From: Acidimicrobiales bacterium
Lineage (GTDB): Bacteria > Actinomycetota > Acidimicrobiia > Acidimicrobiales > Aldehydirespiratoraceae
Direction: 5' to 3'
Assembly: GCA_029263215.1 (NCBI GenBank)
Contig: JAJCXY010000040.1
Span: 14,359 to 78,358 of the forward strand
Length of the DNA: 64,000 nt
The position numbers and the translations under genes are program-made. Below are positions 1-64,000 of this stretch, piece by piece (the first letter of the stretch is position 1; each line of letters opens with the position of its first letter). Under the pieces are notes generated by a model. That model made no database searches, was not told the DNA's origin, and was given only the letters and a program-made list of their open reading frames with translations.

Positions 1-414
1 GAGAGACCCGTCGTCCGCCCCCGACGCCTCCTTTGGCGCGGCATCACGCGCGGATGCGCGGTGTGCGGGCGGCGCCGGCTCACTACCCACTGGTTCAGCT
101 TCCCGCTCAGCTGCCCTCGCTGCGGTTTCGCCTTCGAACGCCAGCCCGGGCATTTCATTGGTGCGGTCGGGATGAACACGGTGATCACTTTCGCGCTCCT
201 CCTCATCACCCTTCTCGGCGGGATCGCTATCAGCTGGCCCGACGTCAGCGCTCTGCCACTGTTGGCCGCCACCCTCTCGGTGGCCATCATCGTTCCGATC
301 GCGATCCACCCCACCGCCAAGACCCTCTGGATCGCGGTGGACCTGATCTTCCACCCCCTCCAACCTGGCGAGGCTCTCGGCGGACCCGAGGAAGGCGCGC
401 CTCAGAAGGGGTGA
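1..414 (+). CDS. DUF983-like zinc-ribbon membrane protein; 5' end probably outside the window
   Basis: The frame of ORF 61..414 stays open back to nt 1 with no in-frame start codon. The translation has CAVC and CPRCG Cys pairs followed by two hydrophobic helices (VITFALLLITLLGGIAI, LLAATLSVAIIVPIAI). Confidence 0.5.
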   Translation, partial: ERPVVRPRRLLWRGITRGCAVCGRRRLTTHWFSFPLSCPRCGFAFERQPGHFIGAVGMNTVITFALLLITLLGGIAISWPDVSALPLLAATLSVAIIVPIAIHPTAKTLWIAVDLIFHPLQPGEALGGPEEGAPQKG

Positions 415-857
415 GCGGGGCTCGGAGATCTCATCGGGCATTTCACGTCCTCGGCGAGGGGCCCAAGCTGGTGCGACGGGATTGGTGGACGAGCCCCGTG
501 CCCCGTGCACCCGCGGCCGAGCGGAGGTGCCGTTGGCGGGGGTTTGTGCACCCTTCACACCACGCCGATCGATGAGGGTCCACCCGCTGGGGGGCTTGGC
601 CCGCTCGAGGTGAACCGCACACAGGGCCGTGCCGTAGCGGTCGCCCACAACATCACCGACCTCGACCAGCTCCACCCGTCGGGCGTCGCGGTGCAACAAC
701 ATCGAGCCGGCGGTCTCACGGCTACATCCGGGACGCTGGCAGGCAGGCACGTTTCGCAAGGTACCGAACCCCCGCCGATGGTTGGGGGACACCTCAGGCA
801 TCTGTGGACACCTGGCGGCCATCGGGCGGCCGAAGACCACCGATACGATCCGTCGTC

Positions 858-1541
858 ATGATCATCGGGTTCGATGCCGACGACACGCTCTGGCACAACG
901 AGGACGGCTTCCAGGCCACCCATCGCCAGTTCGAGTCCCTGCTCAGCACCTGGGCCACTCCCGACGAGGCCGGCGATCACCTGTTCGCGGTGGAGGCCCG
1001 GAACATGAGCCGCTACGGCTACGGCGTGAAGGCATTCACGCTCTCGATGGTCGAGGCCGCTATCGATATCTCCGATGGCGAGATCAGCACTGCCGAGCTA
1101 TCCGACATCCTCGAGCTGGGGCGACACCTGCTCGATCGGCCGGCCGAATTGATCGATGGAGTCGTCCAAGTGCTCGAAGCCCTTGCTGGACACACCCTCA
1201 TGATCATCACCAAAGGCGATCTCTACCATCAGCTCGCCCGCATCGAATCGAGCGGTCTACGAGACCATTTCTGGCGCAGGGAGGTGGTGGCCCACAAGGA
1301 CCCGTCGACCTATCGCGACCTTCTCGCCGCCCACGATGTCCCCGTCGAAGATTTTGTGATGGTGGGTAACTCGCTGCCATCCGACGTTCTCCCCGTCCTC
1401 GAGATCGGGGCCAGGGCCGTGCATGTGCCCTATGCCATCACGTGGGCCCACGAGGCTCACGACGATGAACACCCCGCTCCCACCATCGAATCGCTTGGCG
1501 AGCTCCCCGACCTGATCGGGCAATGGTCCACTCCCGGATGA
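858..1541 (+). CDS. HAD-superfamily hydrolase
   Basis: ATG at 858 inside ORF 804..1541. The N-terminus MIIGFDADDTLWHNE carries HAD motif I (DxDxT). Later ITKGD and MVGNSLPSD resemble motifs III/IV. Confidence 0.8.
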   Translation: MIIGFDADDTLWHNEDGFQATHRQFESLLSTWATPDEAGDHLFAVEARNMSRYGYGVKAFTLSMVEAAIDISDGEISTAELSDILELGRHLLDRPAELIDGVVQVLEALAGHTLMIITKGDLYHQLARIESSGLRDHFWRREVVAHKDPSTYRDLLAAHDVPVEDFVMVGNSLPSDVLPVLEIGARAVHVPYAITWAHEAHDDEHPAPTIESLGELPDLIGQWSTPG

Positions 1542-1900
1542 GACGGCTCGAGGGTCCTGAACTGGTCGCCTACGACGTTCTCGCGCCCCACCTGCTCAAG
1601 AAGGTGCGCGTCGTGAGGGTGCCGTTCCTCCCTCCCGGGTCGGCGGGCATGACAATCGGTGCAACCGTGCTGTTGTGCCGCGACGACGACCGCACCGGAC
1701 GACGCTCGCTGATCGCCCACGAGCTGGTACACGTGGGCCAATACACCGATCTCGGCTTCTTCGGATTCCTGATCCGGTACAGCCGCGACTACCTGAGGGG
1801 TCTCGTCCGGCACCGCCGCCACCGCGAGGCCTATCTCGCCATCCCGGCCGAGATCGACGCCCGGCGCGAGGCCGAGAGCTGGGCGGAGCGCCAGGCGTGA
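1538..1900 (+). CDS. Small HExxH protein, DUF4157-like putative metallopeptidase domain
   Basis: SLIAHELVHVGQY contains HExxH in the DUF4157-type context. ATG 1538 overlaps the HAD stop (ATGA); ATG 1523 is an alternative start. Confidence 0.55.
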   Translation: MRRLEGPELVAYDVLAPHLLKKVRVVRVPFLPPGSAGMTIGATVLLCRDDDRTGRRSLIAHELVHVGQYTDLGFFGFLIRYSRDYLRGLVRHRRHREAYLAIPAEIDARREAESWAERQA

Positions 1901-3366
1901 CCCTGCTCGATCCTCCGACCATTCGCCAATACTCCCCTCGCACGGTCCAGACGGTCGCCCTCGTCGGCGTGGCGTCGAGCTCCTTCACGATCACCGTGCT
2001 GTCGGCCGCGCTCGCCGACATCGCCGATGATCTCGGCTCCAGCGTGTCGACCGTTACGTGGGTGATAGCCGCTCCCCTCCTGGCCTTCGCGGTGTTCACC
2101 CCGATGGCAGGCAAGCTGGGCGACCTCCACGGACACCGACGCATATTCCTGCTGGGGTTTGCCGGTGCAGCCGTGTTGTCCTTCGCCACCGCCACTGCGT
2201 GGAATGCCGGAGCCCTCATCGCATTTCGGGTGGTGGGTCAGGGCTTCAGCGCCTCCACCGGACCATCCGCGTTGGCGATCATCATGCGCGTCTTCCCCGA
2301 GGACCGCCGCACCCACGTCGCTGGAATCTGGAGTGCCGTGCTGGCCGCATCGCCCGCAGTCGGCGTGGTGGTGGGTGGTCCCCTCATCGACCTCACGAGC
2401 TGGCGCATCCTATTCGTCATCCAGGGCATCGGCATGACGGTCGCCGTGCTCCTGGCTTGGCGGGTGTTGCCATCGACCGAGAAGCGGGACGACCTCACCT
2501 TCGATCTGGTCGGCGGCGTGCTCCTCGCTCTCGGTATCGGATCTCTGCTGGTGTCGATCAATCGCGCCGCTTCGCTGGGATGGGACCACCCGGTCATCGT
2601 GGCTGGACTCGCTTCCACACCGGTGTGGCTCGCCCTGTTCGCCCGATGGGAGAAACGCACCGGCCATCCGTTGGTCGAACTGGCCGTGCTCACCGAGCGC
2701 AACGTGGCGGTTCCCCTCATCAGCCAGATTTTCCTCAACGGTCCCTATATGGCCGCCCTGGTACTCACCTCGCTGATGCTGGCCAGCGTTTTCGATTTCG
2801 ACACCGCGGCCATATCCCTGATGATTCTTCCAAGGCCCATATCCTTCGCTCTCGGCGCGGCATCCGCCGGAGCTCTCGTCGAGAGGGTCGGTGGCCGTGC
2901 CGTGGTGATGGCCGGAACGACGGCCGTCGCCTCAGGGATCGGCCTGGTCGGTTTCGGGGCTTCAGAGCACTCTCTGATGATGGTCGGCGTCGGCGTGGCC
3001 ATTGCCGGCCTGGGCAGCGGGATCGCCCGACCACCGATCATCGCCGCCCTCACCGAATCGGTCGGCAACCGTGACCTGGGGGTAGGCACCGGCATGCTCA
3101 ACATGAGCAGCCAGATCGGAGCCGCGGCGGGCATCAGCATCCTCTCGGCCTTGATCAGTGCCGACTCCACCGGCGCCCGCTACCTGACCGTCTTCGCCAT
3201 CACCGCCGGCTGTGCCCTCGTCGCGGTGCTGGTGAGCGGGGCGATTCGTTTCAGTGGCGCCGTGAAACCATCGCGGCCGGCCGCGTCGCCGACAGCTCCT
3301 TACAGCGCGGTGATCGTTGAACGGGGCCCGAAGTCGACCGAAGCCGACGACCGGGGTGATCAGTAG
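1897..3366 (+). CDS. MFS transporter, DHA2/EmrB-like (multi-TM efflux type)
   Basis: GTG 1897 overlaps the preceding stop (GTGA). The translation has many hydrophobic helices and the MFS loop motif GKLGDLHGHRRIF. The ORF-track start at 1675 gives an Arg/Pro-rich, non-protein-like extension. Confidence 0.8.
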   Translation: MTLLDPPTIRQYSPRTVQTVALVGVASSSFTITVLSAALADIADDLGSSVSTVTWVIAAPLLAFAVFTPMAGKLGDLHGHRRIFLLGFAGAAVLSFATATAWNAGALIAFRVVGQGFSASTGPSALAIIMRVFPEDRRTHVAGIWSAVLAASPAVGVVVGGPLIDLTSWRILFVIQGIGMTVAVLLAWRVLPSTEKRDDLTFDLVGGVLLALGIGSLLVSINRAASLGWDHPVIVAGLASTPVWLALFARWEKRTGHPLVELAVLTERNVAVPLISQIFLNGPYMAALVLTSLMLASVFDFDTAAISLMILPRPISFALGAASAGALVERVGGRAVVMAGTTAVASGIGLVGFGASEHSLMMVGVGVAIAGLGSGIARPPIIAALTESVGNRDLGVGTGMLNMSSQIGAAAGISILSALISADSTGARYLTVFAITAGCALVAVLVSGAIRFSGAVKPSRPAASPTAPYSAVIVERGPKSTEADDRGDQ

Positions 3367-4211
3367 GTGTAAAAACCTTGGCCCGTCTTGCGACCGAGTT
3401 GGCCGGCCGACACCATCCGCCTGAGCAGAGGTGGCGGCGCGAGGAAGCGCTCCTGATACTCGTCGTAGAGCGACTCCGCGGTCCACAACATCACGTCGAG
3501 GCCGATCATGTCGCACAGGGTGAGCGGGCCCATCGGGTGTCCGGCGCCGAGTTTCATCGCCTCATCGATGTCTTCGGCTGAGGCATGCCCCGCCTCGAAC
3601 ATCGCGATCGCCTGGCACAAGAAAGGCACCAGCAGCGCATTCACCACGAAACCCGCCCGGTCCTTGCAATGCACCACTCGCTTGCCGAGTACATCGGTGG
3701 CGAACCCCGCCGCCACCCCCGCCGTGTGATCGGAGGTGCGTTGGGTCGAGATGACCTCGACCAGCTTCATGATCGTGGCCGGATTGAAGAAGTGCATCCC
3801 GCACACCTGCTCGGGCCGACTGGTGGCCATCGCGATGTCGATGATGGGATACGACGATGTGTTGGTGGCGATGACGGCGCCCTCGCCGAGCACCCCATCG
3901 AGTTCCTTGAACAGATTGATCTTCAGATCGAGGATCTCCGGGGCCGCTTCCACCACGAGCTGGCAGTCACCCATCGCATCGATGTCGGTGGTCCAGGAGA
4001 TGTTGGCCACAGCTGCTTCGCGAGCGCCGTCGTCGAGCTTTCCCCGTTCGACGGCCTTGCTCATCGAACCCTCGACGCGTCCCTTGCCCGCCTCGATGGC
4101 CTCCGGCGAAATGTCGCGAGCCACCACCTTGACGCCGGCCTTGGCCGCCACCTCGATGATGCCGCTGCCCATAGCGCCCGCACCGACGACACCAATGGTG
4201 TGGATGGCCAC
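3360..4211 (-). CDS. hbd: 3-hydroxybutyryl-CoA / 3-hydroxyacyl-CoA dehydrogenase
   Basis: Starts VAIHTIGVVGAGAMGSGI (Rossmann GxGxxG). Also has FFNPATIMKLVEV and a C-terminal GRKTGQGFYTY. GTG at 4211 lies 2 nt after the upstream gene's stop. The ORF-track extension to 4697 is the wrong frame of the cyclophilin gene. Confidence 0.9.
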   Translation of the reverse strand: MAIHTIGVVGAGAMGSGIIEVAAKAGVKVVARDISPEAIEAGKGRVEGSMSKAVERGKLDDGAREAAVANISWTTDIDAMGDCQLVVEAAPEILDLKINLFKELDGVLGEGAVIATNTSSYPIIDIAMATSRPEQVCGMHFFNPATIMKLVEVISTQRTSDHTAGVAAGFATDVLGKRVVHCKDRAGFVVNALLVPFLCQAIAMFEAGHASAEDIDEAMKLGAGHPMGPLTLCDMIGLDVMLWTAESLYDEYQERFLAPPPLLRRMVSAGQLGRKTGQGFYTY

Positions 4212-4213
4212 GA

Positions 4214-4771
4214 TCAGCTCTCTTCGACGACTATCGACTGGATCACAACGTCGGTGTCGGGACGATCCTGACGGTTGGTGTCGACACCCTGCATCGTTTC
4301 GACCACGTCGAGGCCGCTGACGACCTTGCCGAACAGGGAGTACTGGGGCGGCAGCCCGGCGCCGCTCGGGCCCGAAACGATGAAGAACTGGCTGCCGTTG
4401 GTGTCGGGGCCGGCGTTGGCCATGGCGAGCGACCCGACCTCGTAGCGGCCGGGAGCCGGTAGCTCGTCGGCGAACTTGTAGCCCGGGCCACCGCGGCCGG
4501 TACCCGTGGGATCGCCACCCTGACACATGAATCCCTTGATGATGCGGTGGAAGATGATGCCGTCGTAATAGTGGTAACGAGCGAGGGTGACGAAGTTGTT
4601 GACGGTGTTGGGCGCACTGGCGGCGTCGAGATGGATCACCATCGTGCCGAGAGTGGTCTCCATGGTGGCCGTGTAGCTCTTGGCAGGGTCGATGCACATC
4701 GACGGTGCCTCGTCGAATGCCCGCCGCTGGGGGGTCGAGCCATCAGCGTTGGGACAGGGGGTCGGAGCCAT
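4214..4771 (-). CDS. Peptidyl-prolyl cis-trans isomerase, cyclophilin type
   Basis: Cyclophilin motifs FHRIIKGFMCQGGDPTGTGRGGPGY and LAMANAGPDTNGSQFFI. Confidence 0.9.
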   Translation of the reverse strand: MAPTPCPNADGSTPQRRAFDEAPSMCIDPAKSYTATMETTLGTMVIHLDAASAPNTVNNFVTLARYHYYDGIIFHRIIKGFMCQGGDPTGTGRGGPGYKFADELPAPGRYEVGSLAMANAGPDTNGSQFFIVSGPSGAGLPPQYSLFGKVVSGLDVVETMQGVDTNRQDRPDTDVVIQSIVVEES

Positions 4772-4901
4772 TGGTTTGTTCCTCTCTGAGCCGGTGGGGC
4801 GCTTCCCACCACCGGCCCGAGGCTACGCCACCCACGACCGAACGTGACCAAGTCGCGGGGATCACCCAAACAGGGATCGACACCGGCTTAGGGTGAGCCG
4901 C

Positions 4902-5072
4902 GTGAGGGATCTGAGGCCCACGGCGGAGATCGAAGCGACAAGTGTGTTGCGTCGCTGTGCTTCCTGCGAGGTCACCTGGCGGGGCACCGCCGACACCAGC
5001 TGCTGGATCTGTGAATCACCGGGCGTGCGTGCCACCGAGGCCCGGTTCGTGGAAGACGAACCCGCGGCCTGA
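4902..5072 (+). CDS. Candidate 56-aa zinc-ribbon protein (CxxC-x11-CxxC)
   Basis: Hand translation from GTG 4902: VRDLRPTAEIEATSVLRRCASCEVTWRGTADTSCWICESPGVRATEARFVEDEPAA, stop TGA 5070-5072. Third codon positions are mostly G/C. It is too short for the ORF track. Confidence 0.3.
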   Translation: MRDLRPTAEIEATSVLRRCASCEVTWRGTADTSCWICESPGVRATEARFVEDEPAA

Positions 5073-5115
5073 GGCGACCGCCCCCATCCACGCCGAGAGC
5101 ACTACCATCGGCGCC

Positions 5116-5724
5116 ATGACCCCGCACTGGTCCGACTCGCGCATCGACGTCCACCGCTATGTGGTGGGTCCGGTCGACAACAACGTATTCATCATTCGCT
5201 GCAAGGAGACCGGTGACGCCCTGCTGATCGATGCCGCCAACGAGCACGACAAGCTCCTCGAGATCTGCCAGGCGCTCAATGTCCGCCGCGTCATCGAGAC
5301 TCACGGGCACTGGGATCACATCCAGGCCGTGCCCGCCATCCGCGATGCCGGCTATGAGGTCGGGGTCACCGCCGAAGACGCAGCCATGCTGCCGAGCTAC
5401 GACTTCATACTCGAGGACGAGGCGGTCATCGAGGTCGGGCGTCTCCGGATCCACACCCATCACACGCCCGGCCACACCCCCGGCTCGATGTCGTTCAGCG
5501 TCGAGGGATCACCCCTTCTCTTCAGCGGCGACACCCTCTTCCCCGGTGGGCCCGGCAACACCAGTTTCGACGGCGGCGATTTCGCCACGATCATGAAGAG
5601 CCTCGAAGACCGAATGTTCAGCGCCTTCCCCGCCGACACCCTCGTCCTGCCCGGGCACGGACTCGACACCACCCTCGCCACCGAAGCCCCTCACCTCGAC
5701 GAATGGGCGGACAGGGGCTGGTAG
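5116..5724 (+). CDS. MBL-fold metallo-hydrolase (glyoxalase II-like)
   Basis: ATG 5116 inside ORF 4942..5724. Carries the THGHWDH metal motif, plus HTPGHTPGS and LPGHG. Confidence 0.8.
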   Translation: MTPHWSDSRIDVHRYVVGPVDNNVFIIRCKETGDALLIDAANEHDKLLEICQALNVRRVIETHGHWDHIQAVPAIRDAGYEVGVTAEDAAMLPSYDFILEDEAVIEVGRLRIHTHHTPGHTPGSMSFSVEGSPLLFSGDTLFPGGPGNTSFDGGDFATIMKSLEDRMFSAFPADTLVLPGHGLDTTLATEAPHLDEWADRGW

Positions 5725-5785
5725 TCGGGAACCAGGCGGCCCTTCCCGTCGTCTCAATGTTACAGCCCCCGACCGAACGGACCCC

Positions 5786-6331
5786 ATGCGCCGTCTCCTT
5801 GTAGTTCTCATCGTCACGATCGTCGTTGCTTCCGCCTGTGGATCCGACAACACCACCATCGATGCCGGCGCCGACCCCGATTTTGATCCAGGCGACGACT
5901 CGACGACGGACCCCGGTGACGCCGACCAGCCGGCACCCGACGGCCAAGACGCCGATGTCGACGAACCTCTTGGCGCCGGTCCCTACCCGATCGCCGACCT
6001 GCAGATCATGGTGAAGCCCGACGGGGCCGACGGCGTTGTCCTCGCCTACCGCCTCGCCTGCCTCGGCGACACCGCCACCCTCACCGGCGACACTGCACCC
6101 AACTCCGCAGAGTCGATGTGCCTCGCTCTCAATGACGACGCCATCGGCACCCGCCTCATCGCCGGAGTACCCGGCGACCGCCTGTGCACCGAGATCTACG
6201 GCGGGCCCCAGGTCGCCGAGATCAAGGGCACGCTCGACGGCGAGTCGGTCGATACCACGATCGATCGCACCAACGGGTGCGGCATCGACGACTGGGATCG
6301 CCTGCTCTCGATCTTGCTTCCCTTCGCCTGA
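5786..6331 (+). CDS. Lipoprotein with a C-terminal SSI-like (subtilisin inhibitor) domain
   Basis: Signal peptide with lipobox (VVASAC) and an acidic Asp/Pro linker. Four Cys sit in the SSI pattern: LAC, SMCLAL, LCTEIYGGPQV, NGC. Compare SSI LTC, SACADL, MCPMVYDPV, NEC. Confidence 0.55.
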   Translation: MRRLLVVLIVTIVVASACGSDNTTIDAGADPDFDPGDDSTTDPGDADQPAPDGQDADVDEPLGAGPYPIADLQIMVKPDGADGVVLAYRLACLGDTATLTGDTAPNSAESMCLALNDDAIGTRLIAGVPGDRLCTEIYGGPQVAEIKGTLDGESVDTTIDRTNGCGIDDWDRLLSILLPFA

Positions 6332-6496
6332 AATCGGTGCCCAATGGCCCGATCCTTTCGGGTGGGCCGGACGATTCATCTCCCTGAACCGTTCGGACCT
6401 ACTTCGCGAAGCCAGACGTCCCGGCTGCCGAACAAGCAGGTGAACCACCAACCACTGGGCGGAACCGCTCGGTGAGCAGCCAAAGGGAGCATCGAA

Positions 6497-6961
6497 ATGG
6501 GCGCCAAGGAACACCTCGAGGAATCACTCGCAGAGCTTCTCGAGCCTGGCGAGGTCATCGAAGCCTGGCGCCCCGTGGTGGCCAACGGACGGATCGAGGA
6601 CAGTGCCTACCAGACCACCCTCGCCCTTCTCGGCCCCTCGGTATTCAGCGGCGCAGCTTGTGGTGCGGTCACCGGCGGCGGAGAGATGCCCGAACGCACC
6701 AACCTGATCGTGGTCACCGACCGCCGGGTCGTCTGGTGCAACAAGAGTCGGTTCAACGGCGAAGTGACAGTGGGTGGCAGCGATTCTCTCGGAGCCCTGC
6801 ACAGCATCGACATCGTGCCTGCTCGCATCGCCCTCGCCAAACTCCGGTTCGTGTTCCACGATCGTTCGGTCGTCAACTTCGATCTCCCGTCCGATCACAA
6901 GGCCGCGGAGTTCGCCAACGACATCCAGCGCCTGCTTCTGAGAGTGCCCACAGCCGCCTGA
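6497..6961 (+). CDS. Hypothetical protein (possibly a bacterial PH-like fold)
   Basis: ORF with an AAGGGAG Shine-Dalgarno 7 nt upstream of the ATG and protein-like composition. No diagnostic motif recognised. Confidence 0.45.
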   Translation: MGAKEHLEESLAELLEPGEVIEAWRPVVANGRIEDSAYQTTLALLGPSVFSGAACGAVTGGGEMPERTNLIVVTDRRVVWCNKSRFNGEVTVGGSDSLGALHSIDIVPARIALAKLRFVFHDRSVVNFDLPSDHKAAEFANDIQRLLLRVPTAA

Positions 6962-6989
6962 GCGTCGCCGGACAGGTACGGTTCCGGTC

Positions 6990-8171
6990 ATGACTGAAAC
7001 CGTGATTCTCAGTGGTGCTCGCACCCCGATCGGAAAGATGTCGGGAGGCCTGGCCGGGTTCTCGGGAACCGACCTCGGTGGTCTCGCCATCGCGGGTGCT
7101 CTTCGCCGGGCTGGTATCGAGGGCAGCGACGTCGACTTCGCGTTCATGGGCCAGGTCGTGATGGCCGGGGCCGGTCAGGTGCCGGCCCGTCAGGCTGCTT
7201 TCGCGGGCGGCATCCCTCTCTCGGTCCCGTCGACCGGTATCAACAAGGCATGCCCGTCGGGCCTCAACGCCATCCAGTTGGCCCATCGCCAGATCGCGCT
7301 GGGTGAAGCGGAGATCGTGGTGGCGGGCGGCATGGAGTCGATGAGCAACGCCCCCTACCTGCTCCAGAAGGGCCGGAGCGGTTACGGCTACGGCAACGCC
7401 ACCCTCCCCGATTCGCTCACCCTCGACGGCCTGTTCTGCTCGTTCGACTCCGTTCTCATGGGTGCGGGTACCGAGAAGTACGCGGCATCGGCCGGACTCG
7501 ACCGGCTTGCCCAGGATCAGCTCGCCGCGATGTCGCACGAGCGGGCCGCGAGGGCACAAAAGGACGGTTTGCTGGCCGAAGAGATCGTGCCGGTCGAGAT
7601 CCCTCAGCGCCGGGGCGACCCCCTCACCCTGGCCGAAGACGAGGGAATCCGTATCGGCACCACCGCCGACTCTCTGGGCCGGCTCCGTCCCGCGTTCGCC
7701 GAAGCGGGCAACATCACCGCGGGCAACTCCTCCCAGCTGAGCGACGCCGGCGCTGCGGTGGTGGTGACAACCAAGGCAATGGCTGATCGACTCGGCGTGG
7801 AACCACTGGCCGAGCTCATCAGCTACGGCGAGATAGCGGGCCCCGACACGTCGCTGCTCACCCAACCGAGCCGGGCCACCGTGCTCGCCCTCGAACGGGC
7901 CGGCCTCTCGGTGAGCGATGTCGACCTCTTCGAGTTCAACGAGGCTTTCGCGGCGGTGGCGTTGGCCTCGATCGATGACCTCTCCCTCCCCGACGACGTG
8001 GTCAACGTCAACGGAGGAGCAATCGCGCTGGGTCACCCGATCGGCATGAGCGGAACCCGCCTCGCCATTACCCTCGCCTACGAGCTGAAGCGCCGGGGTG
8101 GTGGACTCGGTGCTGCGGCACTGTGTGGAGGCGGTGGGCAGGGCGACGCCCTCATCTTGAAGGTCGCCTGA
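6990..8171 (+). CDS. Acetyl-CoA C-acetyltransferase (thiolase II)
   Basis: Thiolase signatures INKACPSGLNAI (active-site Cys), NVNGGAIALGHPIGMSG and CGGGGQG. Confidence 0.93.
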   Translation: MTETVILSGARTPIGKMSGGLAGFSGTDLGGLAIAGALRRAGIEGSDVDFAFMGQVVMAGAGQVPARQAAFAGGIPLSVPSTGINKACPSGLNAIQLAHRQIALGEAEIVVAGGMESMSNAPYLLQKGRSGYGYGNATLPDSLTLDGLFCSFDSVLMGAGTEKYAASAGLDRLAQDQLAAMSHERAARAQKDGLLAEEIVPVEIPQRRGDPLTLAEDEGIRIGTTADSLGRLRPAFAEAGNITAGNSSQLSDAGAAVVVTTKAMADRLGVEPLAELISYGEIAGPDTSLLTQPSRATVLALERAGLSVSDVDLFEFNEAFAAVALASIDDLSLPDDVVNVNGGAIALGHPIGMSGTRLAITLAYELKRRGGGLGAAALCGGGGQGDALILKVA

Positions 8172-8182
8172 CGCCAAACGAC

Positions 8183-8890
8183 ATGAGACCGGCCATCGTT
8201 GTTTTCCTCACCCTGATCCTCACCGCGTCCGGATGCGGCTCAGGATCAAGCACACAAGACATCGAGACTGGCGGCGACTCGGCCATCGTGGTTGCCCCCA
8301 CAAGCACCGCGACGCCAACCACGCGGCCGGAAAGCACAACCACAACCTCAACAACGAGCACCACGACATCAAGCAGCACGACCACCACGACAACCACGAC
8401 CCTGCCGAGCACCCTCGACATCGACGGATCACCTCTCATCGAGTTCTCGATCGAGGTCGACCCCGCCCTCGATCTCGACCGAGACGAACTCGTCGCCTTC
8501 ATCATCGAGACCCTGAGTGACCCGCGGAGCTGGGTGAGTCGGGGCGCAGGGTTTCGGCTCGTCGACGAAGGGGGCCTGTTCACGATCATCGTGGCCGAGC
8601 CGAGCCGCGTCGACCAGCTGTGCCGGCCCCTCCAGACACTGGGCCGATATTCATGCGCCCGCAATGGCTGGATCGCGATCAACTCCGTGCGCTGGGAGGA
8701 GGCCACCGAGGGCTGGACCGGCGGCATCAAGGCCTACCGCCAATACCTGATCAACCACGAGGTGGGCCACTACATCGTGGGCCCAACCCACTCATCGTGT
8801 CCCGGAGTGGGCGAGCTCGCGCCGCTCATGATGCAGCAGACCAAGGGGCTCCAGGGGTGCCTGCCCAACGGCTGGGTGGATCCCGGTTAG
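8183..8890 (+). CDS. DUF3152-like lipoprotein with an HExxH motif
   Basis: ATG 8183 inside ORF 8123..8890. Lipobox LTASGC and a Thr/Ser-rich linker. The C-terminus reads YRQYLINHEVGHYIVGPTHSSCPGVGELAPLMMQQTKGLQGC. Confidence 0.65.
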   Translation: MRPAIVVFLTLILTASGCGSGSSTQDIETGGDSAIVVAPTSTATPTTRPESTTTTSTTSTTTSSSTTTTTTTTLPSTLDIDGSPLIEFSIEVDPALDLDRDELVAFIIETLSDPRSWVSRGAGFRLVDEGGLFTIIVAEPSRVDQLCRPLQTLGRYSCARNGWIAINSVRWEEATEGWTGGIKAYRQYLINHEVGHYIVGPTHSSCPGVGELAPLMMQQTKGLQGCLPNGWVDPG

Positions 8891-8955
8891 CTCAACGAGC
8901 CAGTATCTGGCACGCTAACGATCGTTCACCCGAGCACTAATCCCCAGGAGGGGTC

Positions 8956-9888
8956 ATGAGCAAGCTTCTCGAGGGCAAGGTTGCCCTCATCACCGGCGCA
9001 GGCCGCGGCATCGGCCGCGAACACGCCCTCATGATGGCCGAACACGGCGCCAAGGTCGTGGTCAACGATCTCGGCGGCGATGAGCACGGCGGCGGGGGCG
9101 ATCTCACCCCGGCTGCGGAAGTGGCGGCGGAGATCGAAGGCATGGGTGGTCAGGCCATCGTCAACGGAGGCAATGTCGCCAAGTACGACGACGCCAAGGC
9201 GATGATCGACCAGGCGATCGACACCTTCGGCGACATCAACATCGTGGTCAACAACGCCGGTATCTTGCGCGACCGCATGCTCTTCTCTCTCTCCGAAGAC
9301 GACTGGGACTCGGTGATCGGTGTGCACCTCAAGGGCACGTTCGGTCCGTCTCACCACGCAGCTGTCCACTGGCGCAACAAGGCCAAGGCGGGCGAGGAAA
9401 CCTACGGCCGCATCATCAACACCACATCACCGTCGGGGATCTACGGCAACGTCGGCCAGACCAACTACGGCGCGGCCAAGGCCGGCATCGCCGCCTTCTC
9501 GGTGATCGCGGCCCAGGAACTCGTCAAGTACGGGGTCACCGTCAACTGTCTCGCCCCCACCGCCTGGTCGCGGATGACCGCACCCCTGATGGGTGGCGAA
9601 GATGCCCCCGAGGAGCTCCGCGACAAGATCAGCCCCCGCTGGATCGCGGTGATCGCGGCATGGCTGGCCAGCCCGGAGGCCGCGAATGTGACCGGCCGGG
9701 TGTTCGACATCCGTGGCGAAACCCTCGGCATCGCCGAAGGTTGGCACCTCGGACCGTCGGCCACTCAACCCGACAACCCAGCCGAGCTGGGCCCGGTCAT
9801 CGCCGACCTCATGAGCAAGGCCCGCCTCAACGCGAGCATGGCCGGCACCGACCATGAGGGTCCGGGCTTCCCGGGCCAATCCATCTGA
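8956..9888 (+). CDS. SDR-family oxidoreductase (hydroxyacyl-CoA dehydrogenase-like)
   Basis: TGAGRGIGRE cofactor motif, NNAGI, and a YGAAK catalytic Tyr/Lys. AGGAGGGG Shine-Dalgarno upstream. Confidence 0.85.
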   Translation: MSKLLEGKVALITGAGRGIGREHALMMAEHGAKVVVNDLGGDEHGGGGDLTPAAEVAAEIEGMGGQAIVNGGNVAKYDDAKAMIDQAIDTFGDINIVVNNAGILRDRMLFSLSEDDWDSVIGVHLKGTFGPSHHAAVHWRNKAKAGEETYGRIINTTSPSGIYGNVGQTNYGAAKAGIAAFSVIAAQELVKYGVTVNCLAPTAWSRMTAPLMGGEDAPEELRDKISPRWIAVIAAWLASPEAANVTGRVFDIRGETLGIAEGWHLGPSATQPDNPAELGPVIADLMSKARLNASMAGTDHEGPGFPGQSI

Positions 9889-9918
9889 CGCCGGTGCCGG
9901 GTTGGGCCCGGGTCGTCG

Positions 9919-10575
9919 TCAGTAACTCACCTGGCAGAAGCCGTGATTGCAGTAGCCGCCGGGGTTTCGCTCCAGATACTGCTGGTGGTACTCCTCGGCG
10001 AAGTAGAAGGCGGGCGCGTCCACCACGGTGGTGGTGATCTCACCGTATTGAGCTTCGGTGAGCCGGCCCTGATAGTGGGCCACGCTGGCTTCGGCTGCCT
10101 CGCGCTGGGACTCTGAGCCGACATAGATCTCGCTGCGGTACTGGGTACCGATGTCGTGCCCCTGGCCCATGAACTGGGTGGGGTCGTGCACCTCCCAGAA
10201 CACCTTCAGTAGTTCGGCGTAGGAAACCACCGCGGGATCGAAAACCACCAGGGCGACCTCGTTGTGTCCGGTGCGCCCCGACGAGACCTCCTCGTAGCTC
10301 GGATTCGGGGTGTAGCCACCTGCGTACCCCACCGCAGTGGTGTACACGCCTTCGAGCTGCCAGAAGTAGCGCTCGGCCCCCCAGAAGCAGCCCATCCCGA
10401 ACAGGGCGGTCTCCATGCCCTCCGGGTAGGGACCTTCGAGAGGGGTGCCGAGTACCAGATGGGCTCCGGGCACCGCGATGGCTTCCGGGCGGCCTGGCAG
10501 GGCATCGGCCGGAGTCGGCATCTCCATCGCTTCGTTGTGACGTCCGAACAACATGTGGGGTCTCCTCGATCGCAC
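9919..10575 (-). CDS. msrA: Peptide-methionine (S)-S-oxide reductase
   Basis: [13 protein letters not shown] active-site motif and a HDPTQ...GTQYRS core. The start could instead be ATG 10554 or 10527. Confidence 0.92.
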
Positions 10576-10718
10576 TCGACCTTACGGGGAGGAAACGTCG
10601 CCGTGACTCGTTCCGTTCCCCGGAACTGGGTTTCCGTCAGTCTGGAACTCACTCCTTGTACTTCACTGACCACTCAATGCTACTGTTGAAGGTCCAGCTC
10701 GCACCCGGCTCAACCGGG

Positions 10719-13253
10719 TCATACGGACAAACGGGCGGCGTCACCGCTCAACGAGAGGGTGACGTCGCCCGCTGGGTCACGCGACGAGCGGGCGGCCACG
10801 ATCTTGTAGAGGCCGGGCTCGACATACCATCCCGGCTCGGTGCGATGGCTCCCACCCGTTCCGGCCGGCACTCGGTCGTCGGGTGCGATCCGTCCGTAGA
10901 CGGCGTCGCCGGAGTCGAAATAGGCAAAAGCCCTCGCCGGAAGCTCCAGATGTACCACAGTGGATTCACCCGGCTCCAGATAGACCTTGGCGAAAGCCTT
11001 CAGCTCCCTTACGGGCCTCGGCACAGCAGCATCGAGTGGCTCGACATAGAGCTGAACCACCTCGGATCCCGAACGGGATCCGGTGTTCGCGACCTCGACC
11101 TCCACAGTGATGTCGGATCCTGCACTGGCAGTGGTCACCGCGCGCGGCGCACTCATCGAGAACGTGGTGTAGCCGAGCCCAAAGCCGAAAGGCACCACCG
11201 GCTCGACATGCATGGCATCGTGCCATCGATGGCCACAAAGGACCCCCTCGCCGTAGCGAACCACGCTGTTCTCCCCCGGATAGTTGGGATAGGCCGCGAA
11301 CTGTTCGTAGTGGGCCCCAACGGTGGTAGCCGCCCGTCCACCGGGCTCAAGCTCCCCCAACAGCATGTCGACGAGGGCCTCACTCAGCTCCTGACCACCG
11401 AAACCGACACTGAGCACCGCCGCCGGCTCGTCGATCCAGTCGAGCGCGTGGGGGGCTCCGACATTGAGCACCACGATCGTGCGCGGGTTGGCCGCCACCA
11501 CCTGCCTGATCAGCTCAGGCTGATCGCCCGGTAGCTCCCACAGGTCACGGTCGCGGCCCTCGGTCTCCCAGTCGTCGTTGGTGCCGACCACCACCACCGC
11601 AATGTCGCTTTGCTCAGCCGCCGCAACGGCTCGGGCCATCAGGTCTTCATCGGCTCGGGCGACCACACCCACGACCACCCCACTGATCATGAAGGTGTCT
11701 CGATTGTCGAACTCCACCACCACAGTCGCGGCCTGGCCGGCCACCAGCTCGACTGCCGCGGTGTACTCGACGCTGCCCAGCCCGAAATAGGCGTCGCCCC
11801 TCTCGACATGACCCTCGGTGGCATCGATCACGACCTCTCCGTCGACCCACACACGGGCCCGGCCGCACTGGATCATCCGCACGTCGTGAACCCCGCTCAC
11901 CATGGGCACCACGCTTGCGGTGATCCGGCAACTCCAGACGTCGGCGGAAACCCCGGGGGCCGGTGCACCAGACGCAAAAACCTCGAGCCGATCCGTCTCG
12001 TCGGTGGCGACGACGTCGCCATGCAGGCCATGACCGTCGATGAACTCCACGAGGGCAGTCCCGTCGAGCAGGGGCTTGGTCAGCGCCGCGAGCGAGCGAT
12101 CGATGTGACAGCCCTTCTCGAACACCACATCGGTGTCGGCGAGACGACCTCGCAGGGCCTCGACCGGCGAGGTGGCGTGGTAGGCCTTCACCTTCGCCGA
12201 CCCTCCACCCATGGTGCGGGCCTCCACCGCGTTGGGTCCGATGACCGCCACCGAAGCGAACGCTGAAGGATCGAGGGGCAAGATCCCATCGTTGCGGAGC
12301 AACACCGACCCCGCGGCCGCGGCAGAACGCAGCAGGAGTCGATCCTCGGGACGGTCGAGGGTGTCCTCGGGCGTGACGGAGCTCACTTCCGACCCGAAAG
12401 CACCCGTGCGTTCCATCAGCAGCAACAGGTCGGCTACCAGAGGATCGACATCGCCGGCCTCGATCGTTCCCGCCTCGACCGCCTCACGCAGAGGCTCACC
12501 GTAGAAGCGGGCCGGCCCGGGCATCTCCAGCGAGCAGCCCGCCGCCACGCTCCCCTCGGCCGAGCCCGCCGCGAACCAATCGGTGACGACAAACCCGTCG
12601 AAGCCCCACTCGTCTCGCAGCACCGTTTGAAGAAGCCACGAGTGCTCCGCACAGTAGGTGCCGTTCAATCGGTTGTAGGCCGTCATGACACCCCACGCGC
12701 CGGCCTCCTTCACCACCATCTCGAAGGGCAGCAGTACCGTCTCCCGCATCGTGCGTTCGTCGATCTGCGAGTCGATGGTGTGCCTTTCGAACTCCGAGTC
12801 GTTGGCCACGAAGTGCTTCGTGGTGGTGGCCACTCCTTGGCTCTGAACCCCTCTCACGAAGGCGGCCGCCAACTTCCCGGTGAGGAGGGGATCCTCACTG
12901 AAACACTCGAAGTTGCGGCCCCCCTTCGGCGAACGGTGCAGGTTGACGGTGGGAGCCAGGAGAACATGGGCCTTCTTCGCTCGTGCTTCCTCCCCGAGCA
13001 GTACCCCGAGTCGCTCGACGAGATCGACGTCCCACATCGCTCCGAGACTCGAAGCCGACGGGATGCAGGCCGTGGGAGTACCGGTGCCGAGAGCTCCGTC
13101 GCCTCGCGAACCATTGGGGCCGTCGGTGACCTTCACCGAAGGCACACCCACCCTGTCGATCGCGTGGGTGTACCAGAAGCTGGCCCCACCGATGAGGGTC
13201 AACTTCTCCTCGAGGGTCAACTCCACCATGAGCGCGTTCATCTGATCGGTCAC
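10719..13253 (-). CDS. Glycoside hydrolase family 3 beta-glucosidase with a PA14-like insert
   Basis: GH3 N-terminal motifs (KVTDGPNGSRG, HFVANDSE, GFVVTDW). A central PA14-like segment is followed by a C-terminal FnIII-like domain (EVVQLYV). Confidence 0.9.
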   Translation of the reverse strand: MTDQMNALMVELTLEEKLTLIGGASFWYTHAIDRVGVPSVKVTDGPNGSRGDGALGTGTPTACIPSASSLGAMWDVDLVERLGVLLGEEARAKKAHVLLAPTVNLHRSPKGGRNFECFSEDPLLTGKLAAAFVRGVQSQGVATTTKHFVANDSEFERHTIDSQIDERTMRETVLLPFEMVVKEAGAWGVMTAYNRLNGTYCAEHSWLLQTVLRDEWGFDGFVVTDWFAAGSAEGSVAAGCSLEMPGPARFYGEPLREAVEAGTIEAGDVDPLVADLLLLMERTGAFGSEVSSVTPEDTLDRPEDRLLLRSAAAAGSVLLRNDGILPLDPSAFASVAVIGPNAVEARTMGGGSAKVKAYHATSPVEALRGRLADTDVVFEKGCHIDRSLAALTKPLLDGTALVEFIDGHGLHGDVVATDETDRLEVFASGAPAPGVSADVWSCRITASVVPMVSGVHDVRMIQCGRARVWVDGEVVIDATEGHVERGDAYFGLGSVEYTAAVELVAGQAATVVVEFDNRDTFMISGVVVGVVARADEDLMARAVAAAEQSDIAVVVVGTNDDWETEGRDRDLWELPGDQPELIRQVVAANPRTIVVLNVGAPHALDWIDEPAAVLSVGFGGQELSEALVDMLLGELEPGGRAATTVGAHYEQFAAYPNYPGENSVVRYGEGVLCGHRWHDAMHVEPVVPFGFGLGYTTFSMSAPRAVTTASAGSDITVEVEVANTGSRSGSEVVQLYVEPLDAAVPRPVRELKAFAKVYLEPGESTVVHLELPARAFAYFDSGDAVYGRIAPDDRVPAGTGGSHRTEPGWYVEPGLYKIVAARSSRDPAGDVTLSLSGDAARLSV

Positions 13254-13283
13254 GGCGCCGATCCTCTCACACCAGCTCCCCGA

Positions 13284-14450
13284 TCAGGGCTGAGGAATCT
13301 GGAACCCTCGGGCGACTTCGGGCCGACGCAGCTTCCAGATCAGGCCGTCGTAGAAGAGATGCAGAGCCCCGAGGGTCAGGAACACGAATGCGTACACCTC
13401 GTAGCTGGTGAAGCTCCTCAGGACGAAGATCAAGGTGGCGATGACAACTCCATAGACCACGACGATCCCCAAGGGTCCGAGCGGGCTGCGTACGGCTCGC
13501 CCCAGGGGGGCACCGTCGTCGGTGGCCTCGTCGGGATAACGATCGCCGAGGTGGTTGTGAACGATCAGGAAGTACTCCGCGGCGTGGGACCCCACATAAC
13601 CGACGAACCCCGCTATCGGCGAAATTATCGTGAGCCCGATCAGGACGGTGGTGGACGCGAGATACACCCACTTCGCCGGATTGACCTGCTCAGAAGCAAG
13701 CTCCTGACGGACCCACGACCACAGCAGAACGGCCACGATCACAGCCATTATGGGAAGAATCCATCGGGCCGCAGGCGCCGCATCGGTGAGTACCGAGAGG
13801 CCTCGCTGGTTGCGGCCGCCCAATCCCGCATCCGCAACCCTGTCGGGTGTCGCCGAGTCTGCCGCCGCTACCACCAACGCCAGGATCAGCAACGACCAGA
13901 GGAGTCGATGCTCGATCGTGCCATCGGATTGGCCGACCTTGCGGCCGTAGATCCGGGTTATGCCGTAGCGCTGCTGAAGGGTGTGGCCCGCGTTCCACAC
14001 CGCCGCGATCACCGCGATCACGACCGGGTCGAGCTGGAGTCCGACCAGCACGGCAACCACAAATACCGCCGGGGTGATCGCGAAGATCACCGGCCTCGAC
14101 TTGTAGACGTGAGCGTCGCCATACACCAGCGGCACCGTGAGCGACTGGTGTGATACCGAGAAGAGCAGGGTGGCCCCCACCAGCCACTCGATGCGATCGA
14201 CATCACCGGCCCAGATCAGGGCCAGGAAAGAAAAGGGCACCCACGCCAGAGACATCGCAACGTCCCACAGCGGCCCCCGGATCCAGCGCGTGGTAGCGCG
14301 CGGCCGGATCGGAGGTGACGTGACTTCTGGCTCGATGCTCTGCACTCCGAACACATTGCCACTCCCAACGCTCAGGTCAAGGGGCATAACTGGGCCATCT
14401 GACCCAGCACAACGAGGAATTTGGGTCTGACGGCCCCTGCTGTCGGCCAT
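13284..14450 (-). CDS. Polytopic membrane protein, unknown function, with His-containing motifs
   Basis: About 9-10 hydrophobic segments. Recurrent His motifs: SVSHQS, WNAGHTLQQRYG, GSHAAEYFLIVHNH, LHLFYDGLIWK. The start is uncertain; ATG 14387 is an alternative. Confidence 0.5.
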   Translation of the reverse strand: MADSRGRQTQIPRCAGSDGPVMPLDLSVGSGNVFGVQSIEPEVTSPPIRPRATTRWIRGPLWDVAMSLAWVPFSFLALIWAGDVDRIEWLVGATLLFSVSHQSLTVPLVYGDAHVYKSRPVIFAITPAVFVVAVLVGLQLDPVVIAVIAAVWNAGHTLQQRYGITRIYGRKVGQSDGTIEHRLLWSLLILALVVAAADSATPDRVADAGLGGRNQRGLSVLTDAAPAARWILPIMAVIVAVLLWSWVRQELASEQVNPAKWVYLASTTVLIGLTIISPIAGFVGYVGSHAAEYFLIVHNHLGDRYPDEATDDGAPLGRAVRSPLGPLGIVVVYGVVIATLIFVLRSFTSYEVYAFVFLTLGALHLFYDGLIWKLRRPEVARGFQIPQP

Positions 14451-14528
14451 CTTCCTCTACACCTCGGGGCCTGGCGATCCGATGCACAGGGCGGGAGTGC
14501 CCCGGACCGAGACCCAGGGAGGTGTCGG

Positions 14529-15554
14529 ATGCTCGAACCAACCAACAGCGTGTATCTCGACCCTCCCCGGTCGCCCCGCGTCGCCCCGACCCCGAGAAGC
14601 ACCCACCGCGGGCGCGCTGTCGTCGCCGGCGTATTCATATTCGTCGGCCTGCTGAGTCTCACCGTGGCTGCGACGCTGAGTGGACTCCGGGCCATGGTCC
14701 ACGATTCCGAAGCGCTGAGCGACGCCATCGACACCACCCTCGACGAACCCGTCGTCCAAGAAGAAATCGAGCGCGAAATCGCCGACGCCATCGAGAAGGG
14801 TCTCCTCGACCTGGACGACAATGCGCTGGTGACCGTCGTCGGACTCGAAGTCTCCGTAGAAGTCGAGCGGCTTGCTCCCCTGGTGATCGCCGACCCGGCC
14901 TTCCGCGCCGAATTGAGAGCCATCTTCATCGAAGGCCACCAACGGATCCTGTTCGAGCCGTCGACCGCCACCCTCGACTTCTCCCCCATCACCGCGGCCG
15001 TCCTCGGTGTCATCGAGCGCGAGTCGCCCGAACTCGCCCGGATCGTGCCCGACGAAAACCTGCTCCTCACGATCGATGGCGATCGCCTGCCAGACCTCAC
15101 CGCGCCGGTGGCCGGCCTCGATCGCGCCCTGATGATCGCGCTTGTGTTCTCACTCGCCATCCCGCTCGCCGCGATCATTCACCCCCATCGCCATCGGGTG
15201 CTTGCCTGGGTCGGTCGCTGGCTCATCACCGCCGGCATGGCCGGTGGCCTGGCCGCGGTCGGCTTGCCCTACCTGGCAGGAAACCTCTCGGGCTACACCG
15301 CGGTGGAGGTCGCGGTGAGGGCCCTCACCGTGCGCCTTCTCGGCCCCGCGGTGGTGGCCGGCATCGTCGGCATGGTGATGGTGTCCGCCGCTGCAGTTCT
15401 GAAGAGCCGGGAACGACGCCGAATCGCCGACGAGGGCGCCGCCGCCGCCTTGGGTGTCCACGAGCCGCCACTCATCACGACCCAGGCGAGTCCTCAGCTG
15501 GAGCTCAGCCAGCGGGGACTGGTGGACGCGGGCCGCCCCCTCACCGATATCTGA
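14529..15554 (+). CDS. Membrane protein, unknown function
   Basis: ATG 14529 is preceded by a GGGAGG Shine-Dalgarno. One N-terminal TM, an acidic extracytoplasmic region, then 3-4 C-terminal TMs. Confidence 0.5.
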   Translation: MLEPTNSVYLDPPRSPRVAPTPRSTHRGRAVVAGVFIFVGLLSLTVAATLSGLRAMVHDSEALSDAIDTTLDEPVVQEEIEREIADAIEKGLLDLDDNALVTVVGLEVSVEVERLAPLVIADPAFRAELRAIFIEGHQRILFEPSTATLDFSPITAAVLGVIERESPELARIVPDENLLLTIDGDRLPDLTAPVAGLDRALMIALVFSLAIPLAAIIHPHRHRVLAWVGRWLITAGMAGGLAAVGLPYLAGNLSGYTAVEVAVRALTVRLLGPAVVAGIVGMVMVSAAAVLKSRERRRIADEGAAAALGVHEPPLITTQASPQLELSQRGLVDAGRPLTDI

Positions 15555-15665
15555 GATCCAACCGGGCCCAACATTCAGGCGCCCGGGTCGGCCCTCGCTC
15601 ACGTGAGCACCTAGCCTGCCGATGGCCTTCGGGAAGGCGGCATCCTTGAGAGGACGGACTTACCG

Positions 15666-16832
15666 ATGAAACGATTGAGCGCGGCGCTTGGCGTCATGGC
15701 TATTTTCGCGGCATCCTGCGGCAGCGATGCGAGCGACGTACTACAGGAGCTGGGGTTATCCGCAGCTGAAGCGGATTGCTTCGCCAGCGAGTACGAGGCC
15801 CGAGACCTCGATATCGATCGGGTGCTTCGCGCCGACGAAGGCGAATTGACCGACGCCGAGCAGCAAGCGGTTGTGGAGGTGGCGAGTGCCTGTGTAGGCG
15901 GAGGTGCCGATGCCGACAACGGCGGCGACTCCGACGACGGCTCCAGCAATACCGACCCATCCGATACCACCCCGCCCGACTCCGACACCAGCGACGACCC
16001 CGACCCCAAGAGCAGTGCTCTCAGCTACGACGATCTGAGCTTGTTCGAGCAAGCCTTCGCCGACGGCATGATCGAAGAAGGTGTATCCACAGAGGCTGCG
16101 GTATGCATCATCAACGAGTTCGGGGCCGCTGGCATCAGCCTCCTGGAGTTCATGGATATCGACTCCGCCGATGAGCCCACCGACGAGATGCTCGCCGCGA
16201 TCTTTCGCTGCGGCGACGAGCTGATCGACGCCGGTGCATTCGACTTCAGCAACCCCGATCCTGTCACCGATGCCAGCACCTACGGAGACGATCCGGAGAT
16301 GGACCTGCTCTGGGACATGTGCGAGTTCGGCGACGGCGAAGCCTGCGACGAGCTCTTCTTCATCTCTCCCTTCGGGAGCGACTACGAGGAGTTCGGCAAC
16401 ACCTGCGGCTTCCGCTTCGAGCCGAGCACCGTATTGTGTGCCGATGAGCTGGGGGGCTCCACGGGCGGGTCGGCCTATGGAGACGATCCCCTTCTCGACA
16501 GCCTCTACGACGAGTGCAGCGCGGGAAACATGCTGTCGTGCGACAACCTCTATCTCGAGTCCCCGATCGACTCGGAGTACGAGACTTACGGCAGCACCTG
16601 CGGCGGCGTGGAGCCCGACACCTTCGGGGGATGCGCGACCGATCCCATGTTCTACGGCGACGACGTGTATTTCGACGGCCTCTACGACTCGTGTGGCGAT
16701 GGCGATATGGCCGCCTGCGACGAGCTCTACATCTTTTCCGCGGTGGGCTCCGAATACGAGACCTTCGGCAACCTCTGTGGTGAGATCACCACCACAGAAG
16801 AGTTCGGTAGCTGCGAAGCGGTCTACGGCTAA
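15666..16832 (+). CDS. Acidic lipoprotein with three tandem Cys-containing repeats of about 55 aa
   Basis: Lipobox FAASCG. Three repeats of YGDDxxxDxL(W/Y)DxCxxGxxxxCDxL(F/Y)xxSxxxS(D/E)YExxGxxCG...C. Confidence 0.65.
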   Translation: MKRLSAALGVMAIFAASCGSDASDVLQELGLSAAEADCFASEYEARDLDIDRVLRADEGELTDAEQQAVVEVASACVGGGADADNGGDSDDGSSNTDPSDTTPPDSDTSDDPDPKSSALSYDDLSLFEQAFADGMIEEGVSTEAAVCIINEFGAAGISLLEFMDIDSADEPTDEMLAAIFRCGDELIDAGAFDFSNPDPVTDASTYGDDPEMDLLWDMCEFGDGEACDELFFISPFGSDYEEFGNTCGFRFEPSTVLCADELGGSTGGSAYGDDPLLDSLYDECSAGNMLSCDNLYLESPIDSEYETYGSTCGGVEPDTFGGCATDPMFYGDDVYFDGLYDSCGDGDMAACDELYIFSAVGSEYETFGNLCGEITTTEEFGSCEAVYG

Positions 16833-16841
16833 CCCGTAGCT

Positions 16842-17342
16842 CTACAGGTCGGACCGCTCCGCGGCCGGCTTGTGGAGTTCGAACGCGCCGTGCAGCACAG
16901 ATACGGCGCTTTCCGCTTCGGCCTCACGCACCACACACGAGATGCGGATGGCCGAGGTGGAAATCATCTCGATATTGATCCCGGCTGTCGACAATGTCTC
17001 GAACATGGTGGCGGCGACACCGGGGTTCGTCTGCATGCCTGCACCTATGAGGCTGACCCGGGCGATCTCGTCGTCGGTGATCGACCCGGTTGCGCCGATC
17101 TCTTCCACGATCGCCTCCACGGTGGCCGTGGCGGTAGGGGTCTGCTCGTGGGGCAGGGTGAAGCTGATGTCGGTGGACCCCTTGGCCGAGACGTTCTGCA
17201 CGATCATGTCCACATTGACGTCGGCGTCGGCCAGCGCCCGGAAGAGTTGGGCGGCGACACCGGGGCGGTCAGATACCCCCGACACCGTCATCTTGGCCTC
17301 GGACGTGTCGTGGGTGACGGCAGAGATGATGGCGCTTTCCAT
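16842..17342 (-). CDS. lysC: Candidate in-frame internal start giving the aspartate kinase beta (ACT-domain) subunit
   Basis: The minus-strand sense reads GAGGAGGAAAAC ATG GAA AGC (codon 246, MESAIISAV), a strong Shine-Dalgarno 5 nt before an in-frame ATG at the ACT-domain boundary. Corynebacterium lysC alpha/beta has the same arrangement. Confidence 0.5.
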   Translation of the reverse strand: MESAIISAVTHDTSEAKMTVSGVSDRPGVAAQLFRALADADVNVDMIVQNVSAKGSTDISFTLPHEQTPTATATVEAIVEEIGATGSITDDEIARVSLIGAGMQTNPGVAATMFETLSTAGINIEMISTSAIRISCVVREAEAESAVSVLHGAFELHKPAAERSDL

Positions 17343-18077
17343 GTTTTCCTCCTCGGTGACCCACGTGCCCGGCACCCAGCTGAAGGCGCTCCTGACGTGG
17401 AGCCGCACCCCGAAGGTGCGGGCGAGTTCGACCGACCGCATGGCCGGTTTGGGACAACCGGTGGCGGTCATCTCCAGAAGTTCATCGAACGAGATCTGAT
17501 CCATCTTGCGGGCCTCGGACACGACACGCGGGTCGGTCGTGAACACGCCGGGAACGTCGGTGTAGAGCTCACAGGCATCGGCACCCAATGCGTGAGCCAG
17601 CGCCACAGCGGTGGTGTCGGAGCCGCCCCGACCGAAGAAGGTGACATCGCGATCGGCCGACACTCCCTGGCTGCCTCCCACCACCGGAACCCGCCCCTCG
17701 TCGAGGCTCGCCTGGATACGCCCGGGCCGCACATCGAGAATCTTGGCGTTGCGATGGATCGTGTCGGTGATGAATCCGGCCTGGCTCCCGGTGAACGAAT
17801 CCGAATCGATGCCGCGATCGTTCAGGGCCATCGACACGAGGGCGCACGCCTTGCGCTCGCCGCCGGTGATGAGCATGTCCATCTCGCGGCCGGGCTTGGT
17901 GGTGGACACCTGATCAGCGAGTCGGAGGAGGTCGTCGGTTTCCTTGCCCATCGCCGACACCACGAGCACCACCTGATCGCCACGCTTACGGCAGCGGACG
18001 ACGTGATCGGCTACTTCGCGGATTCGATCCGGATCGCCGACCGAAGTGCCGCCGAACTTCTGTACGAGCAGGGCCAC
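16842..18077 (-). CDS. lysC: Aspartate kinase (alpha subunit)
   Basis: Starts MALLVQKFGGTSV. Also has GGSDTTAVALA and two C-terminal ACT domains. Confidence 0.95.
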   Translation of the reverse strand: MALLVQKFGGTSVGDPDRIREVADHVVRCRKRGDQVVLVVSAMGKETDDLLRLADQVSTTKPGREMDMLITGGERKACALVSMALNDRGIDSDSFTGSQAGFITDTIHRNAKILDVRPGRIQASLDEGRVPVVGGSQGVSADRDVTFFGRGGSDTTAVALAHALGADACELYTDVPGVFTTDPRVVSEARKMDQISFDELLEMTATGCPKPAMRSVELARTFGVRLHVRSAFSWVPGTWVTEEENMESAIISAVTHDTSEAKMTVSGVSDRPGVAAQLFRALADADVNVDMIVQNVSAKGSTDISFTLPHEQTPTATATVEAIVEEIGATGSITDDEIARVSLIGAGMQTNPGVAATMFETLSTAGINIEMISTSAIRISCVVREAEAESAVSVLHGAFELHKPAAERSDL

Positions 18078-18134
18078 GATCAGTGAGGTTATCCGAGCCG
18101 GCGATGCCCAACGTCGCGATTTGCGGCGCCGGAT

Positions 18135-19475
18135 TCAGTCGCCTTGTTCAGCGTCCTCGACGATATCGGCCGACTCGCGGGCCGCGGAGGCGTAGATCCC
18201 CTTGCTCATCAACGAGAACTCCTGGTCTCGCCGGGCCTGGTAGATCTCCGCTCGCGTGCCGTGAGCGGAGATCGACGCGGGGTCGGCCTGCACGGCCAGT
18301 TCCACCAGATGACAGGCAAGACGGAGATCACCGCCGTCGGCTACCTCCCGGGCCCGCGCGCTGAGAGCATCGACACCACCGACGAGGCCCGCGATCTCCG
18401 CGGCGTAGACGGCTTCGGGCGACGGCTTGAGGTGGGCCGGGTTCTTGTCCCACCAGCCCCCGTAGAGTCGCCATAGGTTGCGCACCACGAATTCGGGCTC
18501 GTCGTAGACGGGCTGCATCCAAGGCCTCGTGATGAGGTCGTCGGGCACCGTCACCGAATGCACGATCGCATCGAGAGACTCACCGTTGTTCATCATCTCG
18601 AGGGTCTCTCGGGTGAGCAGTTCCAGGGCGGTGGCGAGGTCGTCGAGTACCCGATCCACCCGCTCGACGCCGTGAATCGGAAGCCCGTGGGCCGGTAGCA
18701 GCCATTCGGCGCGGTAGCCCTGCATCGTGCGCAAAGCTTGAGCCCACTCCCGCGGGTAGCGCTGCACTTTCTGAGGATTCCCACAGTTGGGGAACACCCA
18801 GATCACAAGATCGCCCACACAAAGAGCCCGGTGCTCCGGCACCCACGCCCAGAGATGGTCGTCGGTCTCACCCTTGGAATGATGCAGCTCGAATCCGAGG
18901 CCCCCCACCTCGATCGTGAGGTCGTCACCGAACTCAGAAGAGGGCCACATCACGTCTTCGTTGAGGAAGCTGACGGTGTCGCCAACGTTCATGCCGTGGC
19001 GTTTCGAGATCCCACCGAACTGACGGAGGTTGATGTCGATGTTGTAGCCGTTGGTGAGCTGGTACCTCTCGAAGCGGGGAACCACCGCCTCATGGGCGAT
19101 CACCGCGGGAAGGGCGCGCCCACCGGCCTTGGCCTCCTCCGCGAAGGCCGCGCTACCACCGACATGGTCGACATGTCCGTGGGTGTAGACGAGGGTGTCG
19201 ACAGGGTCGGTCGACCATTCCCGCAAGGCACCGACAACTTTCGCTCCGCTGCTGTTGCTCGACGTGTCGAAGCACACGAGGCCGGTGTCGGTCTGGAAGG
19301 TGACCACATGACTGAACGACTCCACGATCGAGAAGCCGTCGGCCAGGGCGCTCACCTTCTGGGTCACGCGATTGACGGCCTCGTCGTGCTCCCCGGTATC
19401 GATCACCCGCGACGAGAGCTCGACGGGATCCTCGGTGACGATGGGGAGCTGTCCTTGAATTTTGCCGATCATCAC
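18135..19475 (-). CDS. MBL-fold alkyl/aryl-sulfatase-like hydrolase
   Basis: YTHGHVDHVGG metallo-beta-lactamase motif, followed by a helical dimerisation-type domain as in the SdsA1/BDS1 family. Confidence 0.7.
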   Translation of the reverse strand: MMIGKIQGQLPIVTEDPVELSSRVIDTGEHDEAVNRVTQKVSALADGFSIVESFSHVVTFQTDTGLVCFDTSSNSSGAKVVGALREWSTDPVDTLVYTHGHVDHVGGSAAFAEEAKAGGRALPAVIAHEAVVPRFERYQLTNGYNIDINLRQFGGISKRHGMNVGDTVSFLNEDVMWPSSEFGDDLTIEVGGLGFELHHSKGETDDHLWAWVPEHRALCVGDLVIWVFPNCGNPQKVQRYPREWAQALRTMQGYRAEWLLPAHGLPIHGVERVDRVLDDLATALELLTRETLEMMNNGESLDAIVHSVTVPDDLITRPWMQPVYDEPEFVVRNLWRLYGGWWDKNPAHLKPSPEAVYAAEIAGLVGGVDALSARAREVADGGDLRLACHLVELAVQADPASISAHGTRAEIYQARRDQEFSLMSKGIYASAARESADIVEDAEQGD

Positions 19476-19495
19476 CAGACGTTATGCCGAGTGGG

Positions 19496-20050
19496 TCAGC
19501 GTGTCACAAAGAGCTCGATGCTGCGCTCGCCATCGGCACGCGCCTCGCCCGCCCATATCTCATCGACGAGGGGCAGTGAAGGCAGGGCGACCACCGGACT
19601 CGCCTCTAGGTCGAGCAGAGCCACCAGGTGGCCTTGGTCGGCATACACGGCACTGCGGCTGTCGACTTCCAGTCCCCCGAGCTGGGCCAGGGAATCGCGG
19701 ATGCGGGCCGCCGGTTCACCGAAGTCGTCGACCACCGGGCCGAGCTCGAGCTGACGGCCGAGCCCCGCTTCACCCACCCGCTCCCAGTTCGGCTTGTGGT
19801 TGCGTCGGCGCAGACCGGCCAGCCTGAGGCGGCGGACCAGCACCCGACTGTCGACCAGTTCGGCACCGAGCGCTACGGCCCGGCCTTGGTCGACCCTGTC
19901 GATGTCGTAGTGGTCGCCCTGAAAGCCGAGCCGGCGCTTGCCCAACTGCTGGGCGAACCGGTGAAGCTCTTCGTAGGAGTGGTCGCTCACCAGGTGAGCC
20001 CAGCGGGTTCCTCGCCATTCCCAACGGGCATCATCGACGAGCACGGTCAT
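19496..20050 (-). CDS. DUF4031 domain protein
   Basis: ATG 20050 inside ORF 19496..20335. The N-terminus MTVLVDDARWEWRGTRWAHLVSDHSYEELHRFAQQLG matches the DUF4031 pattern. Confidence 0.65.
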   Translation of the reverse strand: MTVLVDDARWEWRGTRWAHLVSDHSYEELHRFAQQLGKRRLGFQGDHYDIDRVDQGRAVALGAELVDSRVLVRRLRLAGLRRRNHKPNWERVGEAGLGRQLELGPVVDDFGEPAARIRDSLAQLGGLEVDSRSAVYADQGHLVALLDLEASPVVALPSLPLVDEIWAGEARADGERSIELFVTR

Positions 20051-20105
20051 TGGGGCACGGTAGCGCCGGCTGCCCCGTCCGGCTCCGGCGTGACAGACTG
20101 CATCG

Positions 20106-20495
20106 GTGATCGACGCCACCGCCGACGAGGTGCTGCTGTGCATCCCGGCCCGGCCGGAGTACGGCCGCATCGTTCGCGTCGGAGCGGCCGCCCTGGGCCT
20201 ACGCCAGTCCATGTCGTTCTCGGAAATCGACGACCTCCGACTCGCCATCGACGAGGCGATGATCCTGCTTCTCGATGGCCTCGCGGTCGACACCGAAGCC
20301 AACATCGACATCGTCTTTCGCATCGACGACGGCAACCTCGAACTCGAAGCGGGCCGAAGCGATCACCGCCAACTTCGTGACGCGGCCGTGCAGCGATTCG
20401 ACTCGATCACCTCGGGGCTGATCGACGACTACGACGTCGATCTCGAACGGGGCTGGCTGCGCCTGAAGAAGACCCCCGCCCCGATCGACGCCTGA
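20106..20495 (+). CDS. Hypothetical protein, weakly anti-sigma-factor (HATPase_c_2)-like
   Basis: GTG 20106. LLCIPARPEYGRIVRVGAAALG...DDLRLAIDEAMILLL resembles the N-terminal half of RsbW-type proteins but lacks an obvious N-box. Confidence 0.4.
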   Translation: MIDATADEVLLCIPARPEYGRIVRVGAAALGLRQSMSFSEIDDLRLAIDEAMILLLDGLAVDTEANIDIVFRIDDGNLELEAGRSDHRQLRDAAVQRFDSITSGLIDDYDVDLERGWLRLKKTPAPIDA

Positions 20496-20502
20496 ACCAG
20501 CT

Positions 20503-20958
20503 CTAGCGGCCGGTCGAACCGAATCCCTTGGCGCCTCGGTCGCTCTCGTCGAGCGAGTCGACCTCCACGAACTCGACCGTCTCGACCGCCTGCACCACCA
20601 GCTGGGCGATCCGCTCACCCCGAGTGACCTCGAAGGCATCCGTTGGATCGTGATTGACGAGGCACACCTTGAGCTCGCCGCGATAACCCGAATCGATCAG
20701 GCCGGGCGTGTTGAGACAGGTGACCCCATGCTTGAGAGCGAGCCCGCTGCGGGGCTGTACGAAACCGGCGTAGCCCTCGGGGATGGCGATGGCGATACCG
20801 GTGGGAACCAGGGCCCGGCCGCCTGCCGCATCGAGGGTTACGTCCTCCCTGGCAACGAGGTCGATTCCGGCATCGCCGGGCCTGGCGTAGCAGGGGAGAG
20901 GGAGTTCGGGATCGAGACGGAGGACAGGCAGATCGAGCACAGGCGAAACGTAGCCCAC
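20503..20958 (-). CDS. dut: dUTP diphosphatase
   Basis: [31 protein letters not shown] and [10 protein letters not shown] motifs. GTG 20940 is an alternative start. Confidence 0.95.
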
Positions 20959-20979
20959 TCAGGCGTCTAGCCTGAACCG

Positions 20980-21528
20980 ATGCTCGCTTGGATGGATCTG
21001 GAGATGACCGGCCTCGACCCTGACCGCCACGTCATCGTCGAGATCGCCACGCTGCTCACCGACAACAAGCTCGAACTGGTGGCCGAGGGTCCCGACCTCA
21101 TCGTTCACGCCGGTGAAATCGAGTTGGCCGGGATGGACGACTTCGTCACCAACATGCACACCAAAAGCGGTCTGCTCGAACAGATCAAGACATCTCCGAT
21201 CTCCCTCGCCGAGGCAGGCGAGAAGACCCTGGCGTTTCTCCAGCAGCACATCTCCGAAGCCGGCAAGGTGCCCCTCTGCGGAAACTCCATAGGCACCGAC
21301 CGGCGCTTTCTCGCCAAGCACCTCCCCGAAATCGAAGACTTCCTGCACTATCGCTCGATCGACGTTTCCACCATCAAGGAGTTGGCTCGCCGCTGGCGGC
21401 CCGAGGTGTTCAGCGCCGCACCCAAGAAGGCGGGCGGCCATAGGGCCCTCGACGACATCCGAGAGAGCCTCGAAGAGCTGCGCCACTACCGGCAGGCCTT
21501 TTTCGTCACTCCGCCACCGGCATCGTAG
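20980..21528 (+). CDS. orn: Oligoribonuclease
   Basis: WMDLEMTGLDPDRHVIVEIA (DEDDh exo I), CGNSIGTDRRFL, and HRALDDIRESLEELRHYR. Confidence 0.92.
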   Translation: MLAWMDLEMTGLDPDRHVIVEIATLLTDNKLELVAEGPDLIVHAGEIELAGMDDFVTNMHTKSGLLEQIKTSPISLAEAGEKTLAFLQQHISEAGKVPLCGNSIGTDRRFLAKHLPEIEDFLHYRSIDVSTIKELARRWRPEVFSAAPKKAGGHRALDDIRESLEELRHYRQAFFVTPPPAS

Positions 21529-21529
21529 G

Positions 21530-22618
21530 GTGCTGCGGGTGAACCCACCCGTTTATCGAAAGCAGGAGCAGGAACCCGCCTCCGAAGAGGTGATCGAGGT
21601 CGCCCCGGGCATCTTGCGCATGCAGCTACCGATATCCCTCCCCGGCCTCGGGCACGTCAACTGCTACGCCCTGATCGACGGCGATGGCGTCGCCCTGGTG
21701 GATCCCGGCCTCCCTGGCAAGGAATCGTGGGACGCCCTGCTTCGGCGCCTCCAGCGCGCGGAGATCCCGATCGAGCGGGTGCACACCACCATCATCACCC
21801 ACTCCCACCCCGACCATTTCGGAGGCGCCGCTCAACTCCGCGAAACCACACGCTCGGAGGTGATCACCCACGAGACGTTCCGGTCGAGCATCATCGAGAC
21901 CAACGACGACCTCGCCACCGAGATCCTCGAGTTGTCCGACGAGGAGATCGTCGCCCTGTGGAAGCAGAGGATCGAGGAGGGCCCACCGACCGACTGGGGT
22001 ACCCGCCGCCAACCTCCTCCTGATCACGCCATCCGGCGCTGGATCCGCGACGAGGGTCGGGGCCACGGCTTCCTCTCGCCCCGCCCCACCCAACGCGTCG
22101 CCGACGGTCAGCCGATGAAGTTCGCAGGTCGGGAATGGTTCGCCACCCATACCCCCGGGCACACCGTGGATCACCTGTGCCTGTGGGACCCCACCGAAGG
22201 TGTGCTGCTGTCGGGCGACCACATCTTGCCCACCATTACTCCCCACATCGCAGGCTCTACCGAACTGGCCGATCCCCTCGCCACCTTCTTCGCCTCGCTC
22301 GATCGCATCGCCGCCCTCGAAGGTGTCACCGCAGTGCTCCCCGCGCACGGCCACCCAATGGACGAGGCCGGCCACCGCTGCAGCCACATCAAGGATCACC
22401 ACGACGAGCGCCTCGACGTCCTTCGCCACGCCGCCCCCGATCTCGGAGATGCTCCGGTGGAAGCGTGGATGAAGGTTCTGTTCCAAGAACGATCCTGGGG
22501 CGACATGGCCGCCAGCGAGACCTTCGCTCATCTCGAACACCTGAGGGTCGCCGGAGAGGCCGGAAGCCGGCGTGATGCCGACGGACTTCTCTTCTACGAG
22601 TTCGCCATCAGCGCCTGA
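21530..22618 (+). CDS. MBL-fold metallo-hydrolase
   Basis: THSHPDHFGG motif, plus HTPGHT and LPAHGHP. GTG start lies 1 nt after the orn stop. Confidence 0.75.
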   Translation: MLRVNPPVYRKQEQEPASEEVIEVAPGILRMQLPISLPGLGHVNCYALIDGDGVALVDPGLPGKESWDALLRRLQRAEIPIERVHTTIITHSHPDHFGGAAQLRETTRSEVITHETFRSSIIETNDDLATEILELSDEEIVALWKQRIEEGPPTDWGTRRQPPPDHAIRRWIRDEGRGHGFLSPRPTQRVADGQPMKFAGREWFATHTPGHTVDHLCLWDPTEGVLLSGDHILPTITPHIAGSTELADPLATFFASLDRIAALEGVTAVLPAHGHPMDEAGHRCSHIKDHHDERLDVLRHAAPDLGDAPVEAWMKVLFQERSWGDMAASETFAHLEHLRVAGEAGSRRDADGLLFYEFAISA

Positions 22619-23388
22619 TTCCCGCTCTGAGAGCCGACGCGGCGCACCCGCGCCACGCTGCCGGCCACACCGTCGGTCATCAACCAGAGGTCGATCCCAT
22701 CATCGGCTTCCAGCCACCGGAGGTGCGTGTTGTGGTGCTGTTCGACGCCGGCCCCGTGCTCGAGTTCGGCTCGAATGGCCGTGACGGGAAACTCGGTGAG
22801 GGCGAGAACCTCTTCCACCGCCACCCATTGGGCCGCGTTGTTGACATGGCCGAGAATGTCGAGGTCGGCGAATCGCACCGCCCACGGCTCGTCGCCGGCA
22901 CCCTCGATGGGCTGGTTGGGGAGACTCTGACGAGCCGAAACGACTCGATCACCGGCGGTGGGCCCGTAGATCTCGAAGAAGTCGGGGTTGAGCTTGCGGG
23001 GCCGGCCCGTTTCCAGGTCGACATGAATCCACAAGGTGACCGCCGTGATTCGAGCACCCTCGTCGCCGGTTAGGTCAGTACGACGTTCTGCCCACCGGCT
23101 GCCATGACCGCTACACCAGGTGGCCAGTTCCACCCATTCCTGAAAGACCGGCGCCGTGTGCACCTCGATCAGGGTGCGCCTCACCACCCAGTTCATCGGG
23201 TCGATGAGGCCGCTGTCCGCCGAATCGTCACGGGCAACGTCTTGGAGATGGCGGACCACCGAATCGAGTCGACAGCGCCCGGTGGGGTCGACGTCGCCGA
23301 GCCGAATTCGGCGACCTCGGCGGTAGACCCGGCCCTCCTCGGGAAGCGGGACAAATTCGACTGCTCCAGGCTCGGGCATGGGCCGCAC
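22594..23388 (-). CDS. Acyl-ACP/acyl-CoA thioesterase family (double hotdog)
   Basis: Two hotdog halves with RLGDVDPTGR and FADLDILGHVNNAAQW motifs. The 3' end overlaps the convergent MBL gene by 25 nt. Confidence 0.65.
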   Translation of the reverse strand: MRPMPEPGAVEFVPLPEEGRVYRRGRRIRLGDVDPTGRCRLDSVVRHLQDVARDDSADSGLIDPMNWVVRRTLIEVHTAPVFQEWVELATWCSGHGSRWAERRTDLTGDEGARITAVTLWIHVDLETGRPRKLNPDFFEIYGPTAGDRVVSARQSLPNQPIEGAGDEPWAVRFADLDILGHVNNAAQWVAVEEVLALTEFPVTAIRAELEHGAGVEQHHNTHLRWLEADDGIDLWLMTDGVAGSVARVRRVGSQSGNQALMANS

Positions 23389-23491
23389 CGTAGCAATTGA
23401 CGAAGTTGGCGATTAATTCAGTTGACGTCGACCAAGAAGTTCGCGACCGTAGTGCTCGCCGGACCGCCCGGCCGCGCAAAGGGAGGCAGCA

Positions 23492-23647
23492 ATGTTCCAG
23501 TTCCTGTGCCACGAGCATCACACCGCTATTGCGGTCGATGCACGCGCGCGCATGAATGTGCGTTCGGCCTCCTGGCTCACGGATTCGTGGATGTTTACCA
23601 CCAAGCCGTATGCCAACCAGCGGCCCTCCGGCGCCCCCCCTGGCTGA
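23492..23647 (+). CDS. Candidate 51-codon leader peptide (uORF) of the whiB7-like gene
   Basis: GGGAGG Shine-Dalgarno at 23481-23486, then ATG 23492. Hand translation: MFQFLCHEHHTAIAVDARARMNVRSASWLTDSWMFTTKPYANQRPSGAPPG, stop TGA 23645-23647. Its frame differs from the whiB gene. It is rich in rare residues and codons. Confidence 0.5.
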   Translation: MFQFLCHEHHTAIAVDARARMNVRSASWLTDSWMFTTKPYANQRPSGAPPG

Positions 23648-23674
23648 TCAGCCACCCTGAAGGGGAGACGCATC

Positions 23675-23710
23675 GAGGCCGCCGGAAATCCGGCGGTCTT
23701 TCTGGTTTTC
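23675..23710 (+). terminator. Intrinsic terminator/attenuator hairpin in the whiB7-like leader
   Basis: GAGGCCGCCGG-AAAT-CCGGCGGTCTT stem of about 10 bp, followed by the U-rich tract TCTGGTTTTC. It lies 28 nt after the uORF stop and 93 nt before the whiB start. Confidence 0.55.
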
Positions 23711-23802
23711 GGGCCAAGTCTCGAGCATCCGCCGCCCAACTCACACTGTCCAGTTCATCACCACCACAAATCGCAGAGAATTCCCAGGAAGGAGACGGGG
23801 TC

Positions 23803-24171
23803 ATGAGAACCCTCGTCGAACAAGCACATCAGATCCGGGTCGAGGCCGACGAAGTCACATGGGAGAACCATGCGGCCTGCCGCGCCGTGTCGAACGCCGG
23901 CGATCTCTTCTTCAGTGAGGACATCGGCGACATCGCCGCGGCCAAGCGGGTCTGCTCTGAATGCTCGGTACTGGCATCGTGCCTCGAGGGAGCCCTCGAA
24001 CGGCGTGAGCCGGTGGGCGTCTGGGGTGGCCAGCTGTTCATGAACGGCAAGATGCTGGCGATCAAGCGGCGTCGGGGCCGGCCTCCCAAGGTGGCTCGCC
24101 CCGAAGACCAGATGCCGGTGATTCCGATACCGGCCCATCTGGCCGAGGTCGCTCACCTGCGTACCGCCTGA
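23803..24171 (+). CDS. whiB7: WhiB-family Fe-S transcription factor with a C-terminal AT-hook (WhiB7-like)
   Basis: ATG 23803 with an AGGAAGGAG Shine-Dalgarno. Four Cys (C26, C51, C54, C60). EPVGVWGGQLF turn and KRRRGRPPK AT-hook, close to mycobacterial WhiB7 (EPWGVWGGEIF...KRPRGRPRK). Confidence 0.85.
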   Translation: MRTLVEQAHQIRVEADEVTWENHAACRAVSNAGDLFFSEDIGDIAAAKRVCSECSVLASCLEGALERREPVGVWGGQLFMNGKMLAIKRRRGRPPKVARPEDQMPVIPIPAHLAEVAHLRTA

Positions 24172-24178
24172 CGGTAGA

Positions 24179-24262
24179 GGCGTGGTGCTGTCGTAGAGCT
24201 CTGACGGATCCGGGCAACGGCTCAAGCGAGCCCCGATCCGATCTCTACGCCGGCACCACGCC
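24179..24262 (+). other. Nested inverted repeats (long hairpin) downstream of whiB7
   Basis: Outer arms GGCGTGGTGCTGTCGTAGAG (24179-24198) and CTCTACGCCGGCACCACGCC (24243-24262), 16/20 complementary. Inner arms CGGATCCGGG (24205-24214) and CCCCGATCCG (24231-24240), 9/10. No U tract follows. Confidence 0.45.
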
Positions 24263-24393
24263 CGTGGTCGTCGCACCGTCACGGGAACCCTTGGCGCTTC
24301 ACGGTCGTTGGAAGAACAAGTCGGCTCACGGAGTTTCCACGGTCGACCCCCAAGTTCAGCGCGCCACCGCTACCGTTTTGACCGGAGTTTCAT

Positions 24394-24993
24394 TTGCAAG
24401 CCGATCCCCGTGCTCTTCGTTCTTCTGGTCGCGCCCCCTCCCGACGCGGCTTTATTCTCGCGTCCCTCGTCACGCCGGCGGCGGTGCTCGCGGCCTGCAG
24501 CAGCGACAACGACGGCACCGCAGGGGTGATCCGGCTGGGTAGCGACGAGCTCGCCCCCTCCGTCGACGACATCCAGGACAACAGTGCGGAAGGATCCGAT
24601 GTCGATTTCGACTTCACCACTTTCGACGGAGTCAGCTCCAACCTCGCCAGCTACGCGGGGCGTCCACTGGTGATCAACTTCTTCGCCCGCACCTGTCCCC
24701 CGTGTGTGGCCGAGATGCCCGAGTTCGAGGCGGTCTTCCAGGATTTCGGAGGTTCGGTCGCCTTCGTCGGGATATCGCTCGATGCCCGCCTCGAAGATGC
24801 CCGGGATCTCGCCGATGAGACCGGCGTGAGCTACGACCTCGGATGGGACCCAGGGAGCGACCTGTTCAGTGAGTTCGGCGGCTTCGCGATGCCAACCACC
24901 GTGTTCGTCACGCCCGAGGGCTCAATCAACGAGTTGTGGTCGGGTGTACTCAGCGCCGACCTGCTGATCGAAAAGATCAACGAGCTCACCTGA
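24394..24993 (+). CDS. TlpA/ResA-family thiol-disulfide oxidoreductase; Tat-type signal and lipobox
   Basis: TTG 24394 with GGAG 7 nt upstream. SRRGFILASL twin-arginine motif, LAACS lipobox and a CPPC thioredoxin active site. Confidence 0.8.
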   Translation: MQADPRALRSSGRAPSRRGFILASLVTPAAVLAACSSDNDGTAGVIRLGSDELAPSVDDIQDNSAEGSDVDFDFTTFDGVSSNLASYAGRPLVINFFARTCPPCVAEMPEFEAVFQDFGGSVAFVGISLDARLEDARDLADETGVSYDLGWDPGSDLFSEFGGFAMPTTVFVTPEGSINELWSGVLSADLLIEKINELT

Positions 24994-26114
24994 TGGACCT
25001 CGATCAACTCACCTGGCCGTTCAGCGTGGGAATGCTGGCAGCGTTCAATCCGTGCGGCTTCGCCATGTTGCCCACCTATCTCGGCTACTTCATCGGCCTC
25101 GACGGCGACGAAGCCAACCAGTCCCGACTCAGGGCGGTCACACGCGGCCTGCTCGTGGGCGGCATGCTCACCCTCGGTTTCGTGGCCGTATTCGGCACCC
25201 TCGGCATATTCATCGCCCTCTTCCTCAATCAGGGCACGATCACCGAATACGTCGGTTACATCACCGTCGTGGTCGGCGCCGTCCTGATCCCGATGGGCAT
25301 AGCCATGGCCATGGGGAAGCAGATCGCGTTGCGGCTCCCCAAGATGAACAAGGGCACCGGCAGCCGCGAGATGCGATCGATGTTCCTCTTCGGGGTGAGC
25401 TATGCGGTGGTGTCACTCAGCTGCACCATCGCCTTGTTCGTGAGTGCGGTGAGCAGCACCTTCGACGACGACGGGTTTGTCGACGGGGTGGCGGCCTTCG
25501 TGGCCTACGGAGTCGGCATGGGTGCGGTGATCTTGTTCCTGACGGTGAGCCTGGCCCGGGCCCGCTCCAACGTGGCGCTGCACATGCGCCGCTTCCTGCC
25601 CCATGTAGGCAAGGTCTCGGGCGTCGTGCTCGTGCTGGCCGGCTTCTACCTGCTCAACTACGGCACCTGGGAAATCAGGATCCTCAGCGACGCCTCGGCC
25701 ACAAATCCCGTGGTCGACAAGTTCCTCGAGTTCCAGGCCGCGGTCAGCAACTGGGTCAACACCACAACCACTGAACGCCTCGCGGTCGTGAGCCTGCTGG
25801 GGATTCTGGGAATCCTCCTCCTGGCCTGGCGCGAAGACACCACCGACGACCACGCCAAGCGTCGTTCGATCTCGGCGGTCTACGTGCTCACCTATCTCTT
25901 CGTCGAAGCGATGAACGACGGCGACTTCGTCTTCCTTCCCCTGGTTCGTTTCGTCGCCAACTGGCCGGCCCGGATCGGCCACTGGTTCACCGATCCGTTC
26001 CGATTCGGCGTGCCCCTCGAGCTCCTCTTCGTGGCGCTGGTGGTCTGGCGGGTCTTGGCCCGGGCGACTGACTATCGTCGCAGCCATGCTGCGGTCCCTG
26101 CTCGCACGACCTGA
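24993..26114 (+). CDS. ccdA: Cytochrome c biogenesis / thiol-reductant transporter, CcdA (DsbD) family, with a C-terminal extension of about 130 aa
   Basis: ATG 24993 overlaps the tlpA stop (TGATG). AAFNPCGFAMLPTYL and a second conserved Cys in VVSLSCTIALF. Extra TM segments follow residue 250. Confidence 0.75.
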   Translation: MDLDQLTWPFSVGMLAAFNPCGFAMLPTYLGYFIGLDGDEANQSRLRAVTRGLLVGGMLTLGFVAVFGTLGIFIALFLNQGTITEYVGYITVVVGAVLIPMGIAMAMGKQIALRLPKMNKGTGSREMRSMFLFGVSYAVVSLSCTIALFVSAVSSTFDDDGFVDGVAAFVAYGVGMGAVILFLTVSLARARSNVALHMRRFLPHVGKVSGVVLVLAGFYLLNYGTWEIRILSDASATNPVVDKFLEFQAAVSNWVNTTTTERLAVVSLLGILGILLLAWREDTTDDHAKRRSISAVYVLTYLFVEAMNDGDFVFLPLVRFVANWPARIGHWFTDPFRFGVPLELLFVALVVWRVLARATDYRRSHAAVPARTT

Positions 26115-26688
26115 GGTCACCGAGGTCGCCCAACTCCGGAGCCCTTTCGGGCTCATGGCGTTTCACGGCGGCAACCTTGAGCGCGCCACCGATGCCATAG
26201 CGGCCGAGGTGGCCGAACGGACCGGATCGTCGTACTACGGCGTGATCCAAAACGCCCCTCTGCGCGAGCACATCCCCAGCACCAAGTTCGACCCAACCCA
26301 CTCACCCCGCCTCGCCGGCTTCCTCGACCATGTCGACACGGTCATCGCGGTTCACGGCTACGGCCGAGACGATCGCTTCTGGGACGTGCTGCTCGGAGGT
26401 CGCAATCGCGATCTGGCGGGCCACCTCGCTCAACACCTACGCGACGGACTACCCGACGAGTTCGGCGTGATCGATGACGTCGAAGACATACCCAGAGGAC
26501 TTCGCGGCCAGCACTCCGCCAACCCCGTCAACCTGCCCACCAACGCCGGGGTCCAACTCGAGCTGCCGCCGCCATTGCGGTGGAACAAGGCGGAGTCGAA
26601 CTGGTCCGATCACGAGGGCACGGGGCGGGCGTCCCAGGTCACCATCCTCATCGATCTGCTGGTGGCCGCTCTCGCCAGTTGGGACTGA
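26086..26688 (+). CDS. Poly-gamma-glutamate hydrolase family protein (UPF0714/YjqB-like)
   Basis: FHGGNLERATDAIAAEVA...HIPSTKFD...VIAVHGY pattern. Overlaps the ccdA 3' end by 29 nt. Confidence 0.6.
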   Translation: MLRSLLARPEVTEVAQLRSPFGLMAFHGGNLERATDAIAAEVAERTGSSYYGVIQNAPLREHIPSTKFDPTHSPRLAGFLDHVDTVIAVHGYGRDDRFWDVLLGGRNRDLAGHLAQHLRDGLPDEFGVIDDVEDIPRGLRGQHSANPVNLPTNAGVQLELPPPLRWNKAESNWSDHEGTGRASQVTILIDLLVAALASWD

Positions 26689-26703
26689 GCGCCCCGTTCG
26701 CGT

Positions 26704-27087
26704 TCAGCCTGCGGCCTGTATCTCGGCGAGCACCGCGCCCAACTCGGCCATCGCAGCGTCGCGGTTGGCATAGTCGAGGATCGCGGTGGTGATCCTGGTG
26801 TTCCACTCGGGATCGATCTCGGCGTCGGTACCGATGAGGTCGACCATGGCCAGGAGGGGCCGACAGATCGCTTCACGGAAGTCGGGGTCGTCGGGGAAGG
26901 CCTGGCCCTGGCCACACGTGTCCACACCGTCTCCGGTTGTGTCCTCGACAGCCTCGGTATCGGCGGCAGCCGAATCGGCTTCGACATTCGCCGAATCAGC
27001 GGCCGTGTCGCTGGAGGATGAACCGCCACCACAGGCGGATGCCAGGAGGCCGAACGAAACCAGGACGGCGGTGATGAGCTTGGGCAT
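26704..27087 (-). CDS. Small acidic lipoprotein, unknown function
   Basis: Signal peptide with lipobox LLASACG. Two further Cys. Confidence 0.5.
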   Translation of the reverse strand: MPKLITAVLVSFGLLASACGGGSSSSDTAADSANVEADSAAADTEAVEDTTGDGVDTCGQGQAFPDDPDFREAICRPLLAMVDLIGTDAEIDPEWNTRITTAILDYANRDAAMAELGAVLAEIQAAG

Positions 27088-27154
27088 CGGAACTCCGATC
27101 GTGTCTGTTAACGGTGCCGATCGGTCCGCCCGCCCGCGAACTTAGGGTCGCCAC

Positions 27155-27787
27155 TCAGGGCGAGAGGCGCTCGATCACCCAGTGACTTCCCTCACGCCGG
27201 TAGCGCAGGCGATCGTGTAGACGATCGGGGCGGCCCTGCCAAAACTCGACACTCGTGGGGTTGAGCACGAAGCCTCCCCAATACGGGGGACGCGGTACCT
27301 CATCGGGATAGCGCTTCTCGATCGCAGCCGCGGCATTCTCGAGTTCGGCCCGATCAGCCACAATGCTCGATTGATGGCTCGCCCAAGCCCCGATCTGGGA
27401 TCCTCGAGGCCGCGAAGCGAAATACTCATCGCACTCATCGTCGCCCACGCGGCTCACTTCACCCACCACTCGCACCTGACGTTCGAGACCACCCCACACA
27501 CATGTGATCGCGGCTCGTCCGGTGTGATCGATGGCCTCACCCTTCGGTGACTCACGATTGGTGTAGAAGATGAAACCCCGTTCATCGACCCCCTTCAGGA
27601 GCATGGCCCTGGCCGCAGGCCAACCCTGTTCATCGACGGTTGCCACAACCACCGTTGTGCCGTCGACGGGTTCGGTGGCGAGCCACTGTTCGAACCACAC
27701 TCCGAACTGGACGATCGGGTCGCGGTCGACGTCGCCCCCATCGAGCCCTGCCTGACGGTACTGAACTCGCAACGACGCCATGTCCAT
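27155..27787 (-). CDS. pdxH: Pyridoxamine 5'-phosphate oxidase
   Basis: RAMLLKGVDERGFIFYTN, IEFWQGRPDRLHDRLRY and the C-terminal W-x-IERLSP. Confidence 0.92.
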   Translation of the reverse strand: MDMASLRVQYRQAGLDGGDVDRDPIVQFGVWFEQWLATEPVDGTTVVVATVDEQGWPAARAMLLKGVDERGFIFYTNRESPKGEAIDHTGRAAITCVWGGLERQVRVVGEVSRVGDDECDEYFASRPRGSQIGAWASHQSSIVADRAELENAAAAIEKRYPDEVPRPPYWGGFVLNPTSVEFWQGRPDRLHDRLRYRREGSHWVIERLSP

Positions 27788-27821
27788 GGCCGCAGCCTAC
27801 GGTGCAGTGGTGCAACGCTCG

Positions 27822-28208
27822 ATGCCATTCCTTCTGGTCGGTGGAATCAGTGGAGCGGGAGTGCGCTGGGCGGTTGGGGAGCTACTCTCATCACCCGCAG
27901 CCACGCTCCTCCTCGTCAACACGGTCGGGTCGCTCATCCTCGGAATCGTGACGATCCTCGGCCACTCGGCGCGCGGTGACAAAGGGGTTCAAGCTGGCTC
28001 CCACGCCAGCCCCATTTCGCTCGGCCTCACCGTCGGGTTCTGCGGAGGGCTCACAACCTTCTCGGGGTTGGCGGTGGAGCTGGTGTCTCGGTGGCGCGAC
28101 GGCACCAGTGGCACCTCGGCACTGGCACTCGCCTCGGTGGCGGTCGGTCTCGCCGCGATCGTCCTGGGCCGTTCACTCGGCCGCCGGTTCGAGCGGGTCA
28201 CATGGTGA
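27822..28208 (+). CDS. crcB: Fluoride ion channel CrcB (copy 1)
   Basis: MPFLLVGGISGAGVRW...NTVGSLILG...GFCGGLTTFS motifs. The ORF-track start at 27780 would overlap the pdxH start. Confidence 0.8.
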   Translation: MPFLLVGGISGAGVRWAVGELLSSPAATLLLVNTVGSLILGIVTILGHSARGDKGVQAGSHASPISLGLTVGFCGGLTTFSGLAVELVSRWRDGTSGTSALALASVAVGLAAIVLGRSLGRRFERVTW

Positions 28209-28534
28209 TCCTCGCGGGGCTCGGGTTCATGGCCGTGGCCGGCACCGGCACCTTGATCCGCTGGGCCGCGGCGGCTCGGTTCACGCCGCCCCTAGGCACC
28301 CTTCTCGTCAATCTGGCCGGCACCTTCGCCCTGGGAGCGAGTGCTCAGCTCGACGGCCTGGGTGCCACCCTGGTGGCCACAGCCGGCCTTGGCGCCCTCA
28401 CGACGTTCTCCACCGTCATGCTCGAACTCGTCGAGCTCTGGACTCTCGACAGGCGCCGAGCGCTCGCCTACGGCTCCCTCACAGTCGCCGGAGGCCTCCT
28501 GGCCGCCTGGCTGGGGCTTGTCGTCGCCGGCTAG
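28202..28534 (+). CDS. crcB: Fluoride ion channel CrcB (copy 2)
   Basis: ATG 28202 overlaps the end of copy 1 by 7 nt. LVNLAGTFALG...GLGALTTFST motifs. Confidence 0.8.
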   Translation: MVILAGLGFMAVAGTGTLIRWAAAARFTPPLGTLLVNLAGTFALGASAQLDGLGATLVATAGLGALTTFSTVMLELVELWTLDRRRALAYGSLTVAGGLLAAWLGLVVAG

Positions 28535-29184
28535 CTCCTGCCGTCTGCGGCCCGTCTGGCAACACACCACGATCCCGAACCGGCCCGACTCGCAACCGCA
28601 GTCCACGAGCCGGGCAGTGCGGCCACGACGTCCTCGGCCGGTAGGTGGATGGGAGTTTCGTGAGCCTGGGTATTGATCCAAACCAGGCATCCACGCTGCG
28701 CCAGCACGCGGTCGACCTCCGTGGGAAACAACAACATGTTCACCAGGGTCAACACGTCGGCGCAGCCATCCGGGAAGGGCAGTGACGCGGAGTCCCCTCT
28801 CACCTTCAGACTCATGCCCGCCGGCGCTGCTCTGAGCATTTCCATCGAGAGGTCGAGGGCCACCACATTGGAGTAGCGGCTGGTGAGGTGGGCGGTGCCG
28901 AGACCCGAACCGGCACCGAGTTCGATCACCCGATCGCCGGTGATCGAGCCTCGGTCGAGGGCATCGATGATCGATGCCCGGCGTTCTTCGGAGTCGCGGG
29001 TGGCCGACCACTCCGCGGCCATCGAGTCGAAGAGTTCGGCCACCTTGTCGCGACGCTCGGCATCCCAAGCATCATCGAACGCGACCTGGCGTGTCACCGA
29101 CCGGATCGGGCTGGCCGAGCCGCGAACGGGAAGATCGATGATGGTGCCCGGGGCGTAGGGCAACCACTCGACCGTGCCCGGCAT
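28531..29184 (-). CDS. Class I SAM-dependent methyltransferase
   Basis: ATG 29184 shares 1 nt with the serS stop (TGATG). VIELGAGSGLG is SAM motif I and ALDLS is motif II. Confidence 0.75.
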   Translation of the reverse strand: MPGTVEWLPYAPGTIIDLPVRGSASPIRSVTRQVAFDDAWDAERRDKVAELFDSMAAEWSATRDSEERRASIIDALDRGSITGDRVIELGAGSGLGTAHLTSRYSNVVALDLSMEMLRAAPAGMSLKVRGDSASLPFPDGCADVLTLVNMLLFPTEVDRVLAQRGCLVWINTQAHETPIHLPAEDVVAALPGSWTAVASRAGSGSWCVARRAADGRS

Positions 29185-30473
29185 CAGACGGGCGCGGGAA
29201 TCTCGGTGAGACCACCCAGGTAGGGCAAGAGCACGTCGGGCATGCGGATCGACCCGTCGGGCTGGCGGTAGGTCTCCACGATCCCGGCCCACACCCGCGG
29301 CACGGCGAGGCCCGAACCGTTGAGGGAGTGCACGAAGCGGGTGCCCTTCTCGCCTTCGGGCCGGTAGCGAATGTTGGCCCGTCGGGCCTGATAATCGGTG
29401 CACCACGAAACCGACGACACCTCGAGCCACCGATCGGCGCCGGGAGCGAACACCTCGATGTCGTAGGTACGGGTACCGGCCCCGCTGATGTCGCCACACG
29501 CCAGATCCAAGACCCGATGGGCGAGCCCTAAATCACGGATCGCGTTCTCGGCTCGTTCCAGGATCTCCATGTGCATAGCCTGGGCCTGCTCAGGGGTGCA
29601 GAACGAATAGAGCTCCACCTTGTCGAACTCGTGGACGCGAAGAAGGCCCCTCGTGTCGCGCCCCGCCGAACCGGCCTCGCGCCGGTAGCAGGTGGTGTGA
29701 GCCATCAGGCGCATCGGAAGATCCGCTTGGTCGAGGATCTCTCCGGCCACCATCGAAGTAAGCGGCACTTCCGCGGTGGGGATTGCCCAGAGATCGTCGC
29801 GCTCGAGGTGGTACGCGTCGTCGGCAAACTTCGGGAGATGGCCGGTGCCGATCATGGTGTCGGTCTTCACCACGGTGGGGGGCCGAATCTCCTCGAAGGC
29901 ATCGCGGTTGCGGTCGAGTCCGTAGGAGATCAGGGCTCGCAGCAGGTGAGCTCCGTGTCCTCTGTACATGGCGAACATGGAGCCCGACATGCGCACCGCA
30001 CGATCGACATCGAGGATGCCGAGTTGCTCGCCGATCTCCCAGTGGGGGACGCGCTGATGGTCGGCGATGGCGTCGGGGTCGTAACCCTCGACCCGCACAA
30101 CGACATTGTCGTCTTCGGTGAGTCCGTCGGGGGCTTCGGGCGACGGCATGTTCGAAACATTGAGCAGGAGCTCACGGATCGTTGCCTGGAGATGTGCGAG
30201 AGCATCGGCGTGTTGGCGCTCGTTCTCCTTTTGCCCCTCGGTTCCCGCCTTGAGTGCCTCGGCCTTCTCGGTCTCACCGTTCCGGTAGAGCTCACCGATC
30301 TCTTTGGAGACACGATTGCTCTCCTCGCGGATCTGATCCACCGCGGTCATGTGGGCCCGAACCCGGGCATCGAGCTCAACGATCTCGTCGATCGACGAGG
30401 TGTCCTCGCCCCGACGCGCCACGGCCGCTTTCACGGCCTCAGGGTCGTTGCGGATGAGCTTGATGTCGAGCAT
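29184..30473 (-). CDS. serS: Seryl-tRNA synthetase
   Basis: MLDIKLIRNDPE N-terminal coiled coil. Class II motifs (CYRREAGS, VHEFDKVE, NGSGLAVPR). Confidence 0.95.
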   Translation of the reverse strand: MLDIKLIRNDPEAVKAAVARRGEDTSSIDEIVELDARVRAHMTAVDQIREESNRVSKEIGELYRNGETEKAEALKAGTEGQKENERQHADALAHLQATIRELLLNVSNMPSPEAPDGLTEDDNVVVRVEGYDPDAIADHQRVPHWEIGEQLGILDVDRAVRMSGSMFAMYRGHGAHLLRALISYGLDRNRDAFEEIRPPTVVKTDTMIGTGHLPKFADDAYHLERDDLWAIPTAEVPLTSMVAGEILDQADLPMRLMAHTTCYRREAGSAGRDTRGLLRVHEFDKVELYSFCTPEQAQAMHMEILERAENAIRDLGLAHRVLDLACGDISGAGTRTYDIEVFAPGADRWLEVSSVSWCTDYQARRANIRYRPEGEKGTRFVHSLNGSGLAVPRVWAGIVETYRQPDGSIRMPDVLLPYLGGLTEIPAPV

Positions 30474-30544
30474 GAGCACGACGGTACCGCCATCAGAGCC
30501 ACCCCCTCCGGCTTTTCTGAGCGCTTTCGCGCGCATAGCGCGCG

Positions 30545-31429
30545 CTAGCGCTCAGAGATCGGTTCGGGCTGGGGGTTTGGGGTCGGGCTTGGGTTGGGTT
30601 TGGGGTGGGCTCGGGTTCGGGCTTTGAAGTCGGCGTCGCGTTGACCGGACGCATACCGCGAGAACCGGATCGCGATCAGGCCCCAGAGATAGAAGCCGCC
30701 GACGATCTTCATCACCGCACCAGCGGCCTGCTGATCGTGCACCGGCGAGATCCCCCAGAGCGGATCAGTGGTGTCGTAGGACTGGTAGACCACACCCTCG
30801 GCGAAGGTGAGCCAGCCCGCCGGCACGGTGGGCACGATCGACATCAAGAAGAGGTAGAGCATCTTGCCCGGCTCGCTCATCTGCATCTCTTTGAGAGGAC
30901 CGAGCACCGGGAACCACATCAACAGAGCAGAGAAGAAGACGCCCAGGTGCAAGACATAGTGGAAGGCACCGTTCTCCACCGACAGGTCGACCACCACTCC
31001 CCAGTGGGTCAATACCTGGAAGGCGTTGAAGACCACGCCGGCCACGACCGGCTTGGCCAGGAACCTGAGGATCCGTTGGAAGGTACCGGCCTCGAGAACC
31101 AGCAGGCGGGCGAGCCAGGCCGGCAGCGCCATCAAGAGCAGAGGCGGCACGATGAAGCTGATCAGCAGGTGCTGCACCATGTGCACGGAGTAGAGGTTTT
31201 CTTCGGCGATGTCGTGCAGCGGCCAATCGGCCGCCAGCCACAACAGCAAAACCCCCGCGACGAAATAGCGCTTTTGGGCCGCGGTGACGATCGTCTGCCC
31301 GGCCGGCACGACCAAGGGGCCGATCGCCCGCACCGAATAGACACCGAGCGCCACGATGCCGGCCACCAGAAGCCAGACCTCAGGGTGGAACTCGTAATCC
31401 CAGGCATTGACCGCCAAGATCGCGGTCAT
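30545..31429 (-). CDS. ctaG: Cytochrome c oxidase assembly factor CtaG (Caa3_CtaG family)
   Basis: Polytopic protein with HMVQHLLISFIVPPLLLMALP, typical of Bacillus-type CtaG. Directly follows ctaF. Confidence 0.75.
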   Translation of the reverse strand: MTAILAVNAWDYEFHPEVWLLVAGIVALGVYSVRAIGPLVVPAGQTIVTAAQKRYFVAGVLLLWLAADWPLHDIAEENLYSVHMVQHLLISFIVPPLLLMALPAWLARLLVLEAGTFQRILRFLAKPVVAGVVFNAFQVLTHWGVVVDLSVENGAFHYVLHLGVFFSALLMWFPVLGPLKEMQMSEPGKMLYLFLMSIVPTVPAGWLTFAEGVVYQSYDTTDPLWGISPVHDQQAAGAVMKIVGGFYLWGLIAIRFSRYASGQRDADFKARTRAHPKPNPSPTPNPQPEPISER

Positions 31430-31435
31430 CTCACA

Positions 31436-31759
31436 TCAGGCCCAGAACTGGAAAGCGAGGAGAGCGACGATATAGACGGCGATCGCCATCCCCAGCCCAG
31501 TAGCGAAGAGGCCCGAGAGGATCGGCTTGTCCTGCTTGAGGTGCATGAACATCCGAGCCACCAGCCAGAACTTCACCACCATCATCACCAGCAGGGAGGG
31601 GATCAGGGCGTCGCCCCAATCGAGGACCGACTCGAAGTAGGTGAAGACCTCGACCGAAGTGATGACGCCAAGAACCAAAGCGATCTTCACATATTGCAGA
31701 TCGGACGGGTGATGGTCGTCTTCGGTTTCGGAGCCGGTCTCGGCGATGGTGTCGCTCAT
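31436..31759 (-). CDS. ctaF: Cytochrome c oxidase subunit IV (prokaryotic COX4_pro type)
   Basis: 107 aa with three TM segments. YVKIALVLGVITSVEVF...VKFWLVARMFMHL pattern. Sits after ctaE. Confidence 0.7.
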   Translation of the reverse strand: MSDTIAETGSETEDDHHPSDLQYVKIALVLGVITSVEVFTYFESVLDWGDALIPSLLVMMVVKFWLVARMFMHLKQDKPILSGLFATGLGMAIAVYIVALLAFQFWA

Positions 31760-31769
31760 TGGTTGGGTC

Positions 31770-32384
31770 CTACTCGGCGGGAATCAGATAGATGACCGTG
31801 AAGATGAAGATCCACACGATGTCGACGAAGTGCCAGTAGAGACCGATGATCTCCACGGTCTCCGCATTCTCGGCCTTCAGCTTCCCCTGCACTGAAGCCA
31901 CAACCAGCGACATCAGCATCAGGATCCCGAGGCTCACGTGCACGCCGTGGAAGCCGGTGAGGGTGTAGAAGGCCGAGCTGGCGGGGTTGGTGGTGAAGCC
32001 CATCCCCTCGCGAACGAAGGTGGTGAACTCATACACCTGGCCACCGACGAACACGCCGCCGAGCATGGCGGTTGTGAGCAGCCACGCTCGAGAACGCTCC
32101 ACCTCACCACGGTTGAGAGCCGAGAGGGCGAGCACCATGGTGAGCGAGCTCATGAGCAGCACAAAAGAGCTGACCGAGGTAAACGGGATGTCGAAGATGT
32201 CGGTGGGGAGAACGTCGCCGTTGCCCCGCGTCTTGTAGAGCAGGTAGGTGGAGATCAGGCCACCGAACAGGAGGCACTCGGTGCCGAGGAAAAGCCACAT
32301 CGCCAACTTGTTGTTGGAGATACCGGTGTTGGTCTGGTGGGCGTCGTGGTGGGTGTCGACCGCAACGGTGGAAGTGGTGGTCAT
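31770..32384 (-). CDS. ctaE: Cytochrome c oxidase subunit III
   Basis: ATG 32384 lies 1 nt after the ctaD stop. LFLGTECLLFGGL, FYTLTGFHGVHV and LYWHFVDIVW motifs. Confidence 0.9.
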   Translation of the reverse strand: MTTTSTVAVDTHHDAHQTNTGISNNKLAMWLFLGTECLLFGGLISTYLLYKTRGNGDVLPTDIFDIPFTSVSSFVLLMSSLTMVLALSALNRGEVERSRAWLLTTAMLGGVFVGGQVYEFTTFVREGMGFTTNPASSAFYTLTGFHGVHVSLGILMLMSLVVASVQGKLKAENAETVEIIGLYWHFVDIVWIFIFTVIYLIPAE

Positions 32385-32385
32385 C

Positions 32386-34395
32386 TCAGCTCCCCTCGCC
32401 CTCGTCGGTGGCTCCGGCGCCGACCATAGCCGGGTCGTCACCGCCATCGTCATCGTGGTGATCGTCGTGGCCGTGACCCGCGTCGGGATCGTCGACCGGC
32501 TCGAGTACCCAGGCGTAGATGCTGCCCGCAACGAGTATGCCGCCGATCACACATAGCCAGAGATTGAAGATCACGCCATATCCGATCAGGGGCATGCCAA
32601 CCGCTATCACCAGCGGCCAGAACGACGGTGAGGGCAGGTGGACATCGTCGGCGTCGCCCTTCTGGGCGGCTTCCTCGACCGTGGCGATGCGCACGACCTT
32701 GTGGTTGTCGTCGTAGCCGTACTTGCGATACCACCACTCGTCCTGGCTCTCGACGGTGGGAATCACATCGAAGTTGTGCTCGGGAGTGGGCGACGGGACC
32801 ATCCACTCCAGGCTCCGCGCGTCCCACGGATCGGGGCCGGGGGCCGGAAGGTGCTTGGCTTCACGCTTCGATACCCAGGCGTTGTAGAGGAAGTAGCAGA
32901 CACCGAGCCCGATCGTGTAGGCGCCGATGGTGGCCACGAGATTCCAGAGATCGAATCCGAAACCGGCCGAATAGGTGTCGATCCGCCGACTCATTCCCTG
33001 AAGGCCGAGCACATGCATTGGACCGAAGGTGAGGTTCATGCCGATGATCATCAGCCAGAAGTGGATCTTTCCCCGGCGCTCGTTGAGCATGTGGCCGAAG
33101 ATCTTGGGCCACCAGAAGTAGGCGCCGCCCATGAGACCGAGCACACCGCCGCCGAAGATCACATAGTGGAAGTGAGCAACGATGTAGTAGGTGTCGGTCT
33201 GCTGGGTATCGGCCGGCGCCAAGGCGTGGGTGACACCGGAGAGGCCACCGATGGTGAACATCGCCACGGTGCCCACCGAAAACAGCATCGCGGTGGTGAA
33301 CTTGATTTTGCCGCCCCACATGGTGGCGAGCCAGTTGAGAATCTTCACGCCGGTGGGAACCGCGATGAACATGGTGGACAGGGAGAAGGCCGCCACCGAG
33401 ATAGGGCCGATGCCCGAAACGAACATGTGGTGAGCCCAAACCCCCCAGCCCATGAAGCCGATGGCGATCCCGGAGAACACCATGAACGAGTAGCCGAAGA
33501 TCGGCTTACGGCTGAACGTGGGAATGATCTCGGAGATGATGCCGAAACTGGGCAGGATGATTATGTAGACCTCGGGATGACCGAATATCCAGAAGAGGTG
33601 CTGCCAAAGCAAGGGATCGGCACCCGCATCAGGATCGAAGAACTGGGAGTCGAACACCCGGTCGAAGAGCAGCAGGAACAGGGCCACCACGATGACCGGC
33701 AGGGCGAAAGCCAGCAAGAACTGGGTGACCAGCAGCATCCAGGTGAGAACCGGCATCCGGAACAAGCTCATGCCCGGGGCCCGCATGTTGAGCACGGTGA
33801 CGATCAAGTTGAGCGACGACACGATCGACGCGGTGCCGATGATCAGCAGGCCGACGGCGTAAAAGTCGACCCCGTGGGTGGGCGAGAAGGTGACGCCGCT
33901 GTTGGGTGAATAGCAGAACCAGCCACAGTCGGCGCCGCCGCCGCCGAGGAGCCACGACGAGTTGATGAACACCGCGCCCGAGAGCCAGACCCAGAACGAC
34001 AAGGCGTTGAGGCGAGGGAAGGCGACGTCGCGGGCCCCGATCTGGAGCGGGATGAGGTAGTTGGCGAAGGCGGCGGCCAACGGCATGACAAAGAGGAACA
34101 CCATGGTGAGGCCGTGCATGGTGTAGATCTCGTTGTAGATCTGTGCCGACAGGAAACCCTGCTCGGGGAACGCCAACTGGGTGCGGATCAACAGGGCCTC
34201 GGCGCCGCCGACGAGGAAGAAGAACATCGCCGCCACGCCGTACATGATGCCGATGCGCTTGTGGTCGACCGAGCTCAGCCAGTCGCGCCAGCCATTGCCA
34301 CCCTGGGGTCGGGTGAGAGATCCCAGGGGTCGTTCAGCAAGCTGCGCTTCACTGGTTTCGATAGCCAGGGGTTGTTCGATGATGGCCATGATCAC
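32386..34395 (-). CDS. ctaD: Cytochrome c oxidase subunit I, A1-type, all ligands present, with two extra C-terminal TMs and a His/Asp-rich tail
   Basis: DHKRIG, TMHG, GHPEVY, WAHHMF, AHFHYV and DPWDARSLEW are all present. The tail reads DDPDAGHGHDDHHDDDGGDD. Confidence 0.95.
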   Translation of the reverse strand: MIMAIIEQPLAIETSEAQLAERPLGSLTRPQGGNGWRDWLSSVDHKRIGIMYGVAAMFFFLVGGAEALLIRTQLAFPEQGFLSAQIYNEIYTMHGLTMVFLFVMPLAAAFANYLIPLQIGARDVAFPRLNALSFWVWLSGAVFINSSWLLGGGGADCGWFCYSPNSGVTFSPTHGVDFYAVGLLIIGTASIVSSLNLIVTVLNMRAPGMSLFRMPVLTWMLLVTQFLLAFALPVIVVALFLLLFDRVFDSQFFDPDAGADPLLWQHLFWIFGHPEVYIIILPSFGIISEIIPTFSRKPIFGYSFMVFSGIAIGFMGWGVWAHHMFVSGIGPISVAAFSLSTMFIAVPTGVKILNWLATMWGGKIKFTTAMLFSVGTVAMFTIGGLSGVTHALAPADTQQTDTYYIVAHFHYVIFGGGVLGLMGGAYFWWPKIFGHMLNERRGKIHFWLMIIGMNLTFGPMHVLGLQGMSRRIDTYSAGFGFDLWNLVATIGAYTIGLGVCYFLYNAWVSKREAKHLPAPGPDPWDARSLEWMVPSPTPEHNFDVIPTVESQDEWWYRKYGYDDNHKVVRIATVEEAAQKGDADDVHLPSPSFWPLVIAVGMPLIGYGVIFNLWLCVIGGILVAGSIYAWVLEPVDDPDAGHGHDDHHDDDGGDDPAMVGAGATDEGEGS

Positions 34396-35636
34396 TCCAC
34401 CTCCGTCGCCGCGATGATCTCAGCCGATGGCTTAGGGCCGAGAGTCTCGAGGTAGGAGATCAGGTCGCTTATTGTTCGTTCGGATAGCCCGAGGTTGGGC
34501 ATACCGCGAGGGGCGACACCGTCGCCGAGACCGTCGGCCACATTGTCCTTGACCGCGGCGGGATCTCGGATCCAGGCAGCAAGGTCGTCGCGGTTGAGGC
34601 TGCCATCTTCGTTGTAGGTGTTGAGGATGCCCCCGGCGAAGGTGGTGCGGCTGGCGAAGTGGGTGAGGTCGGGCGCCGAGCCCGACTGGGTGGTGGCCCC
34701 GGTGTAGGTGTCGTCGTTGACGCCGTCGATGAGGTGACATGAGGCGCAGTTGGCGACGAACGCCTCCATGCCCCGCACTGCGGCCTCGTCGGTGGGCGTC
34801 GCCGCAGGGGTCATCTGGGTGTCGATCCATTCCTGGAAATCGTCGTCGGTCATGGCGACGACCTGCATGCGCATTCGGGAGTGCGATACGCCGCAGAACT
34901 CCGTGCACTGACCGAAGAAGACACCGGGCTCGTCGGCCGCCAGCTTCCACGGGGAGAAGAACCCCGGGCGTGCGTCGCGCTTGCCGTTGAGAGCAGGGAT
35001 CCAATAGGAGTGGATGACGTCGCGCGAGGTGACGAGGAGCTCGATCTCTTGTCCCGCGGGGATGGCCATCTGGCCCGAGGTGACGATGTCGGCGGGCGGA
35101 AGATTCTTCGGGTCGCCGAGCATCTCGGGGGTTACGTCGTCGTCGAAGTAGTAGCGGTACTCCCACCACCACTGCTGGCCGACCACGACCACCTTGGGTT
35201 CCCATGACGTGGCGGAGCCGTCGACCTCGACCTCGATCGCGTTGGCTTCGGTTTCGTTGAGGGCGATGTGAGCGATGACGGTGAGCACCGCCACCGCGGC
35301 CATGATCGCCGCAGGAACGACCGTCCACAGGATCTCGAGAGCATTGTTGCCATGAGTCTGGGCGGGGAAATCGTCGTCGTCGTAGTCGGACACCCGGTTG
35401 CGCCAGCCCATCCAGAGGATGACGCCGACAACCAGGACCAGCACCACTCCGGCCACGATCATCACGAAGTCGAGGAGGTCGTCGATGTCTCGCGCTGATT
35501 CACCCCGGGGTTGCAGGGTGTCGAGTTCGGCGTCGCTGGCACACCCTGCGAGCAAGAGGCTCAACAGGATCAACAAGCCCGGCCAGGCGCGGCGTCGAGT
35601 AGGTGTCATGGATTCACTCACCGTTGTCGTTCTCAT
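34392..35636 (-). CDS. ctaC: Cytochrome c oxidase subunit II with a fused C-terminal cytochrome c domain (caa3 type); lipoprotein signal
   Basis: Lipobox LLAGC. CuA site H-x34-CTEFCGVSHSRM. C-terminal CASCH heme-c motif. ATGA overlap with the upstream gene. Confidence 0.9.
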   Translation of the reverse strand: MRTTTVSESMTPTRRRAWPGLLILLSLLLAGCASDAELDTLQPRGESARDIDDLLDFVMIVAGVVLVLVVGVILWMGWRNRVSDYDDDDFPAQTHGNNALEILWTVVPAAIMAAVAVLTVIAHIALNETEANAIEVEVDGSATSWEPKVVVVGQQWWWEYRYYFDDDVTPEMLGDPKNLPPADIVTSGQMAIPAGQEIELLVTSRDVIHSYWIPALNGKRDARPGFFSPWKLAADEPGVFFGQCTEFCGVSHSRMRMQVVAMTDDDFQEWIDTQMTPAATPTDEAAVRGMEAFVANCASCHLIDGVNDDTYTGATTQSGSAPDLTHFASRTTFAGGILNTYNEDGSLNRDDLAAWIRDPAAVKDNVADGLGDGVAPRGMPNLGLSERTISDLISYLETLGPKPSAEIIAATEVE

Positions 35637-36421
35637 TCGTCTGCGTGGGTGTCGTCGGCCGCACCGTCTTCATGCACCTCGTGGCGCTCGAACTCTCGCT
35701 CCCCGTCGACCGCGGCAACGATGCCACCGGCGATCACGGCGACGCCGGCCACCAGCATCAGGCCGGCGATGAGATTCTTGCTCAGCTTGGGCTTGGCGGC
35801 GTAGAGGGTGCCGATACCGAGGATCACAACGGCGAGGAGACCGGCGAAGATCACCGCACCGTTCGCTGAGGCATTGAGAAGGATGCGTGAGCTGGCGAGC
35901 ACCATCACCCCGGCGGCTATGGCACCGGCGGCAGGAATCTCGATCGGGGCCATGACACGATCTCGCAAGGCCTTGTTGGCCACCGGGTCGCCGGTGGCAC
36001 GATCGGCCCAGGCGTCGATCGTCCACTCGATCGCGGCTATTGCACAAAGCACAAGCCCGACGACGAACACCGCGCTGTGCACCACCAGGCCAACTGCCAT
36101 CGTGGCGGCACCGAACGCCGCTACGACAGGCCAATGGCTGGCTGCCGCAGGGGTGGTGGGAGCGATGGAGTCGACGCCCGCATAGTGAGCCTGAGCGGCC
36201 GGATCGGCGTCGCGGTACATCACCAGAGCAATGGCGATCAGGCCCGCCACCACGCCTAGGCCCATGAGGGTCACGTAGCCGACGTGGTCGCCGATGCCGC
36301 CCTTCCAACCCCAAACCAGGGGGCCGACATGGTCGCCACCGGTGGAGTAGCCGTAGACGACCGCGGCGGTGACGAGGCCCATCGCGAGCCCGAAGAAGAA
36401 TTTGAAGCCAGGAGTGAACAT
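35633..36421 (-). CDS. Polytopic membrane protein of the oxidase operon, unknown function
   Basis: 262 aa with about 7-8 TM segments and an acidic/His C-terminus (HEVHEDGAADDTHADE). Its stop overlaps the ctaC start. Confidence 0.5.
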   Translation of the reverse strand: MFTPGFKFFFGLAMGLVTAAVVYGYSTGGDHVGPLVWGWKGGIGDHVGYVTLMGLGVVAGLIAIALVMYRDADPAAQAHYAGVDSIAPTTPAAASHWPVVAAFGAATMAVGLVVHSAVFVVGLVLCAIAAIEWTIDAWADRATGDPVANKALRDRVMAPIEIPAAGAIAAGVMVLASSRILLNASANGAVIFAGLLAVVILGIGTLYAAKPKLSKNLIAGLMLVAGVAVIAGGIVAAVDGEREFERHEVHEDGAADDTHADE

Positions 36422-36428
36422 CTGATCC

Positions 36429-37016
36429 CTACTTCGTGATGTAGATCACGTACCAGGTGATCGACCACATGGCGACCACGGTGTTCCAGAACATGGCCGC
36501 AGCCGCGATGCCATCTGACTGACGCGGGCCGTACGAACCGAACAGGGCTCGCAGCATCGTGAGGGCAAGGAAGACCACTGCGAGAATCAAGAAGACGATG
36601 AAGGTGCCGTTGACGACGAAGAAGAAGAATTCGGCTTCACCGTCGGCCAGGGCATAGCCGATGTCGTTGATGATGAACCAGAGCTGGTTGAACACTGCGG
36701 CACCGAACAAGGCGGTGATGGCCATGGCCCACATCGCATTGGTGCGATCGCCGTTCTTGATCGCTTGCACCGCCCACTGAACGGTGAAGACCGAAAGCAC
36801 CAGCGTCCAGAAGATGAATCCGGGCGGACCCAGCTCGACGGTGCCCTCCGGGAACCAGCCCTGACCGGAGAAGGATGCCTCCGCCCGCCGGTGGGCGTAG
36901 ATGCCCAGCAGGCCGAAGTAGACCATCATCGCCGCGCCCGATGCGAACATCGCACCGACCAGGACGGTGCGGGGGCGACGAGTTACCGGAGCGGGCAGGG
37001 CGGTGGTGACGACCAT
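36429..37016 (-). CDS. Divergent cytochrome oxidase subunit III-like protein
   Basis: 195 aa with 5 TM segments. MFWNTVVAMWSITWYVIYI aligns with ctaE LYWHFVDIVWIFIFTVIYL, with His replaced by Asn. The start shares 1 nt with the upstream stop. Confidence 0.6.
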   Translation of the reverse strand: MVVTTALPAPVTRRPRTVLVGAMFASGAAMMVYFGLLGIYAHRRAEASFSGQGWFPEGTVELGPPGFIFWTLVLSVFTVQWAVQAIKNGDRTNAMWAMAITALFGAAVFNQLWFIINDIGYALADGEAEFFFFVVNGTFIVFLILAVVFLALTMLRALFGSYGPRQSDGIAAAAMFWNTVVAMWSITWYVIYITK

Positions 37017-38656
37017 CAGGCGTCCTCCCCATCGGTGTCGGGTTCGCTCGAATCGAGAAGGGGTGACTCAGACACCACGCGAGCGGGCGGCTCGACGAAA
37101 TTGGCGACAGGGGGTGGAGACGAGATGCTCCACTCCAGTGAGTGCCCGTCCCATGGGTCGGCTCCTGCCTCCGGATTGGTCGACCGGAAGGAGACGAGGA
37201 ATCCGCCCAGCGCATAGACCATGCCGCCGGCGATCATGAACCCACCCGCGGCCGACGCGATGAGCAAGGGGTCGACTACGTCGCTTCCGGTCTCGAACAG
37301 CAGGAGGTCGGGGGCAGCGTAGAAACCGGCCACCACATCGGCGGCACCGAGAAGGGTTGCGCCGGTGAGCAGGGTGAGGAGAGCTATCCGCCCGTCTTCG
37401 GCAGCGACGAGCCCACCGCTGATCTTCGGCGACCAGAACCACACGCCGGTAAGCGCGGCCGCCACCGCAGAGAACACCACCAGGTTGAAGATGCCGGTGA
37501 TGGCAGACGTGCCGGCGAGGTCGAAGGGAGCGATGACCCTCAGGGCGCCGCTCGCGACTGCGCCGAACAGCAGGACTGCGGCGGCCAATGCTCCGTGGAG
37601 GTGGGCCGGAGGCCTGTCGGTGGGCTTCTCGCCCCTGAACAGGGTGAGCAATGAGCCGCCGAGCACGCCGAGCACCGGCACCACGGCCAGGAGCCCGAAC
37701 CCAACGAAGACGACATCTTCGGTGGAGTCGAAGAAGAAGGGCTGCGACCAGCCGCCGATGGCCGCGAACCCGAAGACCCCCACCATCACGACCATCAGGG
37801 CGTGATCGGCCTGGCGGGTCTTCGCATAGGCGGGGACCACAGAGCCGATGACTCCGAGCACGGGGATGGCGAATGCGTAGATCTGGGGCTGCTCGACAAG
37901 CCAGGCGATCTGGGCGTAGATCGCTCCGGATGCCTCCGGGTCGCCGAACGTGAGAGGGCCGCCGCGCAGATCGACGTAAATCAGGATCAGGTTGGCGATG
38001 GCCACCGGAAGGGTGAGGAGCCAAACCGCCGATGCCACGAGCATCGACCAGGCGAACAGGGGAACCCTCATCAAGTTCATTCCCGGGGTCCGCAGCGACA
38101 CAACCGTGGTGGCGATGCAGATCGCGGCGATCAGCAGGGCACCTATCACCATGCCGGTGCCCACGAGGGTGAGGGCGATTGCGTCGGCTTCATCGCCGGT
38201 GACGCCGTCGAGGGCACCCCAGCCTCCACCGACCAGCACAGAGACGATCGTGATGCCGGCGCCGAGCAAGAAGCTCCACACCGCAACCAGGGCAGCACGC
38301 GGGAAGGCGATGTTGGTGGAACCGACCTGCATCGGCACCACGAGAGTGGCCAGACCGATGAAGAGAGGCATTACCACCAACAGGACCATGCCCAGCCGGT
38401 AGAGAGTCCACATCTGGAAGTAGGAATTTTGCCCGCCGAAGAAGCCCGACGTGGCGGGTTCGGCTCGTTCCAAGCCAACGAAGGTGCCGAGGACCGTGAA
38501 GGCCACCAGCAGCACCATCGAAACGAGGATCCAGATTCGACCTATCCGCTTGTGGTCAGTCGTGGAGATCCAGTCGTAGAGGCCATGCGCGGCGCTGGGC
38601 GCAGCGGGTGGGTTGTCGGCCACGGCAGAGGCCGGCTGAGACTCGGTCATCGTCAT
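37016..38656 (-). CDS. Heme-copper oxidase subunit I-like protein lacking all canonical heme/CuB His ligands
   Basis: ATG 38656 with a GGAGGA Shine-Dalgarno. Retains DHKRIG, VMPL, AFPR, RTPGMNLMRVPLFAW, WFWSPK and DPWDGHSLEW. At ligand positions it has TLYRL, EQPQIY, WSQPFF and GIFNLV. Confidence 0.7.
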   Translation of the reverse strand: MTMTESQPASAVADNPPAAPSAAHGLYDWISTTDHKRIGRIWILVSMVLLVAFTVLGTFVGLERAEPATSGFFGGQNSYFQMWTLYRLGMVLLVVMPLFIGLATLVVPMQVGSTNIAFPRAALVAVWSFLLGAGITIVSVLVGGGWGALDGVTGDEADAIALTLVGTGMVIGALLIAAICIATTVVSLRTPGMNLMRVPLFAWSMLVASAVWLLTLPVAIANLILIYVDLRGGPLTFGDPEASGAIYAQIAWLVEQPQIYAFAIPVLGVIGSVVPAYAKTRQADHALMVVMVGVFGFAAIGGWSQPFFFDSTEDVVFVGFGLLAVVPVLGVLGGSLLTLFRGEKPTDRPPAHLHGALAAAVLLFGAVASGALRVIAPFDLAGTSAITGIFNLVVFSAVAAALTGVWFWSPKISGGLVAAEDGRIALLTLLTGATLLGAADVVAGFYAAPDLLLFETGSDVVDPLLIASAAGGFMIAGGMVYALGGFLVSFRSTNPEAGADPWDGHSLEWSISSPPPVANFVEPPARVVSESPLLDSSEPDTDGEDA

Positions 38657-38680
38657 CGTTTGTAGGGTCCTCCGACAATG

Positions 38681-38709
38681 ACCGGAGCGCGCGCTCCGGT
38701 CACCGGTGA
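38681..38709. promoter_or_regulatory. Perfect 20-nt palindrome plus an abutting 10-nt palindrome in the leader of the oxidase-like operon
   Basis: ACCGGAGCGCGCGCTCCGGT (38681-38700) is self-complementary. TCACCGGTGA (38700-38709) is also palindromic. Both lie 25-53 nt upstream of ATG 38656. Confidence 0.4.
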
Positions 38710-38842
38710 AATGCGTTCGTGGTGCACCCGGAGAGCACGGGCGCATAGCCGGGGGCGAGCCTACAGTGCGACGGGGTCCCCCATGGAAACCGGGCACCAT
38801 GTTTTGCGCCGGAGCACGCCTGCAGGCGACCGGCGGCTCGGG

Positions 38843-39739
38843 TCAGACGCCGCTACGAACGATCTCGTCGACGGCCATCGCTGCAAAAAGCAGGGTGATG
38901 TAGGTGATCGACCATCCGAACAAGCGCATGGCCAAGTCGGGTTCGGGCCGCCTCAACACCTGCACCGCCAGTCCGGTGAAGATGCCGCCGAGGATCAACG
39001 CCGCGCTCGTGTAGACCCAGCCCATTCCCGCCACCGGCGTGAAGAGCAGGGAGAGGCCCCACATCGCCAGGCTGTAGAGCAGGATCCTCATCGCGGTGGT
39101 GCGCATGCTGGCCACGACGGGCAACATCGGTACTTCGGCCACTTCGTAGTCTTCGCGGTAGCGGATGGCGAGGGCCCAGAAGTGGGGAGGTGTCCAGTAG
39201 AACATCACCGCGAACAGCACCACGGGGGGCCAGGCCAGCTCGTTGGTGACCGCAGACCAACCCACGAGTACGGGCACGGCTCCGGCCGCTCCGCCGATCA
39301 CGATGTTGCGGGTGGAGGTGCGCTTCAACCAGAGCGTGTAGACGAACACATAGAACAAGGTGGCGCACACCGCGAGCACCGCCGACAAGAGGTTGACGAA
39401 CCCCCACAGCCAAGCGAACGCCGCCACCTCGATGGCCCAGGCGAACACGATGGCTTCACGGGGGCTGACCTCACCGGTTACCAGCGGTCGGCCTTTCGTG
39501 CGCTCCATCAGGGCGTCGATGTCGCGATCGACGTGCATGTTGAAAGCGTTGGCGCCGCCGGCGGCGAGGGTGCCTCCGATGACGGTGGCGATCATCAACC
39601 AGACTGAAGGAATGCCACCCTCGGCCACCACCATGGTGGGGACGGTGGTGACCAACAAGAGCTCGATGATGCGCGGCTTTGTGAGTGCCACGAACGCCAT
39701 TGGGCGCGATCGGGAACTCTTGGTGGATTGGGCTCTCAC
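38843..39739 (-). CDS. ctaB: Protoheme IX farnesyltransferase (heme O synthase)
   Basis: LTKPRIIELLL, GGAANAFNMHVDRDID and YWTPPHFWALA UbiA-family motifs. Confidence 0.9.
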   Translation of the reverse strand: MRAQSTKSSRSRPMAFVALTKPRIIELLLVTTVPTMVVAEGGIPSVWLMIATVIGGTLAAGGANAFNMHVDRDIDALMERTKGRPLVTGEVSPREAIVFAWAIEVAAFAWLWGFVNLLSAVLAVCATLFYVFVYTLWLKRTSTRNIVIGGAAGAVPVLVGWSAVTNELAWPPVVLFAVMFYWTPPHFWALAIRYREDYEVAEVPMLPVVASMRTTAMRILLYSLAMWGLSLLFTPVAGMGWVYTSAALILGGIFTGLAVQVLRRPEPDLAMRLFGWSITYITLLFAAMAVDEIVRSGV

Positions 39740-39795
39740 GGATTCAGGCTACGGCCGAGAAGGCGAGTCCCGCCAGCTGGGCCTAACGTCGGAGC

Positions 39796-40722
39796 ATGAC
39801 TCGTAGCTCCCTGTCCCCCGAGCGCTACATCACCTACACGCGCGCCGCCCTCTGGTCGCTGGCGATCATCGTGGTGAGCGGTGGTGCGGTTCGCCTCACC
39901 GGTTCCGGTCTCGGCTGCTCGGATTGGCCCAACTGTCAAGAAGACCAACTGGTCGCTGATCTCGAATACCACGCCCTGATCGAGTTCGTGAATCGCCTGT
40001 TCACCGGCCTCGTCACCGCCGCAGTGGTGATGGCGGTGCTCGGATCGCGTCGACGAATCCCTCATCGCCGCGATCTCACCTGGTGGTCGTGGGGCCTGGT
40101 GGCCGGTGTCGCCGCCCAGGTGGTGCTCGGAGGCCTACTCGTCAAGGCCGATCTCGATCCCCGCTTCACGATGGGCCATTTCCTGCTCAGCATGGTTCTC
40201 GTCTGGAACGCTGTGGTCCTGCAGCACAAGGCCGAGGAGTTCGACCACACCCAGCCCGCCGGGAGCGAGCCCGGAGATCACGACCGTTACGCACTGCAAT
40301 TTTGGGGAAGAGCTGTGCTGGCACTCGGCACCGTACTGTTGGTGACCGGAACGATCGTCACCGGAGCGGGTCCCCACAGCGGCAGCGACGAACCGGACGT
40401 AGCCGCCCGCCTTCCCTTCAACATCCGAGAAGTCACCCGGATCCACAGCATCGTCGCCATCTGCCTCCTTGTCCTGGTGGTGTACGTGATCCGACGAGCC
40501 ACCGACGCCAACCGCGCCGACGTGCGCGACCGGGCCCTGGTGGTTGCCGCCCTGCTCCTCATCCAGGGGGCCATCGGCTACCTCCAGTACTTCACCGGCG
40601 TACCGGTGTTGTTGGTGGCCGTACACCTCACCTTCGCCACCCTTGCCTGGATGGCGATCGTGCGACTCGATTTGGTGGCACGCGAAGCGGTGCCAGTACG
40701 CGCACCCACCCCCGTGGCGTGA
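39796..40722 (+). CDS. ctaA: Heme A synthase (COX15/CtaA)
   Basis: [19 protein letters not shown] and HALIEFVNR, with paired His-containing helices. Divergent from ctaB. Confidence 0.85.
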
Positions 40723-41006
40723 CCGCCCCTCTTGTCACACCCGAAGTCGACACAGGCGAGCAGGTGTCGTTCGATCGCCCGTGGAAGGTGATCTGCTGGG
40801 ACGACCCGGTCAACCTGATGTCGTACGTCACTTTCGTTTTCCGCAAGGTGTTCGGGTTCTCGAAAGAGAAGGCGCATCGCCTGATGATGCAGGTCCACAC
40901 CGAAGGCCGAGCGGTCGTCTCGTCGGGGAATCGCGAGAAGGCCGAACTCGACGTCTTCCGCCTTCACGAACACGGCCTCTGGGCCACCCTCGAAAGGGAC
41001 GACTGA
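40719..41006 (+). CDS. clpS: ATP-dependent Clp protease adaptor ClpS
   Basis: GTG 40719 overlaps the ctaA stop (GTGA). [46 protein letters not shown]. Confidence 0.85.
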
Positions 41007-41485
41007 TGCTCAGGCGGCGGTTCAAATGGAAGAGCGGTCGGGTCGTGGTGGAGATCCCGCCCGACGAACAGGAAATGCTGCGTCACGTCCTGCCCCAGCT
41101 GCGCGAGATGTTGATGGCCGACGACGACCCCGCCTTACGACGACTGGCCCCGCCCGCTCGCCCCGACGACGAAGAGGCTGAACACGAATATCGCGACATG
41201 GTGGGCGACGACCTGTTGCGCACCCGGCTCGAGGCGATCGAACTTGTCGAGAACGGGATCGAAGGCGCATCTCTCGATGAGGATCAGGTCGGAGCTTGGA
41301 TGCAGAGCCTCAACGCCTTGAGGCTGATACTGGGCGAACGTCTCGACATAGACATGATCGGCAACGAGGCCCTCACCGACCTCGATCCCGACGACGACCG
41401 GGCACCGGTTCTCGCCCTCTTCGAATGGATCGGATGGCTGCTGGAGCAATTGGTCGAAGCCGCGATGAACGAATTCGACGACTGA
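41006..41485 (+). CDS. DUF2017 domain protein (the usual clpS partner in actinobacteria)
   Basis: ATG 41006 shares 1 nt with the clpS stop. Acidic helical protein; assignment rests on its position after clpS. Confidence 0.6.
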   Translation: MLRRRFKWKSGRVVVEIPPDEQEMLRHVLPQLREMLMADDDPALRRLAPPARPDDEEAEHEYRDMVGDDLLRTRLEAIELVENGIEGASLDEDQVGAWMQSLNALRLILGERLDIDMIGNEALTDLDPDDDRAPVLALFEWIGWLLEQLVEAAMNEFDD

Positions 41486-41494
41486 ACCGACGCG

Positions 41495-42331
41495 TCAAGT
41501 CGCTACGGGCCACCAGAAGCCGCCGGCGGTACCCGGTCCGGTGTGGGCCGCTATCGACGGGCCCACCCGATAGCGCACCATTTCGACCACCAGATCCGAC
41601 GCGCTCAGGCGCTCCTCGATCCCCTCGGTGAAAGGCAGGGTGGCCGGATCGGCAAGACAGACACCGGCACGAACCGGCACACCATCGGAAAGAAACGGCG
41701 CCACCATCAGATCGCACAGCTCGTCAACGGAGCGACCCGTACCCGTGATGTCGATCGCGGTGCCGAGGCCACCGAGAACCAGCACGCCCTCAGCATCGTC
41801 GGGAAGATGGAAATCGAAGCGGCCACCCTGGCGAGCGAAATCGAGTGCCTGGATGATGAACGAGGTTCCGACGTAGGGGGCCATCTTCGCGGCGCGTTCG
41901 GCGGCCTCGATTGCCGATCCCCCTTCCGCCACGGCGGCGGCCGCCTCCCACACACATGACGAAACGCCGAAAGAAGCGGTTCCGCTGTCGACGATGTGAA
42001 CATCGGCGGCCACGAGATCGGCTGCGATGCTGGCACTGTGGATCGTGCCCGACACATCGGCGGCCACGTGGACCGAGATGATCTCGGTGGCACCGGCGAC
42101 GATCGCGTCGTCGTAGACGGCTCGGAAATCACCGGGACTCGGTTGTGAGGTGGTGACGTCGGGTGAGTTCCCGTCGGCGAAGCGGCGCCAGAAGTCGTCG
42201 GCGAAGAGATCCACGCCCTCGCGGAAGTCGTCGCCGTCGATGGTGACCGTTACCGGCACCACTCGCACCCCGAACCGGTCGACGAGGGATGGCGGGATCT
42301 GGGAAGCCGAGTCGGTTACGAGGGCGATCAT
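41495..42331 (-). CDS. DegV-family fatty-acid-binding protein
   Basis: ATG 42331 inside ORF 41495..42802. MIALVTDSASQIP...TTSQPSPGDF...IHSASIAA pattern. Confidence 0.85.
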   Translation of the reverse strand: MIALVTDSASQIPPSLVDRFGVRVVPVTVTIDGDDFREGVDLFADDFWRRFADGNSPDVTTSQPSPGDFRAVYDDAIVAGATEIISVHVAADVSGTIHSASIAADLVAADVHIVDSGTASFGVSSCVWEAAAAVAEGGSAIEAAERAAKMAPYVGTSFIIQALDFARQGGRFDFHLPDDAEGVLVLGGLGTAIDITGTGRSVDELCDLMVAPFLSDGVPVRAGVCLADPATLPFTEGIEERLSASDLVVEMVRYRVGPSIAAHTGPGTAGGFWWPVAT

Positions 42332-42969
42332 GGTTGGGAGGTCTCCTTCGTGGCGGTGTTGTAGGCGTCGACCCTGTGCCGTTCGGCGCGGAATCGTTCG
42401 GCGATCACGAGGGAGGAGGCAGCTGCCGCAAGCGGAAGGCCGACGGTGGGGGCTGTTCCTCCCGGGTTCGGCAACCCTCGTCGCCACCACAGAATTCCGC
42501 ACCCGACCCAGGACACACTGGCAACCGTGGTTGCAGTACGGGTGCGCTGCTTGAACCACGGGATGGCGGATGTGGCCACCCCAACCAGGAGATCGATGGG
42601 GAGATAGCCGGGGAAGGTGGCTATGACCTGGCCGATACTCGTGGCGACGCCCTTCCCGCCGGTGCGCCCCGGCGGGTGGCAGTGGCCAACCACCGCGGCC
42701 ACGCCGGCGAGATGGGCACCTGCGTCGCCGGCGACACCACGACCGACCCGAGCCGCGAGCACTCCCTTGCCGACATCGGCAGAGGCCACCGTGAGACCCC
42801 ACTTCTTCCCCAGCACGTGGCTGGCGTTCATCCCGCCCGGATTGCCGGTGCCGTCGGAGTGCAGGTCGCTACCCTCGCCCGCGAGTCGGGCTGCTAGATC
42901 GGCCGAGGGGAAAGAGCCGATCACATAGCCGGCCACCGCAGCCAGCAACACTCTTCGCCGCGAACGCAT
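42328..42969 (-). CDS. plsY: Glycerol-3-phosphate acyltransferase PlsY
   Basis: ATG 42969. GSFPSADL...SDGTGNPGGMNA...GKGVAT motifs. The ORF-track extension to 43257 runs through tRNA genes. Confidence 0.85.
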   Translation of the reverse strand: MRSRRRVLLAAVAGYVIGSFPSADLAARLAGEGSDLHSDGTGNPGGMNASHVLGKKWGLTVASADVGKGVLAARVGRGVAGDAGAHLAGVAAVVGHCHPPGRTGGKGVATSIGQVIATFPGYLPIDLLVGVATSAIPWFKQRTRTATTVASVSWVGCGILWWRRGLPNPGGTAPTVGLPLAAAASSLVIAERFRAERHRVDAYNTATKETSQP

Positions 42970-43032
42970 CCCCGCGACGCTAGTGCCACAGAGGCCGTAA
43001 ACTGTCCGCTCGGTCGGATCGTCGGCCGCGCT

Positions 43033-43108
43033 GCCCCCTTCGTCCAGTGGCCTAGGACGCCGGCCTTTCACGCCGGTAACACGGGTTCGAATCCCGTAGG
43101 GGGTGCCA
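43033..43108 (+). tRNA. tRNA-Glu (anticodon UUC), CCA encoded
   Basis: Hand-folded cloverleaf. Acceptor GCCCCCT/AGGGGGT, anticodon arm CCGGC-CTTTCAC-GCCGG, T arm ACGGG-TTCGAAT-CCCGT. Confidence 0.9.
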
Positions 43109-43178
43109 ACGGACAAGGGTTGTGAACCTGGTTTCACCGCCCTACCGTTCCAGGTTCGTTCGGGTTTCTCGAACGAGT

Positions 43179-43256
43179 GGTCCCGTAGATCAGTTTGGAG
43201 TGATCGCCACCCTGTCAAGGTGGAGGCCGCGGGTTCAAATCCCGTCGGGACCGCCA
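43179..43256 (+). tRNA. tRNA-Asp (anticodon GUC), CCA encoded
   Basis: Acceptor GGTCCCG/CGGGACC, anticodon arm CCACC-CTGTCAA-GGTGG, T arm GCGGG-TTCAAAT-CCCGT. Confidence 0.9.
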
Positions 43257-43301
43257 TACAGCCTCAATGGCTGAGGTGTGACAGCTCCGTGCTGTTGTGA
43301 G

Positions 43302-43374
43302 GGTCGGGTAGCTCAGTTGGCAGAGCGTCCGCCTGAAAAGCGGAAGGTCACCGGATCGACGCCGGTCCCGACCA
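43302..43374 (+). tRNA. tRNA-Phe (anticodon GAA), no encoded CCA, atypical T loop
   Basis: Acceptor GGTCGGG/CCCGACC, D arm GCTC-AGTTGGCA-GAGC, anticodon arm TCCGC-CTGAAAA-GCGGA, T arm ACCGG-ATCGACG-CCGGT. Confidence 0.8.
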
Positions 43375-43381
43375 CTCTCAC

Positions 43382-43411
43382 GGCGACCCGACCTCGTGTC
43401 GGGTCGTCGCC
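43382..43411. terminator. Hairpin between the convergent tRNA cluster and the malic enzyme gene
   Basis: GGCGACCCGAC-CTCGT-GTCGGGTCG(TC)GCC followed by ATTTCGGGG on the plus strand. Confidence 0.5.
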
Positions 43412-43437
43412 ATTTCGGGGCTAGGTTCGGCGCCCGT

Positions 43438-44841
43438 TCAGCCTCGCAACACACCCTCGAGAACGGCTGCATCAGCCACCCTGGCCGCTACCTCCGGGGC
43501 GACGCCCTTGTCGAACACCGACGGCACCACATAGTCGGGCTGGAGATCGTCTTCATCGACGCAACCGGCAATCGCATCGGCGGCCGCGACCTTCATGGCC
43601 TCGGTTACCGAGTGGGCGCCGACGTCGAGAGCGCCGCGGAAGATTCCCGGGAACGCCAGCACGTTGTTGATCTGGTTGGGGAAGTCCGAACGCCCGGTGG
43701 CCATCACCGCGGCGAGTCCGTCTACAACCTCGGGACGGATCTCGGGCTCTGGGTTGGCCATGGCGAACACGATCGGATCCTTCGCCATCGACCGAACGTC
43801 GGCCGCATCGATCAGGTTCGGAGCCGAGACTCCGAGGAATACGTCGGCGCCGGCGAGAACTTCACTCAGGGTGCCGGCCTTGCGCTCGGGATTGGTGTTC
43901 GCGGCAAACCACTCCTTGGCGGGGTTGAGACCGTCGCGGCCGGCGTGCACGGCGCCGAGCCGATCCACACCCACGACCTCGCCCGCTCCGGCGTCTCGGA
44001 GGATCTTGCCTATCGCCACCCCGGCAGCGCCCATGCCGGAAATCACGATCGAGACGTCTTCCAGGCTCTTGTCGACGATTTTGAGGGAGTTCTTGAGCGC
44101 CGCCAGCGCCACCACAGCGGTGCCGTGCTGATCGTCGTGGAACACCGGAATATCAAGCGCCTCCTTGAGTCGCTCTTCGATTTCGAAGCAGGCGGGAGCC
44201 GCGATGTCTTCGAGGTTGATGCCACCGAACGCAGGAGCAATCCGCGTCACTGTTTCGAAGATTTCGTCGGGGTCTTTCGTGGCCAGGCAAATGGGGAACG
44301 CGTCGACACCTCCGAACTCCTTGAAGAGCAGCGCCTTGCCTTCCATAACCGGCATCGCCGCGGCCGGTCCGATATCACCCAGCCCGAGTACTGCGGTGCC
44401 ATCACTCACGATCGCAACGGTGTTTCGTTTGATCGTGTATTTGTGAGCGAGCGACGGATCTTCGTAGATGCTCATGCAGACTCGGGCGACGCCGGGGGTG
44501 TAGGCCATCGCCAGATCATGAGCATCACCCACCGAGCAGAGCGGCAGGACCTCGATCTTCCCGCCCTCGTGCAGGCGGTAGGTGCGATCCCACCAGTCGA
44601 GCACCGACACTCCCGGTGTGGAGCGAACCGCTTCCACGATGTCGCTCCCATGCTCTTCAGACCGGCAGTGAACGTCGATCAGGCGTACAACGCTGGGCCC
44701 CTTCGCTTCGAAGCCCGAGGCGCCGGCAATGTTTCCGCCTGCTTCTCCCACTGCAACCGCAAACCGACCCAAGGTGCCGGGAACGTTGTCGAGGGTGATT
44801 CTCATCGAGATCGAATATGCAGCGGTGGGGGCGTTTCTCAC
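43438..44841 (-). CDS. NAD(P)-dependent malic enzyme with an N-terminal ACT domain
   Basis: ACT-like N-terminus (MRITLDNVPGTLGRF), then malic enzyme motifs FHDDQHGTAVV and GMGAAGVA. The start is GTG 44841 or ATG 44805. Confidence 0.9.
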   Translation of the reverse strand: MRNAPTAAYSISMRITLDNVPGTLGRFAVAVGEAGGNIAGASGFEAKGPSVVRLIDVHCRSEEHGSDIVEAVRSTPGVSVLDWWDRTYRLHEGGKIEVLPLCSVGDAHDLAMAYTPGVARVCMSIYEDPSLAHKYTIKRNTVAIVSDGTAVLGLGDIGPAAAMPVMEGKALLFKEFGGVDAFPICLATKDPDEIFETVTRIAPAFGGINLEDIAAPACFEIEERLKEALDIPVFHDDQHGTAVVALAALKNSLKIVDKSLEDVSIVISGMGAAGVAIGKILRDAGAGEVVGVDRLGAVHAGRDGLNPAKEWFAANTNPERKAGTLSEVLAGADVFLGVSAPNLIDAADVRSMAKDPIVFAMANPEPEIRPEVVDGLAAVMATGRSDFPNQINNVLAFPGIFRGALDVGAHSVTEAMKVAAADAIAGCVDEDDLQPDYVVPSVFDKGVAPEVAARVADAAVLEGVLRG

Positions 44842-44911
44842 GCCATGACGCTATCTCTCAGCCGTCACCAACCCCGCACCTGAGACGTCCTCAACAGATG
44901 CGTTCGACTAA

Positions 44912-45388
44912 ATGAGCCAGCAAAACCACAGCCAAATGGGCGCTGGATCATCCGCTCGACTTGGGACTACAGTCCCAGCCATGGCACCACGTTCCGGACA
45001 CACGATGACCGACGAGCACAAGGCAGCCTTGGCCGAAGGTCGCGCCCAGGGCCGATCCGTTCGCGCCTACCTGGAAGCTCTCGAAACCCACAAGCCAAAG
45101 CGAGGCCGCAAGCGCACACCCGCAACAATGCGGGCCCGGATTGCTGTGATCGATTCCTCTCTCGCCGATGCCGACCCGATGTCGCGGCTGCAAATGGTGC
45201 AGGAGAAGATGGACCTGCATCAGTCAATCGAAGCCGCCGAAACCAAGGTCGATCTCAGCGCCTTCGAGGACGCTTTCGTAGCCGCGGCGCGAGCGTATGG
45301 TGAACGCAAGGGCATCAGCTATGCGGCGTGGCGTGAGGTCGGTGTTCCTGCCGCGATGCTCACTCGCGCCGGGATCAGCCGCGGCTGA
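44912..45388 (+). CDS. Hypothetical basic protein
   Basis: ORF with a KPKRGRKRT basic patch. The start is uncertain (ATG 44912, 44982 or 45006) and there is no clear Shine-Dalgarno. Confidence 0.4.
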   Translation: MSQQNHSQMGAGSSARLGTTVPAMAPRSGHTMTDEHKAALAEGRAQGRSVRAYLEALETHKPKRGRKRTPATMRARIAVIDSSLADADPMSRLQMVQEKMDLHQSIEAAETKVDLSAFEDAFVAAARAYGERKGISYAAWREVGVPAAMLTRAGISRG

Positions 45389-46813
45389 TCACACCCTCAC
45401 CTCGGGCGTAGCCGCGGCAGCCTCGGGGTGGCGATCCATTACCGATCGCGCCTTTCGCGTCACCCGCACGATCTGGTCGGCCGCGGTGCCGGTGAACTCT
45501 TCGGGCTTGGCCAGCAAGGCTCCGATCGTTGCCGCGTCGAGGGGAATCCGGGGGTCGGAAACGATGCGTTGTACCAACGACTCCTGCTCGCCCCCCTCAC
45601 GGCGAGCCAGAGCGGCCCCGACGGCGTGCTCCTTCACCAACTCATGAGCTTCCTCACGGCCCAGGCCACCTTCCACCGCAGCGGCGAGCATGCGGGTGGT
45701 GGCGAGGAAGGGCAGGTCGCGGCCCAGTTCCGCTTCGATCACCGCAGGGAACACTCCCAGCTCGTCGAATACCACCATGGCGGTCTGGAGCAGCCCATCA
45801 GCCGCGAAGAAAGCGTCGGGGAGCATCACCCGGCGGACAACCGAGCAGCTCACATCGCCTTCGTTCCACTGGCGACCGGCCAGGCCGGCGGCCATCGTGA
45901 GGTGGCCGTCGAGCACGGTGCGAAGGGCCGCCACCCGTTCGGCGCTGCGGGCGTTCATCTTGTGGGGCATCGCCGAGGAACCGACCTGCCCGGGCCGGAA
46001 CCCCTCTGTGGCCAACTCATGGCCGGCCATCAGGCGCAGGGTGGTGGCGGCACTGGCCGGTGCCGACACCGCCTGCACAAGGGCTGAGACCACGTCGAGG
46101 TCGAGAGACCGCGGGTAGATCTGGCCGACGGAATCGAGAACTCGCTCGAAGCCCAGGTGGCGGGCGACCGCCTGTTCCAGAGCATCGACTTTCGCCGGAT
46201 CGCCAAGGAGGTCGAGCTGGTCGAGCCGCGTACCCACCGGGCCCTTGATCCCGCGCAGTGGGTAGCGGGCCAGCAATCCTTCGATTCGCTCGATCCCGAT
46301 CATCGTCTCCTCGGCGACATCGGCGAAACGCTTGCCGAGCGTGGTGGCTTGGGCCGCGACATTGTGGGTGCGGGCCACCATCACCTGATCCGCATACTGT
46401 TCGGCGAGCGATACGAAGCGGGTGAGGACACCCACCATCTGATGGCGAATCAACTCGAGGGCCTCACGGATCTGAAGCTGCTCCACATTCTCGGTGAGGT
46501 CGCGCGATGTCAGCCCCCGATGGATGTGCTCGTGCCCGGCCAGGGCACAGAACTCGTCGATCCGAGCTTTCACATCGTGACGGGTGATCGCCTCGCGTCG
46601 GGCGATCGAATCGAGATCTACGTCGTCCACAACTCGTTCGTAGTCGTCGATCACACCACTCGGAACAACGACGCCGAGCTCCACCTGGGCCTTGAGTACC
46701 GCCAGCCACAGGCGTCTCTCCAGCGCGATCTTTCGGCTCGATGACCAGATCAGATTCATCGGCCTGCTGGCGTAGCGGGCCGATAGGACATTCGCCATGA
46801 CGTCGTCGCTCAC
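45389..46813 (-). CDS. purB: Adenylosuccinate lyase
   Basis: NVLSARYAS N-terminus and the GSSAMPHKMN signature loop. ATG 46798 is a likely alternative start. Confidence 0.95.
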   Translation of the reverse strand: MSDDVMANVLSARYASRPMNLIWSSSRKIALERRLWLAVLKAQVELGVVVPSGVIDDYERVVDDVDLDSIARREAITRHDVKARIDEFCALAGHEHIHRGLTSRDLTENVEQLQIREALELIRHQMVGVLTRFVSLAEQYADQVMVARTHNVAAQATTLGKRFADVAEETMIGIERIEGLLARYPLRGIKGPVGTRLDQLDLLGDPAKVDALEQAVARHLGFERVLDSVGQIYPRSLDLDVVSALVQAVSAPASAATTLRLMAGHELATEGFRPGQVGSSAMPHKMNARSAERVAALRTVLDGHLTMAAGLAGRQWNEGDVSCSVVRRVMLPDAFFAADGLLQTAMVVFDELGVFPAVIEAELGRDLPFLATTRMLAAAVEGGLGREEAHELVKEHAVGAALARREGGEQESLVQRIVSDPRIPLDAATIGALLAKPEEFTGTAADQIVRVTRKARSVMDRHPEAAAATPEVRV

Positions 46814-46902
46814 GTTCGGAGCCTTCCATTCGTCGCCGGACTCTTCAAGAACACTTGCCCAGCTGCCGACTGGAGACGAGTACGACTCCTAGGAGCCCCA
46901 TC

Positions 46903-47391
46903 GTGTCTGACGACATCACAGGCCTTTGCCGTGACCATTCTTTCGAGACCGCCATCGAGGTGTGTCGCCGCTGTGGCCTCGAGTTCTGCGAAGTCTGCGT
47001 GGTCTACCCGTTCGGGGCCAAGAAGCCGGTGTGTAAGGAATGCGCGATGATGCTCGGCGGGGTGCGCTCGCAGGTAACCCGCAACGCTCTGCCGAACCGT
47101 GCCATTCGCTACCGGGTGAAGGTCTTCGAGAAGTTCAAGGCCGACCGTAGGGCCCCGGCGGTGGTGGCCGATGCGCCGAACCTCATCGATCCCACACTTG
47201 CCGACGCGTTCGACGTCGGCGATGACGACCTTCAGAAGGTGCCAGCCACCGTGCCCGCCGCCGACACTGCGTTCGACGACAGTGTCGACCCCGAGAACAT
47301 CCCTTCGGCACCACCGCCTCCGCCTCTGGCCGGCACTGATCCCGCCGACGGTGTTGCTCCGCCGATCGACTGGAGCCAGCCTTTCGGCTGA
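46903..47391 (+). CDS. Cys-rich (B-box-like zinc finger) protein with a Pro-rich acidic tail
   Basis: GTG 46903 with AGGAG 8 nt upstream. The translation reads CRDHSFETAIEVCRRCGLEFCEVCVVYPFGAKKPVCKEC. Confidence 0.5.
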   Translation: MSDDITGLCRDHSFETAIEVCRRCGLEFCEVCVVYPFGAKKPVCKECAMMLGGVRSQVTRNALPNRAIRYRVKVFEKFKADRRAPAVVADAPNLIDPTLADAFDVGDDDLQKVPATVPAADTAFDDSVDPENIPSAPPPPPLAGTDPADGVAPPIDWSQPFG

Positions 47392-47407
47392 GAGTTCCAT
47401 CGCGGTT

Positions 47408-48688
<1,281 letters not shown>

Positions 48689-48780
48689 GGCGCTCTCCTC
48701 TCAGGAATTGCGTTACCACGAGAGGTTAGCCCCAGCTGAGAGTCGCAACGACCGATTTTGGTCCCGAGCCCAAACGCGCT

Positions 48781-48808
48781 GAAGGGCGGGGCCTGAGCCC
48801 CGCCCTTC
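48781..48808 (-). terminator. Perfect 12-bp GC-rich hairpin after the secreted-protein gene
   Basis: GAAGGGCGGGGC-CTGA-GCCCCGCCCTTC, 34 nt downstream of the stop at 48842. Only a weak U tract (GUUUGGG) follows on the minus strand. Confidence 0.5.
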
Positions 48809-48841
48809 AGAATCCAGGGTGCTTCGTTCAGCTGTTGACGG

Positions 48842-49615
48842 TCAGCCGGTGAACGAGGGAGTCGCGTCGACCGGGTCGGCCGGATCAGCGACCTGGACTT
48901 CGGGAAGAACCTCGGTCTTGACCGTGGTGGTGGGGGCAACCGTTGTGGCGGGCGCCGCCGTAGTGGTCGGCGCAGCCGTAGTGGTCGGCGCAGCCGTAGT
49001 GGTCGGCGCAGCCGTAGTGGTCGGCGCAGCCGTAGTGGTGGGCGCAGCCGTAGTGGTGGGCGCCGCCGTGGTGGTGGTGGGGTTCAGGTTGGTGGCGCCG
49101 AAACAGGAGGGCATCACCGAATGAACACCATTCCTGATCGCGGCATCCGACGAGAACGCATGCTGGGCCCGCACCTGGACTGCTTCTCGGGTGAGGTTGA
49201 CGCTGCCGACACCGCCCGACCAGGTGGCCTCCAGCACTCCATCGGCGATATCGGCGGTGTTGCCGGTGATATCGATCACGACGCCTGCCGCATCCAGGAA
49301 CTCGAGCCGGTACTGCTCATGATCCTGGACCGGGTCGGTGACACGGGTGCTCGAGCCGTCGTAGGCAACGGCTTGAATCGAGTACTCACCGACCGGGACG
49401 GGTGTGGTGAGAGTGATGGTGCGAGACCGAGGCAGCCAGGAGCGGCCGGACACGATGGTGGAGTCGAGGTTGCCGAAGGCAACCCCTGGCCACGAATCGG
49501 CGTACTCGCCGGAGCATCCGGCGGTGGGGCCGGTGGCGGACGAAGCGGTTGCCGCTACGAACAGAGGCGCCATCGCAGCGATGGCGACCATGGCAAATCG
49601 AGTGCGTCTGAGCAT
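48842..49615 (-). CDS. Secreted protein: N-terminal domain shared with the neighbouring gene, plus (APTTTA)n repeats
   Basis: ATG 49615 (MLRRTRFAMVAIAAMAPLFVAATASS signal). The domain carries PVPVGEYSIQAV...QDHEQYRLEF...ADIADGV. Seven to eight PTTTAA repeats. Confidence 0.6.
   Translation of the reverse strand: MLRRTRFAMVAIAAMAPLFVAATASSATGPTAGCSGEYADSWPGVAFGNLDSTIVSGRSWLPRSRTITLTTPVPVGEYSIQAVAYDGSSTRVTDPVQDHEQYRLEFLDAAGVVIDITGNTADIADGVLEATWSGGVGSVNLTREAVQVRAQHAFSSDAAIRNGVHSVMPSCFGATNLNPTTTTAAPTTTAAPTTTAAPTTTAAPTTTAAPTTTAAPTTTAAPATTVAPTTTVKTEVLPEVQVADPADPVDATPSFTG
48957..49082. repeat. 18-bp tandem repeat, 7 units (first 4 identical), coding for APTTTA
   Basis: The plus strand reads GCCGTAGTGGTCGGCGCA x4, then GCCGTAGTGGTGGGCGCA, GCCGTAGTGGTGGGCGCC, GCCGTGGTGGTGGTGGGG. 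Confidence 0.9.
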
Positions 49616-49792
49616 TGAAACCGACCTCAGGTCTGAGTTGAGTTTGGGGCCGGTTTCGCTCTCGCTATCCGTGGACCTAAGCGACCAATGCGGGTCCACG
49701 GGTCATTGCTTCCCCGTTGATGACTCAAGAATAGCTGGGTCTAACCGCGACCCGCCATAGGGCGTTCGCCCCAATGCCCAGGGACCAAAGGC

Positions 49793-51982
49793 TCAGATTC
49801 GAATCCAGGGGTCGAACTTGGTGAACACCGCGGTGACGAGCGATGCCAACACGACCAGAATCCCGGCAACCGATGCCGCGCCGGAGCCCGTATCGGTGTC
49901 GCAGTTCGCAAGGATGTCGACCAAGGCCCGGTCAACACCTTGTTCGCCCACCAGCACTCGTTCTCCTACCGCTCTGCTCAGGTCGATCTCGGCTTCGCCA
50001 CCGGGAGCGACCACCAGATCGTCGCCAATCACGATGCCGCCCACCGAAATCGCGAGGCGGCGGGTGTCGGGCGAGCCATTCGAGACAATGACGTTGACCG
50101 CCTGGCCGACACAATCGATCACGAGCCGAACCGAGAGGTCTGGGCAGGGCGTTTGCACCAGGGCATCGGGAGAGACGGGAGTCCACGCGTCGTCGACCGA
50201 CTGTCCGGACGCACAAGGGATGCCCGTTCCGGAGCCCTCCCCCGTATCGCTGTCGCAGACCCACGCCTCCACCACCTCACGGAGGACAACAACATCGTGA
50301 CCATCGATGACCTCGACCACAGCCGAGGAGCCGATGTCGATCCGGCGAACGAGAACGACCTCCTCACCCGGTTCGGGGGTGAGGCCGTGGTCTTCGCCCC
50401 CATCGATCAGCACGCGTGCGACGCCGGTTGAGTCGCCGAGATTTCGAACGACGAGTTGGACCTCACCTGACGGGCAGCTCACCGACAAGGTCGCCTCTAT
50501 GACGGGCTCGGGGCAGTCGACCTCGACTGTTTCACGCAGAAGATCGGTACCGCCGGCGGTAACGACGCGAACTGGAACCTCGCTCGACCCTTCGATCGGA
50601 ATGGAGATGGTTGTCTCGGCGCCGGCCGCCAGGGTCTCTTCGGCCACGAGCGAACGCTGCTCGACGAAGACGTCGATCTCCGCAGGCTCTCCTCCCCGGT
50701 TCACGATCCGGACCTCCACAGAATGCGACGCGCAGACTGTGCTCACGGTGGCGGCGGGACGAGCCGGGGCAAGACAGTCGACGGGCACCGCGGCGGTGAG
50801 AATCCGCCCGTCGGAGGCGACCAGCAGAAGTTCGACCGTGAAACCCTCGACATCGTCGGGGAGTTCGATCACAACTGTCGTGCTGCTGAACGGGCCCAAC
50901 TCGACAGCCTCAACGACGCTCGAGCGAACCAGCACCAGGTCGGCTACACCGCCGAGCGCTCCGGCATTGTTGATCGTGACCTCGATGGATGTGCTCGCGC
51001 ACTCGAGAGATGCCGTGAACGAGGGCACGAACCTGGCAGCGGCAGCGGGCGCCGGGCCGGTTGGCGTGGGCACGGGGCCTTGGGTTGGGACACCGGGCAC
51101 CACGGGAGGATCCGGCTGGGGGTCGGTTGGTACCACTGGAGGATCCGGATCGGGGACCACGGGAGGATCTGGATCAGGGACCACGGGAGGATCAGGATCA
51201 GGCGGCACGGGAGGATCCGGATCAGGGACCTGGTCGCAGGAGACGGAGTGCGACGCCGAATAGATCTCGATTCCGGCAGCGGCAACCCGTAACCGATGGT
51301 CGCCGTCGGCGGCTGCGAGGTCGAGTTGGACACTCTCCCCAGGACTCAGCCAGACCGTGATTTCAGTGGGCGACGGTCCGTCCAGACCGACTTCGACCTG
51401 GCTCGGGTCGCTGCGGTTGTTGAGGACGTCGACGGCAATACCAGGAATCGAGCAGTCGGTTGTGGCCGAGGCCGTGACGTTGCCACCGGGGGCACCGAGC
51501 GAGGTGAAGGCCACACAATCAGCGTTTACCGACTCGGTACCATTCGGTGTGCTGGGGAGGGCGTGGCTGACCGTGACTCCAAGAATCTCGGTGGTGTTGG
51601 TGAGGGTGCCCAGGTTGTCGATCACCGATGCCGCTTCCACTCCGTCGGCAAGATCGGTGGTGGGCCCGAACGTGGCATGGTTCCACGGTGTGAGCTGCCA
51701 CTGCTCGTGAAGTTGCACTGTGCCTGATCGGCCTTCGTAGGCGTCGTGCGACGAGACCTGCACCGACCACACGCCGGGCGGGAGAGGCTGGCCGAACGGG
51801 ATGCGGTAGTGGTCGTAGCCCGATCGTGACCAAACCGGGACGTCGAGCGCGAACACGATGTCGCCGACGCAGCCTCCCGAAGCCTCTCCTGATGCCTCCG
51901 CAGGCGTGGACACACCTACAAGGACCCCAGTTGAGATCAAGGTCACGCCGAACAGCAGTTTCCACAGCTGTCGCAGGCTCAC
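49793..51982 (-). CDS. Large surface protein: signal peptide, shared N-terminal domain, PDPDPPVV repeats, five Cys-led beta-type repeats and a C-terminal TM anchor
   Basis: GTG 51982 with a GGGAG Shine-Dalgarno. LISTGVLVGVSTPAEA signal. Repeats begin CSIPGIAVDV, CASTSIEVTI, CASHSVEVRI, CPSGEVQLVV and CVGQAVNVIV. The C-terminus is VAGILVVLASLVTAVF. Confidence 0.65.
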   Translation of the reverse strand: MSLRQLWKLLFGVTLISTGVLVGVSTPAEASGEASGGCVGDIVFALDVPVWSRSGYDHYRIPFGQPLPPGVWSVQVSSHDAYEGRSGTVQLHEQWQLTPWNHATFGPTTDLADGVEAASVIDNLGTLTNTTEILGVTVSHALPSTPNGTESVNADCVAFTSLGAPGGNVTASATTDCSIPGIAVDVLNNRSDPSQVEVGLDGPSPTEITVWLSPGESVQLDLAAADGDHRLRVAAAGIEIYSASHSVSCDQVPDPDPPVPPDPDPPVVPDPDPPVVPDPDPPVVPTDPQPDPPVVPGVPTQGPVPTPTGPAPAAAARFVPSFTASLECASTSIEVTINNAGALGGVADLVLVRSSVVEAVELGPFSSTTVVIELPDDVEGFTVELLLVASDGRILTAAVPVDCLAPARPAATVSTVCASHSVEVRIVNRGGEPAEIDVFVEQRSLVAEETLAAGAETTISIPIEGSSEVPVRVVTAGGTDLLRETVEVDCPEPVIEATLSVSCPSGEVQLVVRNLGDSTGVARVLIDGGEDHGLTPEPGEEVVLVRRIDIGSSAVVEVIDGHDVVVLREVVEAWVCDSDTGEGSGTGIPCASGQSVDDAWTPVSPDALVQTPCPDLSVRLVIDCVGQAVNVIVSNGSPDTRRLAISVGGIVIGDDLVVAPGGEAEIDLSRAVGERVLVGEQGVDRALVDILANCDTDTGSGAASVAGILVVLASLVTAVFTKFDPWIRI
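51096..51229. repeat. 24-bp tandem repeat (about 4 units plus a degenerate copy), coding for PDPDPPVV
   Basis: The core CAC(G/T)GGAGGATC(C/T/A)GGATC recurs at 51134, 51158, 51182 and 51206 (24-nt period). A related copy sits at 51100. Confidence 0.8.
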
Positions 51983-52074
51983 AACACACTCCCGTACTCC
52001 GCGTACGGAAATCTAGTGGCCAATCCGCCCACGGAGGGTGATGGCCACAAGGCGTGACCCAATGCTGGTCGGGA

Positions 52075-54564
52075 TCATCGCAGGGCGAACTCTCGGCTCT
52101 CAACGGGACCCTCGACGGTGACGCTGACCGTGTCGCCTTCGACATAACGACCCTCGAGAATCGCCAGGGCCAGATTGTCGCCGAGCTCACGCTGGATCAA
52201 GCGCTTGAGGGGCCTGGCGCCGAACGCAGGATCGTAGCCACGCTCGGCAAGGAGCAGCTTGGCCTCGTCGCTCACCTCGAGGGTCAGGCGACGGTCGCTG
52301 AGGCGAGCGGCGAGGGAAAGGAGCTGGATGTCGACTATCTCGACCAGATCCTGCTGGGTGAGGGCTCGGAACCGAACGATGTCGTCGATGCGGTTGATGA
52401 ACTCCGGGCGGAAGTAGTTGGCGGGCTCGCCCTTCAGGTTGGAGGTCATGATCAACACGACGTTGCTGAAGTCGACCGTGCGACCCTGGCCGTCGGTGAG
52501 GCGACCGTCGTCGAGGAGCTGAAGCAAGACATTGAACACGTCGGAGTGGGCCTTCTCGACCTCGTCGAGCAGGACGACGCTGTAGGGACGGCGGCGAACC
52601 GTCTCGGTGAGCTGACCTCCCTCGTCGTACCCCACATAGCCGGGAGGCGCGCCGATGAGGCGGCTCACGGAGTGCTTCTCCATGTACTCCGACATGTCGA
52701 TTCGCACCATGGCTCGTTCGTCGTCGAACAAGAAGTTGGCGAGCGCCCGGGCCAACTCGGTCTTGCCGACGCCGGTGGGACCAAGGAACAAGAAGCTGCC
52801 GATGGGGCGGCTGGGGTCGGACAGGCCGGCCCGGCTTCGACGGATCGCGTTGGCGACAACGCTCACCGCGGGGTCCTGGCCCACCACCCGCTTGTGGAGG
52901 TGATCCTCGAGCCGGATCAGCTTCTGGACCTCGCCCTCCATCAGACGCGACACGGGCACACCGGTCCAGCGACTGACCACCTCGGCGATGTCTTCCTCGG
53001 TGACCTCCTCTTTCAACATCGACGACTCGGCCTGGATCTTGTCGAGGGTGTCTCGGGCATCGGCGAACTCGCGCTCGAGCGCGGGGATGCGGCCATAGCG
53101 CAGCTCGGCGGCCTTCTCAAGGTCGGTCTCGCGCTCGACTTCGCCGCGGATCTGCTCGAGCTTCTCGTTGAGCTCACGCATGACGGCGATGGCGTCGCGC
53201 TCGGCCTGCCAGCGCGCCGTGAGTCCTGAGAGGTCTTCGGTGAGATCGGCGAGCTCGCGGTCGAGGTCGTCGAGGCGTTCGCCGGAAGCCGCGTCGATCT
53301 CCTTGGCGAGGGCCAATCGTTCGATTTCGAGCTGGCGGATCCGGCGTTCGACGATGTCGATCTCGGTGGGCACCGAATCGATCTCGATGCGGAGAGAGGC
53401 ACCGGCTTCGTCGATGAGGTCGATTGCCTTGTCGGGCAGGAAGCGGCCGGTGAGGTAGCGGTCGCTGAGCACTGCGGCGGCGACCAGAGCGGAATCCTGG
53501 ATGCGTACGCCGTGGTGCACTTCGTAGCGTTCTTTGAGTCCGCGCAGGATGGCGATCGTGGCCTCGACCGAGGGTGGCTCCACCATGACCTGCTGGAAGC
53601 GACGCTCGAGTGCAGGGTCCTTCTCTACGTACTTGCGGTATTCGTCGAGGGTGGTTGCGCCGATCATCCGGAGGCGGCCTCGGGCCAGCATGGGTTTGAG
53701 CATGTTGCCGGCGTCCATTGCTCCCTCAGCGCCACCGGCTCCCACGACGGTGTGCATCTCATCGACGAAGGTGATGATCTCGCCGTCGGCGTCTTCGATC
53801 TCCTTGAGGACAGACTGGAGGCGCTCCTCGAACTCGCCGCGATACTTCGCGCCCGCCACCATCGAAGAGATGTCGAGGCTGATGAGGCGCTTGCCCTTGA
53901 GACTGTCGGGGATGTCGCCTTCCACGATCCGGGTGGCGAGACCCTCCACGATTGCGGTCTTGCCGACTCCCGGCTCGCCGATCAGAACCGGATTGTTTTT
54001 GGTTCGACGCGACAGAACCCGTATGACGCGCCGGATCTCCTCATCGCGTCCGATGACGGGATCGAGTTCGCCGGCCCGGGCGGCTTCGGTGAGGTCTCGG
54101 CCGAACCGCGCGAGGGCCTGATACTGGTTTTCGGGAGTCTGACTCGTGACGCGGTGGCTGCCCCGCACTTCGCGAAGCGCGCCCAGGAGTGTTTCACGGT
54201 CGATCCCGAGGCGGTCGGCGCTGGCGAGCAGGAGATGTTCGGTGGATAGGTATTCGTCGGAGAGGTCTTCGCGGACCTTGTCGGCGGCATCGAACACGTC
54301 GCTCAGGGCTTTTGAGAGCTGGGGGTCGGATCCGTATGCGTTGGGAAGAGCGGCGAGCACTTCCTCGACCTTGTTACGCGCGCCCGCCACATCGACGCCG
54401 ACGCGGTGCAACATCGGCAAGACAATGCCTTCCTCCTGGCCCAACAGGGCCGTGAGGAGGTGCTCGGGGAGGACCTCGGGGTGCGATGCCGATCGCGCGG
54501 CGTCGGTGGCGGCGGAGAAGGCTTCGGTTGTCTTCAGGGTCCAGCGGTTGGGATCGAGCGTCAT
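52075..54564 (-). CDS. clpB: ATP-dependent chaperone/disaggregase ClpB
   Basis: Clp N domain, two AAA+ modules ([26 protein letters not shown]) and a coiled-coil middle domain. GGAGG Shine-Dalgarno. Confidence 0.96.
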
Positions 54565-54603
54565 TCAGGTGCCTCCAGTCGCATCAAAGCGTAGCGCAGA
54601 AAA

Positions 54604-54624
54604 CTTGAGTGCAATGCACTCAAC
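54604..54624. promoter_or_regulatory. HAIR (HspR-associated inverted repeat) operator upstream of clpB
   Basis: CTTGAGT-GCAATGC-ACTCAAC against the consensus CTTGAGT-N7-ACTCAAG (13/14). Lies 40-60 nt upstream of the clpB ATG. Confidence 0.75.
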
Positions 54625-54683
54625 TTCGGCAGCTACTGAGATATTCCTGCCGGCAGCCCAAATCCCACTATTTCGCCCGGTCC

Positions 54684-55658
54684 TCAGACCAGAACCGACA
54701 GGCTCACGCCGAAATCACCTCGGCGATCGCTGTACAACGCCTTCAGATCGAGTCCCACCGCGGCGAGCTCTTCGCTGAGGCGATCGGTACGGAACTTGCT
54801 CGATACCTCTGTGCGCATCAGCTCCCCTGCGCCGAACGACACCTCTAGATCGAGAGCGGCGATCGACACCTGCTGCTCGATCCGACTTCTCAGGCCGATG
54901 TCGATCCATTCCTCGTCGGGGTCCCAGAGCGCGACGTGATCAAACCGCTGCGGATCGAAATCGGCTCCGAGTTCACGATTGATCACCTCGAGGATGTTCT
55001 TGTTGAACGCCGCGGTGATGCCGCCAGGATCGTTGTAGGCGAGCTCGACTCGGGCAGTCGACTTCACCAGGTCGGTGCCCAACAGGAGATGATCTCCCGG
55101 CACCATTCCCTCGACGATCTGAGCCAGAAGTTCCTTACGAGCGACCGGCTCGTAGTTGCCGATCGTTCCACCCAGGAAGACCACCAGCCGTCGCCCACCC
55201 CTCGGGAGGTGATGGAGATGTCGGTCGAAGTCGCCCACCACTCCGTGAATACTCAGGCCCGGGTAGCGCTCGGCGAGGCGGTGAGCAGACGCCCGCAGGA
55301 ACTCCTCACTCACATCGAACGGCATGAACCGCCTGAGGCGACCGTCATGTCGGGCCGCGTCGAGAAGCGCGAGGGTCTTGTCGGATGTGCCCGAGCCGAG
55401 CTCGACGATGGTGTCGGCGCCGGCCTCGGCGATTATCGCCGGAGCGTGGCGCAGCAAGATCTCGCGCTCCGCTTCGGTGGGGTAGTACTCCTCGAGGCGG
55501 GTTATCTCGTCGAAGAGTCGGCTGCCCCGATGGTCGTAGAACCACTTGGGCGGAAGCTCCTTGGGCATCGACCCGAGCCCCTCGACCACATCGCATCGAA
55601 GTGCAGCGTGGAGTTGGTCCGGCCCCAGATGTACATCAATTTCCGCCTCGGTGGTCAC
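54684..55658 (-). CDS. egtD: L-histidine N-alpha-methyltransferase (ergothioneine pathway)
   Basis: GTG 55658 overlaps the egtB stop (GTGA). KWFYDHRGSRLFDEITRLEEYYPTEAE, VELGSGTSDKT and FLGGTIGN. Confidence 0.9.
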   Translation of the reverse strand: MTTEAEIDVHLGPDQLHAALRCDVVEGLGSMPKELPPKWFYDHRGSRLFDEITRLEEYYPTEAEREILLRHAPAIIAEAGADTIVELGSGTSDKTLALLDAARHDGRLRRFMPFDVSEEFLRASAHRLAERYPGLSIHGVVGDFDRHLHHLPRGGRRLVVFLGGTIGNYEPVARKELLAQIVEGMVPGDHLLLGTDLVKSTARVELAYNDPGGITAAFNKNILEVINRELGADFDPQRFDHVALWDPDEEWIDIGLRSRIEQQVSIAALDLEVSFGAGELMRTEVSSKFRTDRLSEELAAVGLDLKALYSDRRGDFGVSLSVLV

Positions 55659-56956
55659 TGGCGGCTCCCGTCGTCGGCGAGGCGCAACCCCGAAAACATC
55701 CACCTGCTGTGGGTGGGAAAGAAGTTGCGGTAACTCGACCGAACATGATCGCCGGGGGTCACACATGCACCGCCTCGCAGGACCTGCTGATCGACCATGA
55801 ACTTGCCGTTGTATTCGCCAACCGCTCCCGGTGCGGCCCGAAATCCCGGATAGGGCGCGTAGGCACTGGCTGTCCACTCCCAGACATCTCCGTAGAGCTG
55901 CTGGAAGCCTGTTGCTGGATCCGAAGCGGGGAGCGGATGTAGCTCCTCTGAGGGAAGAAGGTTGCCGATGGCCTCGACTCCTGCCGCCGCGTTCTCCCAC
56001 TCGAATTCGGTTGGGAGCCTCGCTCCGGCCCACCGAGCGAACGCGTCGGCTTCGAAGTAGCTCACGTGCACGACCGGCTGGGATGGGTCCACGAGATGAA
56101 CACCGTTCAGGGTGTGGATCTCCCAACCGTCGGCACCGCGTTGCCAGTAGAGGGGGGCGTCCCAATCCTGCTGCTTGATCGTGAGCCACCCGGCCGACAA
56201 CCAGAGATCGGCTCGGTGATAGCCACCATCGGCGATGAACTCGAGCCACTCTCCGTTGGTGACGAGGCGGTCGGCAAGGCGGTGGGGTTGGAGCAGCGCC
56301 GAATGCCGGGGACCCTCATTGTCGAAACGGAAATCGCGGCCGCGATGGCCGATGTCGACGATGCCTCCCGGATGGTCGACCCATCGGTGAGGGGATGGTG
56401 AAGCCTGGGGTTCGGCCGCCCGTTCTCGGTAGGCCGGGGCGAAATCGTTGAGCGAGAGAACGTGCTTGATGTCCATCAGGATCAGTTCTTGATGCTGCTG
56501 CTCGTGATGAAGACCGAGCTCGATCAGTTCGATCAAATCGGGGCGGTCCGCGGCCACGGCATCGATGAACCCCACCATCGCCTCGTCGACGCGAAGCCGA
56601 TACTCGGTGATCTGGGCATTGTCGGGCCTGACGATCAAACCTCTCTCAGGACGGGGGTGCCGCGGGCCCACCGCCTCGTAGTAGGAGTTGAAGAGGTAGG
56701 CGTAGCGCTCATGTAGGGGCGCGTAGCCGGGCTCGTGGGGCTGAAGTAGGAAGGTCTCGAAGAACCAGGTGACGTGGGCCCGGTGCCACTTCGTGGGGCT
56801 GACGTCGGGCATCGACTGCACACACTGATCTTCGGGTGAGAGTGGTGTTGCAAGTTGTTCGGTGAGATCGCGAACCGCTCGATAGCGGCTGCTCAGCGAG
56901 ACCGGGTTACCGGCGGTCTCGGCCGGATTCTGTACGGCGGTCATCCGTGACCACAC
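55655..56956 (-). CDS. egtB: Hercynine sulfoxide synthase EgtB (DinB_2 plus FGE-sulfatase domains)
   Basis: SPTKWHRAHVTWFFE (DinB-like His motif), HHEQQHQELI and a C-terminal GDVWEWT...RGGAC FGE-type domain. The start is GTG 56956 or ATG 56944. Confidence 0.9.
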   Translation of the reverse strand: MWSRMTAVQNPAETAGNPVSLSSRYRAVRDLTEQLATPLSPEDQCVQSMPDVSPTKWHRAHVTWFFETFLLQPHEPGYAPLHERYAYLFNSYYEAVGPRHPRPERGLIVRPDNAQITEYRLRVDEAMVGFIDAVAADRPDLIELIELGLHHEQQHQELILMDIKHVLSLNDFAPAYRERAAEPQASPSPHRWVDHPGGIVDIGHRGRDFRFDNEGPRHSALLQPHRLADRLVTNGEWLEFIADGGYHRADLWLSAGWLTIKQQDWDAPLYWQRGADGWEIHTLNGVHLVDPSQPVVHVSYFEADAFARWAGARLPTEFEWENAAAGVEAIGNLLPSEELHPLPASDPATGFQQLYGDVWEWTASAYAPYPGFRAAPGAVGEYNGKFMVDQQVLRGGACVTPGDHVRSSYRNFFPTHSRWMFSGLRLADDGSRQ

Positions 56957-57018
56957 GCCGCATCACGCCATTCCCGATCCCGAATGGGGCCGAGATGAAG
57001 CCAGACCTCGAGTTTCAT
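56941..57018 (-). CDS. Candidate 25-codon uORF coupled to egtB
   Basis: The minus-strand sense reads GAGGAGGATGTG ATG AAA CTC..GGA TGA, translating to MKLEVWLHLGPIRDREWRDAACGHG. The stop TGA overlaps the egtB ATG 56944 (ATGA). GC3 is only about 55 percent. Confidence 0.3.
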   Translation of the reverse strand: MKLEVWLHLGPIRDREWRDAACGHG

Positions 57019-57126
57019 CACATCCTCCTCAGATACGCCTGAAGAAGAACGACAAGAGCGCCCTGCTTGTTCCTGCGTCGTCCCCAACTGTTGCGAATCA
57101 CCCAGTGTGGAGGGCGCCGGTTGAGC

Positions 57127-57504
57127 TCAGGACTGGCGCTTGAAGATGGTGACGCTCTGGTTGATGGGCACGAGATCGCGCCGGTACTTGCGGTGGGTTG
57201 CTTCCACCGCGCTCGACACTTCGGCGTGGGCACGCTCCAGCCTGACCTCTAGGTCGGCGACCCGCGCCTCGAGATCGAGAACCCGCTTCACGCCGACGAG
57301 GTTCATGCCCTCGTTGGTGAGCTGCTGAATACGGGTGAGCAGGGCAATGTCGGCGTCGGAGTACCGGCGGCTACCGCCTCCGGTGCGAGCCGGATCGACG
57401 AGACCCTTGCGCTCATAGATGCGGAGGGTCTGGGGATGCACACCCGCCAGCTCGGCGGCAACGGAGATCACGTAAACCGCTCGGTTGAATCGGTCGGGAT
57501 CCAT
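57127..57504 (-). CDS. hspR: MerR-family heat-shock repressor HspR
   Basis: YVISVAAELAGVHPQTLRIYERKGLVDPARTGGGSRRYS HTH region. Last gene of the dnaK operon. Confidence 0.9.
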   Translation of the reverse strand: MDPDRFNRAVYVISVAAELAGVHPQTLRIYERKGLVDPARTGGGSRRYSDADIALLTRIQQLTNEGMNLVGVKRVLDLEARVADLEVRLERAHAEVSSAVEATHRKYRRDLVPINQSVTIFKRQS

Positions 57505-57539
57505 GGTTTGTGCTCCTTTCGGTTTGGTGGCCCGGCGGG

Positions 57540-58658
57540 CTACTGAGTGCCCATCTGGGCACGGGGAGATTCGGGGCTGAGCGCGGCGAAAGCCTCCACC
57601 GCCGCCTTCTGTTCGTCGCTGAGTTGGGTGGGCACCGCCACGGTTACGGTGACGAGAAGGTCGCCCGCTCCGCCCTTGCCCCGCAGACGGAAGGTCTTGC
57701 CGGCGTTGGTGCCCGCAGGGATCCGCATCTTCACCATGGCGCCATCGAGGGTGGGAACCGAGATGTCGGCGCCGAGTGCGGCCTCGGCGAAAGTGATCGG
57801 CACCTCCAGGGTGAGGTCGTTGCCGGCTCGGCCGAACAAGGGATGATTCTTCACCTTGACGTGCACGAACAGATCACCGGGTGGTCCGCCGCCGCGGCCG
57901 GGCCCACCGCGGCCCTTGAGACGGATCTTCTGACCGGATTTCACTCCGGCAGGAATACGCACCTTGACATCGCGGGGGCGGATCTCTGAGCCGGTGCCAC
58001 GACAAGATGGACACGGGTCGGTGATGACCGAGCCTCGACCGCCGCACGGACCGCACGGGCGACTCATCGAGAAGAGACCCTGGTTGTCGTCGAGCACGCC
58101 CCGCCCGCCACAGTTCTTGCACTGCTGAGGAGCGGAGCCAGGGGCGCTGCCCGAGCCCGAGCAGGTGGAGCACGCCGCCTCACTGGTGAGGTGGATCGTT
58201 GTCTCGAGACCCTTCACGGCATCGTCGAAATCCAGCTTCAGCTCGGCTTCGAGGTCGGTGCCTCGCTGAGCACGGTTCTGCTGGGGACCTCCGCCACGGC
58301 CGCGTCCTCGCCCGAAGAGGCCTCCGAGCATGTCGCCGATGTCGTCGAAACCCACATTGAAACCGCCCTGGCCTTGGCCGGGACCGCCGCCTCCGCCGAA
58401 CATGCCGCCCGCCATCGGACCCATGTGGCGAACTTCGTCGTAGCTCTTGCGCTTGTCGTCGTCGCCGATCACGTCGTAGGCGGCCGACACTTCCTTGAAC
58501 CGTTCCTCGGCCGCGTCGTTGCCCGGGTTCGCGTCGGGGTGAAGCTGCCGAGCGAGCTTCTTGTAGGCCTTGGAGATCTCCTTGGCCGTTGCCTTCTCGG
58601 ACACACCGAGAGCGGCGTAGTAGTCCTTCTCGAACCACTCGCGCTGGGGTTCAGCCAT
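57540..58658 (-). CDS. dnaJ: Molecular chaperone DnaJ
   Basis: J domain (DYYAALGV...HPD), Gly-rich linker and four CxxCxGxG zinc-finger repeats. AGGAGG Shine-Dalgarno. Confidence 0.96.
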   Translation of the reverse strand: MAEPQREWFEKDYYAALGVSEKATAKEISKAYKKLARQLHPDANPGNDAAEERFKEVSAAYDVIGDDDKRKSYDEVRHMGPMAGGMFGGGGGPGQGQGGFNVGFDDIGDMLGGLFGRGRGRGGGPQQNRAQRGTDLEAELKLDFDDAVKGLETTIHLTSEAACSTCSGSGSAPGSAPQQCKNCGGRGVLDDNQGLFSMSRPCGPCGGRGSVITDPCPSCRGTGSEIRPRDVKVRIPAGVKSGQKIRLKGRGGPGRGGGPPGDLFVHVKVKNHPLFGRAGNDLTLEVPITFAEAALGADISVPTLDGAMVKMRIPAGTNAGKTFRLRGKGGAGDLLVTVTVAVPTQLSDEQKAAVEAFAALSPESPRAQMGTQ

Positions 58659-58703
58659 GACACACCTCCTTCGTCGGCCTCGCCGCGTCGTACGCGGACC
58701 CGA

Positions 58704-59263
58704 TCAACCCTTCACCTTCACCATCGCGGCTCTGAGCACTCTCCCATTCCATGCGTAACCGGTGCGCAGAATCTCGGCAACGATCGGCTCGGTCTGGGAG
58801 TCGTCGCCCGGTTCGCTGATCGCAGCTTCGTGGCGGTTGGGATCGAACGCCGCCGATTCCTCGGCGATCACCTCCAGCCCCTGCCGCTCGAGTACGCCCA
58901 TCAGCTGGCCTGAGATCTGAGCGACTCCTTCGACGCCCTGTTGGGCGGCGGCATCGCAGGCGTCGAGTACGGGAAGCAGGGCTTCCGCGAGCCTCGCCCC
59001 CGCCTGGGCCGCGAGTTCGGCGTTGCGCTTCTCGGTCTGCTTGCGGAAGTTGGCGAACTCTGCCGACACGCGCTGGAGGTGATCGAAGTGCTGATCGCGT
59101 TCGGTGTTGACCGCCTCGAGCGCGGCGACGAGGTCATCGGCCGTGAGCGGCTCCGAATCTTCGAGCGGATCCTCGACCAGGGTGGTCTCGACCTGGTCGG
59201 TGTCGACCAGGTCGAGATCTTCATCGGCCGGGGCGCTCGACGAATCCGTTTCGTCGGCTTCGG

Positions 59264-59267
<4 letters not shown>
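58704..59267 (-). CDS. grpE: Nucleotide exchange factor GrpE
   Basis: Acidic N-terminus, [16 protein letters not shown], and a C-terminal [14 protein letters not shown]. The GTG start overlaps the dnaK stop. Confidence 0.9.
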
Positions 59268-61102
<1,835 letters not shown>

Positions 61103-61201
61103 GTGATTTGCTCTGCTTTCTGAGGATTCGAGCTTCTTGGGGGGATTGTGCACGTGTGACAACCGCACACTAGCGGTCGAAATTCCCGAACACACCGAAA
61201 A

Positions 61202-61222
61202 GTTGAGTGTAGTACCATCAAC
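61202..61222. promoter_or_regulatory. HAIR-like inverted repeat upstream of dnaK
   Basis: The minus-strand sense reads GTTGATG-GTACTAC-ACTCAAC. The right half matches the HAIR half-site 6/7 and the left half 4/7. Lies about 100-120 nt upstream of the dnaK ATG. Confidence 0.5.
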
Positions 61223-61273
61223 TTTTAGTACAGCCTTGGCCAAAGTCGCTTCAGAGCGAAACACGAGTGGAAA

Positions 61274-62485
<1,212 letters not shown>

Positions 62486-62545
62486 CTAGTCCGGCTGCGC
62501 GGCGCGTGGCAGACTGCGTCGACTCGGCCATGGAGGAGAACGACG

Positions 62546-63781
62546 ATGCCGGCAAGGATTGACGGGAACCGGTTGTGGAGCCACCTGATGGCGATGGCCG
62601 AGGTCGGTCCCACCGCAAATGGCGGAAGCAACCGTCAAGCCATCAGCGATGAGGACGCTGCGGGGAGATCCCTACTGCTCGAGTGGGCCACCGCGGCAGG
62701 CTGCACCGCTCAGACCGACGAGATCGGCAACCTGTTCATCCGACGTGCGGGGCGCGACGAGTCGCTCCCGCCCGTGCTGATGGGCAGCCATCTCGACACC
62801 CAGCCCACCGGCGGACGCTTCGATGGCGTCTACGGCGTTCTCGGTGGTCTCGAGGTGATCGAGTCGCTCAACGACATGGACCACCAGACCGAAGCACCGG
62901 TCGAGCTCGCGGTGTGGACCAACGAAGAAGGCTCACGATTCCAATACTCGATGATGGGCTCAGCGGTCTGGGCCAACTGGCTCGAACTAGACGCCGCCCT
63001 CGCGCTCGTCGACAAGGACGGCCTCACCGTGGCCGAAGAACTCGACCGGCTCGGCTGGGCGGGCGAGCGGCCTGCGTCGCCTCATCCCTACACCGCCGCC
63101 TTCGAGCTGCACATCGAGCAGGGACCCATCCTCGAAGCCGACCAACTCGACGTCGGTGTCGTCACCGGCGTACAAGGGTTCCGTTGGTACACCATTCGCA
63201 TCACCGGAGACCCCGCTCACGCCGGTCCCACACCAATGGAGGTCCGCCACGACCCAGCGGCCGCGATCTCGCGGATCGTCGGCGACGTTTACGCCACCGC
63301 CGCCGATTTCGGACCCTGGGGGCGCTCCACCTTCGCCCAGTTCCACTCCGAACCCGTATCGCCCAACACGGTGCCCGGCCTTCTCACCTGCTCGCTCGAC
63401 ATTCGCCACCCCATCCTGGCCGACCTCGACGCGATGGAAGCGCTGATGCGGGCGAGCGTGGCCGCGGCAGCAGAGGCGTTCGGGGTGGGCGTAGAAATCG
63501 CCGTCGACAACGACTCGCCACCCGTTGCCTTCGATCCGAACTGCATCGGCTGGGTACAGGAGTCGGTCGACGATCTTGGCCTCACCAACCAGCAGATGGT
63601 CTCCGGCGCAGGGCACGATGCGTGCTACGTGGCTCTCCACTGCCCCACTTCGATGATCTTCGTTCCTTGCGATGGAGGCATCTCCCACAACGAGGCCGAG
63701 AGCATCACTTCCGAACAGGCCGAACACGGGGCCAGCGTTCTGCTCGGTGCGGTCATGAGAGCAGCCCAGCTCCAGCCCTAG
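62546..63781 (+). CDS. M20-family amidohydrolase (allantoate amidohydrolase / N-carbamoyl-L-amino-acid hydrolase type)
   Basis: ATG 62546 with a GGAGGAG Shine-Dalgarno. GSHLDTQPTGGRFDGVYGV, WTNEEGSRF and SGAGHDA motifs. The upstream part of ORF 61499..63781 is antisense to pobA. Confidence 0.85.
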   Translation: MPARIDGNRLWSHLMAMAEVGPTANGGSNRQAISDEDAAGRSLLLEWATAAGCTAQTDEIGNLFIRRAGRDESLPPVLMGSHLDTQPTGGRFDGVYGVLGGLEVIESLNDMDHQTEAPVELAVWTNEEGSRFQYSMMGSAVWANWLELDAALALVDKDGLTVAEELDRLGWAGERPASPHPYTAAFELHIEQGPILEADQLDVGVVTGVQGFRWYTIRITGDPAHAGPTPMEVRHDPAAAISRIVGDVYATAADFGPWGRSTFAQFHSEPVSPNTVPGLLTCSLDIRHPILADLDAMEALMRASVAAAAEAFGVGVEIAVDNDSPPVAFDPNCIGWVQESVDDLGLTNQQMVSGAGHDACYVALHCPTSMIFVPCDGGISHNEAESITSEQAEHGASVLLGAVMRAAQLQP

Positions 63782-63826
63782 CGCCCACCACTCTCCAGTG
63801 GTCGAGCAACGACTACCGTCGGGCCC

Positions 63827-64000
63827 ATGTACGACTTGATCCTCGTTCGTCACGGCCGGTCCGAGTGGAACGAGTTGAACCTCTTCACCGGCTGGTACGA
63901 CTGCCCCCTGATAGAGAAGGGCCGCGCCGAGGCTCGCTCCGCTGGACCGCTGCTCACCGAGGCAGGGTTGTTGCCCGACGTGGTGCACACATCGCTCCAA
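63827..64000 (+). CDS. gpmA: 2,3-bisphosphoglycerate-dependent phosphoglycerate mutase, 5' fragment running off the window
   Basis: Hand translation from ATG 63827: [40 protein letters not shown]. Contains the RHGxSxWN catalytic His motif. Confidence 0.85.

What the first reader, a model, noticed from the sequence alone, without database searches (positions are those of the whole stretch)
35633..38656. Cofactor-less 'shadow' oxidase module (dead subunit I + subunit III-like + unknown membrane protein) fused transcriptionally to an intact caa3 oxidase operon
**Ligand losses in the subunit I paralogue.** The 546-aa protein at 37016-38656 aligns almost without gaps to the bona fide CtaD encoded 2.6 kb downstream. 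It shares DHKRIG, VMPL, AFPR, R(A/T)PGM.L.R.P...W, W.(W/S)PK and DPWD..SLEW. Every catalytic position is nevertheless replaced:
- heme a His: TMHGL becomes TLYRL
- CuB His and the D-channel Glu: GHPEVY becomes EQPQIY (the Tyr is kept)
- CuB His pair: WAHHMF becomes WSQPFF
- heme a3/heme a His pair: AHFHYV becomes a GIFNLV region with no His
- D-channel entry Asp: GARDVAFPR becomes GSTNIAFPR
- K-channel Lys: VPTGVKIL becomes VVPVLGVLG

**The partner genes.** The next gene (36429-37016) is a subunit III homologue. Its conserved His are also replaced: LYWHFVDIVW becomes MFWNTVVAMW, and GFHGVHV becomes NGTFIVF. The third gene (35633-36421) is a 262-aa polytopic protein. Its segment SHWPVVAAFGAATMAVGLVV...IAAIEWTIDAW loosely resembles the extra C-terminal helix pair of CtaD (PSFWPLVIAVGMPLIGYGVIF...AGSIYAWVLE).

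**Operon context.** All three ORFs are intact. They are linked by 1-nt, 7-nt-gap and 4-nt junctions, and the last stop overlaps the ctaC start. They are therefore probably co-translated with ctaC-D-E-F-G. No subunit II partner exists for the dead set.

**Interpretation.** This looks like a maintained, non-redox paralogue set, perhaps a scaffold, assembly platform, supercomplex component or ion-conducting module. It does not look like a decaying pseudogene. I do not recognise it as a described system.
Basis: partly seen in the sequence, partly recalled or inferred. Interest (0 to 1): 0.82.

Follow-up and report, generated by a model that had tools for sequence, protein, structure and literature searches.

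The report
Ligand-less oxidase paralogue trio in Acidimicrobiia
Three intact genes placed directly upstream of a working cytochrome c oxidase operon encode copies of oxidase subunits I, III and IV that have lost every heme and copper ligand, yet all three are kept under purifying selection across the class Acidimicrobiia, so they are most likely non-redox structural partners of the oxidase and not decaying duplicates.

Summary
**Observation: confirmed.**
- Window 35633-38656 (minus strand) holds three intact genes.
- dI (546 aa) passes Pfam COX1 and has a predicted 12-helix subunit I fold, but keeps 0 of the 6 His ligands.
- dIII (195 aa) is a 5-helix subunit III homologue.
- X262 (262 aa, 7 helices) looks like actinobacterial subunit IV (CtaF) in its N-terminal half.

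**New evidence from related genomes.**
- Every locus that carries dI shows the same order: ctaA<- ->ctaB-dI-dIII-X262-ctaC-D-E-F-G. This covers 148 distinct dI sequences, all Acidimicrobiia apart from a few contigs labelled otherwise.
- Similar ctaCDEFG operons in loci labelled as other lineages lack the trio.
- No complete copy has a real in-frame stop. dN/dS is 0.03-0.2, the same range as the live oxidase genes.
- No dI keeps more than one of the four binuclear-centre His.
- The earliest-branching dI keep both low-spin heme His. The window's clade has lost those as well.
- Conservation in dI lies in TM2/3/5 and the cytoplasmic loops, not in the former catalytic core. The outer-face loops are degenerate or deleted.

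**Function: inferred only.** I read the trio as a permanent non-redox module of the caa3 oxidase complex. An assembly role remains open.

**Prior description.** Nine literature searches found none. Databases name dI as an active oxidase subunit.

The parts
37016..38656 (-). dI: 546-aa paralogue of heme-copper oxidase subunit I with none of the six His ligands (H->Y, Q, Q, P, I, N). The D-channel Asp is Asn, Glu286 is Gln and the K-channel Lys is lost.
   Evidence: Pfam COX1 137 bits. NCBIfam CtaD equivalog 204 bits against a cut-off of 671. Alignment to the live CtaD. Ligand columns in 121, 77 and 148 family members. AlphaFold2 model with pLDDT 77, pTM 0.83 and 12 TM helices. Foldseek TM-score 0.75-0.80 to subunit I chains.
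36429..37016 (-). dIII: 195-aa, 5-helix paralogue of oxidase subunit III. Its start overlaps the dI stop by 1 nt.
   Evidence: Pfam COX3 29.9 bits. Only NCBIfam hit is aa3_CtaE_Actin at 34.8 bits, below the cut-off of 190. hhalign to the live CtaE family 99.2%, E 2e-19. Junction sequence.
35633..36421 (-). X262: 262-aa protein with 7 predicted TM helices. The N-terminal four helices resemble actinobacterial subunit IV (CtaF). Helices 3-4 are homologous to the C-terminal helix pair of the live CtaD. It has an invariant motif AWADRATGDxxANxxLRxRxMxPxExP after helix 4 and an acidic, His-containing C-terminal tail. Its stop overlaps the ctaC start (ATGA).
   Evidence: PF12270 at E 0.0044, below the gathering score; 8 of 34 members match it. 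PDB profile hit 9wcx_m 'oxidase polypeptide 4' at E 0.042. hhalign to the CtaD tail 95.4%. Foldseek top two hits are the 139- and 143-residue chains 8hcr_H and 7q21_F of actinobacterial bcc-aa3 supercomplexes, which I take to be CtaF, but at E 0.3-1 on a low-confidence model. Family alignment. Junction sequence.
38657..38842 (-). 186-nt spacer between ctaB and dI, with GGAGG 12 nt before the dI ATG. This is the only sizeable gap in the cluster and a possible internal promoter region.
   Evidence: Sequence read. No sigma-70 consensus match was found.
34392..35636 (-). ctaC: live subunit II with a fused cytochrome c domain (caa3 type) and a lipoprotein signal ending LLAGC.
   Evidence: Pfam COX2_TM + COX2 + Cytochrom_C; TIGR02866 at 175 bits, above its cut-off. 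Translation.
32386..34395 (-). ctaD: live subunit I (669 aa) with all six His ligands and a C-terminal extra helix pair (PF12270-like, also aligned to the C-terminal helix pair of B. subtilis QoxB), followed by a His/Asp-rich tail.
   Evidence: COX1 520 bits; TIGR02891 at 685 bits, above its cut-off. Ligand pattern HHHHHH in all 21 live CtaD examined. Alignment to QoxB.
31770..32384 (-). ctaE: live subunit III (5-helix type).
   Evidence: COX3 65 bits; CyoC/QoxC/aa3_CtaE_Actin models 129-150 bits.
31436..31759 (-). ctaF: live small subunit IV of the COX4_pro type.
   Evidence: PF03626 35 bits.
30545..31429 (-). ctaG: caa3-type oxidase assembly factor.
   Evidence: PF09678 139 bits.
38843..39739 (-). 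ctaB: heme O synthase (UbiA family). First gene of the cluster, upstream of dI.
   Evidence: PF01040 214 bits. Position conserved in related loci.
39796..40722 (+). ctaA: heme A synthase, divergently transcribed.
   Evidence: PF02628 89 bits. Position conserved in related loci.

Best explanation
**What it is (well supported).** The trio is specific to Acidimicrobiia. It consists of paralogues of the three membrane-core subunits of an A-family heme-copper oxidase: I, III and a CtaF-like IV. It sits between ctaB and ctaC of a caa3 oxidase operon. The subunit I copy lost the heme a3-CuB centre at or near the origin of the family. In the window's lineage it later lost the low-spin heme site too. 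The window's dI is therefore a 12-helix protein with no recognisable redox cofactor ligand. All three genes are kept intact by purifying selection.

**How it most likely works (inferred).** The three proteins are made together with CtaC/D/E/F from one transcript. They assemble into a non-catalytic 'pseudo-oxidase' body of about 24 helices. That body is a permanent structural component of the caa3 oxidase complex, for example a partner that pairs with the active monomer or links it to its electron donor. It carries no electrons and conducts no protons. Selection appears to act on the subunit III-facing helices (TM2/3/5) and on the cytoplasmic-face loops of dI, and on the invariant loop motif of X262 that is predicted to be cytoplasmic. 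This points to the cytoplasmic face and the intra-membrane contacts as the working surfaces. The outer face, where subunit II's CuA domain would dock, no longer seems to matter.
For: **Shown.**
- *Homology and fold:*.
- *Ligand loss:* the window's dI has 0 of 6 ligands. The substitutions are themselves conserved among the 121 closest members: CuB His1 -> Q in 121/121, His2 -> Q in 121/121, His3 -> P in 120/121.
- *Binuclear centre:* across 148 distinct dI, 139 have none and 9 have one of the four binuclear-centre His. All 21 live CtaD have all six ligands.
- *Gene order:* invariant in every dI-bearing locus.
- *Lineage restriction:* loci carrying similar ctaCDEFG operons but labelled Gemmatimonadota, Euzebyaceae or Acidobacteriota, plus several labelled only Actinomycetota, lack the trio.
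- *Intactness:* 121 complete dI, 115 dIII and 109 X262, with no genuine in-frame stop.
- *Selection:* dN/dS is 0.03-0.17 for the trio in well-diverged pairs, against 0.02-0.13 for ctaC/D/E.
- *Constraint profile is inverted:* dI is best conserved in TM2/3/5 (1.4-1.6 bits of entropy) and least in TM8-12 (1.9-2.2). The live CtaD is best conserved in TM6-8 (0.32).
- *Where the conserved residues lie:* mostly Gly/Pro/Trp and the loops II-III and IV-V, plus the C-terminal DPWxGxxLEW motif.
- *Outer face:* the loop holding the W172 equivalent is deleted by 8 residues, and the R481/R482 equivalents are not kept.
- *Coupling:* overlapping stop and start codons.

**Weak support.** Evolutionary-rate covariation for dIII-CtaD (0.45), X262-CtaD (0.44) and dIII-CtaC (0.42) is as high as for the known partners CtaC-CtaD (0.41).
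Against: - There is no direct evidence of transcription, translation, complex formation or cofactor content.
- The rate-covariation measure is unreliable. The known partners CtaD-CtaE scored -0.01, and dI itself covaries more with CtaB (0.36) than with CtaD (0.11).
- ctaB and ctaG, which act in biogenesis and are not subunits, sit in the same operon. Operon membership therefore does not separate a subunit from an assembly factor.
- No multimer prediction could be run.
- Bacterial A-type oxidases that have been purified are not known, to my knowledge, to need such a partner.
- The X262 model has low confidence (pLDDT 67).
Confidence: 0.5

Rival explanations
1. The trio is a biogenesis platform. 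It acts as a transient membrane scaffold or chaperone that mimics apo-subunit I/III. It would hold heme A (from CtaA/CtaB, encoded just upstream), copper or nascent CtaD/CtaC during assembly, and is absent from the mature enzyme.
For: - The trio lies between the heme O/A synthase genes and the structural genes, and the operon also carries the assembly factor ctaG.
- dI covaries in rate with CtaB (0.36) and CtaA (0.23) more than with CtaD (0.11).
- Early-branching dI keep a bis-His heme site.
- X262 carries an acidic, His-containing tail, predicted by the positive-inside rule to face outward.
Against: - No His, Met, Cys or Tyr inside the membrane is conserved across the dI family to bind heme or copper reversibly. 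The conserved polar residues are Q, R, T, S and D.
- The heme site was lost repeatedly without loss of the gene.
- A three-protein body of about 24 helices is large for a chaperone.
- The covariation method failed one of its positive controls.
Confidence: 0.22
2. The trio has an independent membrane function that re-uses the oxidase scaffold, such as ion or proton conduction, lipid or quinone binding, or sensing. It would be unrelated to the oxidase except through co-expression.
For: - The trio is conserved and under purifying selection.
- X262 has a strictly invariant loop motif of unknown role.
Against: - The polar lining of the D channel is replaced: N121 -> T/L/M, D132 -> N/T/S/A/G, N139 -> A, S201 -> L, E286 -> Q/A. 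The K-channel Lys is lost.
- No new conserved charged residue appears inside the membrane apart from the Gln pair that replaces two CuB His.
- Absolute synteny with ctaC-G across the class argues for a function tied to the oxidase.
Confidence: 0.1
3. The window's dI is still a redox protein that binds heme or metal through non-His ligands, for example the Tyr that replaces the helix II His.
For: - Tyr at the helix II ligand position is conserved in the window's clade (109 of 121).
- Some relatives keep the bis-His site.
Against: - The partner position on helix X is Asn or Ile.
- The Arg pair that holds the heme propionates is gone.
- Across the family the helix II position varies freely (Y, F, S, G, A, Q, H, L, M).
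Confidence: 0.05
4. The trio is a set of decaying or neutral duplicates (pseudogenes) that happen to be still open in this genome.
For: - The trio evolves faster than the live subunits. Mean pairwise distance is 1.14 for dI against 0.37 for CtaD.
Against: - All complete copies are intact.
- dN/dS is about 0.1.
- The order is conserved across a whole class whose dI members are down to about 30% identical to each other.
- Replacement residues and motifs are themselves conserved.
Confidence: 0.02

Closest known systems
A-family heme-copper oxidase membrane core of Actinobacteria: aa3 CtaD + CtaE + CtaF (PDB 6HWH, 6ADQ, 7Q21, 8HCR)
   Same: - dI's best solved-structure matches by sequence and by fold are mycobacterial and corynebacterial CtaD (170 bits; TM-score about 0.8).
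- dIII's only NCBIfam hit is the actinobacterial CtaE model.
- X262's only recurring weak hits are actinobacterial subunit IV, and its top two Foldseek hits are chains of these supercomplexes that I take to be CtaF.
- Both show the split architecture of a 12-helix subunit I with a separate helix-pair-bearing subunit IV. In C. glutamicum CtaE + CtaF together replace the canonical 7-helix subunit III (10.1101/2021.06.16.448340).
   Different: - dI has no heme a, heme a3 or CuB ligands and no D- or K-channel residues.
- There is no partner subunit II.
- X262 has three extra helices and its own invariant motif.
- All scores fall far below the equivalog cut-offs.
- dI is no closer to mycobacterial CtaD (170 bits) than to its own operon's CtaD (175 bits), so descent from the aa3 type is not established.
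Bacillus subtilis-type cluster, ctaA divergent from ctaB-ctaCDEF-ctaG (caa3 oxidase)
   Same: The live genes here have the same content and order: ctaA<- ->ctaB ... ctaC (with a cytochrome c domain), ctaD, ctaE, ctaF (COX4_pro), ctaG (Caa3_CtaG). The Bacillus gene order is from my own knowledge.
   Different: Three extra genes are inserted exactly between ctaB and ctaC. The live CtaD carries an extra C-terminal helix pair.
CydB of cytochrome bd oxidases: a heme-less structural paralogue of the heme-bearing CydA within one terminal oxidase (from my own knowledge, not tested here)
   Same: The concept matches. A duplicated oxidase subunit lost its redox cofactors and persists as an obligatory structural partner encoded next to the active copy.
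   Different: - The protein superfamily is unrelated.
- CydB is a proven subunit, whereas association of the trio with the enzyme is only inferred.
- Here a whole three-subunit set was duplicated and silenced, not a single subunit.
Divergent heme-copper superfamily members with altered active sites (NOR families such as cNOR/qNOR and the newer eNOR/sNOR/gNOR types; from my own knowledge)
   Same: These are members of the same superfamily with changed metal ligands and lost proton channels.
   Different: All of them keep the two hemes and a metal at the binuclear site and remain catalytic. dI keeps none of these in the window, and at most the low-spin heme site in some relatives.

Membership tests
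Heme-copper oxidase subunit I (PF00115; A-family CtaD) | Sequence match to the family profile above the curated threshold | tested here: met
   Pfam COX1 137.4 bits against a cut-off of 34.8, covering the whole profile.
Heme-copper oxidase subunit I (PF00115; A-family CtaD) | Twelve-helix subunit I fold | tested here: met
   AlphaFold2 pTM 0.83 with 12 TM helices. Foldseek E about 1e-18 and TM-score 0.75-0.80 to subunit I chains.
Heme-copper oxidase subunit I (PF00115; A-family CtaD) | Six invariant His: two for the low-spin heme, one for the high-spin heme, three for CuB | tested here: not met
   The window has 0 of 6. No family member has more than one of the four binuclear-centre His; 17 of 148 keep the two low-spin His.
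Heme-copper oxidase subunit I (PF00115; A-family CtaD) | D-channel (Asp, Asn, Glu) and K-channel (Lys) residues of A-type enzymes | tested here: not met
   D -> N, N139 -> A, E -> Q and K -> V in the window; these positions vary across the family.
Heme-copper oxidase subunit I (PF00115; A-family CtaD) | NCBIfam equivalog score for CtaD/CoxA, or the actinobacterial aa3 subunit I model | tested here: not met
   TIGR02891 203.7 bits against 670.75. NF050116 200.6 bits against 880.
Oxidase subunit III (PF00510) | Profile match above threshold and homology to the live CtaE | tested here: met
   COX3 29.9 bits against 23.8. hhalign 99.2%, E 2e-19 over 165 columns. It falls below the NCBIfam aa3_CtaE_Actin cut-off (34.8 against 190).
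Actinobacterial oxidase subunit IV / CtaF (PF12270) | Profile match above the gathering score | tested here: not met
   17.5 bits against 26.9 for the window protein. Only 8 of 34 members match at E < 0.1.
Actinobacterial oxidase subunit IV / CtaF (PF12270) | Four-helix fold like CtaF and homology of the helix 3-4 pair | tested here: inconclusive
   PDB profile hit 9wcx_m at E 0.042. hhalign to the PF12270-positive tail of the live CtaD gives 95.4%. The top two Foldseek hits (8hcr_H, 7q21_F; 139 and 143 residues), which I take to be CtaF chains, come at E 0.3-1.0 on a model with pLDDT 67.
Pseudogene or decaying duplicate | Frameshifts or stops in homologues, or neutral evolution (dN/dS near 1) | tested here: not met
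   No genuine in-frame stop in 121 dI, 115 dIII or 109 X262 complete copies. dN/dS is 0.03-0.2 in well-diverged pairs.
Stoichiometric subunit of the caa3 oxidase complex | Co-purification with CtaC/D/E/F | not testable with these tools
   Only indirect support is available: translational coupling, absolute synteny and weak rate covariation.

The most novel reading that the evidence does not exclude
The trio is a cofactor-free 'pseudo-monomer' of a heme-copper oxidase that pairs permanently with the active caa3 monomer, or bridges it to the bc complex. That would make the Acidimicrobiia oxidase an obligate complex of a live and a dead copy of the same enzyme core. The family also preserves the stepwise route to that state: first loss of the heme a3-CuB centre with the low-spin heme kept (early-branching members), then repeated loss of the last heme (the window's clade). 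As far as I know, this would be the first pseudoenzyme module described in the heme-copper oxidase superfamily.
Probability: 0.3. Interest if true: 0.85.

Novelty: new variant of a known kind. Interest (0 to 1): 0.72.

Why it matters
1. **Annotation.** Databases name dI as an active oxidase subunit. Names seen here include 'cbb3-type cytochrome c oxidase subunit I', 'cytochrome o ubiquinol oxidase subunit 1' and 'cytochrome c oxidase subunit I+III'. Metabolic reconstructions of Acidimicrobiia genomes, most of those seen here being metagenome-assembled, may therefore count an oxidase that cannot reduce oxygen.
2. **Bioenergetics.** A whole bacterial class keeps a silenced copy of the oxidase membrane core next to the live one. 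This implies a structural or organisational need that the well-studied model oxidases do not reveal.
3. **Evolution.** The family offers a natural series from a heme-bearing, binuclear-centre-less form to a fully ligand-less form. It is useful for asking how a cofactor-packed 12-helix bundle stays folded without its cofactors.
4. **Testability.** Cultured members exist, for example Actinospongicola halichondriae and Aquihabitans sp..

Tried and rejected
- **Origin of the trio (unresolved).** The question was whether it arose by tandem duplication of the live ctaD-E-F or is a relic of the actinobacterial aa3 oxidase. dI scores about equally against its own operon's CtaD (175 bits) and M. smegmatis CtaD (170 bits). 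Its ranking of solved structures parallels that of the live CtaD. A four-taxon parsimony count on family consensus gave 2 / 5 / 4 informative sites for the three topologies, which is no signal. A weak hint favours the actinobacterial type from the subunit III and IV hits only.
- **Promoters and terminators.** No sigma-70-like site was found, and terminator-like hits were no more frequent than in shuffles and none lay at a gene junction. This is uninformative for a high-GC actinobacterium.
- **Cavity filling.** Mean side-chain volume per helix is smaller in dI than in CtaD, not larger. The result is confounded by the Ala/Gly/Val enrichment of fast-evolving proteins in a 65% GC genome, so I drew no conclusion about the heme pockets.
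- **Rate covariation.** It gave suggestive values but failed a positive control (CtaD-CtaE -0.01). I treat it as weak.
- **Internal duplication in X262.** None was found (score 40 against a shuffle mean of 35).
- **X262 versus the live CtaF (COX4_pro), CtaE and dIII.** No relationship was found (hhalign probability below 1%).
- **X262 structure.** The accepted run gave a low-confidence model.
- **Apparent exceptions.** An apparent in-frame stop in L020 dI was an artefact of my ORF extension. L124, labelled Limnocylindrales, is a genuine CtaC-CtaD and not a dI.
- **Literature.** Nine searches found no description. One search was a malformed query.

Full report
**1. What is in the window**

The minus strand between about 30.5 and 39.7 kb carries one tight gene cluster:

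| Gene | Coordinates | Identity |
|---|---|---|
| ctaB | 38843-39739 | UbiA family |
| dI | 37016-38656 | subunit I paralogue |
| dIII | 36429-37016 | subunit III paralogue |
| X262 | 35633-36421 | 7-helix protein |
| ctaC | 34392-35636 | COX2 with a fused cytochrome c domain |
| ctaD | 32386-34395 | live subunit I |
| ctaE | 31770-32384 | live subunit III |
| ctaF | 31436-31759 | COX4_pro |
| ctaG | 30545-31429 | Caa3_CtaG |
| serS | 29184-30536 | named from its translation and my reading; no family search was run |

ctaA (39796-40722) is divergent on the plus strand.

A TGATG overlap joins dI and dIII. Seven nucleotides separate dIII and X262. An ATGA overlap joins X262 and ctaC. The only real spacer is 186 nt between ctaB and dI, with a GGAGG before the dI ATG. 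Third-position GC of the three ORFs (0.79-0.85) matches neighbouring genes.

**2. The three proteins**

*dI.* It matches Pfam COX1 end to end at 137 bits (live CtaD: 520). It falls far below every NCBIfam equivalog cut-off. It aligns to the live CtaD at 30% identity with few gaps, and all six His ligands are replaced. An AlphaFold2 model (pLDDT 77, pTM 0.83) has twelve transmembrane helices. Foldseek places it on subunit I chains at TM-score 0.75-0.80, with mycobacterial and corynebacterial CtaD at the top.

*dIII.* It passes Pfam COX3 (29.9 bits). It is homologous to the live CtaE family by profile-profile comparison (99.2%).

*X262.* It has seven predicted helices. No Pfam family passes its threshold. 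Its helix 3-4 pair is homologous to the extra C-terminal helix pair of the live CtaD (hhalign 95.4%, E 1.9e-8). That CtaD tail is itself PF12270-positive and aligns to the C-terminal helix pair of B. subtilis QoxB. Three weak and independent pointers name actinobacterial subunit IV (CtaF):
- PF12270 in 8 of 34 members.
- PDB chain 9wcx_m at E 0.042.
- The top two Foldseek hits, 8hcr_H and 7q21_F, are 139- and 143-residue chains of actinobacterial bcc-aa3 supercomplexes that I take to be CtaF. They come at E 0.3-1.0.

In C. glutamicum and M. smegmatis, CtaE plus CtaF together take the place of the canonical seven-helix subunit III (10.1101/2021.06.16.448340). The trio is therefore a complete membrane core (I + III + IV-like) that lacks only subunit II.

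**3. It is a family, and it is confined to one class**

A protein search returned 373 relatives of dI. The best 120 are full length at 49-91% identity. They carry names such as 'cbb3-type cytochrome c oxidase subunit I' or 'hypothetical protein' and come from Acidimicrobiia metagenome-assembled genomes. X262 has 331 relatives, all unnamed, and 966 representative clusters among 1.84 billion proteins.

In all 145 dI-bearing loci fetched in those two scans, the genes present form a contiguous piece of ctaA<- ->ctaB-dI-dIII-X262-ctaC-D-E-F-G, often followed by serS. The loci include cultured strains (Actinospongicola halichondriae, Aquihabitans sp.) and contigs labelled Iamia, Microthrix, Rhabdothermincola, Ilumatobacteraceae and Ferrithrix.

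A third scan seeded with divergent CtaC sequences brought in similar ctaCDEFG operons. These were labelled Gemmatimonadota, Euzebyaceae or Acidobacteriota, and several were labelled only Actinomycetota. None has the trio within 8 kb upstream. The trio therefore appears to be an Acidimicrobiia-specific insertion into an operon type that is more widely shared. A few dI loci are labelled Gammaproteobacteria, Terriglobia, Bifidobacterium or Jiangellaceae. They carry the full Acidimicrobiia-type cluster and are probably mis-binned.

**4. It is under selection**

Of 124 distinct loci, 121 dI, 115 dIII and 109 X262 copies are complete. None has a genuine in-frame stop. Nei-Gojobori dN/dS in twelve pairs of loci is 0.03-0.17 for the trio wherever dS exceeds about 0.3. 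This is the same range as ctaC, ctaD and ctaE, and dI is typically 1.5-2 times higher than ctaD. The trio evolves about three times faster in protein distance than CtaD and CtaE, and only somewhat faster than CtaA, CtaC, CtaF and CtaG. The pseudogene reading is refuted.

**5. What was lost, what was kept, and in what order**

Among the 121 closest dI sequences the replacements are themselves fixed:
- CuB His1 -> Gln in 121/121, His2 -> Gln in 121/121, His3 -> Pro in 120/121.
- D-channel Asp -> Asn in 116.
- Helix II heme His -> Tyr in 109.
- Glu286 -> Gln in 99 or Ala in 22.

Across 148 distinct dI from all three scans, 139 have none and 9 have one of the four binuclear-centre His. All 21 live CtaD examined have all six ligands.

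Seventeen dI keep both low-spin heme His. In a neighbour-joining tree rooted on live CtaD the dI family is monophyletic. Its two earliest branches (L148/L149/L161, then L133/L073, separated by one small clade of three without those His) are of this type and are also the closest to live CtaD. The simplest reading has three steps. The ancestor lost the heme a3-CuB centre. It kept the low-spin heme for a time. That site then decayed several times, including in the window's clade (Tyr and Asn). Neighbour-joining tends to place slowly evolving sequences near the root, so this ordering needs a likelihood test.

The constraint profile is inverted relative to the enzyme:
- Live CtaD is most conserved in TM6-8 (entropy 0.32 bits).
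- dI is most conserved in TM2, TM3 and TM5 (1.4-1.6) and least in TM8-12 (1.9-2.2).

Residues conserved at 85% or more in dI are mostly Gly, Pro and Trp, plus three shared elements: the II-III loop (PxQxG...AFPR), the IV-V loop (RxxGMxLxxxPxFxW) and the C-terminal DPWxGxxLEW. From the known topology of subunit I these are cytoplasmic-face elements.

The outer-face elements that hold the heme propionates and face subunit II are deleted or variable. These are the W172 loop, the Mg-site loop and the R481/R482 pair. This fits the absence of a subunit II partner. The D-channel lining (N121, D132, N139, S201, E286) and the K-channel Lys are replaced by non-protonatable or hydrophobic residues. A proton-conducting role is therefore unlikely.

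In X262 the strongest conservation of the whole trio is the motif AWADRATGDxxANxxLRxRxMxPxExP, immediately after helix 4. The positive-inside rule predicts that it is cytoplasmic.

**6. Mechanism**

*Shown:* homology, fold, ligand loss, synteny, intactness, purifying selection and the location of constraint.

*Inferred:* the three genes are translated together with ctaC-G; the proteins form a I-III-IV-like body; and this body is a permanent non-redox part of the caa3 complex.

The inference rests on four points:
- the tight coupling of the reading frames;
- absolute synteny across a class whose dI members are down to about 30% identical to each other;
- the general pattern that dead paralogues encoded beside their active relatives act as their structural partners, CydB beside CydA in bd oxidases being the nearest respiratory example (my own knowledge);
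- weak rate covariation of dIII and X262 with CtaC/CtaD (0.37-0.45, against 0.41 for CtaC-CtaD). That method failed for CtaD-CtaE (-0.01).

The main rival is a transient assembly platform. It is favoured by the position next to ctaA/ctaB, by dI-CtaB covariation (0.36), and by the heme site in early-branching members. Against it, no conserved intramembrane ligand residue exists and the heme site was lost repeatedly without gene loss. I put the structural-partner model at about 0.5 and the assembly platform at about 0.2. The other readings are well below these.

**7. Comparison with what is known, and novelty**

The trio belongs to the heme-copper oxidase superfamily by sequence and fold. It fails the features that define a functional subunit I: ligands, channels and equivalog scores.

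The live genes match the Bacillus-type ctaA / ctaBCDEFG arrangement, with the trio inserted between ctaB and ctaC. Known divergent superfamily members (the NOR families) all keep hemes and a binuclear metal site, and dI does not.

Nine full-text searches found no description of a ligand-less subunit I family or of this operon feature. The library does not cover most subscription journals, so a prior mention cannot be excluded.

I rate it a new variant of a known kind. It has practical weight for genome annotation and real interest for oxidase architecture and pseudoenzyme evolution.

**8. Limits**

- No expression, proteomic or biochemical data were available.
- No multimer prediction was possible.
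- The X262 model has low confidence.
- The origin of the trio is unresolved.
- Trees are neighbour-joining only.
- Taxonomic labels are those of the deposited records.

Noticed in passing
L148:4643-6346, L149:4423-6120, L161:4511-6238 (also L133, L073, and L054, L055, L061, L063, L066, L067, L074, L079): A minority of dI relatives (17 of 148) keep both low-spin heme His but have lost the heme a3-CuB ligands. Motifs include FTIHG, AAYPxLW and ATQHTLFF. In a neighbour-joining tree they include the earliest branches and are the closest to live CtaD, so they may be one-heme cytochromes and the ancestral state of the family.
   Followed up: partly
window 32386-32650 (C-terminal ~90 residues of live CtaD): The live CtaD has two extra C-terminal helices. 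They are PF12270-positive and align to the C-terminal helix pair of B. subtilis QoxB. A His/Asp-rich tail follows (DPDAGHGHDDHHDDDGGDD). The extension ending in a conserved Glu is conserved in the 57 live CtaD aligned.
   Followed up: partly
window 35633-35720 (C-terminus of X262) and homologues in alignment A4: After the last helix X262 has a conserved GERxFExH, then a variable acidic tail, often His-rich (for example HHHGEEHSEEHGEEHS in L036). The positive-inside rule predicts that it lies outside the cell. A metal-binding role is conceivable but untested.
   Followed up: no
L020-L031, L057 (contigs labelled Candidatus Aldehydirespirator): In this clade dI ends shortly after TM12 and lacks the otherwise conserved C-terminal DPWxGxxLEW motif. 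It also carries a His at the helix X position (pattern YQQDVH).
   Followed up: partly
L001 (CAXMSE010000038.1); also L029, L040, L067, L117, L167, L194: These contigs carry the full Acidimicrobiia-type cluster. L001 is 85-95% identical to the window over 11 genes. They sit in bins labelled Gammaproteobacteria, Terriglobia, Acidobacteriota, Jiangellaceae or Bifidobacterium. Mis-binning or mislabelling is likely.
   Followed up: no
name column (for example P0027, P0030, P0082, P0085, P0021, P0101): Public annotation calls dI 'cbb3-type cytochrome c oxidase subunit I', 'cytochrome o ubiquinol oxidase subunit 1' or 'cytochrome c oxidase subunit I+III'. These names imply an active, or even high-affinity, oxidase that the sequence cannot support.
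   Followed up: partly
window 24394-26114 (+): A thioredoxin-like (AhpC/TSA, Redoxin) gene is followed by a DsbD_TM/CcdA-like gene. This pairing is typical of cytochrome c maturation (ResA/CcdA type). It lies about 4.5 kb beyond the ctaG end of the oxidase cluster.
   Followed up: no
window 34392-35636 (ctaC) and CtaC of related loci: CtaC begins with a lipoprotein-type signal ending in a Cys (LLAGC; the Cys is nearly invariant in alignment A7). The live subunit II is therefore probably lipid-anchored.
   Followed up: no
window 43033-43375 (+): A tRNA-Glu(ttc), tRNA-Asp(gtc), tRNA-Phe(gaa) cluster lies here. The long minus-strand ORF 42328-43257 overlaps two of these tRNA genes at its 5' end, so that part is probably spurious.
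   Followed up: partly
window 40770-41485 (+): A ClpS adaptor gene is followed by a DUF2017 gene, immediately downstream of ctaA.
   Followed up: no
window 49793-51982 (-): A 729-aa ORF with a coding-like GC3 has no Pfam match at E <= 0.001.
   Followed up: no
L207:6601-7134, L213:6632-7195, L222:6638-7174 (minus strand): In some Actinomycetota-labelled loci that lack the trio, a separate COX3-like gene (33-35% identical to the live CtaE) lies upstream of ctaC on the opposite strand.
   Followed up: no
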